Shown here in pieces: positions 1-64,000 of a DNA stretch of 64,000 nt. Both the position numbers and the translations under genes were made by a program. Under the pieces are notes generated by a model, which searched no databases, was not told where the DNA came from, and was given only the letters and a program-made list of their open reading frames with translations. Numbering within the stretch: position 1 is the stretch's first letter; every line of letters starts with the position of its first letter. Origin of the DNA: an uncultured Acidimicrobiia bacterium (GTDB lineage: Bacteria; Actinomycetota; Acidimicrobiia; Acidimicrobiales; Ilumatobacteraceae); NCBI GenBank assembly GCA_963749315.1, contig CAVVMS010000007.1, positions 18,153 through 82,152 of the forward strand, written 5' to 3'.

Positions 1-350
1 GCATGGTGCTTGCTGAGGCTGATCGCGCGACTCGCCGCATCGGGCATGACGAACGTGACGCCGGGGCAGGCGACTCGCTCGGCGGCGACGATGCTCGCCT
101 CGGAGACCGGGAACACGGCATCGAACGCGCCCGACGCCGCCTGCGTACCCAGCCACTCCTCGTACCGGGTCGACTCCTCCCACGGGTCCGGGGACTCGAT
201 GACGTCGCGAACCCATCGGCTGCTCCGGACAGCGCCCCGATGACGGTTCGACGGGACCGACACCACGGCGTCGAAGCCCCCGCGGCCGGCGGACCTGGCG
301 GTGGCCAGACCGGCAAGCTCATGCCCATCGGTGATCAGGACTCGGGTCAT
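1..350 (-). CDS. ATP-grasp-type ligase, N-terminal part only (gene runs off the left edge)
   Basis: Hand translation from ATG at 350: MTRVLITDGHELAGLATARSAGRGGFDAVVSVPS... This looks like a pre-ATP-grasp N-terminus. It starts 8 nt after the deacetylase stop. It is absent from the ORF track because no stop lies inside the window. Confidence 0.4.
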   Translation of the reverse strand, partial: MTRVLITDGHELAGLATARSAGRGGFDAVVSVPSNRHRGAVRSSRWVRDVIESPDPWEESTRYEEWLGTQAASGAFDAVFPVSEASIVAAERVACPGVTFVMPDAASRAISLSKHH

Positions 351-357
351 CGCTCGG

Positions 358-1404
358 TCACGGTGTCGTCGCCGGGTAGCCCGGCTTGAGCGCAGATCGG
401 GCGGTCCGCAGCCTGCTCGGGACGTGGTGCATCCGCCACACGAACGTGCCCAGCGAGTCTCCGCTCCCGATGCAGTAGCGGTTCAGCCGCAGCCGATCGG
501 ACCACGGCCAGTTCGGCCCGGACGACGTCGTCACGGCGTTGTCGATCCCCAGGGCACGCAGCCCGGAAACGGACGCCTCGTCGAAGTCGTCGGGGCCACC
601 GTTCGGGTAGGCGAACGACGTCGTGGCGCGCCCGCAGAGCTGGGCGGTCGCGGCGATGGAGCGCGTCACCTCCTGCTGAGCGTGCGCGGCAGGGACCCGC
701 GTGAGGATCCGGTGGTGCTCGGTGTGGCCACCGAAGCGGATCAGGTCGTCGGCCGCCATGTCCTCGATCTGGCGCGAGGTCAACATGCGGAAGTGGTCGA
801 CGGTGCGGAAGTCGGTCCGCTGGGTCTGCAACTGCTCGAGCAGATCACGGAGGAGATCGTCGAACTCGTCGATCCCGAAGAGCTTCAGGGCGCGTTGCAG
901 ATGCGCTGACGCCGACTGCCTCGCTGCATCGTTCGTCAGCGGATGGACAGCATCACCCAATGCGACCGAGGGGGCGCGCGTGTGGGTGATGGCGTGGTGG
1001 AGTGTCGCGAACCAGACGGTCTCCTCCGAGTCGATCAGGCTGGTGACCAGGTACACGGTCGCCGGGAGGCCGAACTGGCGCAGGATCGGCCAGGCGAGGT
1101 CGTGGACGCTGGCAAAGCCGTCGTCGAACGTGAGACATGCGACGGGTCTGGCCGGCCGGGTGGCGGCGACGCGCGCTGCGTCCTCGAGGTGGACGACCGT
1201 GAAGTTGTCGGCGAGGTATGCCATCTGGGACCGGAACGACGGTTCGTCGAGGATGCACGGCTCGGGAACGGAGAGCGGGGCGGCCGCGAGCCCGTGGTAC
1301 ATGGCGATCGAGATCGCCTCCTGGAAGCTCCGCGCCGCCACCTTGCGTCCCAGGCCGCTCACCCGGGACGCGTCGAGGACAAGGTCTCTCGCCAGCCTCT
1401 TCAT
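358..1404 (-). CDS. Polysaccharide deacetylase (NodB homology domain)
   Basis: C-terminal 348 aa of ORF 358..1926, starting at MKRLARDL (ATG at 1404). Carries the CLTFDDGFASVHD...PATVYLVT and GGHTEHH motifs. The upstream part of the ORF is low-complexity read-through. Confidence 0.8.
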   Translation of the reverse strand: MKRLARDLVLDASRVSGLGRKVAARSFQEAISIAMYHGLAAAPLSVPEPCILDEPSFRSQMAYLADNFTVVHLEDAARVAATRPARPVACLTFDDGFASVHDLAWPILRQFGLPATVYLVTSLIDSEETVWFATLHHAITHTRAPSVALGDAVHPLTNDAARQSASAHLQRALKLFGIDEFDDLLRDLLEQLQTQRTDFRTVDHFRMLTSRQIEDMAADDLIRFGGHTEHHRILTRVPAAHAQQEVTRSIAATAQLCGRATTSFAYPNGGPDDFDEASVSGLRALGIDNAVTTSSGPNWPWSDRLRLNRYCIGSGDSLGTFVWRMHHVPSRLRTARSALKPGYPATTP

Positions 1405-1567
1405 GGCTGATCGACACCGCCCGCCGCCTCGATCAAGGCACTCGATGCTACCGCCGTCCTCGCCCGCTCGGCCGCGGCTCTCCCGGACCAGGGTCGTCGA
1501 CGGGTGTATGGCTGCCGCGCGACCGTATGCTGCATCCCGCGCTACGCACGGACTGAGAGGGGCGCAC

Positions 1568-2584
1568 ATGGCGGTCGGCCCGAACTCGGGCCCGCGTGTC
1601 GTCGCGTACGAGGATCGCGTCGACCAGCTCGTCGGGCTCAAGCTGTTGCTGCTCAGCCTGCGTCGACACGCGCCCGAGCTGCGCGTCGACGTGCACGTCC
1701 CCGGCGCGCCCGCATCGTTCGAGTCATGGGTTCGCCGCGTGCCGACGGCGGTGCTGCACCAGGATCCGATCGGCCGGTCCCGTGGATGGGACGTCAAGCC
1801 GAGCCTCCTCTCTCGAACGCTGGCGGAGCACGGCGGCACCGTCCTGTGGCTCGATTCCGACGTCCTGGTCAATGGCGACATCCGCGATCTGCTCGCGGCT
1901 GTGCCCGATGACGAGCTGGTCGTCACCGAGGAGCCGTTGGCAATGCCCTACCAGGGTGGACGGACACGATCGACGGCCTGGGGGCTGCCGTCGGCTCGGG
2001 CGTTGCGCGCGACCACGAACACCGCGGTCGTGCGCGTGTCGACGGAACACACGAGCCTGCTGGATCGATGGCAGGAGCTGCTCGGTCGACCGGAGTATCG
2101 CGAAGCCCAATCGCAGCTGTGGAACGAGCGGCCGATCCACCTCATGGGCGATCAGGAGGTTCTCTGCGCGCTGTTGGAATCCGACGAGTTCGCCGATCTT
2201 GACGTGCACTTCCTCCGTCGCGGGAGGAACATCGCCCATTGCTTCCCCCAGCACGGCTACATGTTCCATCAGATGATCGCCAACCTGGCGACCGGCCGGC
2301 GGCCGGCATTCGTCCATTGCCACGGTGCGAAGCCGTGGCACGACAACGACGACCAACGACTGCATCTCGACGTCTCGCCGTACACGCTGCTGGCGCGCGA
2401 GTACGCCGATCAGCTCGACGAGCCGACGAGCTGGATGACGCCGTCGTCACGCGGCGGGCGCCGGATGGTGCGGCTCTCACGCGCCAACCCCTGGACCGCC
2501 TCGCTCCCGCTTGCCGCCTACAAGGAGGTGCGCGACCTTCGCCTGGCGCGCACCGGGGTCAAGCGTGTGATCGGGCGGGCCTAG
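1568..2584 (+). CDS. GT8-like nucleotide-diphospho-sugar glycosyltransferase
   Basis: In-frame part of ORF 701..2584 from MAVGPNSG (ATG 1568). Has a DxD-type motif, LWLDSDVLVNGDIRDLL. The 5' part of the ORF is the antisense shadow of the deacetylase gene. Confidence 0.55.
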   Translation: MAVGPNSGPRVVAYEDRVDQLVGLKLLLLSLRRHAPELRVDVHVPGAPASFESWVRRVPTAVLHQDPIGRSRGWDVKPSLLSRTLAEHGGTVLWLDSDVLVNGDIRDLLAAVPDDELVVTEEPLAMPYQGGRTRSTAWGLPSARALRATTNTAVVRVSTEHTSLLDRWQELLGRPEYREAQSQLWNERPIHLMGDQEVLCALLESDEFADLDVHFLRRGRNIAHCFPQHGYMFHQMIANLATGRRPAFVHCHGAKPWHDNDDQRLHLDVSPYTLLAREYADQLDEPTSWMTPSSRGGRRMVRLSRANPWTASLPLAAYKEVRDLRLARTGVKRVIGRA

Positions 2585-2588
2585 AGGA

Positions 2589-3644
2589 TCAGATCCCGCG
2601 GAGATCCGTGCGGAAGGTCCGCGCCCGCCGACGGACGAGGCGGCTCGCTCTGGCGACCAGGAAGGGCGGGAAGACGCGGGAGAGCCGCCGCCCGAGCACC
2701 GGACGAAGGCGGAGTCCCCAGTACGCCAATCTCCGGGTGACGTGCGGATCCGCCTGTCGGGCCAGTTCGATGTAGGGGGCCGGGTCGAATTCTTCGTCTG
2801 GTGTGCCGTGTTGGTAGGCCTTGCTGCCCTCCCAGAGCGTCAGCTTGGCCACCGCCACCTGCGCCATGCGCTCCTCGTGTTCCCAGGCGCGAGGGTCGGT
2901 CGCGCTGGCGAACGCATCGGTGAACGTCAGCTGCAGCTGTCGGAGTTGCTCCAAGCGCGCGGCGAACATCGTTCGCGACATGTTCTGCCCGTGGATGCGG
3001 TAGAAGGCCTGCACGCCCCCGCGGACGTGGGCGACATCGCTGATCATCGCCGCCCGCAGCCACATGTGCATGTCACCTGCGTGGCCCAGTCGGGCGTCGT
3101 AGTGGCCGATCGTCTTCTGCACCGACGTCCTCAGCACCACTTCTGGTGATCGGGTGAGGTTCTCGCCGATGCGACAGAACTGGCGGATCCAGCGCCGACC
3201 AGGGGCGATCGTCGTGGTCACTGTCGCCGGCTGCTGCTCGCCGATGTCGGCCTCGGTGGCGAAGGGCGCGACAGGGCCGTAGACCAGGCCGACGTTCGGG
3301 TGCTCGTCGAACACTGCCCGCGCTCGCTCGAGCGAACCCTCAGCGAGCAGGTCGTCGGACGAGATGAGGATGAAGTAGTCACCGGTTGCCCAGTCGATCC
3401 CCTCGTTATAGGTGGCGACGTGACCCTGGTTGACCTCGTGGCACACGACCGACACGTTGGCGTACTGCCGGCCGAGGTCGACGGCGACGGCGGCGGAGCC
3501 GTCGGTCGAACAGTCGTCGATGATGAGCACCTCGACGTCGACGCCCGGCTGCTCGACGATCGACCGGACGCACGACGGGAGGTAGTGGCCGTAGTTGTAA
3601 CAGGGGATGACCACGTTGAACGTCCCCTGATGTGCGGTCGTCAT
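2589..3644 (-). CDS. Family 2 glycosyltransferase
   Basis: ORF 2589..3644, intact. Contains FNVVIPCYNYGHYL...LIIDDCSTDGS...ISSDD. Confidence 0.85.
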   Translation of the reverse strand: MTTAHQGTFNVVIPCYNYGHYLPSCVRSIVEQPGVDVEVLIIDDCSTDGSAAVAVDLGRQYANVSVVCHEVNQGHVATYNEGIDWATGDYFILISSDDLLAEGSLERARAVFDEHPNVGLVYGPVAPFATEADIGEQQPATVTTTIAPGRRWIRQFCRIGENLTRSPEVVLRTSVQKTIGHYDARLGHAGDMHMWLRAAMISDVAHVRGGVQAFYRIHGQNMSRTMFAARLEQLRQLQLTFTDAFASATDPRAWEHEERMAQVAVAKLTLWEGSKAYQHGTPDEEFDPAPYIELARQADPHVTRRLAYWGLRLRPVLGRRLSRVFPPFLVARASRLVRRRARTFRTDLRGI

Positions 3645-3820
3645 GTTTGTCCGACGGTGAGCGCGACCATGTCCTCGATCGAGCGCACGAAGCGTTTCGA
3701 ACGCGCCCTCGCCCCCATCGGACGGAAGTTATCGCCACCTCGGTTCGATTCCGCCGTACGGCTGTAGCTTGATGCGGCGTGGCGGCGAGCGTAAGTGGAA
3801 CTTCGGGGTGGGCGGGCGTG

Positions 3821-4372
3821 ATGGTCCATCCGACGGCAGATGTCGCCCAGAGCGCGTCCATCGGCGCGGGGACCAAGGTGTGGTCGAACGTGCAGATCCG
3901 CGAGGGTGCGCAGATCGGTCGATCCTGCATCTTCGGCCGCAACAGCTTCGTCGACGTCGACGTCCGAGTCGGCGACTGCGTCAAGGTGCAGAACAACGCC
4001 TCGCTCTACGAGGGTGTTGAGATCGAGAACGGTGCCTTCATCGGGCCGCACGTGGTCTTCACCAACGACAAGGTGCCTCGAGCCGTCAACCCGAACGGCA
4101 CGTTGAAGTCCCACGACGACTGGCAGGTCGGCTCGACGACGGTGTGCGCGGGCGCAGCCATCGGCGCTGGCGCCGTGATCGTCACCGGCGTGCGCATCGG
4201 GGTCTGGGCCATGGTCGGGTCCGGTTCGGTCGTCACACGGGATGTCCCGGACCACGCCCTCGTTGCCGGGAACCCAGCCCGCGTGATCGGGTGGGTGAGT
4301 GCAGCAGGTGAGCGCTGCGAGGACGCGAACGATGCCGTGCAGCGCACGGTTCATGAGATGGAGCGCACGTGA
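3821..4372 (+). CDS. Left-handed beta-helix (hexapeptide) N-acetyltransferase, WbpD/WlbB-like
   Basis: ORF 3779..4372, with the likely start at MVHPTADV (ATG 3821). Has hexapeptide repeats and GNPARVIGWV. Its stop overlaps the next gene's start (GTGA). Confidence 0.8.
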   Translation: MVHPTADVAQSASIGAGTKVWSNVQIREGAQIGRSCIFGRNSFVDVDVRVGDCVKVQNNASLYEGVEIENGAFIGPHVVFTNDKVPRAVNPNGTLKSHDDWQVGSTTVCAGAAIGAGAVIVTGVRIGVWAMVGSGSVVTRDVPDHALVAGNPARVIGWVSAAGERCEDANDAVQRTVHEMERT

Positions 4373-5379
4373 TCGGGATCGCCGTCGTCGGGTACGGGTA
4401 CTGGGGCCCGAACCTGGTTCGCAACTTCGCCCAGATCGAAGATGCCAACGTCGTCGCCGTCTGCGACAGCAGTCCGGCGCGCCGTGCCGCCGTCGAGAAG
4501 ACCTACCCCGCGGCCTCCACCTACGCCGATCTCGCCTGCGTTGCTCGCTGACCCCGAGGTCGATGCCGTGGTCATCGCAACACCCGTCTCGACGCACTTC
4601 GACCTCGCCATGCAGGCGCTGCGCGCCGGCAAGCACGTCCTGGTCGAGAAGCCGTTCACGGCGACGGTCGCCGAGGGCGAGGAGCTGATCGAGGTTGCCG
4701 AGCGGTCAGGGCTCGTGCTCATGGTCGACCACACGTTCGTCTACACCAGCGCCGTCCGCAAGATCTCCGAGTTGGTCGAGGGTGGTGCGATCGGTCGGCT
4801 GCAGTACTACGACTCGGTGCGCGTGAACCTCGGCTTGTTCCAGCGCGACGTGAGTGTGCTCTGGGACCTCGCCGTTCACGATCTCTCGATCATGGACTAC
4901 ATCACCGGCCGCCTCCCGGTCCAGGTCGCGGCCACCGGGATGTCCCACCTTCCCGGCGAACCGGAGAACATCGCCTACCTCACCTGCTACTTCGCGGACG
5001 ACATGCTCGCCCACTTCCACGTCAACTGGCTCGCACCGGTCAAGGTCAGGCAAACGATGATCTGCGGGTCCGAGAAGATGATCCTCTACAACGACAACGA
5101 CGCGAGCGAGAAGATCCGTGTGTACGACAAGGGTCTGATCTTCTCCGAGGACAGTGACGCGCTGTACCAACGCCACGTCGGCTACCGGACCGGTGACATG
5201 TGGGCGCCTCGTCTCGACGACGGTCGGAGGCGTTGCAGGTCGAGGCGAACCACTTCGTCGAATGCATCCGCGCCGGCAGTGTGCCGATCACTGATGGCCA
5301 TGCCGGCTTGCGCATCGTGCGCGTGCTCGAAGCGGCGACCAAGTCGCTGGCCGCACGCGGCTTGCCGATCGACGTGTGA
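4369..5379 (+). CDS. Gfo/Idh/MocA-family sugar-nucleotide oxidoreductase, WbpB-like; two frame changes as assembled
   Basis: The N-terminus MIGIAVVGYGYWGPNLVRNF is in frame 1 (ORF 4369..4551). The core, EVDAVVIATPVSTHF...EKPF...VDHTFVY, is in frame 2 (ORF 4442..). The C-terminus, ...EANHFVECIRAGSVPITDGHAGLRIVRVLEAA...PIDV*, is back in frame 1 and ends at 5379 (hand translation). Confidence 0.8.
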
Positions 5380-5578
5380 TCGGCCATGCCGCGGTGCCCG
5401 GCGATCCTGTCGCGACATCACGAAAGGACCTGTCCGTGCTCGAAACCCTGGTTCTGCAGATGCGACGACCCGTGTTCTTGCTCGAGGACCGGCGACGAGT
5501 GGCCTGCGCTCGGTCCCTTGTGCTAGACCACCAACCCGGAAGGGCCTTGGCAAGCTTCCGAGCCCGACGAAAGGGAGC

Positions 5579-6277
5579 ATGAGAATCAGGAAGATCAATC
5601 GACCGTTGGTACTCGCGGGTGCGGGCGGATTCGCTCGCGAGACTGCAGCGTTGGTGGACGCCATCAACGCTGAGCGGCCGACCTGGGACCTTCTGGGTTT
5701 CCTCGACGATGATCCGGCATTGCACGGCTCGCGCATCCGAGGGCGGCCGGTCCTCGGGCCGATCGACTGGGCTGCCGAACGCAGCGATGTCGCCATGGTG
5801 GTCTGCGTTGGCAACCCGGACAACTTCACGAGCCGGATGCGCATCGTCAATCGACTCGGGCTCGACGAGGCCCGATACGCGACGCTCATCCATCCCGGGG
5901 CGGCGCTGCCACCGTCGACCTTCATCGGTGCGGGAACTGTCATCGGCGCGACGACCGTGACGACCTGCGACGTGGCGATTGGGGCGCACGTTGCCGTGAT
6001 GCCCGGCGTCATCCTGACCCACGACGACATGTTGTCCGACTACGTGACGATCGCATCCGGCGTTCGGCTCGCTGGAGGGGTCACGGTCGAACCGGGCGCG
6101 TACATCGGTGCCGGTGCCCTTGTGCGTGAACAGCTCACGATCGGACAGTGGTCGCTCGTCGCGATGGGAGCCGTCGTCACGAAGTCGGTGCCTGCCGGTC
6201 AGGTCTGGGTCGGCGCGCCTGCTCGTTACCTCCGCGACGTCAGGTTGCCGGACGGTGTGCTGACAGAAGCTCGCTGA
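5579..6277 (+). CDS. PglD/NeuD-family sugar N/O-acetyltransferase
   Basis: Tail of ORF 4442..6277 from MRIRKINRPLVLAGAGGFARE (ATG 5579, preceded by AAAGGGAG). Has an N-terminal Rossmann-like part followed by hexapeptide repeats. Confidence 0.8.
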   Translation: MRIRKINRPLVLAGAGGFARETAALVDAINAERPTWDLLGFLDDDPALHGSRIRGRPVLGPIDWAAERSDVAMVVCVGNPDNFTSRMRIVNRLGLDEARYATLIHPGAALPPSTFIGAGTVIGATTVTTCDVAIGAHVAVMPGVILTHDDMLSDYVTIASGVRLAGGVTVEPGAYIGAGALVREQLTIGQWSLVAMGAVVTKSVPAGQVWVGAPARYLRDVRLPDGVLTEAR

Positions 6278-6280
6278 GGC

Positions 6281-7464
6281 TCAGCTGGCGACGGACGCCG
6301 CGAGCGCGCGATCGACGGACTCGATCAGCTCCTCGGCGACACGATCCACGTCGCCGGCCGACATCTGGACGTAGAGCGGCAGGACGACGGTGTGGTCCTG
6401 GCACCACTCGGAGTGCGGGAGCACGCCCGGGAGGTGCCGGTACGGCTGCTCGCGGTGGGCGCACATGATCCCCCGCCGCGTGGCGATGCCTCGGTCGAGC
6501 ATGTGCTGCATGACCGCCCGCTGATCGCACGCCTCGGGAGATCGAGACGGAGAAGCTCTGCCAGTTGCTGCGCCGATCGGCTGGCTCGAGCGGTAGGCCG
6601 ATCGTCGTCGACATCGGCCGAGTCGCTCGCCGATAGCGCGTCGGCGATCCGCCGCCGGCCGGCGACGATCTCCGGGAGCCGCGCGAGCTGCACGCGACCG
6701 ACGGCCGCCTGGATGTCGGTCATCCGGTAGTTGAAGCCGAGGACGCCGTGCTCCTCGAAGATCGACCGTCGTCGGCGCCGTGGCGGACGCGGTCGTTGAC
6801 GCTCATCCCGTGCTGGCGCAGCAGCCGGAACGTCGCCGTCGAGCTCGGCGTCGTCGGTCGTCAGCATGCCGCCGTCGCCGGTGCTGATCACCTTGCGCGG
6901 GTGGAAGGAGAAGCACGCGACACGCCGTGCGGTCGGCCGATCCGCTCCCACGCGCCGTCCACGGCGATCTCGCTGCCGATGGCGCAGGCGGCGTCCTCGA
7001 CGACCGGGAGGCCGTGCGCGTCGGCGACGGCGGAGATGGCCGGCGATGTCGCACGGCATGCCGATCTGGTGGACGGCGAGGATCGCCTCGCGTCCGCGGC
7101 GTGATCGGCGCCTTCGATCAGCGGCGGGTCGATGTTGTGAGTCGTGCCGATCGACGTCGACGAACACCGGCGTGGCGCCGCAGTAGACGATGGCGTTGGC
7201 GGTGGCGATGTACGAGTGGCTGACGGTGATCACCTCGTCGCCGGGCCCGACGCCGACGCCGAGCAGGGCGAGGTGCAGCGCCGTCGTGCAGTTCGACACG
7301 GCGACGGCGTGCGCGGCGCCGGTGAACGCGGCGAACTCCTCCTCGAAGGCGGCGACCTCCGGGCCCTGCGTGACCCAGCCGGACAGGATCACACGCTGGC
7401 GCGGCGTCGGCCTCCTCGCTCGCCCATCACCGGGCGGCGAGCGGGATCGGCGATCGAGCGTCAC
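6281..7464 (-). CDS. DegT/DnrJ/EryC1-family PLP aminotransferase; multiple frame changes as assembled
   Basis: Pieces: ILSGWVTQGPEVAAFEEEFAAFTGAAHAVAVSNCTTALHLAL..., FSFHPRKVISTGDGGMLTT and GFNYRMTDIQAAVG (frame of ORF 6325..8451). The C-terminus is in ORF 6281..6511. The GTG at 7464 overlaps the upstream stop. Confidence 0.75.
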
Positions 7465-8451
7465 GACGATGCCGCCGTCGGCTCGCCGTCGCGCCACCAC
7501 TCGACCAGCGACGCGCAGCCCGCTGTCGAGGTCGATCTCGGGCTTCGAAGCCGAGCACCTCGCGGCGCCGTGGATGTCGGCGAGGCGACGGGGCACGGGG
7601 TTGACCGAGCGTTCGGGCCGGTACTCCGGCGCGAGGTCGGCACCCATCACCTCGCACGAGCGCGCGGGCGAGGTCGTCGAGGCTCGTCTCGGTGCCGCTG
7701 GCGATGTTGAAGACCTCGTCGGTGACGTCGGCGTGCGCCGCGAGCGATGTTGGCCCGGGCGATGTCGGCGACGTAGACGAAGTCCATCGTCTGCTTCCCG
7801 TCGCCGAAGATCAGCGGCGGCTCGCCGGCGGCGATGCGCTCCATCCAGCGGATCAGCACCTCGGTGTACTTGCCGTGGACGTCCATCCGCGGGCCGTAGA
7901 CGTTGAAGTAGCGCAGGGCGACGTAGGCGAGCCCGTACATGTCGTTGAACGACCGCAGCAGGCCCTCGTTGAACACCTTGATCGCGCCGTACAGCGTGCG
8001 GTTGTTGTACGGGTGGTGGCGCTCGTCGGTCGGGAACTCCTCGGCCAGCCCGTAGACCGATGCGGTCGACGAGGCGACGAGCTTGCGCACGCCGGCACGG
8101 TGCGCCGCCTCGACGACGTTGAACGTGCCGTTGCCGAGGACGTCGACAGCCAGCCGCGGATCCTCGGCGCAGTGCGTGATCCGGATGGCGGCCAGGTGGA
8201 AGACGCAGGTCGGCGCCGTCCATCACGTCGGCGACCAGCTGCACGGTCGCGGATGTCGCCCTCGACGAGCGTGACCCGCCCGCGCTGCGAGTGCGTCGGC
8301 GAGGTTCGCCATCCGGCCGCGGGTGAGGTTGTCGAAGACGACGATCTCGCCGCACCGACGCCGCGTCCTGGCCGTCGACGAGCAGGTCGACGATGTGCGA
8401 GCCGATCAGGCCGGCGCCGCCGGTGACAACGACCTTGTCGAGCTCACGCAT
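7461..8451 (-). CDS. NAD-dependent sugar-nucleotide epimerase/dehydratase (extended SDR); several frame changes
   Basis: N-terminus MRELDKVVVTGGAGLIGSH (8451). The middle is in ORF 7647..8090 (VASSTASVYG...YGAIK = YxxxK). The C-terminus is in ORF 7461..7643. Hand translation restores GEIVVFDNLTRGRMANL...FHLAAIRITH. Confidence 0.8.
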
Positions 8452-8469
8452 CGCTGACCTCCGGCGTTC

Positions 8470-9585
8470 TCATGCGCCCACGTCGTTCACGAGTGTCGGC
8501 CACCCGCTCGACGTGGTCGCTCGGGCATCTCCGGGTACATCGGCAGCGAGAGCACCTCGTCGGCAGCGCGCCTCGGCGTGCGGGAAGTCGCCCTGCGTGT
8601 GGCCGAGCTCGGCGAACGCCTGCTGCAGGTGGACCGGGATCGGGTAGTGGATGCCGGTGCCGACTCCGTGGTCGTCGAGGTAGCTCTGCAGCGCTTCGCG
8701 CGTCGGTCGTGCCGGACCGCGTACACGTGGTACACGTGGCGCCGATCGTCCGGTCGCGCGGGCAGCGTCAGACCGCTGCCGGCCGAGCAGGTCGTCGTAG
8801 CGGTGCGGCGCGGGCACGGCGGGCCTCGGTCCAGCGCTCGATGTGGGCCATCTTCACGCCGAGGACGGCGCCCTGCACGCCCTCCATCCGGTAGTTGAAG
8901 CCCTTGAGGTCGTGGTGGTACCTGCGCTCGGCGCCCCAGTCGCGCAGCATCGCGCACGGTGTGGCGCCAGGGCGTCGTCGTCGGTGACGACCGCCCCGCC
9001 CTCGCCGTAGGCGCCGAGGTTCTTGCCCGGGATAGAAGCTGAAGCAGCCGATCGTCGCCGATGCTGCCGACACGCCGGCCCTGGTACTCGGCGCCGTGCG
9101 CCTGCGCGGCGTCCTCGATCACGGTGAGCCCGTGGCGCTCGGCGATCTCCATGATCGGGTCCATGTCGGCCGGCAGGCCGTAGAGGTGGACCGGCAGGAT
9201 CGCCTTGTGTCCGTGGCGTGATCGCGGCTTCGATGCGGGCCGGGTCGATCGTTCAGCGTGACCGGGTCGATGTCGACGAACACCGGGTCGCGCGCCGCAG
9301 TAGTCGATCGCCGACACGGTGGCGATGAACGTCAGCGGCGTGGTGATGACCTCGTCGCCGCGGTCCGACGCCGGCGGCGAGCATCGCCAGGTGAAGCGCG
9401 CTGGTGCCGGAGTTGACACCGATCGCGTGGCGTGCTCCGCAGTGCGTCGCGAACAGCTGCCTCGAACGCCGCGACGGCTGGGCCGAGCACGAACTGTGCG
9501 CTCGGCGAAGACGTCGAGCACCGCCGCGTCGATCTCGGCCTTGATCGACTGGTACTGCGCGCTTCAGGTCGACGAACGGGATCAT
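8470..9585 (-). CDS. Second DegT/DnrJ-family PLP aminotransferase; many frame changes
   Basis: Starts [22 protein letters not shown] (ATG 9585, hand translation). Pieces lie in ORFs 9253..9702, 8487..9521 ([33 protein letters not shown]), 8768..9073 (CFSFYPG..., [14 protein letters not shown]) and 8470..8817 (the C-terminus). Confidence 0.75.
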
Positions 9586-9694
9586 CACCGGCGCGTCCTC
9601 GCGCCCGTGCATCGCGCCCTCTGGGCCATCTGCTGCCACGTCATCCTCCGCCGCTTCCCGCTCGATCTGTGACCGTGAGAGGCTAGCGGCGAAG

Positions 9695-11010
9695 TCAGGC
9701 AACTTGCGCGACCGCGTCGACGTGTTCTCTCTGGTCCGCGATCCGCTGGTAGCGCACGAGCATCAACCAGCCGGCGACGATGCCAGCCGTCTCGGAGATG
9801 TAGGTACCGAGAACCGCGCCCCGCCAACCGAGCGGCGGGACGAGGGCGAGGTAGGCCACGATGGCGACGGCTGACGTCGCGAAGCCCATGAACATGCGTT
9901 CACGGTTGCGGCCGAGGCCGAGCAGACCCATCGGTGGCAGCTCGGCGAGCCCGTGGAGGAGCGGGAGCAGGCACAGCCATGCCGAGATCACGGCAACCTC
10001 GTCGAACTCGCTGCCGGCCACCCATTGGATGAGATCGCGGCCGACGAAGATGGCGACTGCCGGCGACGACGCCATAAACCCCGCCGGCACCGAGAGGCGC
10101 GCCGTACGCGTGAGCTGGGCGCCGGGCCGCTCGTCGCGGACCATGAACCACCGCGTCGCTGCCGCCATGACGGCCGAGAACGGGATCAGCGTCATCAAGA
10201 CAACCCGGTAGGCAGCGGCGTACTGTCCGACCTCGGCGCCGGTCGCGTGGTCGCCAGGACGAACTTCTCGCCCTCGTTCTGGACGGCAGTTCGTCGACAT
10301 CGACGTCGCATAGAGCGACGAGTAGCGCATGACGTCTCTGCCTGTTGGCTGTCGAACGTGCTCCGCCGCCGACGCGGGCGCTGCGGCGAACGACGCGAGC
10401 GGAGCGCACCAACAGCACGCCGACCGCCAGCATGTTGACCAGAACGACGGTGACGATGCTGATCGTGTCACCGACTGCGAGGGCGACGATGCCGGATGCT
10501 CTGAGCACGGGTTGGAGCATGCGGAGCTTCGTCGAGGGCACGACGCCGTCGACGGCGAACACGACCGCGAGGTTGAGGGTTGGCAGGCTCGCCAGCACGA
10601 ACTCGACACCCAGGACCAGGATCGCCGGGACGCAGGATCGACGAGCCGAGCAGGCGCGACGGCCACCGCCGTTCCACCGATGGCGACCGGCATCGCACTG
10701 ATGAGCATCTGGCGTCGGCCGAGCCGAGCGCACTTCCTTGCTGTCGTACCCGAGTTGGAGGATGAGCTGCACCATCGCCGCGGCTGGTGCGGCGAACACC
10801 CACAGCCCGGCGAGCCCGAAGATGAGATAGAGCACGGTGTACTGGCCGTAGGCCTCGACACCGAGGCCACGGGTGGTCAGCGGGAAGATCACCGCCAAGG
10901 CGACCACTGACACGATCTCCACCGACATCGTGGTCGCCACGTCGCGCCCACGCCTGCGCGATGCGCTCCGGAGTATCGGTGAATGCGCCGATCTCAGCGC
11001 GCCCGCGCAC
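9695..11010 (-). CDS. wzx: Wzx-like polysaccharide flippase (MOP superfamily); frame changes, start approximate
   Basis: Multi-TM pieces: ORF 10468..11010 (N-terminus), the middle of ORF 9900..11450 (MSVEIVSVVALAVIFPL...), and the C-terminal half of ORF 9695..10870 (...LLPLLHGLAELPPMGLLGLGRNRERMFMGF...). Confidence 0.65.
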
Positions 11011-12401
11011 CGGTGCTCCGTGACCGCCGCCGGTGGCGCCCCCGTGGTGGGCAGCTCACCGAAGAGGTTGCGGAGCACCGCGACGTTCGGTCCGATGTCG
11101 TGGCGCTCGCGCACCAAGCGCTGCGCGGCGCCGGCGACCTGGTTCTGAGGTCGTCGATCCTCGAGGAGCCGCCGGATCGCCGTCGCCATCTCGTCGCTGT
11201 TGCTCGCTGGGACGACCAGTGCGGTCTCGCCGTCGATCGCCAGCTCGGGGATGCCGCCGACGAACGTGGTCACGACAGGCACGCCGACCGCCATCGCCTC
11301 CATGATCGAGACCGGGATCCCCTCGGCGAACGACGGAAGGCAGAACACGTCGGCATCGGCGAGCTCGTCGGAGACCCGACTCGGCTCCAGCTCGCCGACG
11401 AACGTGACGCGGTCGTCGAGACCGAGGCGAGCAGCAGTCTGCTCGATCAATGCCCGCGCTCGGGCCGTCGCCGATGATCCGCAACTCGACGTCGAGCCCG
11501 CGATCGAGCAGCGTCCGAGCGGCGGCGAGCAGCACCAGGTGGCCCTTCTCCGGCGAGAGTCGGGCCACGGTCACGATGCGTGCTCGATGCCGAGGCCGTG
11601 GTGGCGGTCGAAACGGGAAGGCATCGACGTCGATGCCGCATCGAACGACGTGGAAGCGGTCCCATGCTCTCTGGATCGGTCACGCGACAGAGCTGGGCTC
11701 GGGTGAAGTCGCTGACGCACGACCACGAAGCTCGCCGAGCGGACTTTGAGGTCGAGCCGTGTCACCCGCTCGTCGGCGAAGTCCTGGAAGCCGTGGATCG
11801 TGAAGCTCCAGGTGCAGCGCTCACCGGAGGAGAAGCTGCCGACTGCGGCTGCGAACCAGGCGACGGTGGCCGGTGTCTGGCCGAAGTGGGCGTGGAAGTG
11901 TCGGACTCCACGGTCGGCGACGGCCCGCCACGACCAGCAGGCATAGGCGAGGTGCACCAACCGTCGCGCGGCGAGCGGCAGGTCGAGCCGTGCGGACGTG
12001 ATCGCGAGCCACGTCAGCGCCGCCATCTCCGCCGGGTGGCGCAGCCAGGTTCGCAGCAGCGAACTGGCGAGGCGGACCGCGCCCTGTGCCTTGAGATAGG
12101 TGGTGCGGCGCGCAGCGTGTCGTGCGTCGTCCGACTCGACATCGGCCGGATCCGGAAGGTTGACAGCGATCGGTGTCACCCGACCGCCCACCCGCTCGAG
12201 CTCTTGGATCTCGAGGGCGATGAACGTGAGCGCCGTGCGCGGGTGGTGCGTCATCACGTAGGCGACGTGGGGCGGGCGCGGGTGGTCGGACAGGGAGGTC
12301 GTCATGTCACGAAGCGGTGTGCCCACGCCTGCGGAGGCCGAATCCGCGCAGTTGGCGGTCGTGCGCGCGCCAATACCGACTTGATCCGTCCCGTCCGCCA
12401 T
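10994..12401 (-). CDS. GT4 (WcaL-like) glycosyltransferase; frame changes; alternative start 12305; 3' end approximate
   Basis: N-terminal domain in ORF 11571..12401 (VAYVMTHHPRTALTFIALEIQELERVGG). C-terminal domain in ORFs 11056..11574 and 9900..11450 (VARLSPEKGH..., FCLPSFAEGIPVSIMEAMAVGVPVV). Confidence 0.7.
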
Positions 12402-12466
12402 GTCTCGAGAGGCTACTGCCGGCGCATCGCTCTCGCTCAGTGTCCGGTGGTCAGCGCGGTGGGTGG

Positions 12467-13846
12467 TCAGCGCGGTGGTGGGTCGATGAGGCCGGGTCCG
12501 TTGTAGGCGATGGAGGGTTCGTTGATCAGGCGGGTGCCGTTGCCGAGCTCACCCCACACGCAGGTGCGCATGTCGCGGATGCATGCCTGTGTCCACGTCT
12601 TCTGGATCGTGTTGTCCCAGGCGCCGAACCAGTCGGCGTGGAACGTGGAGCCGTTGGGGTGGGTCATGCCCGGCATGCGGTCCGACGCCAGGTACCAGTT
12701 GTTGGTGTTGCCGTCGGACGGCGAAGGCGGCGATCACGGTGATCTCGGGGAGGTGGATCGGGTGGCTCGCCGGGCAGCCGCCCTGCCTGGTGACCCAGCC
12801 GTCACCGCCGGTGCCGTAGGCCATGTGGCTGCGGTGGTCGGCGGCGTCGACGGCCTGGCCGTTCCAGCACATCGGGAACCGCAACCCGACCGTCAAGGTC
12901 TGGCCGGCGCCGCAGTTGGGCAGCGTGGTCGATCCCGCCCCGCCGTTGCACGACCACAGGCCGCGCATCGGGGTGGCCGCCGGGTTGGCCATGTCGAACC
13001 CGGCGAGCATGCGCAACCCGTTGGGGTAGGTCTGGATGCCGCGGATCATGTCCTGGCTGCCGTTGCCCTTGTAGTACAGCTCGAAGTACTCCGGCACGAC
13101 GACCCGGCCGGCGGCGTTGTGCATGGCGGGGACCCAGTAGCCGGTGCGGTTCAGTGGCCCGCCCTGGCAGGTCGACGATCCCGACGAGCGCAGCGACTGA
13201 TAGGTGCTGTGGGCGTTGGCGCCGGTGTTGCCGAAGTACATGTGCAGGTGCGAGGCGCCTGGCTGGCCGGGATAGACGATCGGGTCGTCATAGGAGAGGT
13301 GGGAGAACCCGCAGAACGTGCGGAAGCTCCCCGACGGCTCCCACGCCATCGACGCCGGGATCCGCTCACCCGTCGCCAACCACGCAGCCGGATCGAACCC
13401 CGACGACACCGACGGATACGCACCCGGATCGACGTTGCCGACGCCCGGCGGCGGCGCCGGTGCGGGCGCGGGCTCTCCGTACTGGCACGTCGTCACGATC
13501 TCGCCACCCCAGCAGCCGTCGTTGCCCGACGCGCCGTGGATCTGGTCGGTCCCGGCGTGGGCGTAGACGAGGTCGTCGCCGGTGCCGGCACACACCGTGT
13601 CGTTGCCGGCGAGACCGATCACGACGTCGTTCCCGGAGCCGGCGGAGAACACGTCGTTGCCCTGTGTGCCGACGAGCCGGTCGTCACCATCGGTGCCCAC
13701 GATCGTTGCCGTCTGCCCGTTGCACGTCGGCGACGGCGCCGCCGTTGCCGGAGTGACCGAGACGGTCACCCCGGCGACGACGAGCGACGCGGCGATGAGG
13801 ACGAACGTGCGCGCGCCAACCCGAGTTGATCCGCCCCGTCCGCCAT
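12467..13846 (-). pseudogene. DUF1996-type secreted protein, copy 1 (7 RTX-like units plus DUF1996 domain). It has a chimeric out-of-frame start and a 1-nt insertion.
   Basis: ORFs 12549..13769 and 12467..12676. There is an extra A at about 12718 relative to copies 2 and 3. The ATG at 13846 is a copy of the GT4 ATG at 12401 and is out of frame with the DUF1996 frame. Confidence 0.6.
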
Positions 13847-13910
13847 GTCTCGAGAGGCTACTGCCGGCGCATCGCTCTCGCTCGTGTCCGGTGGTCAGCG
13901 CGGTGGGTGG

Positions 13911-15434
13911 TCAGCGCGGTGGTGGGTCGATGAGGCCGGGTCCGTTGTAGGTTTCGGTGGGTTCGTTGATCAGGCGGGTGCCGTTGCCGAGCTCACCCCA
14001 CACGCAGGTGCGCATGTCGCGGATGCATGCCTGTGTCCACGTCTCTTGGATCGTGTTGTCCCAGGCGCCGAACCAGTCGGCGTGGAACGTGGAGCCGTTG
14101 GGGTGGGTCATGCCCGGCATGCGGTCCGACGCCAGGTACCAGTTGTTGGTGTTGCCGTCGGCGGCGAAGGCGGCGATCACGGTGATCTCGGGGAGGTGGA
14201 TCGGGTGGCTCGCCGGGCAGCCGCCCTGCCTGGTGACCCAGCCGTCACCGCCGGTGCCGTAGGCCATGTGGCTGCGGTGGTCGGCGGCGTCGACGGCCTG
14301 GCCGTTCCAGCACATCGGGAACCGCAACCCGACCGTCAAGGTCTGGCCGGCGCCGCAGTTGGGCAGCGTGGTCGATCCCGCCCCGCCGTTGCACGACCAC
14401 AGGCCGCGCATCGGGGTGGCCGCCGGGTTGGCCATGTCGAACCCGGCGAGCATGCGCAACCCGTTGGGGTAGGTCTGGATGCCGCGGATCATGTCCTGGC
14501 TGCCGTTGCCCTTGTAGTACAGCTCGAAGTACTCCGGCACGACGACCCGGCCGGCGGCGTTGTGCATGGCGGGGACCCAGTAGCCGGTGCGGTTCAGTGG
14601 CCCGCCCTGGCAGGTCGACGATCCCGACGAGCGCAGCGACTGATAGGTGCTGTGGGCGTTGGCGCCGGTGTTGCCGAAGTACATGTGCAGGTGTGAGGCG
14701 CCTGGCTGGCCGGGATAGACGATCGGGTCGTCATAGGAGAGGTGGGAGAACCCGCAGAACGTGCGGAAGTTCCCCGACGGCTCCCACGCCATCGAGGCCG
14801 GGATCCGCTCACCCGTCGCCAACCACGCAGCCGGATCGAACCCCGACGGCACCGACGGAAACGCACCCGGAGGTGGGATGGTCGGTGTGGTCACGGGCGG
14901 GGTGGTGGGTGGTGTCGTCGGTGGTGTCGTCGGCGGTGTCGTCGGCGGTGTCGTCGGTGGTGTCGTCGGTGGTGTCGTCGGTGGTGTCGTCGGCGGCGGC
15001 GGTGCGGCCTCTCCGTACTGGCACGTCGTCACGATCTCGCCACCCCAGCAGCCGTCGTTGCCCGACTCGCCGTGGATCTGGTCGGTCCCGGCGTCGGCGT
15101 AGACGAGGTCGTCGCCGTTGCCCACCGCGACGAGGTCGTCGCCGGTGCCGGCGCACACCGTGTCGTTGCCGGCGAGACCGATCACGACGTCGTTCCCGGA
15201 GCCGGCCGAGAACACGTCGTTGCCCGGTGTGCCGACGAGACGGTCGTCACCATCGGTGCCCACGATCGTTGCCGTCTGCCCGTTGCACGTCGGCGACGGC
15301 GCGGCCGTTGCCGGCGCGATCGAGCCGGTCACCCCGGCGACGACGAGCGACGCGGCGATGAGGACGGACCAAGACGGCCGTGCCCTTCGGCGGCGCGGCT
15401 GATTCGGGGCGCGGCAATCAGGCGGTGTGAACAC
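13911..15434 (-). CDS. DUF1996-type secreted protein, copy 2 (signal peptide, 8 RTX-like Ca-binding units, (TTPP)n linker, DUF1996 domain)
   Basis: ORF 13911..15434, intact. Contains GTDGDDRLVGTPGNDVFSAGSGNDVVIGLAGND..., PPTTPPTT... and FCGFSHLSYDDPIVYPGQPGASHLHMYFGNTG. Confidence 0.8.
   Translation of the reverse strand: MFTPPDCRAPNQPRRRRARPSWSVLIAASLVVAGVTGSIAPATAAPSPTCNGQTATIVGTDGDDRLVGTPGNDVFSAGSGNDVVIGLAGNDTVCAGTGDDLVAVGNGDDLVYADAGTDQIHGESGNDGCWGGEIVTTCQYGEAAPPPPTTPPTTPPTTPPTTPPTTPPTTPPTTPPTTPPVTTPTIPPPGAFPSVPSGFDPAAWLATGERIPASMAWEPSGNFRTFCGFSHLSYDDPIVYPGQPGASHLHMYFGNTGANAHSTYQSLRSSGSSTCQGGPLNRTGYWVPAMHNAAGRVVVPEYFELYYKGNGSQDMIRGIQTYPNGLRMLAGFDMANPAATPMRGLWSCNGGAGSTTLPNCGAGQTLTVGLRFPMCWNGQAVDAADHRSHMAYGTGGDGWVTRQGGCPASHPIHLPEITVIAAFAADGNTNNWYLASDRMPGMTHPNGSTFHADWFGAWDNTIQETWTQACIRDMRTCVWGELGNGTRLINEPTETYNGPGLIDPPPR
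14908..14991. repeat. 12-nt tandem coding repeat, GG(T/C)GGTGTCGTC x7, encoding the (TTPP)n linker of copy 2
   Basis: Read directly from the sequence. There is a degenerate unit on each side. Confidence 0.9.
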
Positions 15435-15550
15435 GAGGGCTCGCTCTCTGTTGGGCGCCTGCGGCAGAGCGCTGCTCGTCCGCAGGCGAGGTACGTCCCG
15501 CTATCGGTGCCCGGTGGTGGTGGGTGGGCGGAGGTCAGCGCTGTGGGTGG

Positions 15551-16681
15551 TCAGCGCGGTGGTGGGTCGACGAGGCGGGGTCCCGTGTAGGTGGAGGGTT
15601 CGTTGATGAGGCGGGTGCCGTTGCCGAGCTCACCCCACACGCAGGTGCGCATGTCGCGGATGCATGCCTGTGTCCAGGTCTCTTGGATCGTGTTGTCCCA
15701 GGCGCCGAACCAGTCGGCGTGGAACGTGGAGCCGTTGGGGTGGGTCATGCCCGGCATGCGGTCCGACGCCAGGTACCAGTTGTTGGTGTTGCCGTCGGCG
15801 GCGAAGGCAGCGATCACGGTGATCTCGGGGAGGTGGATCGGGTGGCTCGCCGGGCAGCCGCCCTGCCTGGTGACCCAGCCGTCACCGCCGGTGCCGTAGG
15901 CCATGTGGCTGCGGTGGTCGGCGGCGTCGACGGCCTGGCCGTTCCAGCACATCGGGAACCGCAACCCGACCGTCAAGGTCTGGCCGGCGCCGCAGTTGGG
16001 CAGCGTGGTCGATCCCGCCCCGCCGTTGCACGACCACAGGCCGCGCATCGGGGTGGCCGCCGGGTTGGCCATGTCGAACCCGGCGAGCATGCGCAACCCG
16101 TTGGGGTAGGTCTGGATGCCGCGGATCATGTCCTGGCTGCCGTTGCCCTTGTAGTACAGCTCGAAGTACTCCGGCACGACGACCCGGCCGGCGGCGTTGT
16201 GCATGGCGGGGACCCAGTAGCCGGTGCGGTTCAGTGGCCCGCCCTGGCAGGTCGACGATCCCGACGAGCGCAGCGACTGATAGGTGCTGTGGGCGTTGGC
16301 GCCGGTGTTGCCGAAGTACATGTGCAGGTGCGAGGCGCCTGGCTGGCCGGGATAGACGATCGGGTCGTCATAGGAGAGGTGGGAGAACCCGCAGAACGTG
16401 CGGAAGCTCCCCGACGGCTCCCACGCCGTCGAGGCCGGGATCCGCTCACCCGTCGCCAACCACGCAGCCGGATCGAACCCCGACGACACCGACGGAAACG
16501 CACCCGGATCGACGTTGCCGACGCCCGGCGGCGCTGGTGCGGGTGCGGGTGCCGGCGCGCATCCCGATGACACGGGATCGCACACGCCGAAGGCGAGCAC
16601 TGCGACCAACCCGTAGGCGCCGAGTCGCGGTGACGACCAACGCCTGGGTCGCCGAGCCGTCCCAGTCTCTGGAGTTTCCAT
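15551..16681 (-). CDS. DUF1996-type secreted protein, copy 3 (Arg-rich signal peptide, (AP)n linker, no RTX module)
   Basis: ORF 15551..16681, intact. The N-terminus METPETGTARRPRRWSSPRLGAYGLVAVLAFGV is followed by the same DUF1996 domain as copies 1 and 2. Confidence 0.8.
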   Translation of the reverse strand: METPETGTARRPRRWSSPRLGAYGLVAVLAFGVCDPVSSGCAPAPAPAPAPPGVGNVDPGAFPSVSSGFDPAAWLATGERIPASTAWEPSGSFRTFCGFSHLSYDDPIVYPGQPGASHLHMYFGNTGANAHSTYQSLRSSGSSTCQGGPLNRTGYWVPAMHNAAGRVVVPEYFELYYKGNGSQDMIRGIQTYPNGLRMLAGFDMANPAATPMRGLWSCNGGAGSTTLPNCGAGQTLTVGLRFPMCWNGQAVDAADHRSHMAYGTGGDGWVTRQGGCPASHPIHLPEITVIAAFAADGNTNNWYLASDRMPGMTHPNGSTFHADWFGAWDNTIQETWTQACIRDMRTCVWGELGNGTRLINEPSTYTGPRLVDPPPR

Positions 16682-16852
16682 GTCATCCCTTCCCCTGTTG
16701 ACGGCCCGTTGTCATGGGACCGTAACACAAGCGGAAGGAAAGTGAAGCATCGGGTCGACGTGGGCGCTTCCCCAATTTTGCGGATGCCGCTGACGCGGAG
16801 AGCCCGGTACGATGCATCAGCCCATTCCGGGGCGGCGGCGGCGAGGAATGCG

Positions 16853-18433
16853 ATGGAGCTTGAATACGTAGCAAAGGCAGTACGCCGGTTCTGGCCGGTC
16901 GTGCTGCTGTCGTTTGTCCTCGGCATCATTGCCGGGCAGCTGCTCCAACCCAGCACTCCGCCGCGCTACGAGTCGGCGGCGCTGTTACTCGTCACTGCGG
17001 ACAGCGAACTCGGCAACACCGAAGGTGATCGCTACGTCGCCAGTCAATTGGTCGTGCTCGAGTCACCTCCGTTGGCGGCCCACGCTGAGGAGCTCGCCGG
17101 GGTGTCCCTGGCAGACGGCGGGGCAACCGTGGCGTTCAACCAGATCACGGGGACGGATGTCGTGCGGGTCATCGCCTCGTCCGACTCACCCGCCGACTCG
17201 CAATTGCTCGCCAACGCCTTCCTCGACGCCTATGTCGAACGTACCGGGGAGACTTCGGGCGCCGACAAGCGGCTCGACGCGACCGAGATCGAGGCCTCGC
17301 TGGGGGAGATCGAGGGTCAGCTCGGCGAGGTCGACGCGCGCATCGCCGAAGTGATGGCACCATTCCTCGAGTCCGCTGACGCGGCATCCGACGCCGCGAT
17401 CCCCGAGGTCGAGCAGGTCGCGCCGGCACTTGCCACCGAGCGAGAAGTCCTGATGGAGACCTACCGCGGCCTGCTCAGCCAGCGCACCAACCTCGAGTTC
17501 CAGCCGGTGGCGCCCAACAGCCAGATCGTCCAGCGCGCCGCACTCCCGACGAATCCGCTCGTCAAGTCGTCGCTGACGATGACCGTGGCGCTGCCGATCC
17601 TCGGCCTGCTCTTCGGGATCGGCGCGGCGACCGTGCTGGCGAGGTCATCGCGACGTGTGCTCGATGGTGCCGAAGTGGTGGACCGGCTCGACCTGCCGTT
17701 CGCCACGGCCCTGCCGGCCGAGAAGATGCTGCGCGCCCGTTCGCTCTTCCAGCTCCACGCCCTCCCGGACGAGTACGAGGCCGGGGTCAACGAGCTCTGC
17801 GTGCAGCTCGAGGCGAGGGGGAAGTTGGACACGCCGCTCACCGTCTTGGTGACCGGGTCACAGCGAGTGTCCGGCTCGACGACGTTGGCCGGGGCCATGG
17901 CCGCACGATTCGGGGCACTCGGGTCGAGCGTCGTCCTCGTCGATCTCGACTTCGACCAACCGGACCTCTCGAAGTGCTTCGGCGTGCGCGGCGACGGCAT
18001 CTCGGCGCTCATCAACGCCGAGCCGCAGGTCGGCGCGGCCTTCACGTCGACCCCGCTGGCGAACGTGACCGTGGTCGGCCGCGAGCCCGGCTTGACGCAG
18101 GTGCGACCGCAACGTTCCGAGTTCTTGTTCCTGCTCGATGCAGCGGCTGAGCGCGCCGACGTCGTCATCCTCGACGCCGGTCCGGTGCTGGCCGGTCCTT
18201 CGGCGGCGGTGCTCGCTCAACACACCGACGCCACCGTGCTCGCGGTCCCGGTGTGGAGCCAGGAGCGGGCCTCGCTCAAGGTGGTCGCCCGTCAGCTCGC
18301 CGCCATCAGGTCGCACCTGCTCCCGGTCGCCATGCCTCGTCTGCGCCGCTCGAGTCGTCTTCCGCAGCCCCCGGCGCCGGCCACGATCCCGTCGGTTGAC
18401 GAGATCGAGCTGATGACGCCGACTCGCGGCTGA
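16853..18433 (+). CDS. Wzz-type chain-length determinant fused to a degenerate BY-kinase-like P-loop domain
   Basis: ORF 16709..18433 from MELEYVAKAV (ATG 16853). Order: TM segment, coiled region, second TM segment, then VTGSQRVSGSTT (the Walker A position has Ser where Lys is expected), VLVDLDFDQP and VVILDAGPVL. The C-terminal tail has no Tyr. Confidence 0.75.
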   Translation: MELEYVAKAVRRFWPVVLLSFVLGIIAGQLLQPSTPPRYESAALLLVTADSELGNTEGDRYVASQLVVLESPPLAAHAEELAGVSLADGGATVAFNQITGTDVVRVIASSDSPADSQLLANAFLDAYVERTGETSGADKRLDATEIEASLGEIEGQLGEVDARIAEVMAPFLESADAASDAAIPEVEQVAPALATEREVLMETYRGLLSQRTNLEFQPVAPNSQIVQRAALPTNPLVKSSLTMTVALPILGLLFGIGAATVLARSSRRVLDGAEVVDRLDLPFATALPAEKMLRARSLFQLHALPDEYEAGVNELCVQLEARGKLDTPLTVLVTGSQRVSGSTTLAGAMAARFGALGSSVVLVDLDFDQPDLSKCFGVRGDGISALINAEPQVGAAFTSTPLANVTVVGREPGLTQVRPQRSEFLFLLDAAAERADVVILDAGPVLAGPSAAVLAQHTDATVLAVPVWSQERASLKVVARQLAAIRSHLLPVAMPRLRRSSRLPQPPAPATIPSVDEIELMTPTRG

Positions 18434-18465
18434 CGTCGCCCGAGCGGCGTTCAGGCCGCTGTAGG
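18432..18465. repeat. 34-nt hairpin-containing repeat, copy A (31/34 identical to 19521-19554)
   Basis: GACGTCGCCCG AGCGGC GTTCAG GCCGCT GTAGG. It overlaps the wzz-like stop codon. Confidence 0.85.
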
Positions 18466-18570
18466 TCCGATCGTACGGAACCACACGTCCTTGAAACATC
18501 GCCGATAACGCCACCGCTCGGCGTCCTTGATCGCCGGATGCGCACGCCGGCGGGCGGAGCGGACTGCAGG

Positions 18571-19068
18571 TCACAACTCGTTCAGGTGCGGCGGTGCGGC
18601 GAGTTCGTCGGGCGAGAGGCGGTAGCGGAAGTCGCAGAAGGCAGCGCCTTGCATGATCGTCTGGGTCCGCTCGAGTTCCACGCCGGGAATTCCCTCAGCG
18701 ATCGGGAAGTCGGCGCAGCACACCAACAAGAAACCCAGCTCGGGCTCACCGAGCTGATGGAACAACTCGGCATAACGACAGCCAGTCACGTCGACGGCAC
18801 GTACCGTCGGTGACGCCTCACGTTCTTCGGCGTCGATGGCGTCGGCGGGGTAGGAGACCTCCACGAATGTCTGCATGGCGCCGAGCGACCCTCGCTTGCC
18901 TACCCAGCCCGCTGCCATCTGGCGATAGACATCGCCGAGCGCTCGGCGCACGAGGTGGTGGGCCTGTGCCGTCCCCAGCTCAGCTTCGAGCTCCTTGATC
19001 AACGGCACGAGCAGTTCGGCTTGGATCTTGACCCGATCGATCAGCGGCACATCCGGACGGTGCATCAA
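18571..19068 (-). CDS. L-2-amino-thiazoline-4-carboxylic acid hydrolase family protein
   Basis: ORF 18571..19068. Contains VTGCRYAELFHQLGEPELGFLLVCCADFPIAEG...RTQTIMQGAAFCDFRYRL. Confidence 0.65.
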   Translation of the reverse strand: MMHRPDVPLIDRVKIQAELLVPLIKELEAELGTAQAHHLVRRALGDVYRQMAAGWVGKRGSLGAMQTFVEVSYPADAIDAEEREASPTVRAVDVTGCRYAELFHQLGEPELGFLLVCCADFPIAEGIPGVELERTQTIMQGAAFCDFRYRLSPDELAAPPHLNEL

Positions 19069-19140
19069 CGCATCGAGCGTCCGCGATTGACCGGGTGCGA
19101 CGATCCCGAGGCCGGAGGACCACCCGATACCCGCGCCGGG

Positions 19141-19499
19141 TCAACCTCGTCGCGGGGCGAGGACACAGAATTCGTTGCCCTCCGGATCGGCCAGAACGAC
19201 CCAAGTCTCGTCGCCCTGTCCGACGTCGGCATACGTTGCGCCGAGGTCGACCAAGCGAGCCACCGCAGCTTCCTGGTCGACAGGACGGAGGTCGAGATGG
19301 AGCCGGTTCTTGGTTGTCTTCGGCTCCGGCACGCGAGCGAACAGCAGGCCGGGGATGTGGTCGGGCGCTGGTCGGATCTCGAATTCCTCCGGGTCATCGT
19401 TCACGATGACCCAGCCCAGGGCCGACGCCCACCATCGCCCCAGCGCTTCTGGATCGGACGAGTCGACGATGACCTGCTCCCAGTCGAGCGCTCTCGCAC
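19141..19499 (-). CDS. Glyoxalase/VOC-like domain protein; start unresolved (no in-frame start codon)
   Basis: ORF 19141..19404 plus an in-frame upstream extension, LDWEQVIVDSSDPEALGRWWASALGWVIV. This frame runs straight back to the ligase-family gene's TGA at 19540. The GTG at 19499 is in another frame. Confidence 0.5.
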
Positions 19500-19520
19500 G
19501 GAGCCTTGGAGATGGGCGGA

Positions 19521-19554
19521 GACGTCGCCCGAGCAGCGTTCAGGCTGCTGCAGG
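19521..19554. repeat. 34-nt hairpin-containing repeat, copy B
   Basis: GACGTCGCCCG AGCAGC GTTCAG GCTGCT GCAGG. It spans the stop codon of the O-antigen-ligase-family gene. Confidence 0.85.
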
Positions 19555-20841
19555 CGCGGGCGTGGACCGGCGATGCCAATCGGTGCGCAGCATGAGACAC
19601 TGGGAGGCGCACAGGATGCCGAGCCAGATGCCGAACACGACCACCTCGGTGATCGAGAGCACCAGGATGAGGGCGACATAACCGATCACGAACACGGCCA
19701 GGGGCGTGTCCTCGCGGAGGTTGGCGAGCCCGAGGCGGACCGTCGATCCCATCAGCCACAGCAGCAGGCCGAGGCCGACGATCCCGAGCGCCAGCAACAT
19801 CTCGAGGTAGCCGTTGTGCGAGTGGAACACGGTGAAGCCCAGTCCGCGCATGATCGTGCGCCCGGGGTCGCTCGATGGATCGCTCCAGACACCGCCCGCG
19901 CCGTAGCCGTTCCACGGTCGTCGTTCGATGGCGTCCCAGACGCCGGCCCACACGTCCGTTCTCCCCGTCAGCGTGGAGCTCTTGCCGAAGAGCCCGAGGA
20001 CCCAGGAGATGACGGCGGACCAGAGCACGCCCAGCAGCACGGCGATGCCCAGCGCACCGATGACGAGTGATGCCCTCGCCGGCCGCGCGCTCGCCGCCAG
20101 TCGGCGGACGAACATGCAGATCAGCAGCGTCACCAGGCCGGCACCGACCGCCGTCGAGGACTGCGACATGACGATCAGGGCGATGGCGGTGCCGATGGCG
20201 ATCGACCGGCGCGGAGAGCGACGATCGAACGACCAGAGGGTCAGCACGGCGAAGACCATGAACGGACCCATCGCGTTCTTGTGGCCGAACCCGCCGCGCC
20301 ATCCGGGGACACCGTCCGGGTTCATCATCGCCGTGCCCGGATGGATCATCAGCTCGAGCAACGTGTTGCCGATGGCGACGTAGCACGCGGCCACGAGCGC
20401 GCTGCGCAGGTCGCGGCGCGGGAGCAGACCGGCGAACACCACGCATGCCACGACATACGGCATGACCAGCTGGGTGTCCGTCCACCAGCCGAAGACGTTC
20501 GACGTCCACAGGTACGAGAGCAGCCACCACGCCATGATGAGGAGCGCCGGTGCCGTCACGATGATCCGCTTGCCGCGCCCTGGCGGGCCGAAACCGATCG
20601 TTCCGATCAGGCAGGCGACGAGGAGGACGATCAGCATCTTCGGCTTGAGCCCGCTGCGGGAACCGAAGCCGATCACCACGGCGACGATCACGCCGAGCTG
20701 ACCTGACACGACCCACAACGGCCGTCGCATCAGACCGACCGGTTGAGACTCCGCCGCCGTCGGCTGGAGTTCGGCCGGCCCGACGTCCCGGGTCGGTTGT
20801 TGCATCACGCCGCGAGGCGACTGGTCTCGTCCCGACCCCAC
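19540..20841 (-). CDS. O-antigen ligase / Wzy-type polymerase family membrane protein (alternative start 20730)
   Basis: ORF 19540..20841, intact and multi-TM. Contains GFGHKNAMGPFMVFAVL...FHSHNGYLEMLLALGIVG. Confidence 0.7.
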   Translation of the reverse strand: MGSGRDQSPRGVMQQPTRDVGPAELQPTAAESQPVGLMRRPLWVVSGQLGVIVAVVIGFGSRSGLKPKMLIVLLVACLIGTIGFGPPGRGKRIIVTAPALLIMAWWLLSYLWTSNVFGWWTDTQLVMPYVVACVVFAGLLPRRDLRSALVAACYVAIGNTLLELMIHPGTAMMNPDGVPGWRGGFGHKNAMGPFMVFAVLTLWSFDRRSPRRSIAIGTAIALIVMSQSSTAVGAGLVTLLICMFVRRLAASARPARASLVIGALGIAVLLGVLWSAVISWVLGLFGKSSTLTGRTDVWAGVWDAIERRPWNGYGAGGVWSDPSSDPGRTIMRGLGFTVFHSHNGYLEMLLALGIVGLGLLLWLMGSTVRLGLANLREDTPLAVFVIGYVALILVLSITEVVVFGIWLGILCASQCLMLRTDWHRRSTPAPAAA

Positions 20842-21872
20842 GAGGCGTCGGGGCGCGAGGACAACAGTCGACTGATCGTCACGATGGCAGCGTAGACCGC
20901 CGCCTCGACGAAGTGACGGGGGGCGGACATCGATGTGAGCAGTTGCTTGAAGGTCGAGCTCGTCGTCGGGTGGGCCAGCGTGGGCATCGTCTCGAACAGC
21001 TCGCGGTTGCCGCGCTGGGCGCGGGCGAGCGTGCGCAGCAGCGAGCGGACGTCACGAGGCACGCTGATGGACACCGGGGCGCACGGGACGATGGTCACCT
21101 CGGACGGCTCGACGACCCGGGCGGCGAACAGATCGTCGGCGATCACGTTCGGAAACGCCCCGAATCGCGTCCGGGCCTTCTCGCTCAAGCCATAGACGCC
21201 GGCTCCGCACAGGTCGGTATGGACGCCGGGAAGTCGCATGCGCTGGCCGTAGTAGCGCTTCACCAGCCAACTGGCACCGGTGGTGTCGTAGCGGAAAGGG
21301 GGCCGCGCTGCGACGGCACCGTCGCGCAGCGCGGTGAGCACTGCGACCGCGGAGCGTCCGTCGAGCGTGACATCGGCATCGAGGTAGAGCCGAGGCAGCG
21401 CCCGAGCTTCCCGCTCAGCGGCACGGATGGCCGCCGCCTTGCCCACCGGCGGCAGGTCGAGGACGGTCACCGTCCCGTGCACCTCGGCGGCGACCGCCGC
21501 GGTGGCGTCCGTGCACCCGTTGCACGCGACGACGACCTCCAACGCCTTCGGGTCGATTCCCGCGAAGAGCGAGGTGAGCGTCCGTCCGACGACGTTCGCC
21601 TCGTTGTACGCCGGGATGACGATCGAGCCGACGGGGCCGCTCACCCGGTCGTCGATCGACCGCGCGGGCTGACCGGCGAGCGCACGCTCGTCGGCGACTC
21701 CCACCGGTCGGCCGGTGTCGCGTCCGCGACTGCCGGGCGTCAGCTCGCATCGAGCCGAAGCGGGGATCCGCCGAGCATGGAAGTGGCGTCGCAGCCAGGG
21801 CAGTTCCGCGTCGCTCGCGTCATCCCACCGTCGCCTGGTTCGCCGTCCGTCTCCTCGAGCGGGGACGAACAT
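20805..21872 (-). CDS. Family 2 glycosyltransferase (alternative start GTG 21644)
   Basis: ORF 20805..22028. Contains SIVIPAYNEANVVGRTL...VVVACNGCTDAT...YLDADV. Confidence 0.75.
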   Translation of the reverse strand: MFVPARGDGRRTRRRWDDASDAELPWLRRHFHARRIPASARCELTPGSRGRDTGRPVGVADERALAGQPARSIDDRVSGPVGSIVIPAYNEANVVGRTLTSLFAGIDPKALEVVVACNGCTDATAAVAAEVHGTVTVLDLPPVGKAAAIRAAEREARALPRLYLDADVTLDGRSAVAVLTALRDGAVAARPPFRYDTTGASWLVKRYYGQRMRLPGVHTDLCGAGVYGLSEKARTRFGAFPNVIADDLFAARVVEPSEVTIVPCAPVSISVPRDVRSLLRTLARAQRGNRELFETMPTLAHPTTSSTFKQLLTSMSAPRHFVEAAVYAAIVTISRLLSSRPDASWGRDETSRLAA

Positions 21873-22108
21873 CGCGTCGCGCGCGCTGCTCCATCCTCGT
21901 GCTCTCGCCACGTCACCCTCCGCCGAGTTCTGTGTGTCCGCCTGAACGCGACCGTCTGGCCGCATCAATGAGTCAAATGGCTTGACAGCGAGGAAACATC
22001 CCCAATCTGTGCCAATTTCCTGTCCCACGGGGTGGTCGGCGTGGTCGACCCGGGGCGCGCCGACCTGCGTGTCCCGCCAGGCGCGGCGGCGCTTGCACTA
22101 GAACCTCG

Positions 22109-23510
22109 GTGATGGACGCGACCGCAGGCATCGATCCGTCGACCGCCGCGGCCATCCTCGCCGGAGCACCCGACGCGACGATCGTCATCGACCGCGGCGG
22201 GACGATCCTGTACGCCAACCGGCAGGTCATGGACCTGTTCGGCTGGCCGCCCGCCGAGCTGGTCGGCCAGCAGCTCGAAGTTCTCGTGCCGGAGGCGTTG
22301 CGCACCCGCCACGTCCACCAGCGCGACGCCTTCAGCGCCGCGCCGCATCCCCGCCCGATGGGCGTCGGCCTCGATCTGTCCGGGCTCCGTCGCGACGGCT
22401 CCGAGGTGCCCGTGGAGATCAGCCTGAGCCCGATCGAGACGCCGCACGGTGTCCTCGTCGCAGCCAGCATCCGCGACATCAGCGAGCGACTCGTAGCGGC
22501 GGCGGCACTGCGCGCCGAGCGCGACCACGTCACCGCGGTGATCGAGGCGCTTCGCGATGGCATGCTCGAGTACGACGCCGGCACCGAGCGCTTCGTGCGC
22601 GTCAACCGCAGCTTCTGCGAGCTCGTCGGCTACTCGCCCGAGGAGGTGCTGGCGGCGACGCACCCGCCCCCGTGGTGGCCGGAGGACGAGCGGGAGCGCA
22701 ACGAGGCCGGCCGGGCGAAGATGTTCGAGGGCGCGGCGAGCCGCGTCGAGCTGTCCATGCAGCACGCCGGCGGCCGCCGATTCCCGGTCGCCGTCACCAC
22801 CTCGACGATCCCCGGCGAGGCCGCCAGTGGTCGTTTCATCCTCAATGTTCCACGACCTCACCGACGAGCGTCGGGTCGCTGCCGAGCTGAGCGCGGCCCA
22901 CGCCGAGATGGAGGTCGCCGACGACAGGGACCGCATCGCCCGCGACCTCCACGACGGCGTGATCCAGCGCCTGTTCGCCGCCGGGCTGCACCTCCAGGCG
23001 GCGGTCAACCGGCCCGATGTCCGCGAGCGGGTCGTGGCGGTGATCGACGACCTCGACACGGCGATCACCGAGATCCGGGCGGCGATCTTCACGCTGCACC
23101 GACCGCGCGAGGTCACCATCGGGCTCGAGCACGCCGTGCGCGTGTGCACGGCCGAGGCGGCGCGCGTGCTCGGGTACCAGCCGACGCTGACGTTGTCCGG
23201 CGAGCTGCAAGCGGTCCCACCGGATCTGGTGCACGAGGCGACGACCGTGCTCCGCGAGCTGCTCTCCAACGTCGCCAAGCACGCCAACGCGTCGCACACG
23301 TGGTTGGACGTCGCGGTCGGCGACACGCTGACGATCCGCGTCGACGATGACGGCATCGGGATCGACTCCGGCGCCAGCACACATGCCGGCGACGGCCTGC
23401 GCAATGTGCGTGAGCGGGCCAGGGCGTGGCGCGGTGGTGTCGAGATCGCCGCTCGTCAGCCGACCGGCACGCATGTCGAGTGGAGCGTGCCACTCGACGG
23501 TCAGTCGTAG
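22109..23510 (+). CDS. Cytoplasmic PAS-PAS-HisKA_3-HATPase sensor histidine kinase; one frame change near 22840
   Basis: ORF 22109..23350 carries two PAS-like segments. ORF 22557..23510 carries DRDRIARDLHDGVIQRLF (H-box) and LSNVAKHANAS...DDGIG...GLRNVRERA. No TM segment is seen. Confidence 0.8.
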
Positions 23511-23546
23511 AGGGTCTCGTTGTTACCGCGCGGTAGGATCGATGCC

Positions 23547-24462
23547 GTGGCCGACGAGGACCAGCGCTTCTTGCGCCTGCATGGTCATCGAGTCGCCTAC
23601 ACGACGAGCGGCGGCGACCCGAGCGACGGGCGGCCGGTCCTCGTGCTCGTCCACGGCATCGCCGGCAGCGCGGCGACGTGGCGCGACGTCATGCGCGCCC
23701 TCGGGCGTCACTACACGGTGATCGCCCCCGACCTCCTCGGTCACGGCGAAGTCCGACAAGCCGCGCCACGACTACTCGCTCGGCGCCTACGCCAACCTGC
23801 TGCGCGACCTGATGTTCGCCCTGGGGATCGAGCGGGCGACGATCGTCGGACACTCACTCGGTGGCGGCATCGGCATGCAGCTCGCCTACCAGCACCCGAT
23901 GCGCTGCGAACGCCTCGTGCTCGTGTCCAGCGGCGGGCTCGGCCCGGAGGTCTCCTGGATGCTGCGCGCGCTCAGCCTGCCGGGCGTCGAGTACCTGATG
24001 CCGGTGATCTTCCCGGCGGTCGCCCGCTCCGCTGGTGCGGCGATCGGCAGGCGGCTGTACCAGCTCGGGCTGCGCGCCCCGCACTTCGCCCAGGAGTGGG
24101 GTGCCTACGCCGCGCTCACCGAGCCGGAGAACCGGCACCCGTTCGTGCGCACGCTGCGTTCGGTGATCGACGTCAACGGCCAGACCGTCAGCGCCCACGA
24201 CCGGCTGTACCTCTCCGCCCGGCTGCCGACGCTGATCGTGTGGGGCGGCCGCGACCACATCATCCCGCCTGGCCACGCCACCGCCGCCCACGAGGCGATC
24301 CCCGGCAGCCGGCTCGTGATCTTCGAGCGGGCGGGTCACTTCCCGCACGTCGAGGAGCCGGCGGCGTTCGTCGAGGCGGTCACCGACTTCGTCGACGGCA
24401 CCGAGCCGATGCACCTCGACGAGCCGCAGTGGCGGGCAGTGCTGACGGCGGGCACCGCCTGA
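23547..24462 (+). CDS. Alpha/beta-fold hydrolase; one frame change near 23755
   Basis: ORF 23520.. (PVLVLVHGIAGSAATW) joins ORF 23812..24462 (IVGHSLGGGIGMQLA...GHFPHVEEP). Confidence 0.8.
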
Positions 24463-24466
24463 CGCC

Positions 24467-24942
24467 TCAGCTCTCCGCACTGAGGTCGAGGCGCATCTCG
24501 TCGCCAGCCGTTCGTGACGCTGAAGCCGGCGGCCCGGTACAGCACGGCGCCGTCGGCCGTGGCGTGCAGCTCGACGCGACCGACCTGCCGTCGACGCGCT
24601 TCGGCGAGAAGCCGAGCCAGCACCGCTCGCGCCAGACCACGCCGCCGCCACGCCGGATCCGTCGACATCGTGCTGATGTAGGCCGACGAGCCGGTCGGGT
24701 TCCACGGCGAAGGGATCCGCTGCTGGAACTCGATGACGCCCGAGGCGGCGAGACGTCCGTCGGACGAGTCGACGACGACACCGACCACGTCGTCGGCCGC
24801 CAGGACGCTGCCGGAAGTGCTCCTCGGCCGACGCGATCCAGGCGTCGTCGCCACCGTCGAGCCCCATGCTGTCGAACATCAGGCGTCGCAGCCGCACGAT
24901 CTCGGCGGCGTCGTCGGGCGTGGCGACCCGGGGAGTCGGCAT
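24467..24942 (-). CDS. GNAT-family N-acetyltransferase; two frame changes
   Basis: MPTPRVATPDDAAEIVRLRRLMF (frame of ORF 23854..25695), ORF 24336..24854 (YISTMSTDPAWRRRGLARAVLARLL) and the tail of ORF 24467..24781. Confidence 0.7.
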
Positions 24943-25011
24943 GTCCTGGCTCACGTCGTCATCTTCATCGCTGTTGAACAAGGCGGAGACCGGGGCGACC
25001 AAACTGGGGCG

Positions 25012-26476
25012 ATGGCGATCGTCTCGTTCCCCCGCCGGCTCGCCGACCTCGCCGCGGCGGCGCCGGACAGGACCGCGGTGACGTGCGACGGGGCGTCGGT
25101 GACTCGAGGCGAGCTGGAGTCGCGTGCCAACCGCTTGGCCCGCGACCTTGCCGGGCGTGGCGTCGGCCACGGCGACTTCGTCACGGTCGCCCTGCCGAAC
25201 TCGATCGACTGGTTCGTCGCCTACGTCGCCACCTGGAAGCTCGGTGCCGTTCCGCAGCCGGTCTCGGCGAAGCTGCCGCCACGCGAGCTGGCCGAGATCG
25301 TCGCCCTCGCCGGGTCGAAGGTCGTGCTCGGCGCCGCGCCGGGCGCGCTGGAGGGCACCGGTGTGCTTGCCGGTCGGGTACGGCCCGCCCGACGACCTGG
25401 ACGACGGCCCGCTGCCCGACGCCACGTCGCCGGCGTGGAAGGCGCCGACGTCGGGAGGGTCGACCGGGCGGCCGAAGCTGATCGTGTCCGGCGATCCGGC
25501 GCAGCTCGACGACGCAGAGCCGCCGCCGCTGCTGCTGACGCTCGACGGGTGCCTCGTGATGCCGGGCCCGCTGTACCACAACGGGCCCGCCGTGTGGGCG
25601 TGCCAGGCGCTGCTCGCCGGCAACCACGTCGTCGTGCTGACCCGCTTCGACGCCGAGGCGACGCTGGCCGCCATCGAGGAGCACCGCGCCGACATCGTCT
25701 ACGTCGTGCCGACGATGATGAAGCGGATCTGGCGACTGCCCGACGAGGTCCGCCTCGGCTACGACGTCTCGTCGCTGCGCGTCGTCTGGCACCTCGCCGA
25801 GCCGTGCCCGATGTGGCTGAAGGAGGCGTGGATCGACTGGCTCGGCGCGGAGAAGATCTTCGAGCTGTACGCCGGCACCGAGGCGCAGGCGGTGACCGTC
25901 ATCAGCGGCGAGGAGTGGCTCGCCCACCGCGGCTCGGTCGGCCGGCCGAGCGCCGGCGAGTTCATGATCACCGACCTCGACGGGAACCCGGTGCCGGCGG
26001 GCGAGCAGGGCGAGGTGTGGCTGCGCAGCACGTCGGATCGGGCGACCTACCAGTACCTCGGCGCCGAGGCCCGCACGCTCGAGGGCGGATGGGAGTCGCT
26101 CGGTGACATCGGCTGGTTCGACGAGGACGGCTACCTCTACCTCGGCGACCGGATGCAGGACATGATCCTCTCCGGCGGGGCGAACATCTACCCGGCCGAG
26201 GTCGAGGCCGTGCTGCAGGAGCACCCGGCGGTGCGCTCGGTGTGCGTGATCGGGCTCCCCGACGAGGACCGCGGCAACGTCGTCCACGCCATCGTCGAGG
26301 CCGATCCGAACGCGCTCGATGCCGCCGAGCTGCTGGCGTTCGCCGGTGAGCGCCTCGCCAAGTACAAGCTCCCGCGCACCGTCGAGGTCGTCGACACGCC
26401 GTTGCGCGACGACGCCGGCAAGGTCCGCCGCTCGGCCCTGCGCGCCGAGCGACTCCCCACGTCCGAGTCACCATGA
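25012..26476 (+). CDS. AMP-forming acyl-CoA synthetase / AMP-dependent ligase; one frame change near 25370
   Basis: MAIVSFPRRLADLAAAAPDRTAV... (frame of ORF 24733..) joins ORF 25124..26476 (TSGGSTGRPKLIV, GDIGWFDEDGYLYLGDR, GKVRRSALR). Confidence 0.85.
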
Positions 26477-26491
26477 GCGGCCGGCGCACGG

Positions 26492-26550
26492 TTCTGACGA
26501 CACTTGTGCCCGCTGAGCGCGAGGAAGTCGACAGAGAACCGGTTAGCTCG
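26492..26550 (+). repeat. Intergenic repeat Z, copy 1. The 31-nt core TTCTGACGACACTTGTGCCCGCTGAGCGCGA is identical to the reverse complement of 56381-56411.
   Basis: Direct comparison: the core matches 31/31, and a further 25-30 nt are about 70% similar. It lies in the 80-nt convergent spacer. Confidence 0.9.
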
Positions 26551-26556
26551 ACGCTA

Positions 26557-29270
26557 TCACGGCGGACCGCTCGTGGTCGGTCCGCGCAGCCCGCGCACGG
26601 GCACCACCGCGGCGCCGGGCGCGGCCACACCGACGAGCGCGTCGACGGCGACGCAGCCGTGCGGGCCGACGATCACCGGGTTGACGTCGAGCTGCTGGAT
26701 CTCCGGCACCGCCGCGGCGAGCATGGCGACGCCCTGGACCACCTCGACGATGCGGTCGACCGGCAGTTCGGGACGGCCGCGGAAGCCGTGCAGCAACGGG
26801 GCCAGGCGCAGGCTCTCGACGGCGCGCCGCGTGCTGCTGCCGCGGCGACCGGGGCGACGAGCGCGACGCGGTCGTCGCGCAGGTCTGCGTCGACCCCGCC
26901 GGCACCGACGAGCACGACCGGGCCGAACGCAGGGTCGCGGATCACCCCGACGAGCAGCTCGAGGCCGGCCGGCTGTTGCGCCTGCACGACCACGCCGGCC
27001 AGCTGCTCGCCGAAGCGCCGCTCGAGGTGTCGATACGTCTCGGCGGCCGCCGCGGCGTCGTCGATACCGAGCCGCACGGCTCCAGCGTCGGACTTGTACA
27101 CCAGCGCGGCCACGGTCGGCCTTGACGACGCACGGGTACCCGATGCGCTCGGCCGCCGCGGCGCACTCGGCGGCCGACGTCGCGTACGCCCACGGCGCCA
27201 CGGGCAACCCGCCGGCCTCGAGCAGCTCGAGTGACGTCGGCGGATCCATCCAGGTCGTGTCCGCGCGTCCACCGGCGTGGCGCCTGGCGAGGCGGCGGGC
27301 GTCGACGAGCGCCGTCGCGTCGAGACGCCTCGGCTGGTCGGCCACGTCGTCGGCGATCGACGCCAGCCACGGCGGCCCGCCGAGCTGCGAGGGCGACGGC
27401 GGAGACCGCCCGCTCGGGTGTCCGGAACGTCGGCAGGGAGCCGGCGTCGTGGTCGTCGGAACCGATCAGCGAGAGCGCCAGCGTCGTTCCGGCGACGTCG
27501 GCGACGGAGAGCGACGAGGCCACCTCGTCGAGACGGCGCGGCTCACCGATGTCGACGCACACGACGATGCAGGCGTCGACCTCGCCGGAACGTCCGATCG
27601 CTTCGACGACGGACGCCACACGGTCGGGCGTGACCGCAGAGCCGAGGTCGACGGGATTGGAGGTCGCCGCGGCCGCCGGCACGATCCCGACGATCTCGGC
27701 CTGGAGCTGCGCCGACAGCACCACGACGTCCAAGCCGCTGGCGTCGGCGGCGTCGGCGCCGAGGACGAGCGGACCGCCGGCGTTGCCCACCAGGGCGACC
27801 CGGCGTCCTCGCGGGGCCGGCTGCCGTTCGAGCAACAGGCCGACGTCGATCAGCTCCTCCAGCGTGCGGGCGCGGAGCGACACCCGTGTGGGTGAACAGG
27901 GCGTCGACCATCGCCTGGTCGCTGGCGAGGGCAGCGGTGTGCGAGTGGGCGCTGCGCTGCCCAGATGCGGTCCTGCCGCCCTTGAGGGCGACGATCGGCT
28001 TGCGCTGGGACACGGCGCGAGCGACGCGAGCGAAGCGGACCGGGTCGCCGAACGACTCGAGGTACAGCAGGATCACGGTCGACGACGTCGTCGTCGGCCC
28101 ACAGGCGCAGCAGGTCGTTGCCGCTGACGTCGACCTTGTTGCCCATCGACACGAACGAGGAGATGCCGGCGTGGCGCCTGTGCGCCTCGGCGGCGATGGC
28201 GATCCCCACCCCGCCCGACTGCGAGGCGATGGCGATGCCGCCGGGGCGGAACGCCTGGTTGGTGAAGGTGGCGTTCAGGCCGCAGGCCGTCGAGACCACG
28301 CCGAGGCAGTTCGGCCCGACGAGGCGCATGCCGTGGCGGCGGGCGGCGGCGAGCAGCTCGTCCTGCATGCGGGCGCCGTCGGGACCCGCCTCGGCGAAGC
28401 CCGACGGAGAGGACCACGGCGCTGCGCACACCCTTGGCGCCGCAGCGGGCGACCGCCGCGGCGACCTCGGCGGCCGGCGAGCGAGATGACGGCGAGATCC
28501 GGCACGTCGGCGAGCTCGTCGAACCGCATCCGGATCGACGACGCTGACGCGACCGGCGAAGGACTCGCGGAGGTGGGCGAGCACCCGTCGACCCGGCGAC
28601 GTGGCGTCGTCGCCGGCGCCGATCACGACGACGTGGGACGGCTCGACGATCGAGCGCAGGGAACGCACCGCCGCCTTCCAGTCGCGCAGGTCGGCGTCGT
28701 CCTGCAGGATGTCGTCGTCGGTCAGGTCGAGCTCGACGCGCACGACGCCGTCCTCGAACCAGACCCGGTTGACGAGGCCGACGGTGCGGAACACGCCCGA
28801 GCATGGCGGCGTTCTCGGGAAGCGTCTCGGCGCCGAGTCGACGGAACCCGGCCGCCCGGGCGATCAGCGCGAGGTCCTCCAGCAGCACGGTGGCGATGCC
28901 CTCGTGGTGATGGGCGTCGGAGACGGTGAAGGCGACCTCGGCCTCCTCGTGGTCCGGATGGGCGTGGTACGACCCGACACCCAGGATCTCCCCGTCCGAC
29001 TCGGCGACGAGCGTGACCTGCCCGTGGACGTCGTGCACCGTCGCCGCTTCGCAGCTCGTGGTCGGGGATGGACCGCCGCAGGCTGAAGAACCGCAGGTAC
29101 ATCGATCGCTCGTCGAGCTGGTCGTAGAACGCGCGCAGACCGTCGACGTCGGACGGCTTGGACGGTCGCACGTGGACCGCTCGCCCCGTCGCCAGCAGCA
29201 CGTCGCGCTCGAACGGCGCGAGCAACGAGTGTGTCGTCGCGTTCAGCTCCTCGCTGCGCTCGGTGGGCAT
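26557..29270 (-). CDS. Pat-like bifunctional protein: N-terminal GNAT acetyltransferase plus ADP-forming acyl-CoA synthetase-like (CoA-binding, ATP-grasp) domains; at least 8 frame changes
   Basis: Pieces lie in ORFs 28722..29297, 28073..29038 (GVGSYHAHPDHEEAEVAFTVSDAHHHEGIATVLLEDL), 27850..28794 (LVGPNCLGVVS...SQSGGVGIA...FVSMGNK), 27543..28076, 26942..27883, 26673..27272 and 26557..27345. Confidence 0.75.
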
Positions 29271-29349
29271 CGGCACCCCATCGTCGTCTCGTCGCATCCA
29301 TCCAAGTCGATCCCGCCGACCTCATCCAGCGTCAGTAGGGTCCCCGGTC

Positions 29350-30336
29350 GTGGGGACGGCGCCGGCACGGTTGCGCTTGGCGTTCGGGATCGTCGGCTCC
29401 GTCCTGGTGGTCGGCACGATCGGATACTGGTTGCTCGGGTTCTCCTTCCTCGACGCCCTGTACCAGACGGTGACGACGATCACGACGGTCGGCTTCCGCG
29501 AGGTCGGCGAGTTCGGCGCCGCCGAGAAGTGGTTCACGATCGCCGTCATCATCGCCGGCGTCGGCGCCGTGCTGTATACCTTCACGCTGAGCGTCCAGCT
29601 GGTCGCCGAAGGGTGGCTGTCCGACTTCGTCGGTAGGAGGCGAATGGACCGCAAGATCGCTGACCTCCGGGGCCACGTCGTCGTGTGCGGCTGGGGGAGG
29701 GTGGGACGTGCCGTCGCCGACCACCTCCACGCACGGGCCGCGACGTCGTCGTCGTCGACCTGAGTCGCGAGCGTGTCGAGGGGATCGCCCTGCCGACGAT
29801 CGTCGGTGACGCGACGCTCAACGAGACGCTGCGCGCCGCCGGGATCGAACGCGCCCAGGCGCTCATCGCCGCGTTGTCCGGCGACGCCGAGAACCTGTTC
29901 GTCACGTTGTCCGGCCGGGCGATCAACCCGCGAGCTGTTCATCGTCGCCAGGGCCCGCCAGGACGACAGCGTGCCGAAGCTCTCGCAGGCCGGCGCCGAT
30001 CGCGTCGTCAACCCGCAGGAGCTCGGTGGTGCCCGCATGGCCTCGTTCGTCGTCCAGCCCAACGTCGCCGAGTTCGTCGACGTGGTGATGCACGAGCGGT
30101 CGATGGAGTTCCGCATGCAGGAGGTCGAGATCCCGCCGGACTCGCCGTTCGCCGGCCAGTCCCTGCGCCAGCTCAACCTGCGCGAGCGGGCCAACGTCCT
30201 GGTCCTCGCCGTCCGGCTGGCGGACGGCACGTTCGTCACCAACCCCGACCCGGCCAGCACCTTGGAACCGCAGCAGGTGATCATCGCCGTGGGCACGGCC
30301 GACGATCTCGACCGACTCGAGGGCCTGTGCCGATGA
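29350..30336 (+). CDS. K+ channel-like protein with pore loop plus RCK (TrkA-N/TrkA-C) domains; two frame changes
   Basis: ORF 29158..29763 (pore TTITTVGFRE; VVCGWGRVGR). The frame of ORF 29685.. joins ORF 29773..30336 (TrkA-C-like). Confidence 0.7.
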
Positions 30337-30337
30337 G

Positions 30338-31080
30338 TCAGCAGGCGTGGTAGAGGGTCCCGGCCTCGCTCACGATCCGCGCCGCGGGGACCACCAGCAC
30401 GGGGGTCGTCGAACGCCGAACCAGGTTGCGCGTGACGCTGTGGCGGTGGAATCGCGCGTCCGTCCAGCGGGCGCTGACGGCGAGGTAGACCGGGTCAGCG
30501 ACGCCTTCGGCGAACTGCTCCAAGGACTCGACCGCATCTCCGCCGTGGAGCACCGTCGAGTCCGGCACGACGTCGGCGATCACCGCTCGTCCACCGAACG
30601 TCGCGACCCACGAGGCGACGGCAGGAGCGGCGACGTCCACGCGGTCGGAGTCGCCGACGAAGGCGACCAAGCGTCGGCGACGCCAAGCGACGCGACGATG
30701 TCCGCGGCCCGACGACCAGCACGGGGCTGTCGATGTGGCCGAGCACGTACTCGCTGACGCTGCCGAGCAGCGTGCCCGGCCACCGGTCCCCGTGCCGAGC
30801 TGCCCATGACGAGCAGGGCTCCGGGCCGCGAGGCCATGTGCTCGACGATCGCCGCGCCGCTGTCGTCGTCGTGGAGGACGAGGCAGGAGAAGTGCTCCAG
30901 CCCGTAGCCCTTGGCCCGACGTTCGAGCTCGTACAGATCGACGGCCGTCGGCATGCCCGGCGACGAGATCGTGATCAGCTCGACCGGCAGCCGGCCGAGC
31001 GTGGCGAGCGAGGCGGTGAACGGCAGGGCGCGATCGCCGACGTTCCCGAGGTCGAGAGCCACCACGATGGACGTGAACAT
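30338..31080 (-). CDS. Tandem universal stress protein (two USP domains); frame changes
   Basis: ORF 30580..31134 from MFTSIVVALDL (ATG 31080). The second domain and the C-terminus TPVLVVPA are in the tail of ORF 30338..31477. Confidence 0.7.
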
Positions 31081-31184
31081 CGTGACGATGCGTGCCGCCG
31101 GCGGGTGCCGGTGACCCAGGGTCGAAGGTCCCATGTGGCCGAGCCGAAGGTATCGGGACCGCCGTGCGCTGCGATGATGACGTG

Positions 31185-31847
31185 ATGACAGAGCGGATCA
31201 CCGTGTTCCTGCTCGACGACCACGAGATCGTCCGGCGCGGTCTGCGCGACCTGCTGGAGGGGGAGGGCGACATCGTCGTCGTCGGGGAGGCGAGCACGGA
31301 GGACGAGGCGGTCGGTCGGGTCCTCGCCCTCGACCCCGACGTCGCCGTGCTCGACGTGCGGTTGCAGGACGGCAACGGGATCGCCGCCTGCCGGGAGATC
31401 CGGTCACGCCACCCCCGGACGGCGTGCCTGATCCTCACCTCGTTCACCGACGACGAGGCGCTGTTCGAGGCGATCATGGCGGGCGCGGCGGGCTACGTGC
31501 TGAAGCAGATCCGCACCAACGACCTCATCGACGCCGTGCGCCGGGTGGCCAGCGGGCAGAACCTGCTCGACCCCGCGGTGACGGAACGGGTGCTCGAACG
31601 GCTGCGGCGCGGCCCGGAGGAGGACGAGCGCATCGCTCGGCTCAGCCAGCAGGAGCGCCAGGTCCTCACCCTGCTGGCCGAGGGGCTGACCAACCGCCAG
31701 ATCGCCGAGCGCCTGTACCTGGCGGAGAAGACGATCAAGAACTACGTCACCTCCGTGCTGACGAAGATGGGCATGGCCCGCCGCACGGAGGCCGCCGTGT
31801 ACGCCGCCAGGCACCTCAAGCCCGATCCCGACGCTGACAAGTCGTGA
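31185..31847 (+). CDS. NarL/LuxR-family (DevR/DosR-like) response regulator
   Basis: ORF 31092..31847 from MTERITVFLLDDHEIVR (ATG 31185). The receiver domain includes VLDVRLQDGNG. The HTH is LSQQERQVLTLLAEGLTNRQIAERLYLAEKTIKNYV. Confidence 0.9.
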   Translation: MTERITVFLLDDHEIVRRGLRDLLEGEGDIVVVGEASTEDEAVGRVLALDPDVAVLDVRLQDGNGIAACREIRSRHPRTACLILTSFTDDEALFEAIMAGAAGYVLKQIRTNDLIDAVRRVASGQNLLDPAVTERVLERLRRGPEEDERIARLSQQERQVLTLLAEGLTNRQIAERLYLAEKTIKNYVTSVLTKMGMARRTEAAVYAARHLKPDPDADKS

Positions 31848-31880
31848 AGGGACCTTCGCCCCTGGACCCGTGCGTCCACC

Positions 31881-32357
31881 GTGACGACGCTGGGAACCAT
31901 GACGACCGATCAGCTCGGCATCGAGATCCTCGACGCGGACACGTGCTGGGAGCTACTGCGTGCCAACGAGGTCGGCCGGTTGGCGGTGTCGATCCTCGAT
32001 CATCCAGACATCTTCCCCGTCAACTACGTCGTCGACGAGGACGCGGTGGTCTTCCGCACCGCCGAGGGCACCAAGCTGGCTGCAGCAGTGCTCGGTCGCG
32101 CCGTCGCCTTCGAGGTCGACGGCTACGACCCGGGTTCCGGCGAGGCGTGGAGCGTCGTCATCAAGGGGGCGGCGAGGGAGATCGAACGGATGCAGGACGT
32201 CTTCGCGGCCCTCGACCTTCCGCTGTTCCCGTGGCACGCCAGCCCGAAGCACCGGTTCGTGCGCATCGAGCCGCAGGACCTCAGCGGGCGCCGCTTCGAG
32301 GTCGTCGACCAGCAGGGTCGAGGCGAACCGGTGGCGCCACGAGCACGCGAGGAGTGA
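31881..32357 (+). CDS. Pyridoxamine 5'-phosphate oxidase-family (FMN/F420-binding split-barrel) protein
   Basis: ORF 31881..32357. Contains CWELLRANEVGRLAVS...PDIFPVNYVVDEDAVVFRTAEGTK. Confidence 0.75.
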   Translation: MTTLGTMTTDQLGIEILDADTCWELLRANEVGRLAVSILDHPDIFPVNYVVDEDAVVFRTAEGTKLAAAVLGRAVAFEVDGYDPGSGEAWSVVIKGAAREIERMQDVFAALDLPLFPWHASPKHRFVRIEPQDLSGRRFEVVDQQGRGEPVAPRAREE

Positions 32358-32359
32358 CG

Positions 32360-32806
32360 ATGTCCGAGACCGGCCGTCCCGCCGAGCTGTTCCAGCTCGA
32401 CCGAGCCACATGTCTGGCGCTGCTCACGACCCAGCACGTCGGCCGGCTGATCATCGACGCCGCCGAGCCGGTGATCCGCGTCGTCAACTACACCGCGTTC
32501 GAGCACACCGTCATGTTCCGCTCCGATCCGAGCCCGCAGATCGACGCGATCATCGGCACGCCGGTCGTGTTCGAGGCCGACATGGTCGACGAGCGCACCC
32601 GGTCGGGCTGGAGCGTCGTCGTGCGCGGCATCGCCCGTGACGTCTCCGAGCACCTGGCAGGTCTCGGCCAGACGGCGGCGAACGTCGAGCCCTGGGCACC
32701 CGGACCGAAGACCTGCTGGATCGGCATCGACGTCGACGACGTCACCGGACGCCTCCTCCGCGGCGAGGTCAGCGCGACGTGGGTCAACCCGGCGGGTTAC
32801 GTGTGA
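32360..32806 (+). CDS. Second PNPOx-family split-barrel protein
   Basis: Tail of ORF 31844..32806 from MSETGRPAELFQLDRATCLALL (ATG 32360). Paralogous to the previous gene. Confidence 0.7.
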   Translation: MSETGRPAELFQLDRATCLALLTTQHVGRLIIDAAEPVIRVVNYTAFEHTVMFRSDPSPQIDAIIGTPVVFEADMVDERTRSGWSVVVRGIARDVSEHLAGLGQTAANVEPWAPGPKTCWIGIDVDDVTGRLLRGEVSATWVNPAGYV

Positions 32807-33768
32807 CGGGCCCGCCGCCGCCGGATCAATGACTGCACCGTCGGCACGAGGCCACGCTTGAAGCCGAGGAACAGCACGATGATCACGACGCCGTAGATGA
32901 CGAGGCGCAGCTCGTTCGAGGCCACGAGCCACTCGTCGAGGATGGTGAAGGCGGCGGCGCCGACGACCGGTCCGAGCAGACTGCCGATCCCGCCGAACGC
33001 CAGCATCACCAGCACGCGCACGTCGACCTGGCCGAAGGCGAACGTGGAGGGCGCGATGAACCCCTCGCTGTGGGCGTACACGGCGCCCGCCACGCCGAGC
33101 ATGGCCGAGCCGATGAGACCGGCGTACACGCGATACCTCGTGACGTCGACGCCGGACAGCTCGGCGGAGATCTCGTCGTCGCGGAGGGCGCGGAACGCCC
33201 ACCCGACGTGCGATCGCTGGAGGAACCGGTACAGCGCGAGGTACACCAGCACCAGGGCGAGCAGCGCGTAGTACGGCGGCACCAGCTCGCCGAGAAAGCT
33301 GCCCGATCCGGCATCGACCACGAGCCCGGTCTCGCCGCCGGTGAGGTCGCGGCGGCCGAGCAGCAGGTTGTCGAACGACAGCGAGAACGTCAGCGTCACG
33401 ATGCCGGTGAAGATCACGTCCAGCGAGCGACTGACGGCGATCCAGCTGAGCGCTCCGCCGACCACCGCCGCCCCGATCCCGGCGATGACCATGCTCACCA
33501 GCATCGGGATGCCGACGCGGTCGCTGAGGATCGCCGACGTGTAGCCGCCGAGGCCGGCGAGCGCGCCGATGCACAGGAACAGCTGGCCGGTGCTCCCGAA
33601 CAGCACGTTGAAGGCGACGGCGTAGGCGGCGAAGAGGACGCCGCCGATGATCACGCCCATCATCGTCCGCGAGTCGCCGTAGCGCAGCGGGAGCAACGCC
33701 AGCAGCGCGCCGACGACGGCGATCGGGGCGTACGCGCGCGCCACGGACGGCCGTGCGTGCGCCTTCAT
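32797..33768 (-). CDS. livM: Branched-chain amino-acid ABC transporter permease (LivM-type)
   Basis: C-terminal part of ORF 32797..34743 from MKAHARPSV (ATG 33768, ATGA overlap with the livH stop). Confidence 0.8.
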   Translation of the reverse strand: MKAHARPSVARAYAPIAVVGALLALLPLRYGDSRTMMGVIIGGVLFAAYAVAFNVLFGSTGQLFLCIGALAGLGGYTSAILSDRVGIPMLVSMVIAGIGAAVVGGALSWIAVSRSLDVIFTGIVTLTFSLSFDNLLLGRRDLTGGETGLVVDAGSGSFLGELVPPYYALLALVLVYLALYRFLQRSHVGWAFRALRDDEISAELSGVDVTRYRVYAGLIGSAMLGVAGAVYAHSEGFIAPSTFAFGQVDVRVLVMLAFGGIGSLLGPVVGAAAFTILDEWLVASNELRLVIYGVVIIVLFLGFKRGLVPTVQSLIRRRRARHT

Positions 33769-34623
33769 CTGGGAAGTCCGAGCAGGCCGGTCGGCCGCAG
33801 CACGATCGTGATGGCGGCGGAGACGAGCAGCACGATCGTCGTGATGTACGACCCGATGTAGAACGCAGCTGACGGTGTTGACGACCCCGAGCAGCACCCC
33901 GGCGAGCAACGCACCGGACACGCTGCCAAGGCCGCCGACGACGGCGACGATGAGGGCGAGGATGGTGAAGTCGATGCCCGACGTCACCGTCACCGGCGAG
34001 GTCATCGACCTCGTCACGGCGAAGACGGCGGCGAGCAGGCCGCTGACGCCGAAGATCAGCGTGCGCATCGTCGCCGGGTTGATGCCGCAGAGCTGGGCGC
34101 CCTCCTCCTGCTGGATCACCGAGCGCACGGCCTTGCCGAGCGTGGTGTAGCGGAACACGGCGACGAGCGCGGCGCCCGCGGCGAGGGCGATCGCCGAGGC
34201 CAGCAGCTGACCGGTGCGCATCCCGACGCCGAGGATCTCGACGGGCTCGCCGCCGATGCGCAGGCTGAACGCCTCGATCGGGTAGCGCCAGACGAGGAAG
34301 CCCTCGATGATGAACGCGACGCCGAGCATGAGCAGCAGCCCGAGCAGCACGCGCCGCTCGCCGCGCTCGCGGTACACGGGCTTCATGAGGGTCAGATCGA
34401 GCACGACGCCGAGCGCCGCGGCCGCCGCCAGACCGGCAAGGATGGCGACCCCTGTCGACTGCCCCGCCTCGATGGTGCGGGCCATGACGATCGCCCCGAG
34501 CACGGCCATCTGCCCCTGGGCGAGGTTGAGGACGCCGCCGAGCCCGTAGATCAAGGTCAGCCCGACGCCGAGCAGCCCGAACTGCAGCCCGAGCACGATC
34601 CCGTCGAGGATCGCCGCCCTCAC
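33765..34623 (-). CDS. livH: Branched-chain amino-acid ABC transporter permease (LivH-type); one frame change near 33870
   Basis: VRAAILDGIVLGLQFGLLGVGLTLIYG... from the GTG at 34623. Hand translation restores the C-terminus ...SAAFYIGSYITTIVLLVSAAITIVLRPTGLLGLPR*. Confidence 0.8.
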
Positions 34624-34638
34624 GTGCCAGCTCCACGT

Positions 34639-34711
34639 TCTGGGCGCGGATCGTCCCGGAATCCGGGACGCAGCGCGCCCAGATCGACGATTGAGACGAT
34701 CCGCGCCCAGA
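34639..34711. repeat. REP-like palindromic element X. Arms TCTGGGCGCGGATCGTC (34639-34655) and its exact reverse complement (34695-34711), with an inner 7-bp hairpin at 34653-34669 and a partial third arm.
   Basis: Read directly. It lies in the 97-nt spacer between livF and livH, inside the operon. Confidence 0.85.
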
Positions 34712-34720
34712 TTCCGGAGG

Positions 34721-35425
34721 TCACGTGATCCCCATGTAGGCACGCCGGACGTCGGCGTTGCCGCGCAGCTCGGCGGCGGTGCCGGACAGCTCGATGAGTC
34801 CGTTCTCGAGGACGTAGCCGCGGTCGGCGATGCCGAGGGCGAGCGGGACCTGCTGCTCGGCGACGAGGATGGAGAGGCCGTGCCGGCGAAGGTCCCCGAG
34901 CGCCGCGTAGGCCTCGGCGGCCAGCTTCGGGGCGAGGCCGGTGGTCGGTTCGTCGAGCAGCAGCAGCCGCGGCTTGGCCATCAGGGCGCGGCCGACGGCG
35001 AGCATCTGCTGCTCCCCGCCGCTCATCGTCGCCGCTCGCTGGCGTCGCCGTTCCTCCAGCCGCGGGAACAGCCCGAAGACGAGGGCCCGCCGCTCGGGGT
35101 CGGGTCGCCGCGGGTAGGCACCGAGGTCGAGGTGATCGCTGACCGTCATCTGCGGGAACAGGTCGCGCTCGGCGGGCACGTAGGCGAGCCCGAGGCGGGC
35201 GATCTGGTGCGCTCGCCGTCCGGTGATCGTGGCGTTCTCGAAGCGCACCTCACCGTGTGACGGTCGCAGCAGCCCGGCCACGGCGCGCAGCAGCGTCGTC
35301 TTGCCGGCACCGTTGGAGCCGATGATCGCGACGACCTCGCCCTCCTCCACCGACAGCGAGGCGCCGTGGACGACGTCCTGGCCGACGTAGCCGGCCGACA
35401 GGTCAGCGATCGTGAGCAGCGTCAC
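34721..35425 (-). CDS. livF: Branched-chain amino-acid ABC transporter ATP-binding protein (LivF-type)
   Basis: ORF 34721..35425, intact. Contains GSNGAGKTTLL, LSGGEQQML and LLLLDEP. Confidence 0.9.
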   Translation of the reverse strand: MTLLTIADLSAGYVGQDVVHGASLSVEEGEVVAIIGSNGAGKTTLLRAVAGLLRPSHGEVRFENATITGRRAHQIARLGLAYVPAERDLFPQMTVSDHLDLGAYPRRPDPERRALVFGLFPRLEERRRQRAATMSGGEQQMLAVGRALMAKPRLLLLDEPTTGLAPKLAAEAYAALGDLRRHGLSILVAEQQVPLALGIADRGYVLENGLIELSGTAAELRGNADVRRAYMGIT

Positions 35426-36160
35426 CGTCGTCCACCGCTCGTTCGCCGAGGTAGGCCGTGACGACCTGCGGATCGCGCATCACGTCACCGGGTGCGCCGT
35501 CCGCAAGCAGTCGTCCGAAGTTCAGCACGACGATCCGCTCGGCGAGGCTGAGCACCGCCTTCATCACGTGCTCGACCCAGATCACGGTCACGCCGAGTTG
35601 GTTGCGGGCCGTGCGCACGATCTCGATCGAGGCATCCAGCTCGGTGTCGTTGAGGCCGGCCATCACCTCGTCGAGCAGCAGCAGCCGGGGCCGGCCGGCG
35701 AGCGCCCGGGCGAGGTCGACGAAGCGCTGCTCGTGGAGGTTCAGCGTGCTGACGTCGTGATCGCCGCGGTCGGTGAGGTGGACGAAGCCCAGTGCCTGCT
35801 CGGCCCGGGCGTACGCCTCCGACTCGCTCGGCCGGCCGTCGACGGCGCCGAACATGGCCCCGAGCACGACGTTCTCGCGCACGGTCATCTCGACGAACGG
35901 CCGCGGCGTCTGCAGGACCATGGCGATCCCCGCCCGGCGGGCGCGGTGCGCCGACAGGCGGGTCACGTCGGCCCCCGCGAAGCGGATCGAGCCGCCGGTC
36001 GCCCGGTCGAGGCCGCTGATCGCCTTCAGCAGCGTGCTCTTGCCGGCGCCGTTGGGTCCGACGAGGGCGAGGATCTCGCCCTCGTCGACCTCCAGGCTCA
36101 CCCCGCCGACAGCAGGCAGGCCGCCGAACGACTTCTCGACGGCATCGAGCTCGAGGATCG
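35403..36160 (-). CDS. livG: Branched-chain amino-acid ABC transporter ATP-binding protein (LivG-type); start codon unresolved
   Basis: Tail of ORF 35403..37457: SILELDAVEKSFGGLPAV...GPNGAGKSTLL...LLLLDEVMAGL. There is no ATG, GTG or TTG just upstream of SILEL. Confidence 0.85.
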
Positions 36161-36163
36161 AGG

Positions 36164-37533
36164 TCAGGGCTCGTACGGCTCGAGCGGCTCGGCCAGGATC
36201 AACGTCTCCGGGTACCAGTCGCCGGCCTCGTTGACGCCCGCCGGAGCTGGTCCGGGGCCGATCACCGAGAACAGCGGCGTGGCCGCAGCCATCTCCCCCC
36301 ACTCCGTCCAGCTGAGGTCCCAGGCGTAGCCAGGCAGGTCGAACGTCTCGCCGTGGATGTACTCGGCGATGGCGACCGGATCGTCGCCGACCGCCTCGAC
36401 GGCCTGGGCGACCATCTGCACGATGCCGTAGCCGGCGACGGCGTCGTCCTCCATGAACGTGTTCTCCGAGAGCTCGAGGTAGCGGGCGGCCAGCTCCTGG
36501 TAGTCGTCGCTGGCGAAGTCGGCGCAGTCGAAGTCGGAGAAGCGCCCGATGGCCGCGTCGCCCGCACCCGACACGACGGCGGCCAGCGGCGAGTAGGCGC
36601 CGGTCACCGGGATGTCGAGGCCGAGGTCGGCCGACTGCACCGTGATCGCGCCGGATCCCGGCGGGTGGCCGGTCGCCACGAGCAACTCGGGCCCGAACGC
36701 CTGGAGGTTGCGCAGGTACGTCGTGAAGTCCTGCTCGGGTACCGGCGCCACCTCGATCTGCAGCTCGACGCCCTCCAGCTCGGCGAAGGCCGCTTCCATC
36801 GCCGCCCGGATCGCCTGGCCCCAGGCGTAGTCGGCGACGATCGCCCCGACCTTGGTGATCCCCTCCTGCTGCACGTATTGGGCGATCGGTGCGGCGACCA
36901 TCGGGGCCGAGGGGATGCAGGTGCGGAACGTGTACCGGCTGTCGCGAGTGAGGATCGCCTCGGAGCCGGCCTTGACGAGGAACAGCGGTGTCTCCAGTTC
37001 CTCGGCGATGCGCGCCGTCGCCAGGCCGACGTCGCTGGAGATGATCCCGCCGACCGCCACGGCGCCACCTTCGATGAGACGCTCGAGACCGCTGGAGCCC
37101 GCCTCCGGGTTGGACTCGTCGTCGAGCAGCTCGATGGCGATCGGCCGGCCACCGACGCCGCCGGCGGCGTTGATCTCGTCGGCGGCGAGCTGCATGCCGT
37201 CGCGGACCTGCACGCCCCACGGCGTGAACGGTCCGGTGAGCGACGTCAGCGTGCCGATGACGATCGGATCCCCGGTGGGCGCCTCGGCGGTGCCTGGTGT
37301 CGTCGAGCCGGCGGTGTCGCCGGTCGTCGTCTCGACCGCAGTCGGAGGTGCCGGCCGTCGTCGTCTCCGTCGGCGGCCGCCCCGGTCGTCGCCGGCGCCG
37401 GAGCCGACGTCGCGGCCCCGCCGGACGTGGCCGGCGCGCCTGCGTCGTCGTCGTCATCGTCGTCGCCGCATGCCCCGGCGAGCAGGGCGAGCACAGCGAG
37501 CGCGACGGCTGGTTTCGAGCGTCCCCACATCAT
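36164..37533 (-). CDS. Liv-type periplasmic-binding-protein family substrate-binding lipoprotein; frame changes in the low-complexity linker
   Basis: ORF 36164..37213 is the binding domain. The N-terminus MMWGRSKPAVALAVLALLAGACGDDDDDDD comes from ORF 37246..37620 (ATG 37533). Confidence 0.8.
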
Positions 37534-37607
37534 CGATCCCCCTTGTCGAGCAGGTCGAGCACGTTCGAGCACAGGGTCTAACACACCACTGGCATGATGG
37601 GTGCGCC

Positions 37608-38720
37608 ATGACCATGCCACCGTTCCGCGCCGACCACGTGGGAAGTCTGCTGCGACCGCCCGAGGTGCACGCCGCGCGTCAACGGCGGGCGGACGGTGAG
37701 ATCACCGCGACCGAGCTGCGCGTCGTCGAGGACGAGGCGATCGCCGACGCCGTGCGCAAGCTGGAGGCGACGGGGATGCGCTCGATCACCGACGGCGAGT
37801 TCCGCCGCGCCTGGTTCCACCTCGACTTCCTGCAACAGCTCGACGGCGTGGCGGTCACCGGCAACATCGCGGCCAGCTCCGATGCCGCCGACACGGTGCA
37901 CATGACACCGCCCAAGCTCGCCGTCACCGGCCCACTGCGCCACGGTCGCACCATCCAGGTCGCCGACTTCGAGTACCTCTCGTCAGTGACTGCGCCGCTC
38001 GCCGGGGCGACGCCCAAGGTGTGCATCCCGTCGCCGACGATGGTCCACTTCCGCGGCGGACGAGCGGCGATCGACATCGAGGCGTACCCCGACCTCGACG
38101 TCTTCTTCGCCGACCTGGCGGCGTGCTACCGCGACGAGATCGCCGCCCTGTACGCCGCCGGATGCCGCTACCTGCAGCTCGACGACACCAACCTCGCCTA
38201 CCTCTGCGACCCGGCGATGCGCCAGGGTGCCGTCGACCGCGGGGACGACCCGGACACGTTGCCGCGCACGTACGCGGCGCTGATCAACGAGGCGTTGGCG
38301 GGGCGTCCCGACGACCTGACGGTGTGCGTGCACCTCTGCCGTGGCAACTACCGCAGCACGTGGTTCGCCCAGGGCGGCTACGAGCCGGTCGCCGAGGTGC
38401 TGTTCAACGAGCTCGCCGTCGACGGCTACTTCCTGGAGTACGACGACGAGCGGTCCGGCGACTTCGCCCCGCTGCGGTTCGTGCCCGACGGCAAGCAGGT
38501 CGTGCTCGGGCTCGTCACCAGCAAGCGGCCCGAGCTCGAGTCCCCCGACGAGCTCGCCCGGCGCGTCGACGAGGCGGCCGCCTACATCCCGCTCGACCGG
38601 CTGTGCCTGAGCCCGCAGTGCGGCTTCGCCAGCACCGTCGAGGGCAACGCCCTGACCGAGGACCAGCAGTGGGCCAAGCTGCGCCTCGTCGTCGACACCG
38701 CCGCACACATCTGGCCCTGA
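37608..38720 (+). CDS. Cobalamin-independent methionine synthase II (MetE C-terminal-like) family protein
   Basis: Tail of ORF 36852..38720 from MTMPPFRADHVGSLLRP (ATG 37608). Contains ...ITDGEFRR.WFHLDF...HLCRGNY...LSPQCGF. Confidence 0.8.
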   Translation: MTMPPFRADHVGSLLRPPEVHAARQRRADGEITATELRVVEDEAIADAVRKLEATGMRSITDGEFRRAWFHLDFLQQLDGVAVTGNIAASSDAADTVHMTPPKLAVTGPLRHGRTIQVADFEYLSSVTAPLAGATPKVCIPSPTMVHFRGGRAAIDIEAYPDLDVFFADLAACYRDEIAALYAAGCRYLQLDDTNLAYLCDPAMRQGAVDRGDDPDTLPRTYAALINEALAGRPDDLTVCVHLCRGNYRSTWFAQGGYEPVAEVLFNELAVDGYFLEYDDERSGDFAPLRFVPDGKQVVLGLVTSKRPELESPDELARRVDEAAAYIPLDRLCLSPQCGFASTVEGNALTEDQQWAKLRLVVDTAAHIWP

Positions 38721-38727
38721 CCCCGAA

Positions 38728-38799
38728 TCTGGGCGCGAATCGTCCCACACCCGATCTGGGCGCGAATCGTCTCGGAAACCGAGACGATCTGCACCCAGA
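38728..38799. repeat. REP-like element Y. TCTGGGCGCGAATCGTC occurs twice as a direct repeat (38728-38744, 38755-38771). An inverted arm GACGATCTGCACCCAGA (38783-38799) forms a hairpin of about 21 bp with the second copy.
   Basis: Read directly. It is the same arm family as element X and lies between convergent genes. Confidence 0.85.
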
Positions 38800-38825
38800 T
38801 CCGTGGATTGGGTGCGGGGCCGGCC

Positions 38826-39210
38826 TCAGCGGTCGCCCTCGGTGAGGACCTGCTTGGCGATGCCGATGGCGGTGTTGGCGGCGGGGATGCCGGCGTAGGC
38901 CGCGGTGTGCATGATCACCTCGACGATCTCGGCGGGCGTCAGCCCGTTGCGCAGGCCGGCGCGCAGGTGCATCGCCAGCTCGCGCCTCTGCCCGCAGCGC
39001 GGTGAGCACGGCGATCGTGACGCACGAGCGCGTGCGCCGGTCGAGATGCTCGTCGCGCGCCCACAGCGACCCCCACGCGCTCTCCGTGAGGTAGCGCTGG
39101 AAGTCGGCGTCGAGCTCGGTCGTGGCGGCTACCGCCCGGTCGACGTGGTCGTCGCCGAGGACGTCCCGGCGGACTCGCATCCCGGTCTCGTAGCGGTCGT
39201 CGTCAGCCAT
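38826..39210 (-). CDS. pcaC: 4-carboxymuconolactone decarboxylase; one frame change near 38990
   Basis: ORF 38515..39210 N-terminus (MADDDRYETGMRVRRDVLGDDHVDRA...WARDEHLDRRTRS). Hand translation restores the C-terminus ...LRNGLTPAEIVEVIMHTAAYAGIPAANTAIGIAKQVLTEGDR*. Confidence 0.8.
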
Positions 39211-39947
39211 CGGTTCCTCCCGGCAGGTGCTCCTCGAGCAGTGCGTTGACCACGCCGGGCACCTCCCAGCACGCCAGGTGGGCGCCGTCGACGACCTCGA
39301 AGCGGGCGCCGTCGATCAGCGAGGCGATCAGCTCACCGTGCTCGGGCGGTGTCGCCGGGTCCGCCGATCCGGCGATCACCAGCGTCGGTGCGGCGATGCT
39401 CGCCAGGCCGTCGCGCAGGTCCATCGCGGCGATCGCCTCGCAGCAGGACGCGTACCCCTCGCGGTCGGTCGACGCCACCATCGACTCCAGCTCGGCGACC
39501 TCATCGGGGTGCTGCGCGGCGTAGGCGGGTGTCAGCCATCGCCCGACGACGGCTGCAGCGACCGCGCCCGCACCCTCGGCACGCACGGTGGCCGCCCGCT
39601 CGTGCCACGCCGACGCCGGCCCGAGGTGCGCCGACGTACAGAGCAGCGCCAGCCGCTCGACCCGCGCCGGATGCTCGATCGCCATCGCCATGGCGACCAT
39701 CGCCCCGATCGACAGGCCGATCACGTCTGCGACGGCGACCTCGAGTCGATCCAGCTCGTCGATCACGGTCGCGGCGAGCCCCGAGATCGAGTACGGACCG
39801 ACCGGCGCAGGAGTGCCGCCGTGACCGGGATGATCGATGAGGATGCAACGACGGGTTTCCGCCATTTCCACCAGCTGCCGATCCCACATGTGCGTGTTGC
39901 TGCCCAGCGAGCCGAGCCACACGCGCGTGGCGGAGCTGCGCGCTCAC
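39203..39947 (-). CDS. pcaD: 3-oxoadipate enol-lactonase (alpha/beta hydrolase); start uncertain (in-frame GTG at 39922, or GTG at 39947 with a frame change)
   Basis: ORF 39203..39922. Contains GSLGSNTHMWDRQ...VIGLSIGAMVAMAMA...GHLACWE. Sits between pcaB and pcaC. Confidence 0.75.
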
Positions 39948-41055
39948 GACGCTGCTGCTCTGCGGCTCCTGGCCAGGTTCTCGGCCATCCGCTCCGGGTG
40001 CACCACGAGCCGCCCGAGGCTGGTGCGCAGCCAGTCGACCGCCGATCCGGTCGTCCGCAGGAGCTGGTTCAGCGCCGGCCACTCGGCGTGCCACGCGCCG
40101 GCTGCCCGCTCCAGCTCGTGGCCGCCTGCGGCGTGGAGGAGCGTGGCGACCAGACCGGGTGCCTGCATCGCCGCGGCCCGGGCGCAGATGGCGGCGATCG
40201 GGTTGCGCTTGTGGGCCATCGATGACGAGCCGCCCGCACCCTCGGCGACCTCGGACAGCTCGCCGACGTCGCTCTGGGCGAGCAGGACGATGTCCAGTCC
40301 GACCTTGGCCACGGCGGATGCCGCCAGGCCCCAGGCTCCGGCGATCACCGCCGTCGTCGCCCGCTGGGTGTGGCCCGGCGTCGGCGTGGGCTGCAGGTCG
40401 AGGCGCTGTGCGAAGCGCTCCACGATCGTCGCCCGGTGCTCACCGAACGAGCTGCCGTCGCCGCTCGGGCCACCGAGGGTGACCGGCGTGGGCGCCTCGA
40501 GGAGCGCACGCGACGCCTCGCCGAGGCCGTGCCGCCAACGCGACGTCACGGTGCCGAACGTCGTCGGCAGCGCGTGCTGGCCGAGCGTCCTGGCGATCAT
40601 CGGCTCGCTGCCGTGACGCGTGTCGAGCTCGCCGACGACCTTGCCGGCATCGAGCAGGCCGTCGCTCACGATGCGCAGCGCACCTGCGGACCACGACGAG
40701 CGTCGCCGCGTCGAGGATGTCCTGACTCGTCGCACCGCGATGGACGAACTCGGCGGCCGGCGCGCCGGCGAGGTCGCGGAGGCGGGGCACGAGCGGGATC
40801 ACCGGGTTGCCGCCGGCAGCCGCCGCCTCGAAGATCGCGGCGACGTCGAAGCGCTCGACGCTGGCAGACGCCGGCGATCGCTGCAGCCGCCTCGGCCGGG
40901 ATGTCGCCGGCGTCGGCTGAGGCGGCCGCCAGGGCCGCCTCGGCATCGAGCAGTGCCTGCAGCCATGCCGAACCGGATGTCGCCTCCACGACCGGCCCGC
41001 GGGCGACGAGGAAGCCGAACGGCTCGACGTCAGATGGCGAAGAAGACGGACTCAT
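39944..41055 (-). CDS. pcaB: 3-carboxy-cis,cis-muconate cycloisomerase (fumarate-lyase superfamily); frame changes
   Basis: ORFs 40666..41055 (N-terminus), 40440..40946 (FVHRGATSQDILD) and 39944..40735 (GSSSMAHKRNP...). Confidence 0.8.
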
Positions 41056-41539
41056 CGTCGCCTTGCAGCCGGATGTCGAACCGGTAGCCGTCGGCCGGTG
41101 TGCCCTCGGCGAGCAGCAAGCGGCGACGGTCGGGGTCGACGACGGCGAGCGTCGGATCGGCGTCGTTGGCCACGTGTTCGTCGGCGAAGTAGATCCGCGT
41201 CACGACGCGGTCGAGCAGGCCACGTGCGAAGACCGACACGGCGAGGTGTGGCGCCTGCTGCGTGCCGTCGCGTGTGGCGGCAGGCGGTGGCTTGACGGTG
41301 TGGATGCGCCACGTGCCCGTGTCGTCGGTGGCGCAGCGCCCGAGGTGGCCGTCGACCTGCCAGGTCTCGACGAGGGCGTCGGCGATCGGTGCGCCCTCAC
41401 CGTCGAGCACGACACCGCTGATCGTGATCGCCTCCGGCGTACCTTCCGGCACCGCCCAGCACCCGGCGGGATCGCCGAGGGCGATGTGCAGGAACGGGCC
41501 GACCGTCTGGCTCGGCGTGGCGCCGAGGTGCTCAGCCAT
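41030..41539 (-). CDS. pcaG: Protocatechuate 3,4-dioxygenase alpha subunit
   Basis: ORF 41030..41539, intact. Contains TPSQTVGPFLHIAL...APHLAVSVFARGLL..RVVTRIYF. Confidence 0.85.
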   Translation of the reverse strand: MAEHLGATPSQTVGPFLHIALGDPAGCWAVPEGTPEAITISGVVLDGEGAPIADALVETWQVDGHLGRCATDDTGTWRIHTVKPPPAATRDGTQQAPHLAVSVFARGLLDRVVTRIYFADEHVANDADPTLAVVDPDRRRLLLAEGTPADGYRFDIRLQGDDESVFFAI

Positions 41540-42275
41540 CCGCCGGCGCCTCGAACGGCGTGCGGCCCGGACCGCGCAGCACGATGTCGAACCGATAGCC
41601 GAGCGCCCACTCGGGCTGGGTCACGTCGTGGTCGTAGCTGGCGATGAGGCGCTGGCGGGCGGCGGGGTCGGGGATCGAGTTGAAGATCGGGTCCTGGAAG
41701 AACAGCGGGTCACCCGGGAAGTACATCTGGGTGATCAGTCGTTGCGTGAACGAACGGCCGAACAGCGAGAAGTGGATGTGCGCCGGGCGCCACGCGTTGT
41801 GGTGGTTCCCCCACGGGTAGGCGCCGGGGTGGATGGTGGTGAACGAGTAGCGGCCGTCGGGCCCGGTGATCGCGCGGCCACCGCCGGCGAAGTTCGGATC
41901 GAGCGTGCCGGGCCACTGGTCGTTGCGGTGGCGGTAGCGGCCCGATGCGTTCGCCTGCCAGATCTCGACGAGCGTCGACGGGATCGGACGACCACCGGTG
42001 TCGAGCACGCGGCCGGAGACGACGATGCGCTGCCCGACGGCCTCGCCGGTCGGACCGATCGTGAGGTCGCTGTCGGCGGCGACGACGTCGTCGTCGCCCC
42101 ACACCGGGCCGGTGAGCTCGGTGGCGTCGGCCTTGGCCGGGTCGAGGCGGACGGGCGCGGTGGTCGGATGGCGCAGGCCGGTGGAGCGGTACTCCGGTGA
42201 GTCGAGCGGCGGATGCGTTCCGGGCGGTGGCGGAGCGAACTGGTCCCACAGATCCGACGAGGTCGTGAGCGGCAC
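41532..42275 (-). CDS. pcaH: Protocatechuate 3,4-dioxygenase beta subunit
   Basis: ORF 41532..42275, intact. Contains VEIWQANASGRYRH...YPWGNHHNAWRPAHIHFSLFG. Confidence 0.9.
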   Translation of the reverse strand: MPLTTSSDLWDQFAPPPPGTHPPLDSPEYRSTGLRHPTTAPVRLDPAKADATELTGPVWGDDDVVAADSDLTIGPTGEAVGQRIVVSGRVLDTGGRPIPSTLVEIWQANASGRYRHRNDQWPGTLDPNFAGGGRAITGPDGRYSFTTIHPGAYPWGNHHNAWRPAHIHFSLFGRSFTQRLITQMYFPGDPLFFQDPIFNSIPDPAARQRLIASYDHDVTQPEWALGYRFDIVLRGPGRTPFEAPADG

Positions 42276-42298
42276 ACGCCCATCATGGCGCGGTCGTA

Positions 42299-43066
42299 AT
42301 GTCCGGCGGGATGACGGAGAGCTACGAGGAGCGCCACGCCCGCGCCGCTGACACGTTCACGGTGTTCGTCCCCGACGTCGACCCGGAGCGCGTGTCGGCC
42401 TCGTTGCAACGTCGCCTCGGTGCGCTCGGCGGCTTCGCCTTCGACGTCGTCGGCGAGATGTGGGCCCGGCCGGAGCTGTCGCGCCGAGACCGCTCGTTGA
42501 TCGTCGTGTCGACACTGGCTGCACAAGCTCGGGACGAGGAGCTCGAGCTGCACACCGAGATCGCCGTTCGCAACGGGCTCACCCGTGTCGAGATCGAAGA
42601 GATCGTCGTCACCGTGGCCGCCTACGCCGGCTTCCCGGCGGCGATGCACGCCAGCCGGCGCGTCGACGCCGGATTGCGTGCCGCGGAGGGGGTCGAGCAG
42701 CTGAGCGACCGGCGCGGCGCCGCCCCCAAGTCCGATGCGCAGCGCGACGCCGATGCGGCCGACGTTTCGAGCGTGCTGCCGGGCGACGCGGCCGAGTTCG
42801 GCGGTGTCGGCGAGGTGGCCTCGCGGTGGGTGCGCGGGGAGGTGTGGGCTCGTCCCGAGCTGACGCGACGAGACCGCTCGCTGGCCGTCATCGCCATCCT
42901 CACCGCGCTCGGGGTGGACGACCTGGCCGTGCACGTCCCGGCCGGCATCGGCCACGGCCTCTCGCGGGAGGAGATCGAGGCCGCCATCACCCATCTCACG
43001 CTGTACGCCGGGCTGCCGCTGGCTGCCCAGGCCATGCGGACAGCGCGCGCGGCGCTGGACACGTGA
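42299..43066 (+). CDS. Tandem carboxymuconolactone-decarboxylase (CMD/AhpD-like) domain protein
   Basis: ORF 42299..43066. The module WARPELSRRDRSL...GL(T/S)R.EIEE...YAG.P occurs twice. Confidence 0.75.
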   Translation: MSGGMTESYEERHARAADTFTVFVPDVDPERVSASLQRRLGALGGFAFDVVGEMWARPELSRRDRSLIVVSTLAAQARDEELELHTEIAVRNGLTRVEIEEIVVTVAAYAGFPAAMHASRRVDAGLRAAEGVEQLSDRRGAAPKSDAQRDADAADVSSVLPGDAAEFGGVGEVASRWVRGEVWARPELTRRDRSLAVIAILTALGVDDLAVHVPAGIGHGLSREEIEAAITHLTLYAGLPLAAQAMRTARAALDT

Positions 43067-44169
43067 CCGCCAGCCGGTCTCGTCCTCACGGCCCCGCGCC
43101 GGTTCGAGCTGCGCCGCTTCGACATTCCCGACATCGGCGAGGACGACGGGCTGCTGCGCATCGAGGCGTGCGGGCTGTGCGGCACGGACCACGAGCAGTA
43201 CACCGGGCACATCCCCTCGCGACACGCGTTCATCCCTGGCCACGAGGTCATCGGCACCGTCGAGCAGGTCGGTGCCACGGGCAGCCGTGCGGTGGGGCGT
43301 GCAAGCCGGACAGCGAGTCGCCGTCGAGGTGTTCCAGTCGTGCCGCGACTGCGACGCGTGCCGCGCGGGTGTCTACCGTCGTTGCACGCGCAACGGGCTG
43401 GCGACGATGATCGGGTTCGTCGACGTCGAGCGCCCGCCAGGGCTGTGGGGCGGCTACGCCACGCACCTCTACCTCGGACCGGACTCGATGCTGCTGCCGG
43501 TGCCGGACGGTCTCGATCCGCCGCTGGCCACGATGTTCAACCCGCTCGGCGCCGGCATCCGTTGGGCCGTCGACCTCCCCGGCACGAAGCAGGGTGACGT
43601 GGTCGCCGTCCTCGGCCCCGGCGTCCGCGGTCTCTGCGCCGCAGCGGCGGCCCACGACGCCGGCGCAGGGTTCGTCATGATCACCGGCCACGGGCCACGC
43701 GACGCAGGCAGGCTCGCCCGCGCCGCCGACTTCGGTGCCGACCTGGCCGTCGACGTGGCGGTCGACGATCCGGTCGGCCGCGCTGCGCGGCGCCACCGGC
43801 GGCCTCGCCGACGTCGTCGTCGACGTCACCGCCAAGGCGCCGGCCGCGTTCGCCCAGGCCATCTCGCTCGCCCGCCCGGGTGGCACGGTCGTGGTCGCCG
43901 GGACCCGGGGCACGCCGGACGCACCCGGCTTCGCCCCCGACCACATCGTCTACAAGGAGCTGCGCGTGCTCGGCGCGCTCGGCGTCGACGTCACCGCGTA
44001 CCGCCCGGCGCTGGACATGCTGGCCGGCGCCCGCTACCCGTTCGCCGACCTGCCGCGAGAGGCCGTCGGGTTCACCGGACTCGAAGCGCTCGTCCGCCGC
44101 ATGGCCGGCGAGGGCGACGGTGCGCCACCGCCGGTCCACGCCGTCTTCACGCCGGAGGAGGAACCGTGA
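43063..44169 (+). CDS. Zinc-type alcohol dehydrogenase (MDR) family oxidoreductase; about 3 frame changes
   Basis: Hand translation gives LRIEACGLCGTDHEQY...GHEVIGTVEQVG. ORF 43272.. carries CRDCDACRAG and VLGPGVRGL. The C-terminus is in ORF 43735..44169. Confidence 0.75.
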
Positions 44170-44609
44170 TCCGCCCCACGTTCGACAGCTACGACGAGGC
44201 GTGGGCGGCACGGGTCGTCGGGGCGCGGTCCAAGCGGGGCATCGACGGGTACCTCGGCCTCGTCGTCACCGAGATGGCGCCGGGCCGGCTGGTGGCCGAG
44301 ATGGAGGTCACGCCCGAACTGATCACGGCGATGGGCACGATGCACGGCGGCTGCCTGTCGGCGATGTGCGATCACGTGCTCGGCGTGGTGATGTACCCGG
44401 TGATGCCGCCGGGCTCTTGGGCGGCCACGACGGAGTTCAAGATCAACCTGCTGGCGCCGGTGACGACGGGCGTGTGCCGTGCGACAAGCGAGATCATCGC
44501 CATGAGCAAGCGGCTGGCGGTCGTGCGCGTGGAGATCGAGAACGAGGGCCGCCTCGTCGCCGCCGCCCAGGGAACGTGCACGATCGTCGCCCCGAAGGGC
44601 GACCGTTAG
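44166..44609 (+). CDS. PaaI-family hotdog-fold thioesterase
   Basis: Tail of ORF 43272..44609 from the GTG at 44166. Contains GTMHGGCLSAMCDHVLG...TEFKINLLAP. Confidence 0.75.
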   Translation: MIRPTFDSYDEAWAARVVGARSKRGIDGYLGLVVTEMAPGRLVAEMEVTPELITAMGTMHGGCLSAMCDHVLGVVMYPVMPPGSWAATTEFKINLLAPVTTGVCRATSEIIAMSKRLAVVRVEIENEGRLVAAAQGTCTIVAPKGDR

Positions 44610-44773
44610 GACTCGCTGCGCACGGTCGCTGCCTCGGGGTCACCGGCGGCCATGCCGTCCTTGAACTCCTTCTGCGCCCGCCCGAGGTTCTTGGCCAGCT
44701 TCGGCAGCTGCGAGCCGCCGAAGATGACCAGCACGACGGCGAGGACGATGAACCATTCGGGACCGGCTGGCAT
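44606..44773 (-). CDS. tatA: Twin-arginine translocase subunit TatA/E
   Basis: ORF 44606..44875 from MPAGPEWFIVLAVVLVIFGGSQLPKLAKNLGRAQKEFKDG (ATG 44773). Confidence 0.85.
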   Translation of the reverse strand: MPAGPEWFIVLAVVLVIFGGSQLPKLAKNLGRAQKEFKDGMAAGDPEAATVRSES

Positions 44774-44912
44774 GACGTGACCTCGTAGTTGCTCGATGGT
44801 GGTCGGTGCGCCTGGTTCGGAGACGACGCCCGCACGGATGCCCGGCGGCCGCCGGCCCCCCTCGCCAGGCGTCACGGTAGGGAGCGACCGCCTGACACTA
44901 CGGTCGCCCGTC

Positions 44913-45117
44913 GTGGCGAGGACCGGGACGACTCGGCTGGCGCCGGCTCGGTCGGCGCGAGGAGTGGCTGTGGTACCTGCTGGCGGGCGCCAGCTACATC
45001 GTGCTCGGCATCTGGCACAAGTGGCTGCTCAACTGGTTCGTCGGTCCGGTCTGGCTCGTCACCATCATCGTCGTCGGACCGTGGATCGCGGATCGTGTTC
45101 GCGGCGCTCGGCGATGA
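44913..45117 (+). CDS. Possible small 2-TM membrane protein; start unresolved
   Basis: Hand translation in frame 1: ...EEWLWYLLAGASYIVLGIWHKWLLNWFVGPVWLVTIIVVGPWIADRVRGARR*. This frame has no canonical start. The GTG at 44913 is in another frame. Confidence 0.25.
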
Positions 45118-45126
45118 GGCGAGCGC

Positions 45127-46045
45127 ATGAGCTGGGCGGCGCACCAGTTCGAGGTCTACGCCGTGCAGGCCCACCTGCCGAAGAAGATGCTGCGGCAAGG
45201 TCAGCTTCTCGGCATCTTCCTCGGCGACTTCACGCCGGACTTCCTGTCCAAGTTCTGGGTCTACGGCATCACGATCGGCGACACGCACTACGGCGCCGAC
45301 ATCCCGCACCAGTGGCACCGCGGCTGGCCCGGCATGGGGTTCACCCACACGCTGTTCGCGGGCATCGTGCTGTCCGCCGGCGTTCTGGCTGTGGAAGCGC
45401 AACCGGGCCTTCACCGTCGGCTTCCTGCTCGGCTACGCCGCTCACGCCCTGACCGACGTCAACGACTCCGTCGGCACGATGCTGCTGTTCCCGTTCACGA
45501 CGTTGAACTGGACGCTGGAGACGTGGGCCTACGCGGCGACGATCGGCGGCGGCAAGTACCTCGACGCCGCCGCCTACTACTCGAGCCTCGGGCTGGTGAT
45601 GGACCTGTTCTGGCTGGCGGTCGTGCTGGTCTCGTGGCGGGTGCTGACCCGGGAGTACTGGCGCACGCAGATCGTGCCGGCCGACCCGACGTGTGGGCGT
45701 GGTTCGGCCGGTGGCTCCCCGAGCGGGGCCTCGTCGCGCTCTACCGGGCGACGTTCTTCTACGGCGTGTGCCGCCTGATCGCCTGGTCGACGTGGGCACA
45801 CGTCGTGGCCCGGCCGGTGATCGACGGCGTCGAACGCGTCGGCTACCCGCTCGACCTGTCGTGGACCGGTCCGTGGTGGATCACGGCGCGCTCGTTGCCC
45901 ACGTCAACCCGTGGATCGTCGCCCCGGTGACGCTGGGCTGCTGGGCTGGTCTACTGGGCGGTGAGCAAGCTGTGGGAGCCGATGGGCCGGGCGGAGCACG
46001 CCAAGCGTGACGCCAGCGGATCGGTGCCGCTGAGCGTGGCGACCT
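45127..46045 (+). CDS. Membrane-bound metal-dependent hydrolase (DUF457/YdjM-like); at least 4 frame changes; 3' end unresolved
   Basis: ORF 45127..45930 N-terminus, then hand-translated LGYAAHALTDVNDSVGT, then ORF 45479..45778 (MLLFPFTTLNW...). The later pieces are in three different frames. Confidence 0.45.
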
Positions 46046-46244
46046 GGCCGCCGCCTCGACCCGCGGGTCGAGGATCGCCACGGCGTCGAGGTCGAGGCGG
46101 CGAGGAAGGCGACCGTGCGTGCGTCGCGTGCCGGGATCGGGAGCGTCGACAGCCCGAGCTGGCGAGCGCCCGGTGCACGGGTCCTTGGTGACGTAGCCGA
46201 GGAAGATCGTTTGGGTGATCGCCGCTCAGCGGTGCTCAGGCAGT

Positions 46245-46555
46245 TCATGCACACGCCGCGATCGTACCGACGAACGGCCGACAGGACGGCCGCTTCCGGA
46301 CCCCGGGTTGCGCAGCGAGCGCAGCGCTCACCCTTGAGCCAGAGCACGGCGCCGCGGCCGACGTGGACGTGCCGCCGTGGCGACCCACCAGTTCGACCTC
46401 GCCCTCCTCGACGACGACGATGGCGTCGGCAAGCTCGGCTCCGACGGCGAGCTCGCCTCGCGCCGGCACGATGACCTCGACCCGCTCGAACGGCGGGCGG
46501 ATCACCAGGGCTCGGAGGCTGAACGGCTCGATGCGACTGCTGACGTCGAACGCGG
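46245..46555 (-). CDS. Small beta-barrel (cupin / cNMP-binding-like) protein; frame-disrupted; identity uncertain. It may continue to about 45951.
   Basis: ORF 46245..46505 plus an in-frame upstream extension: ...FSLRALVIRPPFERVEVIVPARGELAVGAELADAIVVVEEGEVELV... High-GC3 minus-strand segments continue down to about 46050. Confidence 0.25.
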
Positions 46556-46579
46556 CGTCAGCTCATCGTTCGCCGTCGC

Positions 46580-47823
46580 TCATTCGAGCGTGGCGTAGGT
46601 GGTGGCCCGGTCGCCGGCGCGTGCCGCGCCCACCTCGGCGACGCACGCGGCCAGGTCGACGAGGTAGTCGTCGATCACGCCGACGTTGGAGTTGCTGACC
46701 GTCGCGTGCAAGCGAGTCGGGCGGCCCTTGGCGGTCGAGGTACCAGCCGCGCGACCGCAACGCGTCGCCGACGGCGAAGACGTCGATGGGCGGCTCAGCC
46801 GGTCATGGCGACGATGTGCCACTGCCCGTCTCCGAGCACGCCGACGCCATCGAGCGCGGTGATGCCGGCCCGCATCCGGTCGGCGGCGTCGAGCACGCCG
46901 CGCGTCAGCTCGACGTAGCCGTCGATGCCGAGGTGCTGCATCACGGCCCACGCCGCCGCCATCGGCAGGCCGGACCGGGAGCCCTGCAGGTTCGGCGAGG
47001 CGTAGAAGCCGCCCAGCCAGCGGTCGAACACGAAGGTCTGGTAGCGTCCGCAGCTGCTTGGTGCGGTGGACGATGACCGACACGCCCTTCGGGGCGTAGC
47101 CGAGCTTGTGGATGTCGGCGGAGATCGAGTGCACCCCGTCGACACGGAAGTCCCAGGGCGGCACGTCGCGCTCCAGCAGCTCGGCGAACGGGAGGACGAA
47201 GCCGCCCATGCACGCGTCGACGTGACAGTTGGCGTCGACCGACGCGGCCAGGGCGGCGATCTCGGGGATCGGGTCGACGACGCCCTGCGGGTACTGCGGC
47301 GCCGAACCGACGACGAGCACCGTGTTCGGGCCGACGGCGTCGGCCATCGCGTCGACGTCGGCGGTCCAGTCGTCGCCAACCGGTGTCGTGACGATGCGCA
47401 TGCCGAACAGGTGCGCCGACTTGTGGAAGGCGGCGTGGGCGCTCTCGGCGACGACGATCTCCGGCGCGGTGACTCCGCGCTCGATGCGTCCACGCTCGCG
47501 GGCGGCGAGGACGGCGCACTGGATCGACTCCGTGCCGCCGCTCGTCAGGAAGCCGGCGGCCGTGTCGGGGCCGTGCAGCAGCCCCGCCGTCCAGCCGACG
47601 ACCTCCGACTGGATCTGCCCGAGCGACGGGAAGGCCATCGTGTTCAGCGCGTTCTCGTGCAGGAACAGGCGGGCGGCCTGCTCGGCGACGTCGTGGACCG
47701 ACGGCCCGCCGTCGTAGACGAGGCTGAACGCTCGGCCCTCCGCCCACCTCACGTCGTCGCGACGCTTCTCCCGCAGCTCGGCGATGACCTCGTCGACCGG
47801 CCGTCCCCGTGCGGCAGCTGCAT
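46580..47823 (-). CDS. Group II PLP-dependent decarboxylase (sphingosine-1-phosphate-lyase / glutamate-decarboxylase-like); frame changes
   Basis: ORF 46580..47752 (FLTSGGTESIQCAVLAARE...SISADIHKLGYAPKG). ORF 46795..47493 supplies the middle. The start is ATG 47823 (MQLP..) in another frame. Confidence 0.75.
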
Positions 47824-47830
47824 CGCCGGA

Positions 47831-50257
47831 TCATCGCGCGGTCGCCTCGGAGTGCCTCGCGTCGAGGACGGCGACAGGGTCCTGGCGTCCGGCGCGGGCG
47901 GCGGGGAGGATGGCGGCGACGATGGCGAGGGCGACGAGCGCGGCCGCCGTCGTCGCGCCGAGCAGCACCGGGAGCGGCGCCTCGGTCGCCACGCCGACGG
48001 AGGTGCCCAGCGTCCGCCAGCCCCAGCGCCCGGCGACGACGCCGAGCGGGATGCCGACCGCCGCTGCGCACGCCGCGACTGCGGTCGCGTTCCAGCGCAC
48101 GCTGCGGCGCACCTGCCCGCTGGTGAACCCGAGGGCGCGTAGCGTGGCGAGCTGCCGCCCGGCTCGGCGGATCCCACTCGCCAGGGCGTGGACCATCGCC
48201 CCGACGGCCAGCACGCCGACCGCCGCGGCGAGAGCCCAGGGCAGGGTGTCGATGCGGCGCAGGTTGAGCAGACCCTTCTGCGGGACAGCCGGTGTCACCG
48301 TGGCGTAGTCGTCGCGCAGCTCGTCGATCGTGGTGCCGGGGACCATCCGCACGGCGAAGGTCTGGGCGAAGGCGCCGGGAACGAGCTGACGTGCCCACTC
48401 GGCAGTGACGAGGCCGCCTTCGCCCGCCTCGGCCGAGAAGCCGTCGTTGATGATCGCCTGGCCGACGACTGTTGCCTCGACCGTCGTCGGTTCGAGCGCC
48501 GACAACAGGGTGACCGGGACCGAGTCACCGATCCCGACACCGAGGGCGCGCATGGTCACGCCGCCGAGGGCGACCTCACCACGGCGGATCGGCTCGCGAC
48601 CATCGACGACGACCGGGGTGATCGCCTCGCCGACGATGGGGTCGAGGGCATGGACGAGCGTCACCTGGTCGCCGATCGACGCCTCGGTGTACAGCTGACC
48701 GGCGACATCGCTCAGTCGCCCGTCGGCGCGCAGCACGGCGCTGAAGGCCCGCTCCTGCTCGATGCTGACGGGCGAGTCGATGACGGCGTGCCAGCTGGCG
48801 CCGTAGCGCGCCGGGTCGGCGAGCGTGTGGTCGAGGCCGCCGACCAGCATCGCCGCCGAGACGACCGCCGCCACAGCCATCGCTCCGGCGATCACCGGTG
48901 CGGCGCTCGCCCGGCGCGCGGCGCCTCCGGGAAACGCCAGGACGAGGCCGGTGGTCACCTCGGGGGAGCATCCGGCCATCGCCGCTGCCGTCCCGACCGA
49001 CGATCCCGATGCCCGGCGTCCGGTGCGCCGCACTCGGCGGATCGTGGGGATGACGAACGCCAGGACGACGACCGCGGCAACGAGGGGGAGTCCTGCGACG
49101 AGCGGGATCGCGTCGATGCGCAGGCCAGGATCCACCTCGGCCCGCCGCGCCACGCCGATCGGCGTCCATGCCGACATGACGATGGCCGTCGCCGCGGCGA
49201 CGACGGCGGCACCGATCGCGACGGGGATCGACCGGATCGCTGACGCACCGGCACGCTGGCGGCGCGTCGTGCCGATCGCCGCCAGCACCAGCGGGTCGTC
49301 ATGATCCTGTGTGGCCTGGCGGGCGATCGTCAGACCGACGACGACCATGGCGGCGAGCGCGGTGGCCACGGTCACGGCGGCGACGACACCGGTCTCGTAG
49401 CGAACCGCGTCGCGGACGGTCCCGACGTCGGACTCGGCGACGGTCGGCGTGAGCAGCGTCTGCTGATCGGCGAGCGCCCCGCCGATGGCAGCGGTGGGGT
49501 CGGCGCCGGGACTGAAGCGGACGAAGACGGCGGTCGAGAAGGCGGCGAGGTGCTGCCCGTAGCGCTCGTACCAGGCGCGGGTCAGGAACGGATTGGCATC
49601 GACCTGCTGGAGCTCCTGGTTCGATCGCTGTGCCGACAGGTCGGTCGGGAAGCGCACGACGCCGACCACGCGCACCGGGATCGGCTCGCCCTGCGGATCT
49701 GCCTCGAGGTCGATGCCTTGGGCGAGCGGGTAGCCGCGCACGGTCAGGACGTCGCCGACACCGATGCCGCTGGCGGCGACCATGTCCTCGGTGAGGAGCA
49801 CCTCGTCGGGTGCGTCCGGGTCGAACATCCGCCCGGCGACGACGACTGGGTCACCGAGCGCGGTGGGGAAGGTGTCGTCCGCCATCGCCCACACCCCGCC
49901 GCCCTGACCGTCTGGGAGCTTCGGACTCGAGTACCAGAGCGGGAGGATCGTCCCGATCCCAGCGGCGTCGACGCCGGGCAGGGCGGCGATCCGGTCGCGC
50001 TCGGCAACCGGGAGGTACGGCGTGTCGCACTGGCCGGCGTCGAGGTCGAAGTGACCGTCCGGCCCACACGTCGCCACCGTGAGGTCGGCGCCACCGACGG
50101 ACTGCTCGAAGCGGTCGATCGAGGTGGCGGCGCGCCTGACCGCTGCCCAGCCGCCGAGCACGAGGCCGCCCGCCACGCCGGCGAGCACGGCGAACACCAA
50201 CGTCGTCCGCCACGCGCCGCGCAGGGTCGCCGCCGCCAACATCCATGCCGCCCGCAC
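47831..50257 (-). CDS. Large FtsX-family ABC-transporter permease (two FtsX modules with large extracytoplasmic domains)
   Basis: In-frame part of ORF 47831..50875 from VRAAWMLAAATLRGAW (GTG 50257; ATG 50242 is an alternative). It is intact over 2.4 kb. No ATPase gene is adjacent. Confidence 0.75.
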   Translation of the reverse strand: MRAAWMLAAATLRGAWRTTLVFAVLAGVAGGLVLGGWAAVRRAATSIDRFEQSVGGADLTVATCGPDGHFDLDAGQCDTPYLPVAERDRIAALPGVDAAGIGTILPLWYSSPKLPDGQGGGVWAMADDTFPTALGDPVVVAGRMFDPDAPDEVLLTEDMVAASGIGVGDVLTVRGYPLAQGIDLEADPQGEPIPVRVVGVVRFPTDLSAQRSNQELQQVDANPFLTRAWYERYGQHLAAFSTAVFVRFSPGADPTAAIGGALADQQTLLTPTVAESDVGTVRDAVRYETGVVAAVTVATALAAMVVVGLTIARQATQDHDDPLVLAAIGTTRRQRAGASAIRSIPVAIGAAVVAAATAIVMSAWTPIGVARRAEVDPGLRIDAIPLVAGLPLVAAVVVLAFVIPTIRRVRRTGRRASGSSVGTAAAMAGCSPEVTTGLVLAFPGGAARRASAAPVIAGAMAVAAVVSAAMLVGGLDHTLADPARYGASWHAVIDSPVSIEQERAFSAVLRADGRLSDVAGQLYTEASIGDQVTLVHALDPIVGEAITPVVVDGREPIRRGEVALGGVTMRALGVGIGDSVPVTLLSALEPTTVEATVVGQAIINDGFSAEAGEGGLVTAEWARQLVPGAFAQTFAVRMVPGTTIDELRDDYATVTPAVPQKGLLNLRRIDTLPWALAAAVGVLAVGAMVHALASGIRRAGRQLATLRALGFTSGQVRRSVRWNATAVAACAAAVGIPLGVVAGRWGWRTLGTSVGVATEAPLPVLLGATTAAALVALAIVAAILPAARAGRQDPVAVLDARHSEATAR

Positions 50258-50365
50258 GGCTGGAGTATGCCGGAGCGAGAGCTCGTTGACGACCGTGCCG
50301 CCCTCCTGGTGAGAGGTGGTGCCAGCATCCCGTGGGGCGCCGCCGCCGACCCCAGACGCGGAGGA

Positions 50366-50434
50366 ACCGGGAGTGCCGCCCGCACTCCCGGTCCTCGGCT
50401 CCGACGAATCGGCGATGCCGCCCGCATCGCCGAT
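50366..50434. other. Two perfect 11-bp stem-loops (50366-50392, 50408-50434) sharing the apex TGC-CGCCC-GCA, in a divergent intergenic region
   Basis: AACCGGGAGTGC CGCCC GCACTCCCGGT and ATCGGCGATGC CGCCC GCATCGCCGAT, read directly. A third 8-bp hairpin lies at 50506-50534. Confidence 0.8.
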
Positions 50435-50569
50435 CGTGGGGTTCCCGCCCGATCGGACGTCCGTCCGACCGTTCGATCTGCTGACGTTGATGATGCCGGA
50501 ACGCCGCACGGGGTACATCGGGGAAACCCCGTGCTCGCGTGCGGGGATCACGTGCGTAGCGTGCGTCCG

Positions 50570-51104
50570 ATGACGGACGTGACCAGGGACGACAAGGACT
50601 GGACCTGGGTCCTCGAGCGGGAATGCCCTGAGTGCGGGTTCGCGGCCGGTGCGCTCGAGGTCGAACGGATCCCCGAGCTCGTGCGGGCCAACGCTGCGGC
50701 GTGGCAGCAGGTCCTGGCCGCTGCCGATGTCCGCCGGCGGCCGCGCCCCGACGTCTGGTCGCCCCTCGAGTACGCCTGCCACGTCCGCGACGTGTTCCGC
50801 CTGCTTCGACCAGCGGCTCGCCCTGATGCTCGCCGAGGACGACCCGCAGTTCGCCAACTGGGACCAGGACGACACCGCCGTCGCCGATCGCTACGGCGAG
50901 CAGGACCCGGAGGTCGTCGCCGGCGAGCTGGCTGCCGCAGCCGAGGCCATCGCCGCCTCGTTCGATGCGGTCGGCGACGATCAGTGGGAGCGGCGCGGCC
51001 GGCGCAGCGACGGCGCCGTGTTCACCGTGCGCACGTTCGGCCAGTACTTCGCCCACGACCCGGTCCACCACCTGTACGACGTGACACGGGACACCGTCGC
51101 CTAG
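50570..51104 (+). CDS. DinB-family protein (DinB_2-like, N-terminal CxxC); one frame change near 50800
   Basis: MTDVTRDDKDWTWVLERECPECGF...LEYACHVRDVF (frame of ORF 49301..) joins ORF 50649..51104 (DQRLALMLAEDDPQFANWDQD...HDPVHHLYDV). Confidence 0.75.
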
Positions 51105-51114
51105 CGTTGACGCC

Positions 51115-52633
51115 GTGCGCGAGCAGATTCACGACGCCGTGCAGCGGGCGGTCACGCCCGACGAGCGGGCGCTGGAGAAGATCCGCGGCCAGGGCAAGCT
51201 GACCGCCCGCGAGCGCATCGACCTCCTGGTCGACGAGGGCTCGTTCGTCGAGGACGCCGTGCTGGCCAACGCCATGGCCAGCGGGCTGCCCGCCGACGGC
51301 GTCGTCACCGGGCGCGGGTCGATCGACGGCGTGCCGGCGATCATCGTCGCCAACGACCCGATGGTGAAGGCCGGATCGTGGGGGGCGCGCACGGTGGAGA
51401 AGATGGTGCGGGCGTCGGAGGCGGCGCTCGCCGAGCAGGTGCGGATCGTGTGGCTCGTCGACTCCGCCGGCGCCCGCCTCACCGATCAGGTCCAGCTGTT
51501 CCCCGGCCGGCGCGGCGCGGGCCACATCTTCTACAACCAGGTCAAGTTGTCCGGGCAGGTGCCGCAGGTGTGCTGCCTGTTCGGGCCGTCGGCGGCGGGC
51601 GGGGCGTACATCCCGTCGTTCTGCGACGTCGTGTTCATGGTCGACGGGCAACGCTTCGATGTACCTCGGGTCGCCGCGCATGACCGAGATGGTCGTCGGC
51701 GAGATCACGACGCTGGAGGCGATGGGTGGGGCGCGGATGCACGTCTCGCAGTCCGGTTGCGCCGACAACCTCGCCGTCGACGACCACGACGCGATCGACC
51801 AGGCGAAGGCGTACCTGTCCTACTTCCCACGGACGTGGCGGGACGCCCCGCCGGTGTACGAGGCCGAGCCGCCCGAGGTCGAGCTGACCCCCGACGTCGT
51901 GCCGGCCGACGAGCGCGTGCCGTTCGACATGCATGTCGTCATCGACGGCATCGTCGACCGCCACAGCTTCTTCGAGATCAAGCCGCTGTTCGCCCGCGAG
52001 CTGATCGTCGGCCTGGCCCGCCTCGATGGTCACCCTGTCGGCGTCGTCGCCAACAACTCGGCGCACCTCGCCGGCACGCTGTTCGTCGACTCGGCGGACA
52101 AGGCGGCGCGGTTCATCTGGTGCTGCGACGCGTTCAACATCCCGCTCGTCTTCCTGGCGGACGTCCCCGGTTTCATGATCGGGTCGGCGGTCGAGAAGCA
52201 GGGGATCATCCGCCACGGGGCGAAGATGGTGACGGCGGTGAGCGAGGCGACGGTGCCCAAGGTGTCGGTCGTCGTGCGCAAGGCCTACGGCGCCGGGCTG
52301 TACGCGATGTCCGGCCCGGCGTTCGAGCCGGACGCCACGATCGCCCTGCCGACGGCGCGCATCGCGGTGATGGGGCCGGAGGCGGCGATCAACGCCGTCT
52401 ACGCCAACAAGATCGCCGCCATCGAGGATCCGGGCGAGCGCGACGAGTTCGTGGCCGAGCAGCGGGCGATCTACGAGACCGACGTCGACCTGCTGCGGCT
52501 GGCATCGGAGCTGGTGATCGACGCCGTCATCGAACCCCAGCACCTCCGGGCCGAGCTGATCCGCCGCATCGCCCACGCCCGCAACAAGGACCGCCACTTC
52601 GCCACCCGCCGCCACGGCGTCCCCCCGGTGTGA
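51115..52633 (+). CDS. Acyl-CoA carboxylase carboxyltransferase (beta) subunit, methylcrotonyl-/propionyl-CoA type; one frame change near 51650
   Basis: ORF 51115.. (KLTARERIDLLVDEGSF...GPSAAGGAYIP) joins ORF 51659..52633 (GVVANN...FIWCCDAFNIPLVFLADVPGFMIG). Confidence 0.85.
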
Positions 52634-52713
52634 TGCCGTCCGAGTACGTGGTGCCGCCGGAGTGCTGGTGTGCGGCCTAGCCGGCAGGAGTACTCGCGTG
52701 ACAGCACTACTCG

Positions 52714-53581
52714 ATGGTCCAGATCCGGGACGTCACGGCGCGGGATGGGTTGCAGGGCGAGCGGGCGGTCGACGTGGGGGAGCGGGTCGAGCTCGTGCGC
52801 GCCCTGTTCGCCGCCGGGCTGGCCGACGTCGAGATCGCCTCGTTCGTGTCGCCGAAGGCGGTGCCGGCGATGGCCGGGGCGGCCGAGGTCGCCGCGGCGA
52901 TCGTCCCCGAGCTCGCCGACGGGCAGACGGCGTGGGCGCTCGTGCCCAACGCCGCGCGGCGCCGAGCTGGCGACGACGGCCGGCGTCGATCACCTCACGA
53001 TCACCGTCTCTGCCTCCGAGGCGTACAGCGCGAAGAACGTGCACATGTCCGTCGCCGAGTCGCTCGCCGGCCTCGACGCCATCCGCGCCGCGGCACCCGC
53101 CGCGGTGCTCGACCTCGTGGTGTCCTTCGCCTTCGGCTCGTCGTTCGACGACGAGGAGATCACGCCCGACGACGTGTTGAAGGTCGCCGAGCGGGCGTCG
53201 GCCGCCAGTGTCGACCGGCTCACGCTCGCCGACACCACCGGCGTGGCCACGCCCCGCCGCGTCGGCGCCGTCCTCGACGCCGTCGGCACCGATGTCGGTC
53301 TGCACCTCCACGACACCCGGGCGACCGCCCTGCTCAACGCGTGGACGGCCATCGACCGCGGCGTCACCCGGTTCGACACCGCCGTCGGTGGGCTCGGCGG
53401 CTCGCCGTTCGCCCCGTCGGCCGGCGGCAACCTGGCGACCGAGGACCTCGTCCACCTCCTCGACGACGCCGGCATGGACACCGGCGTCGACCTCGCTGCC
53501 GTGCTGGCGATCGGAACCCGGCTCGCCGACCTCGTCGGCCACGGCATCCCGAGCCGCGTGGCCGCCGCACTGGCGCCGTGA
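52714..53581 (+). CDS. Hydroxymethylglutaryl-CoA lyase; one frame change near 52960
   Basis: MVQIRDVTARDGLQGE... (ORF 52714..) joins the tail of ORF 52670..53581 (LADTTGVATP...HLHDTRATALLNAW...GLGGSPFAPSAGGNLATEDL). Confidence 0.85.
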
Positions 53582-55511
53582 ACGACCAGCGCGGCGAGGT
53601 GCTGTGGACGCCGCCGGCGGACGCGTGGACGGCGACGGCGGCCGGTCGATTCGCGACGGAGCACGGCTTCGACGACTACGGAGCCCTGCACGCCTGGTCG
53701 GTCGAGGACCTCGACGGCTTCTGGCGGGCGGCGACGGAGTTCACGGGTGTGCGCTGGCGCGACGCGCCGGACGAGATCGTCGACCGGCGATCGCATGCCC
53801 GGCGTGCGTTGGTTCGGCGGCGCCAGCCTCAACTACGCCGAGCACGCCCTCGCCGCCGCCGGTGCACGCGCGCGACGACGTCGCCGTCGTCGCCCGCAGC
53901 CAGACCCGCGAACCGATCGAGCTGACATGGGGTGAGCTCGCCTCTGCCGTCGCCGCCGCCGGCGACGGGCTGCGCCGCCTCGGCGTCGGTGCCGGTGACC
54001 GCGTCGTCGCCTACGCCCCGAACATCCCCGAGACCCTCATCGCCTTCCTCGCCACGGCGTCGATCGGGGCGACGTGGTCGAGTTGCGCCCCCGAGTTCGG
54101 CGTGCGCTCGGTCATCGACCGCTTCGCCCAGATCGAGCCGGCCGTGCTCATCGCCGTCGACGGCTACCGCTACGGCAGCAAGGACATCGACCGCTCGGCC
54201 GAGGTCACCGAGATCGCCGGCGCCCTCCCGACGCTGCGCCACACCGTCCACATCCCGTACCTCCGTCCCGATCGTCAGCCGGCCGGCACCAGCTGGGCCG
54301 ACCTCGTCACCGGCGCCGCGGCGCCGGCGTTCACGCCGGTCGCCGCCGACCACCCGCTCTACGTGCTGTTCAGCTCGGGGACGACCGGCCTCCCGAAGCC
54401 GATCGTCCACGGCCACGGCGGCATCGTCGCCGAGCACCTCAAGGTGCTCACCCTGCACCAGGACATCGGCCCGGCCGATCGCTTCTGCTGGTTCACGACG
54501 ACCGGGTGGATGATGTGGAACTACCTCGTCTCCGGCCTGCTCACCGGGTCGACCATCGTGCTCTACGACGGCGATCCGGCGGCGCCGTCGCTCGACGTGC
54601 TGTGGGACCTCGCCGCCGACACCGGGATCACCGTGCTCGGCGTGTCCGCCCCGTTCCTGATGGCGTGCCGCAAGGCCGGCATCGCGCCCGGCCCGCGGGC
54701 GCTGCGCTGGGTCGGCTCGACCGGCGCCCCGCTGCCGGCGGCCGGGTTCCGCTGGGTCCACGAGGCGGTCGGGGTACCGGTCGCCTCGATCGCCGGCGGC
54801 ACCGATGTGTGCACCGCGTTCGTCGGCGCCTCGCCGCTCGTGCCCGTGCGCGCCGGCGAGATCAGCTGCCGCCTGCTCGGCTGCGCCGTCGAGGCGTTCA
54901 CGCCGGACGGACGGCCGGCGCCGGCGGGACGGACCGGCGAGCTGGTGATCACGGCGCCGATGCCGTCGATGCCCGTCGGGTTCTGGGACGACGACGACGG
55001 CAGCCGCTACCGCGCCGCCTACTTCGAGGACTTCCCCGGCGTCTGGCGCCACGGCGACTGGGTCACGTTCACCGACGACGGCGCGTGCGTGATCAGCGGA
55101 CGATCCGACGCCACGCTCAACCGCGGCGGCGTGCGGCTCGGCACGAGCGACTTCTACGCCGTCGTCGAAGGCTTCGCCGAGGTGGCCGACAGCCTGGTCG
55201 TGCACCTCGAGGGCGACGACGACGGCGGCCTCGGTCGGCTCGTCCTGTTCGTCGTCCTCGCGCCGGGCAGCGAGCTCGACGACGAGCTGGTCGGCCGCCT
55301 CCGTGGCGCGCTGCGCACCGAGCTGTCGCCGCGCCACGTTCCCGACGAGATCGAGGCCGTCCCGTCCGTCCCCCGCACGCTGTCGGGGAAGAAGCTGGAG
55401 GTGCCCGTGAAGCGGATCCTGACCGGTACCCCGCCCGAGGTGGCCGCGGCCCGTGACTCGCTCGCCGACCCGACGTCCTTGGAGTGGTTCGTGGCCAGGG
55501 CGGCGACGTGA
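53578..55511 (+). CDS. Acetoacetyl-CoA synthetase (acetoacetate-CoA ligase); at least 3 frame changes near the 5' end
   Basis: The GTG at 53578 overlaps the upstream stop. N-terminus VNDQRGEVLWTPPADAW...FWRAATEF. The main body is in ORF 53208..55511 (FSSGTTGLPKPIVHGHGG...GRSDATLNRGGVRLGTSDFY...SGKKLE). Confidence 0.85.
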
Positions 55512-56380
55512 GCGTCGAGCGCGTCATCGCGCCACGGCGCCGCAGCATCGGCGCGGCAGACGTCGACCGGCTGCTGCCGTTCCATGCCCGGCGGATGGTC
55601 GGGCCGTTCATCTTCGCCGACCTCATCGGTCCGGAGGAGCTGGCGCCCGGCCGCGGCGCCGACGTCCCGCCGCACCCGCACATCGGCCTGGCCACCGTCA
55701 CCTACCTGTTCGACGGGGCGATGGTGCACCGCGACTCGACCGGCGCCGTGCAGACGATCGACCCCGGCGGCGTGAACTGGATGACCGCCGGATCGGGCGT
55801 CGTGCACTCCGAGCGCTCGCCCGACGACGCCCGCCCCGTGACCGCCGTGCTCGCCGGGCTGCAGACGTGGGTCGCCCTGCCCGACGAGTCGGAGGAGGTC
55901 GAGCCGTCGTTCCAACACGCCGCCGCCGGCGACCTGCCGGCGGTCAGCGACGGCGGCGTCTCGGTGCGCCTGCTCGTCGGGACGGCGTTCGGCGCGGCGT
56001 CGCCGGTGCCCGGCGCCTCACCGTTGTTCCACGCCGACGTCCACCTCGATGCCGGCACGCGCGTGGCGCTGCCACCCGAGCACGCCGAACGTGCCGTGCT
56101 CGTGGTGGAGGGCGACGTGGAGGTGGCCGGCGAGCGCATCCCGCCCCGGCACCTCGCCGTGGTCGCCGACGGTGACGCCGTCGTGCGGGCGTCGACGGCG
56201 GCGCGCGTCATCACGTTCGGCGGTGCGCCGGTCGGTCCCCGGCACATCTGGTGGAACTTCGTCTCGTCGAGCCGCGACCGCATCGACGCGGCCAAGGCCG
56301 ACTGGGCCGCCCGCCGCTTCGCGCCGGTGCCCGGCGAGACCGAGCGCGTCGAGCTCCCAGCCGGTTCCTTGTCGAGTTAG
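55508..56380 (+). CDS. Pirin-family protein
   Basis: ORF 55484..56380 from the GTG at 55508. Contains GPFIFAD...PHPHIGLATVTYLFDG...HRDSTG...WMTAGSGVVHSE. Confidence 0.85.
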   Translation: MSVERVIAPRRRSIGAADVDRLLPFHARRMVGPFIFADLIGPEELAPGRGADVPPHPHIGLATVTYLFDGAMVHRDSTGAVQTIDPGGVNWMTAGSGVVHSERSPDDARPVTAVLAGLQTWVALPDESEEVEPSFQHAAAGDLPAVSDGGVSVRLLVGTAFGAASPVPGASPLFHADVHLDAGTRVALPPEHAERAVLVVEGDVEVAGERIPPRHLAVVADGDAVVRASTAARVITFGGAPVGPRHIWWNFVSSSRDRIDAAKADWAARRFAPVPGETERVELPAGSLSS

Positions 56381-56411
56381 TCGCGCTCAGCGGGCACAAG
56401 TGTCGTCAGAA
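56351..56411 (-). repeat. Intergenic repeat Z, copy 2 (inverted relative to 26492-26550). It covers the last 30 nt of the pirin CDS and the whole 33-nt convergent spacer.
   Basis: The reverse complement of 56381-56411 equals 26492-26522 exactly. Confidence 0.9.
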
Positions 56412-56413
56412 AC

Positions 56414-57355
56414 TCAGCCTGCGGGGATCGAGTTGGGGGGAGTGCGGGTGGTGACGGCGGTGTGGGTGGCCTGTTGGAGGAGGGTGTTGACGGGGGTGGG
56501 GACGCCGTGGAGGCGGCCGAGGAGGACGATCTCGCCGTTGAGGTAGTCGACCTCGACGGGGAGGCCGCGGGCGAGGCTCTGCCACGTCGACCCGCCCGCC
56601 CGGCGCTGGCCACCGATCGGCGCCATGCGCAGGATGTCGCCGCGCCGCGCACGATCCTCTTCGGCGCTGACGTGGTCGATGCCTGCCGCGGCGAGCACCT
56701 GCTCGCCCTCCTCGCGGGCCATCGTCATCAGGCGGCGGGCGTCGTCGTCGTGCGGGCACAGCGCATCGACCGGGTTGCCGAGGTTCATCAGCAGCTTCGA
56801 GTACTTCCAGCGGGCGATGTCGGCGCGGGCGACGCTCTCGAACCCCGACGCCCGGAACATCGCCGCCACCTCCTCTGCCAGCGCGTCGACGCCGGACGGC
56901 CACCGCCCGACGTCGAAGATCGCGGCCGCATCCCGGGTGTGCGCCTGGACCACGCCGGGCTCGAGGTGCGACGTGGGCGCCATCACCGGCACACCGAGCA
57001 CGCGCTCGAACCGGCGGAGGAAGGCGACCTCGTTGGCGACGCCGTTCTGCACACAGACGACAGGCGTCGCCGCCGGTGCCTCGGCCGCCAGCGCGTCGAC
57101 CACACCCGCCGTGTCCTGGCTCTTCACGGCGACGAGCACGACGTCATCCGCCGCGAACTGCAACTCCGAGACGTGACCGACGACGGGCACCCGCAACGTC
57201 GCCGACCCCTCCGGCCATTCGACGGTCAGCCCGCGCGAGGCGATGGCCTCGCGATGGGGACCTCTGGCGACGAGCACGACGTCGTGGCCGTGCTGGAACA
57301 GGCGCCCGCCGACGACCCCGCCGACGGCGCCGGCACCGATGACGACGACGCGCAC
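56414..57355 (-). CDS. panE: 2-dehydropantoate 2-reductase (ketopantoate reductase family)
   Basis: In-frame part of ORF 56414..57520 from VRVVVIGAGAVGGVVGGRL (GTG 57355). Contains ...WKYSKLLMNLGN..., and is intact. Confidence 0.75.
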   Translation of the reverse strand: MRVVVIGAGAVGGVVGGRLFQHGHDVVLVARGPHREAIASRGLTVEWPEGSATLRVPVVGHVSELQFAADDVVLVAVKSQDTAGVVDALAAEAPAATPVVCVQNGVANEVAFLRRFERVLGVPVMAPTSHLEPGVVQAHTRDAAAIFDVGRWPSGVDALAEEVAAMFRASGFESVARADIARWKYSKLLMNLGNPVDALCPHDDDARRLMTMAREEGEQVLAAAGIDHVSAEEDRARRGDILRMAPIGGQRRAGGSTWQSLARGLPVEVDYLNGEIVLLGRLHGVPTPVNTLLQQATHTAVTTRTPPNSIPAG

Positions 57356-57356
57356 G

Positions 57357-58287
57357 TCAGGCGGACAGCGGGAGTTGGCGGATCGTGCCGGCGACCTCGA
57401 CGGCGATCTCGACCATCCGCGAGGCGAGGGGCGACAGCGTGCGGTCGCGGCGCCACACGAGGCAGATCTGGCGCGGCGCGATCGCCGGCGACAGCGTCCG
57501 CAGATCGATGTCCGGGTCACGCGTGTTGATCGCCAGCAGCGGCATCACCGCCCACCCCATGCCGGCCTGGACCATCGCCACCATGGCACCGTTGTCGTAC
57601 GTGCGGAACACGAACGTCGGCTCGGCACCGCAGGCCCGCAGGCCCTCCTCGACGTCCTCCTGGCAGGGGCCCGGCGGGTAGCCGACGAGCGGCGCAGCGT
57701 CGAGCTCGGCCGTCGGGTAGGGCCCGTCGGGCAGCGCGCCGGGCGGGGTGACGAGCACGAACGGGTCGTCGAGCAGCAGCACCGACTCCAGGTTGCCCGT
57801 GCGCTGGCCGACGACGAAGGAGAGGTCGAGCTCACCGGCGAGCACCGCCTGCGGCCCGGCATCGTTGTCCTCGTACTCGAACAAGCCGGATGTCGACCTT
57901 CGGGAAGTCGCCGCGCAGGCGCTGGACGATCGCCGGCAGCAGCACGTTGGACACGCTCTGGAACGTGCCGATGTCGATGCGCCCGACGTCGCCGGCGAGG
58001 AAGCGGTCGACGGCGTCGCCGGTTGCGTCGACGCGGGCGATGATGTCGCGGGCGTGGCCGAGCACGAGCTTGCCGAGCGGTGTCAGCTCGACGGGCCGCG
58101 GCCCGCCCGGGCGGTCGAAGAGCGAACCGCCGACGAGCCGTTCGAGGGCGGCGATCTGCTGGCTGACGGCCGACTGGGTGTAGCCGAGGCGCACGGCGGC
58201 ACGTCCGAACGTGCCCTCCGTGGCCACCGCGTCGAGCGCCGCGAGGTGGCGCAGTTCGAGGTCGCCGAGGCGCTGCATGAACATCAC
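57357..58287 (-). CDS. LysR-family transcriptional regulator; one frame change near 57885
   Basis: ORF 57832..58287 carries the HTH (LRHLAALDAVATEGTFGRAAVRLGYTQSAVSQQIAALE). ORF 57357..57884 carries the effector domain. Confidence 0.85.
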
Positions 58288-58347
58288 CCTAACTGATCAA
58301 CACGATGACTGATAATCGCTGGCGCTGTCGACCATCTCGTCCCTACC

Positions 58348-58596
58348 GTGGACGTCATGAGCTCCCCCCACCATCCTGATCTGGCCTGGGACCTGGCCAC
58401 GGACGGGTTCAGCGGGCACGAGAACGCCGTCCTCGCCGTCGTCCGCGCCGCCCGCCAACGCGGCGTCTCCCCGGTGCTCGTCGACATCCTCGCCGACGTC
58501 CGCCAGCCCGAGGTCGCCCGCCTCCGCGCCTTCGGTCGCATCGCCGTCGCCCTCGCCGCCGCAACGCCCGCGCCACGGATCCGCCCCGCCGCCTGA
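58348..58596 (+). CDS. Hypothetical protein, divergent from the LysR gene
   Basis: ORF 58348..58596. I recognise no motif. The call rests on position and codon bias only. Confidence 0.3.
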   Translation: MDVMSSPHHPDLAWDLATDGFSGHENAVLAVVRAARQRGVSPVLVDILADVRQPEVARLRAFGRIAVALAAATPAPRIRPAA

Positions 58597-58617
58597 CATT
58601 CGGCCAGGATTGGCTGG

Positions 58618-58866
58618 ATGGACAGCAAAGACCCGGACATCGTCAGGAAGGGTGTCGGTGTCGGCGCCGGCATGCTCGGCGCCCTCGTCGCCCGCCAGGT
58701 CATCCACCGGTTCCGGGTCCGCCAAGGAAAGGCCGGCCAGCGCCCGGGCAAGGTGGAGGCGATGCTGTGGACCTCGCTCGTCGCCGCCGGCGCGTCGCTC
58801 GGGCGCTCCGCTGCACAACGCGCCGTCAGCACCGCGTACGCGCGCCGCCAGGCGCGGGCGGTCTGA
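58618..58866 (+). CDS. Hypothetical small membrane-associated protein
   Basis: ORF 58618..58866. It has one hydrophobic stretch, GVGVGAGMLGALVARQV. Confidence 0.3.
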   Translation: MDSKDPDIVRKGVGVGAGMLGALVARQVIHRFRVRQGKAGQRPGKVEAMLWTSLVAAGASLGRSAAQRAVSTAYARRQARAV

Positions 58867-58868
58867 GC

Positions 58869-59123
58869 TCAGCCGGCGACGGAACGCAGGCGGCGCAGCG
58901 GGGGAACGGTCGCCGGCGGTTGCTTGCGCGGCGGCAGTGATCGGAGCAGCTCGGTCGTCGCCTCGGTGACCTTGCCGACGGCGAGCTCGAACGCTGCCTC
59001 CGTCGCCGCCGACACGGACTGCACGCCACTGACCTTGCGGACGTACTGGCGCGCGGCCGCCTCGATCTCCTCGGCGGTGGCTTCGGGCTGGAGGCCACGG
59101 AGCGTCGTGATGTTGCGGCACAT
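58869..59123 (-). CDS. DUF2277-family protein
   Basis: ORF 58869..59123. Contains MCRNITTLRGLQPEATAEEIEAAARQYVRKVSG, which is the characteristic N-terminus. Confidence 0.7.
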   Translation of the reverse strand: MCRNITTLRGLQPEATAEEIEAAARQYVRKVSGVQSVSAATEAAFELAVGKVTEATTELLRSLPPRKQPPATVPPLRRLRSVAG

Positions 59124-59172
59124 GACGTCATCCTACGAACCAGTCCGCACGGTGTTACCTTGCGCAGCCGGA

Positions 59173-61924
59173 ATGGACCTGACCCGTGAGGAGCAGCGGC
59201 TCCGCGACGCTCGCACGGGGGTGCCGTGGCGCTTCTGGGGTCCGTACCTCAGCGAGCGCCAGTGGGGGACCGTCCGCGAGGACTACAGCGACAACGGCGA
59301 CGCGTGGTCGTACTTCAGCCACGACCAGGCCCGATCGCGCGCCTACCGGTGGGGCGAGGACGGGTTGGCCGGGATCAGCGACGAGCAGCAGCGCCTGTGC
59401 TTCGCCCTGGCGCTCTGGAACGAGCAGGACGCGATCGTCAAGGAGCGCTTGTTCGGGCTCACCAACAGCGAGGGAAACCACGGCGAGGACGTCAAGGAGT
59501 ACTACTTCTTCGTCGACAACCTGCCGACCCACTCCTATCAGCGCTGGCAGTACAAGTACCCGCAGCGGCCCTACCCGTACGCCGACCTCGTCGAGACCAA
59601 CCGCGGTCGCTCACGCTTCGAGATGGAGTACGAGCTGCTCGACACGGGCGTCTTCGACGACGACCGCTACTTCGACGTCGAGGTCACCTACGCCAAGGCC
59701 GGCCCGCACGACCTGCTCTGTCGCATCGACGTGCACAACCGTGGGCCGGAGGACGCGCCGATCCACCTGCTCCCGACGCTGTGGTTCCGCAACACGTGGA
59801 CGTACCAGCCGCACACCGCCGAGCCGACGATCGAGCGCGTCGACGGCCGGACCGTCGTCCGCGCCGAGCACGACGAGCTCGGCGTCATGTACCTCTACGC
59901 GCCCGACGGTGCCGACCTGCTGTTCTGCGACAACGAGTCCAACGCCGCCCGCCTCTGGGGCCAGACGGACTCGCCGCCGTTCCCGAAGGACGGCATCGTC
60001 GATCACGTGGTGCACGGCACCCCGACCGTCAACCCGGCGGGGCGCGGCACCAAGGCAGCGGCTCACGTGCGTCTCGTCGTGCCGGCGGGCGGCTCGACCG
60101 GCACGTGGTTGCGGCTGACCAGCGAGGCGCCGGAGACGCTTGCCGATCCGTTCGCCGGCGCCGACGACGTGCGTCGCCGCGAAGCGCGCCGACGCCGACG
60201 AGTTCTACGCCGCGCTCACCCCGCCGGGGGTCTCCGACGACGCCGCGTCGGTGCTCCGTCAAGCGCTGGCCGGGATGCTGTGGTCGAAGCAGTCGTACTA
60301 CTTCGACGTCGACGTGTGGTTGCAAGAGCACCAATCGCACCCGATGCGACACCCGCAGCGTCGGGGGGTCCGCAACGAGGCGTGGTTCCACATGATCAAC
60401 CACGACGTGATCTCGATGCCCGACACGTGGGAGTACCCGTGGTACGCGGCCTGGGACCTCGCCTTCCACTGCCTGCCGCTCGCCATGGTCGACCCCGACT
60501 TCGCCCAGTCGCAACTCGACCTGATGCTCTCCCAGGTGTACCTCCACCCGACCGGCCAGATCCCCGCCTACGAGTGGAACTTCGGCGACGTCAACCCGCC
60601 GGTGCACGCCTTCGCCACGCTCTTCATGTACAGCCTGTCCGGGCACCTGGGAGAGGTCGACCTCCCGTTCCTCCGGCAGTCCTTCACGCGCCTGCTCCTC
60701 AACTTCACGTGGTGGGTGAACCGCAAGGACCCGGCCGGCAAGAACGTGTTCGAGGGCGGGTTCCTCGGCCTCGACAACATCGGCGTCTTCGACCGCAGCG
60801 CCGCGCTGCCGACGGGTGGCCGGCTGGAGCAGGCGGACGGGACGGGGTGGATGGCGCTGTTCAGCCAGAACATGCTCGAGCTGGCACTGGCGCTCGTCGA
60901 CGACGACCCCGACTACGCCGACTTCGTCTTCAAGTTCGTCGAGCACTTCTTCTGGATCGCCGCCGCCGTCGATCCGATCGGCGACCACCCCGACGAGATG
61001 TGGGACGACGAGGACGGCTTCTTCTACGACGTGCTGCGCCGACCGGACGGCACCGGCGAGCGGCTCAAGGTGCGCTCGCTCGTCGGATTGCTCCCGCTCT
61101 GCGCGACCACCGTGATCGAGGAGGACGTGTTGCGGCGCTATCCCGAGCTGGCCGCTCGCGTGCGCAGCTACCTCGAGCGCAACCACGACCTGCTCGTCAA
61201 CATCGCCGATCCGCTCGTGCCCGGCGTGAAGGGTCGGCGGCTGCTGTCGCTGGTCAACGAGGAGAAGCTGCGCCGGATGCTGACGCGGATGCTCGACGAG
61301 GACCGCTTCCTCGGGCCGCACGGCATCCGTTCGATCTCGCGCATCCACCTCGACGAGCCCTACGAGGTCGTCGTCGACGGCGTCACGTACCGCGTGCAGT
61401 ACGAGCCGGCCGAGTCGACGACGGGGATGTTCGGAGGCAACTCCAACTGGCGCGGGCCGGTGTGGTTCCCGGTGAACCTGCTCATCATCCGCGCCCTGAT
61501 CCAGCACTACCGCTACTACGGCGACGACTTCACCATCGAGTGCCCCACCGGCTCGGGCGTGCAGATGACGTTGTTCGAGGTCGCCCGCGAGCTCGCCAGG
61601 CGGCTGACGGCGACGTTCTTGCGCGACACCGACGGGCGGCGACCGGTGTACGGCGGCACCGAGCGCTTCCAGAACGATCCGCACTGGCGCGACCTGATCC
61701 TGTTCTACGAGTACTTCCACGGCGACAACGGAGCCGGCCTCGGCGCGTCGCACCAGACGGGCTGGACCGGGCTCGTCGCTCCACTCATCCAGCTCTTCGG
61801 GCACCTCGAGGCGAGCGACGTGCTGGACCGCGAGCGGCCGTTCTCCAGCCCGTTCCGCCGGGTCACCGGTGAGTCGATCGCGCCGGTCGCCACGGCACGG
61901 GAGGCGCGCGGAGTCCATCCGTGA
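59173..61924 (+). CDS. Large GH63-like (MGH1/glucosidase-like, (alpha/alpha)6-barrel) glycoside hydrolase; one frame change near 60165
   Basis: [39 protein letters not shown]... (frame of ORF 58924..) joins ORF 60140..61924 ([14 protein letters not shown]...[15 protein letters not shown]...[15 protein letters not shown]). Confidence 0.7.
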
Positions 61925-63349
61925 GGCTGCCCGCCAACCCGTTGGTGCACGAGATCTTCACGTGGGTGTGGCTGCACGACATCTCCGCGAGCGCCGGCCG
62001 GGCGGTCACCCTTGGCGACGTGCCCGACGATGTGTGGGACGAGGTCGCCGGCAGCGGTGTCGACGCCGTCTGGCTGATGGGCGTGTGGGAGCGCAGCCCG
62101 GCCGGCGCAGCGATCGCCCGCACCCACCCGGCGATGTCAGCGGCGCAGCGGGAGGCGCTGCCGGATGTGACGGACGACGACGTGGTCGGGTCCGCCTATT
62201 GCATCCGCAACTACCGTGTCGACGATCATCTCGGGGGCCCGGCCGGCCTCGCTGCCGCTCGCCAGGCGCTGGCGTCCAGGGGCGTCGGGTTGATCCTCGA
62301 CTTCGTCCCCAACCACGTCGCGCCCGACCACCCGTGGGTCGACGAGCACCCGGAGTACTTCGTGCGCGAGGACGACGGCACCATCGCCCTCGGCCGCGAT
62401 CCCTACTTCCCGCCGTGGCCCGAGGTGTTGCAGCTCGACGCCTCGCTGCCCGCCGTGCGTCACGCCGCCACCGAGGTCGTCACGTGGATCGCCGAACAGT
62501 GCGACGGCGTCCGCTGCGACATGGCGATGCTCGTGCTCGACGACGTCTTCGTGCGCACGTGGGGCGACCGGGCACTCGGCGGTCCGTCGCCGGAAGGCGG
62601 CCGTGGCTACTGGCCGACCGTGATCGGTGCCGTCCGTGCGGCCCACCCCGGCTTCACGTTCTGGGCCGAGGCGTACTGGGACCTCGAGCCGGTGCTCGTC
62701 GCCCAGGGCTTCGACGCCTGCTACGACAAGCGGCTGTACGACCGGCTCGTCCACGGTGAGCCGGCGGGAGCCGTGCGCGACCACCTGCGCGCCGACCCGG
62801 CGTACCAGGCCCACACCGTGCGCTTCGTCGAGAACCACGACGAGCCCCGGCTCGCCGCCGTGCTGACGCCACCACGTGACCGTGCCGCGGCCACCGTGGC
62901 CATGACGCTGCCCGGCGTCGCGCTGCTGCACGAGGGGCAGTCGGACGGGCGGCGCTGTCCGCGTGCCCGTGACGCTCGGTCGGCGGCCCGCCGAGCCCAC
63001 CGACGGCGAACGCAGCGAGTGGTACGGCCGGTTGCTGGCGGCCATCGGCGGCGGCCTGCGCCGCGGTGCGTGGGCCCTGGTCGACGTCGATGGCTGGCCG
63101 GACAACCGCTCGTGCGAGCAGCTCGTGGCGTGGACGTGGTCGTCACCGGACGCGACCCACCTCGTCGTCGTCAACCTCGGGGAGGGCCGAGCGGACGGGC
63201 TCGTCCGGCTGCCGGCGGTCCGCGGCGGCCCGCTCACGATGGTCGACGTGCTCAGCGGGGAGCGCTTCGAGCGCGATGGCGGGGCGATCGGCCGTGACGG
63301 GCTGTACGTCGCGTTGCCCGGCTACGGCGTCCACGTCCTGGGTTGGTGA
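61921..63349 (+). CDS. GH13 alpha-amylase-family glycosyl hydrolase; one frame change near 62955
   Basis: ORF 61921..63297 (VDAVWLMGVWE...GLILDFVPNHVAPDHPW...DGVRCDMA...FVENHDEP) joins ORF 62963..63349. The GTG overlaps the upstream stop. Confidence 0.75.
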
Positions 63350-63391
63350 CGTCGACGGCAGCGCCTCGCCAGTCGCGATAGACATGGCCGG

Positions 63392-63982
63392 GTGTCGGAC
63401 CTGGTGACCGACCACGGCAGCACGCGGCTCGCCGGGACGACGCGGAGCACGGCCCACTTCGGTGTCATCGTCTTCCTGGCGTCGGACGTGATGCTGTTCG
63501 CACCGTTCTTCGCCGCCTACTTCCTGCTGCGGGCGAACAACCCACCGTGGCCGCCGCCGGGGGTCGAGCTCGACGTACCACGGGCGGCCCTGGCCACGCT
63601 CGTGCTCCTCGTGTCGTCGTTCACGCTGACCGCCTCCGATCGGGCGGGCGAGCGGCCTGGCGGGGGCGCGGCCATGCGCCGTTGGCTGCTCGTCACGATG
63701 GCGCTCGGGGCGCTGTTCCTCGCCAACCAGATCGCCGAGTACCGGGCGCTGGAGTTCGGTGCCGACGACCATCCGTACGGCTCGGTGTACTGGTTGCTGA
63801 CCGGGCTCCACGGCGCCCACGTGGCGGCCGGGATCGGTGCGATGGTCCTGCTGTTCGCCCGCTCGACCCGCGCCCGCGATCCCGAGGCGCTGGCGCCGTG
63901 GGCGGGCGGGATCTCGCTGTTCTGGCACCTCGTCGACGCGATCTGGATCCTCGTCTTCTCGACGATCTGGCTGATCCAGTGA
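63392..63982 (+). CDS. ctaE: Cytochrome c oxidase (aa3-type) subunit III
   Basis: ORF 63392..63982. Contains FGVIVFLASDVMLFAPFFAAYF...YWLLTGLHGAHV...FWHLVDAIWILVFSTIW. Confidence 0.85.
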   Translation: MSDLVTDHGSTRLAGTTRSTAHFGVIVFLASDVMLFAPFFAAYFLLRANNPPWPPPGVELDVPRAALATLVLLVSSFTLTASDRAGERPGGGAAMRRWLLVTMALGALFLANQIAEYRALEFGADDHPYGSVYWLLTGLHGAHVAAGIGAMVLLFARSTRARDPEALAPWAGGISLFWHLVDAIWILVFSTIWLIQ

Positions 63983-64000
63983 AAGCGCTGCTGGCGATCC

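What the first reader, a model, noticed from the sequence alone, without database searches (positions are those of the whole stretch)
12467..16681. Tandem array of three near-identical DUF1996-type secreted proteins with swapped N-terminal modules, inside a Wzx/Wzy glycan locus
Three consecutive minus-strand genes share about 960 nt of 3' coding sequence. The copies are almost identical at the nucleotide level: a handful of SNPs, one 1-nt indel and one 3-nt indel. Their 5' modules differ. Copy 1 has 7 RTX-like nonapeptides (xGxGxDxUx). Copy 2 has a signal peptide, 8 nonapeptides and a (TTPP)8 linker. Copy 3 has a different Arg-rich signal peptide and an (AP)n linker, with no RTX module. The shared domain carries the motif I associate with DUF1996 (FCGFSHLSYDDPIVYPGQPGASHLHMYFGN, with many conserved Cys and His). 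I know of no established biochemical function for that family. From memory, unverified: the family is common in fungi and is often fused to carbohydrate-binding modules there. The array sits between the GT4 gene and the Wzz/BY-kinase-like gene. This suggests extracellular, Ca-binding enzymes acting on the exported polymer. The near-identity alongside modular N-termini points to recent amplification or gene conversion.
Basis: partly seen in the sequence, partly recalled or inferred. Interest (0 to 1): 0.72.

Follow-up and report, generated by a model that had tools for sequence, protein, structure and literature searches.

The report
Tandem DUF1996 genes in polysaccharide locus
Three nearly identical copies of a secreted protein domain of unknown function (DUF1996) sit side by side in a sugar-polymer gene cluster of an uncultured actinobacterium; two look functional and one is a dead duplicate, gene conversion keeps all three alike, and the domain is probably an uncharacterised carbohydrate-acting enzyme.

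Summary
Three minus-strand genes share about 1 kb at 98-100% identity. All three hit Pfam DUF1996, and copies 1 and 2 also hit the RTX repeat family.

- Copy 1 (12467-13820) is a decayed duplicate. It begins at a tandem-duplication junction that removed its start codon and the front of its signal peptide. It carries a frameshift, and a related strain carries a different one.
- A second, independently assembled strain (L001) has the same three-copy layout. An assembly artefact is therefore unlikely.
- Six strain-specific substitutions are shared by all three copies, which shows gene conversion. Other Ilumatobacteraceae also keep 95-100% identical DUF1996 domains behind different N-terminal modules.

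The link to polysaccharide loci holds in Acidimicrobiia and, through neighbouring sugar-transferase and PEP-CTERM genes, in Sphingomonadales and other groups.

Function is inferred, not shown. The structure model is confident (pLDDT 94) but matches nothing in the PDB. His, Asp and Cys residues are invariant. Relatives fuse the domain to carbohydrate-binding modules and GDSL (SGNH-type) esterases, and many have lipoprotein-type or Sec signals. My best reading is an extracellular, probably metal-dependent enzyme acting on the exported polymer.

The family is known but uncharacterised, so this is a new member, of moderate interest.

The parts
15551..16681 (-). Copy 3: intact short-form DUF1996 gene (376 aa). 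It has an Arg-rich signal peptide with a degenerate lipobox-like 'AFGVC', an (AP)5 linker at 16529-16558, and the DUF1996 domain at about 15698-16366.
   Evidence: ORF. Pfam DUF1996 E 9e-37 covering profile positions 1-237 of 237. Intact ortholog in L001. dN/dS about 0.35 against L001. In the 60%-identical homolog P0009 the aligned signal peptide ends in a canonical lipobox 'LVSC'.
13911..15434 (-). Copy 2: intact long-form gene (507 aa). It has a Sec-type signal peptide (about 15303-15434), 8 RTX nonapeptides (15045-15260), a (TTPP)8 linker (14895-14990), and the DUF1996 domain (about 14061-14729).
   Evidence: Intact ortholog in L001. dN/dS about 0.34. The RTX segment was not confidently modelled, pLDDT about 30.
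12467..13820 (-). Copy 1: pseudogene remnant of a tandem duplication. It has 7 nonapeptides (13509-13697), a copy-3-type AP linker, and a DUF1996 domain with a +1 T frameshift at about 12718. No in-frame start codon lies upstream of GTG 13769, which sits inside the former signal peptide.
   Evidence: L001 lacks the T at 12718 but has its own +C at the position equivalent to 13012, and it also lacks a start codon.
13821..13883 (-). Duplicated copy of the 5' end of the GT4 gene plus its upstream spacer (equivalent to 12376-12438). It marks the duplication junction. Its ATG is out of frame with copy 1 and its frame stops after about 27 codons.
   Evidence: Repeat family D8, 97% identity, spacing 1445. 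Frame analysis in the window and in L001.
11100..12401 (-). GT4 glycosyltransferase gene downstream of the array, broken by at least 3 frameshifts.
   Evidence: The Pfam Glycos_transf_1 match is split over two frames. Three-frame translation. tblastn with the intact L005 GT4. It is also fragmented in L001.
9695..10920 (-). Wzx-like flippase gene, fragmented over several frames.
   Evidence: Three-frame translation. The stitched protein gives only a sub-threshold Polysacc_synt hit, E 0.0012.
16709..18433 (+). Divergently transcribed distant Wzc/BY-kinase-like co-polymerase gene. The likely start is near 16880.
   Evidence: PDB Wzc E 2e-7 and CapA1/B1 E 1e-6. TIGR01007 at 52 bits, below its cut-off. 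Weak GNVR and AAA_31 hits.
19540..20841 (-). Wzy-type polymerase gene.
   Evidence: Pfam Wzy_C E 2.8e-16, above the gathering score. Homologs are syntenic with DUF1996 in L002-L006, L013, L014 and L018.
20805..22028 (-). GT2 glycosyltransferase gene of the same locus.
   Evidence: Pfam Glycos_transf_2 E 7.8e-15. Syntenic in relatives.

Best explanation
Shown: this is a three-unit tandem array of DUF1996 genes inside a Wzy-dependent polysaccharide locus of an uncultured Ilumatobacteraceae-like actinobacterium. Two genes are intact. Copy 3 is a short form with a signal peptide, possibly lipoprotein-like, then an (AP)n spacer and DUF1996. Copy 2 is a long form with a Sec signal, an 8-repeat RTX module, a (TTPP)8 spacer and DUF1996. 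Copy 1 is a dead by-product of a tandem duplication. The duplicated segment ran from the middle of copy 2's signal peptide to codon 14 of the downstream GT4 gene. Copy 1 therefore lacks a start codon and has since collected independent frameshifts in two strains. Gene conversion keeps all three DUF1996 segments nearly identical, the pseudogene included. The same homogenisation of DUF1996 domains behind unlike N-terminal modules recurs in other Ilumatobacteraceae.

Inferred: the DUF1996 domain is an extracellular, disulfide-stabilised and probably metal-dependent catalytic module. Its invariant residues (His54, Asp59, His71, His73, His274, Asp276) suggest a metal site. I propose that it cuts or chemically modifies the polysaccharide exported by the locus. 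One isoform would be held near the membrane and export machinery. The other would be released or Ca2+-bound through the RTX module. This resembles how rhizobia use surface-bound and diffusible glycanases to set exopolysaccharide chain length.
For: Array and domains.

Duplication junction and missing start codon in both strains. Different frameshifts in copy 1 of the two strains and none in copies 2 and 3.

Same three-copy layout in an independent assembly that is 97-99% identical across the array.

Concerted evolution: six fixed strain differences are shared by all three paralogs, and the copies within each genome are identical over the central 650 nt or so apart from one SNP and the copy-1 frameshift. 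Copy 1's linker matches copy 3 and its RTX block matches copy 2. Within-locus DUF1996 identity is 100%, 97% and 95% in L005, L004 and L002, while the N-terminal modules of the L002 pair are only 40-45% identical.

Purifying selection on copies 2 and 3, dN/dS about 0.35.

Glycan context:
- Wzy, GT2, Wzc-like and GT4 are syntenic with DUF1996 across Ilumatobacteraceae, Microthrixaceae and Iamiaceae.
- Neighbour Pfam counts in 15 Acidimicrobiia loci are led by GT2 (7), GT4 (6), APS_kinase (4), Epimerase (4), WecG (3), Acyl_transf_3 (3) and Wzy_C (3).
- In 17 other loci they are led by Bac_transf (7) and PEP-CTERM (5).

Carbohydrate-active and extracellular character:
- Fusions to GDSL (SGNH-type) esterase domains in 9 of 53 long members, plus CBM60, CBM96, NPCBM, PA14, SLH and PG_binding_1.
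- Fungal members are reported with CBM1, CBM6 or WSC (PMC7679414).
- Lipobox-type or Sec signals in short-form homologs.
- Invariant His, Asp and Cys residues.
- Confident model, pLDDT 93.9.
Against: - No biochemical activity is known for any DUF1996 protein. The only genetic study (fungal, PMC4738358) reports vacuolar localisation and stress or metal-sensitivity phenotypes, not glycan phenotypes.
- There is no structural or sequence similarity to any glycoside hydrolase, lyase, esterase or oxidase. The enzyme claim therefore rests only on context and conservation.
- I could not inspect model coordinates, so whether the invariant His and Asp residues cluster is untested.
- The adjacent GT4 and Wzx-like genes look broken in both strains. 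If that is real, the locus may no longer make its polymer.
- The RTX module was not modelled as a beta-roll.
- Signal-peptide and lipobox calls are by eye. Copy 3's 'FGVC' is not a canonical lipobox.
Confidence: 0.6

Rival explanations
1. DUF1996 does not act on the locus's own polysaccharide. It could be a metal-binding or redox protein, an adhesin or lectin-like surface protein, or an enzyme aimed at another envelope polymer or at foreign glycans taken up as food. On this view it sits in surface-glycan loci only because these are hot spots for surface-protein genes.
For: The fungal VLP study links DUF1996 to metal and stress sensitivity. Fusions to SLH, PG_binding_1, PKD, Calx-beta and cadherin-like domains fit a surface or adhesin protein as well as an enzyme. 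CBM60 and CBM96 fusions and the fungal lignocellulose secretome data point to foreign plant or algal glycans. No catalytic fold was recognised.
Against: Neighbours are repeatedly enriched for priming sugar transferases, glycosyltransferases and Wzy across phyla. The invariant His and Asp pattern and the frequent pairing with GDSL (SGNH-type) esterases are more typical of catalytic modules.
Confidence: 0.25
2. All three copies are functional. On this view the frameshift in copy 1 is a consensus error of a long-read metagenome assembly, and copy 1 is translated from an unusual start or by readthrough of copy 2's TGA, which lies in the same frame.
For: Copy 2's stop codon and copy 1 are in the same frame, with a single TGA and no other stop between them. 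A relative (L005) has two DUF1996 domains in one 1437-aa ORF. The neighbouring region is full of single-base indels that could be assembly noise. Copy 1's domain remains near-identical to the others.
Against: Two independent assemblies each have a frameshift in copy 1, at different sites, and none in copies 2 or 3. Both lack an in-frame start and the charged N-region of the signal peptide. Indel density across the array is low, 11 indels in 4.3 kb. Gene conversion alone explains the preserved sequence.
Confidence: 0.1
3. The three copies are an assembly expansion or mis-join of one or two real genes.
For: Near-identical 1-kb repeats are error-prone in assemblies. A 1,091-bp contig carrying a 292-aa member of the same 90% cluster exists in another data set, as expected if short-read assemblies break at this repeat.
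Against: Each copy has unique flanks and a unique N-terminal module, and copy-specific SNPs and indels are present. The junction carries a duplicated GT4 5' fragment. A second strain that differs at 1-3% of sites was assembled independently and has the same order, junctions and module differences.
Confidence: 0.04
4. The near-identity reflects very recent independent duplications in each lineage rather than gene conversion.
For: Tandem duplication clearly occurred, as the junction at 13820 shows.
Against: Both strains share the same junction, the same three architectures and the same chimeric copy 1. The array therefore predates their split, yet six substitutions are fixed in all three copies of one strain against the other. 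In L002 the homogenised domains lie on opposite strands about 8 kb apart, behind diverged N-terminal modules.
Confidence: 0.04

Closest known systems
Pfam PF09362 (DUF1996), including the Beauveria bassiana VLP1-3 proteins and fungal CBM/WSC-linked secretome proteins
   Same: Full-length match to the family model. The published head motif (DPIxxP, here DPIVYP), the H-x-H-x3-G motif (SHLHMYFGN) and the tail motif (HxDxxxGW, here HADWFGAW) are all present (PMC4738358). Function is unknown in both.
   Different: These are bacterial and lie in a Wzy-type polysaccharide locus. They have Sec or lipoprotein-type signals, and one copy has an RTX module. RTX plus DUF1996 was seen only here and in the sister strain among 78 loci and the best 120 homologs listed. 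The fungal VLPs were reported as vacuolar.
Rhizobial EPS-processing glycanases ExoK/ExsH and PlyA/PlyB
   Same: They are extracellular enzymes linked to exopolysaccharide production that trim the cell's own polymer. PlyA stays on the surface and PlyB diffuses away (PMC1403797; PMC4916376). That mirrors the anchored-like and free isoform pair proposed here. From memory, unverified: ExsH and the Ply proteins carry RTX-like repeats.
   Different: No sequence or fold relationship. Those enzymes leave Gram-negative cells through a type I system (ExsH via PrsDE). Here the RTX block is N-terminal, behind a Sec signal, in an actinobacterium. Activity here is untested.
AlgE1-7 mannuronan C-5 epimerases of Azotobacter vinelandii
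   Same: A family of secreted, Ca2+-dependent polymer-modifying enzymes. They are built from a catalytic module plus RTX-type R-modules and exist as several modular paralogs (PMC3166602, PMC7385640).
   Different: The catalytic A-module is unrelated to DUF1996. AlgE R-modules lie C-terminal to the catalytic A-modules (my recollection, not checked here). No alginate genes are present in this window.
Concerted evolution of tandem bacterial paralogs by gene conversion (for example tuf or rRNA operons)
   Same: Paralogs within a genome are more alike than orthologs between strains, and conversion tracts vary in extent.
   Different: Here conversion is confined to one domain while the N-terminal modules stay distinct. 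It also includes a pseudogene as a partner.

Membership tests
DUF1996 (PF09362) | Match to the Pfam model above the gathering score over its full length | tested here: met
   118-128 bits against a cut-off of 27. Profile positions 1-237 of 237 in copies 2 and 3, and 1-206 in the frameshifted copy 1.
DUF1996 (PF09362) | Signature motifs DPIxxP, H-x-H-x3-G and HxDxxxGW, as formulated in PMC4738358 | tested here: met
   DPIVYP, SHLHMYFGN and HADWFGAW are present. The corresponding His and Asp residues are invariant in 71 homologs.
DUF1996 (PF09362) | A defined biochemical activity | not testable with these tools
   None is defined for the family.
RTX / HemolysinCabind repeat proteins | Tandem GGxGxDxUx nonapeptides matching PF00353 | tested here: met
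   Copies 1 and 2 score 59 and 53 bits against a cut-off of 23. They have 7 and 8 repeats. Copy 3 has none.
RTX / HemolysinCabind repeat proteins | Parallel beta-roll fold | tested here: inconclusive
   The AlphaFold model of copy 2 has pLDDT about 30 over the RTX block, where the alignment is shallow.
Type I-secreted RTX proteins | Repeats placed ahead of a C-terminal secretion signal, with no N-terminal signal peptide | tested here: not met
   The repeats follow an N-terminal signal peptide. The C-terminus is the DUF1996 domain, which is shared with the RTX-less copy 3.
Wzx/Wzy-dependent polysaccharide locus | Wzy-type polymerase | tested here: met
   Wzy_C at 60 bits against a cut-off of 31.7, at 19540-20841.
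Wzx/Wzy-dependent polysaccharide locus | Wzx flippase | tested here: inconclusive
   The gene is fragmented. The stitched sequence gives Polysacc_synt at 18.7 bits against a cut-off of 28.2.
Wzx/Wzy-dependent polysaccharide locus | Co-polymerase / BY-kinase (Wzc-like) | tested here: inconclusive
   Distant only: PDB Wzc E 2e-7, and TIGR01007 at 52 bits against a cut-off of 108.
Wzx/Wzy-dependent polysaccharide locus | Glycosyltransferases and sugar-modifying enzymes | tested here: met
   Two GT2 genes, one GT4 (broken), GFO_IDH_MocA, a PglD-like acetyltransferase and DegT aminotransferase fragments.
Known EPS glycanases, lyases and epimerases (GH16 ExoK, AlgE A-module, PL families) | Sequence or fold similarity to a characterised catalytic family | tested here: not met
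   No other Pfam hit even at E<=10. No PDB sequence hit. Best Foldseek PDB hit E 0.03 with TM 0.15.

The most novel reading that the evidence does not exclude
DUF1996 is a previously unrecognised fold and a new carbohydrate-active enzyme family of about 6,000 sequence clusters in bacteria and fungi. It would use a His/Asp metal centre to cleave or oxidise polysaccharides. In bacteria its native job would be to process Wzy-dependent exopolysaccharides at the cell surface. In Ilumatobacteraceae, gene conversion would keep one catalytic domain identical across differently targeted isoforms.
Probability: 0.3. Interest if true: 0.75.

Novelty: new member of a known kind. Interest (0 to 1): 0.5.

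Why it matters
DUF1996 is a large family: 6,055 clusters at 50% identity. It is found in bacteria and fungi. It has no known activity and no solved or recognisably similar structure.

The bacterial context found here gives a concrete, testable hypothesis: an extracellular enzyme acting on the cell's own exported polysaccharide. The context consists of:
- polysaccharide-synthesis loci;
- fusions to carbohydrate-binding modules and GDSL (SGNH-type) esterases;
- lipoprotein-type or secretion signals.

It also supplies good experimental targets, including cultured Sphingomonas strains that carry DUF1996 genes next to sugar-transferase genes.

The array is also a clean natural example of domain-restricted gene conversion that includes a pseudogene partner. 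It is a warning for annotation as well: the deposited 406-aa 'protein' of copy 1 is a frameshifted remnant.

Tried and rejected
Searches that found nothing:
- PDB sequence search with a 71-sequence profile.
- Foldseek of the pLDDT-94 model against the PDB and against BFVD. Best E was 0.03 with TM <= 0.15, so no fold assignment was possible.
- Pfam at E<=10 on five diverse DUF1996 domains. No second family appeared.
- NCBIfam for copy 3 and PHROGs.
- Rfam on 9-20 kb.
- The promoter and terminator scan.

Attempts that failed or were discarded:
- Look-up of the contig encoding P0001. It is not on record, so the source record of the window stayed unnamed.
- AlphaFold on full-length copy 2. The RTX block was unmodelled.
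- A dN/dS estimate for the Wzc-like gene. I discarded it because I started the frame at the wrong codon and the alignment was unreliable.

Ideas considered and rejected:
- Tat signal in copy 3: no S/T-R-R-x-F-L-K-like motif by eye.
- Canonical lipoprotein status for copy 3: 'FGVC' and 'SSGC' both miss the consensus, although homologs have canonical boxes.
- T1SS substrate status (see the membership test).

Left unresolved: whether the frameshifts in GT4 and Wzx are real decay or consensus noise in a hypervariable region. Both assemblies are fragmented there, and they differ from each other by about one indel per 50 nt and by 6-20% mismatches.

Full report
**1. What is in the sequence**

Three minus-strand ORFs occupy 12.5-16.7 kb:
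- copy 3: 15551-16681, 376 aa
- copy 2: 13911-15434, 507 aa
- copy 1: 12549-13769, 406 aa as an open frame

Repeat detection and a three-way DNA alignment show about 1 kb that is near-identical in all three, with 300-nt blocks at 100%. Pfam places DUF1996 (PF09362) in all three at E 7e-34 to 9e-37. The match covers the whole model in copies 2 and 3. HemolysinCabind is found in copies 1 and 2 only.

Copy 2 has 8 nonapeptides and (TTPP)8. Copy 1 has 7 nonapeptides. Copy 3 has an Arg-rich signal peptide, an (AP)5 linker and no RTX block. The window is about 70% G+C.

The closest genomes carrying relatives are uncultured Ilumatobacteraceae (Acidimicrobiia), many from long-read soil metagenomes. 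The window itself matches proteins recorded on a 104,682-bp contig.

**2. Copy 1 is a dead duplicate**

The 63 nt upstream of copy 1 (13821-13883) duplicate the start of the downstream GT4 gene and its leader (12376-12438, 97% identical). The duplication unit therefore ran from the hydrophobic core of copy 2's signal peptide, through the gene and the spacer, to codon 14 of GT4.

At the junction the copied GT4 ATG is out of frame with copy 1, and its frame ends after about 27 codons. No ATG, GTG or TTG lies in copy 1's frame before a GTG inside the former signal peptide. An extra T at about 12718 then shifts the frame.

**3. A second strain settles three questions**

A 321-aa homolog led to an ENA metagenome contig of 111 kb (L001). 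It is colinear with the window over 6.3-23.7 kb. Across the array the two are 97-99% identical with few indels.

- L001 has the same three genes, the same junction and the same module differences. An assembly expansion is therefore very unlikely, although read-level proof is still missing.
- L001's copy 1 also lacks a start codon. It lacks the T at 12718 but has its own +C at the position equivalent to 13012. Copies 2 and 3 are intact in both strains. Independent disabling mutations in the same copy are what a pseudogene predicts.
- Six substitutions separate the strains, and all three paralogs of each strain share them. Within each genome the central 650 nt or so differ only by one SNP plus the frameshift. 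Because the array predates the split, this is gene conversion. Tracts vary in extent: in L001 the 3' end of copy 3 has been converted to the copy 2 type, while in the window it is distinct. Copy 1's linker is of the copy 3 type although its RTX block is of the copy 2 type.

Copies 2 and 3 give dN/dS of about 0.35 between strains. That rests on few substitutions but is consistent with function.

**4. The same pattern occurs in relatives**

Among 77 loci from species-representative genomes, about 19 carry two DUF1996 genes within 10 kb. In Ilumatobacteraceae the paired domains are 100% (L005), 97% (L004) and 95% (L002) identical. In Sphingomonadales the pairs are about 66% identical.

- In L002 the two genes lie on opposite strands about 8 kb apart, and their N-terminal repeat modules are only 40-45% identical.
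- In L004 a long form sits next to a short form. By eye, the short form's signal peptide ends 'ASAGC', which looks lipoprotein-like.
- In L005 two DUF1996 domains and a partial GDSL segment form one 1437-aa ORF.

One homogenised domain behind several different front ends is thus a lineage habit, not a peculiarity of this window.

**5. Context**

On one side, transcribed divergently, lies a distant Wzc/BY-kinase-like gene. Beyond it are an ATC_hydrolase gene, a Wzy gene and a GT2 gene. On the other side lie GT4, a Wzx-like gene, DegT aminotransferase fragments, a GFO_IDH_MocA-plus-PglD-like ORF and another GT2.

GT4 and the Wzx-like gene need several frame changes to be read. Between the two strains this 6.5-12.4 kb stretch is only 80-94% identical, with about one indel per 50 nt. 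I cannot tell real decay from poor consensus in a hypervariable region.

Homologs of Wzy, GT2, the Wzc-like gene and GT4 accompany DUF1996 in Ilumatobacteraceae, Microthrixaceae and Iamiaceae. Pfam counts over 129 neighbour proteins from 15 Acidimicrobiia loci are led by GT2, GT4, APS_kinase, epimerases, WecG, Acyl_transf_3 and Wzy_C. Over 131 neighbours from 17 Sphingomonadales, Saccharibacteria and other loci, the counts are led by Bac_transf (7) and PEP-CTERM (5). By my rough estimate a genome has only a few Bac_transf genes, so 131 random genes would contain well under one.

**6. What the domain might do**

No activity is known. The held literature has one functional paper, on fungal vacuolar proteins with stress and metal phenotypes (PMC4738358). 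It also has secretome papers noting CBM1, CBM6 or WSC partners (PMC7679414).

A profile search finds 6,055 clusters at 50% identity. An alignment of 71 homologs has invariant Cys50, His54, Asp59, His71, His73, Arg105, Tyr108, Trp109, Tyr129, Tyr130, His274, Asp276, Trp277 and more.

AlphaFold gives a confident, mostly beta model (pLDDT 93.9, pTM 0.91). The following searches give nothing significant:
- Foldseek against the PDB and BFVD;
- a PDB sequence search with the profile;
- permissive Pfam;
- PHROGs.

Partners in long family members are GDSL-type (SGNH) esterases (9 of 53), Calx-beta, PKD, CBM60, CBM96, NPCBM, PG_binding_1 and SLH. Elsewhere they include PA14, DUF4214 and SdrD_B. About a third of the short-form homologs I inspected end their signal peptide in a canonical lipobox. 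In P0009 the box 'LVSC' aligns with copy 3's degenerate 'FGVC'.

Together these features point to an extracellular, disulfide-bonded, probably metal-dependent carbohydrate-active module. I infer that it trims or modifies the polymer made by the locus. Copy 3 would act near the membrane. Copy 2 would be spaced out on a Pro/Thr linker and bind Ca2+. This step is inference. The rival that it targets other glycans, or is not an enzyme at all, keeps substantial weight.

**7. Comparison with known systems**

Membership of DUF1996 is met on every sequence criterion. The RTX repeats are genuine, but the protein is not a type I secretion substrate, because the repeats follow an N-terminal signal peptide.

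In working logic the nearest analogues are two:
- the rhizobial ExoK/ExsH and PlyA/PlyB glycanases, where PlyA is surface-attached and PlyB diffusible (PMC1403797, PMC4916376);
- the modular, Ca2+-dependent AlgE epimerases (PMC3166602, PMC7385640).

There is no homology to either.

**8. Verdict**

The array is real, with two working genes and one remnant kept similar by gene conversion. It is a new member of a known but uncharacterised family.

Interest is moderate. The value lies in the testable function hypothesis for a large orphan family with no recognisable fold, and in the clear example of domain-restricted concerted evolution. It does not lie in a new kind of system.

Noticed in passing
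window 6500-12400: The GT4, Wzx-like and DegT genes need many frame changes to be read. This stretch is only 80-94% identical to the sister strain L001, with about one single-base indel per 50 nt. The flanks are 97-99% identical with few indels. It is either a decaying or hypervariable part of the locus, or a poor metagenome consensus.
   Followed up: partly
window 13769-13913 (and L001 9850-10000): Copy 2's stop codon and copy 1 are in the same reading frame, with one TGA and no other stop between them, in both strains. Readthrough would give a two-domain protein like the 1437-aa double-DUF1996 ORF of L005. The frameshifts in copy 1 argue against this being used.
   Followed up: partly
window 12446-12484, 13890-13928, 15533-15568: A 16-nt unit (GGTGGTCAGCGCGGTG on the + strand) is tandemly duplicated about 2.1-2.2 times across the stop codon of each of the three copies. 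The stop region therefore reads '...PPPR* PPTALTTG'.
   Followed up: no
L002 8603-10000 and 19600-20609; L004 8732-10100: The long-form DUF1996 proteins of other Ilumatobacteraceae carry 3-4 copies of an N-terminal repeat of roughly 100 aa. The recurring motifs are '...TVFPCG...P..SN.NF...', 'VC.Y.S...D..VDV.GW' and 'R..DTR'. It has no Pfam match at E<=0.001 and may be an undescribed surface repeat domain.
   Followed up: no
L005 7979-12292: The complete Ilumatobacter sp. chromosome encodes one 1437-aa ORF with two 100%-identical DUF1996 domains, a partial GDSL-lipase-like segment and internal DNA repeats. A GT47/exostosin-like gene follows it, and a 1598-aa formyltransferase / AMP-binding / luciferase-like / carrier-protein gene precedes it.
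   Followed up: partly
Acidimicrobiia loci L002-L063 (neighbours of DUF1996): APS_kinase (4 proteins) and PAPS_reduct/CysD-like plus GTP_EFTU (CysN-like) genes recur near DUF1996 in these loci. This suggests that some of these polysaccharides are sulfated.
   Followed up: no
window 4442-6277: A single 611-aa ORF joins a GFO_IDH_MocA oxidoreductase to a PglD-like hexapeptide acetyltransferase. It is either a natural fusion or two genes merged by an indel.
   Followed up: no
window 18571-19068: An ATC_hydrolase-family gene (L-2-amino-thiazoline-4-carboxylate hydrolase-like) sits between the Wzc-like and Wzy genes. It is kept at the same place in L001. Its role in a glycan locus is unclear.
   Followed up: no
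Sphingomonadales loci, e.g. L020, L029, L031, L034, L069: Sphingomonas genomes, several of them cultured strains, carry two diverged DUF1996 genes (about 66% identical) with a GT4 gene about 3 kb upstream. Pooled neighbour counts over 17 non-Acidimicrobiia loci, mostly Sphingomonadales, are led by Bac_transf (7) and PEP-CTERM (5). These strains are practical organisms for testing function.
   Followed up: partly
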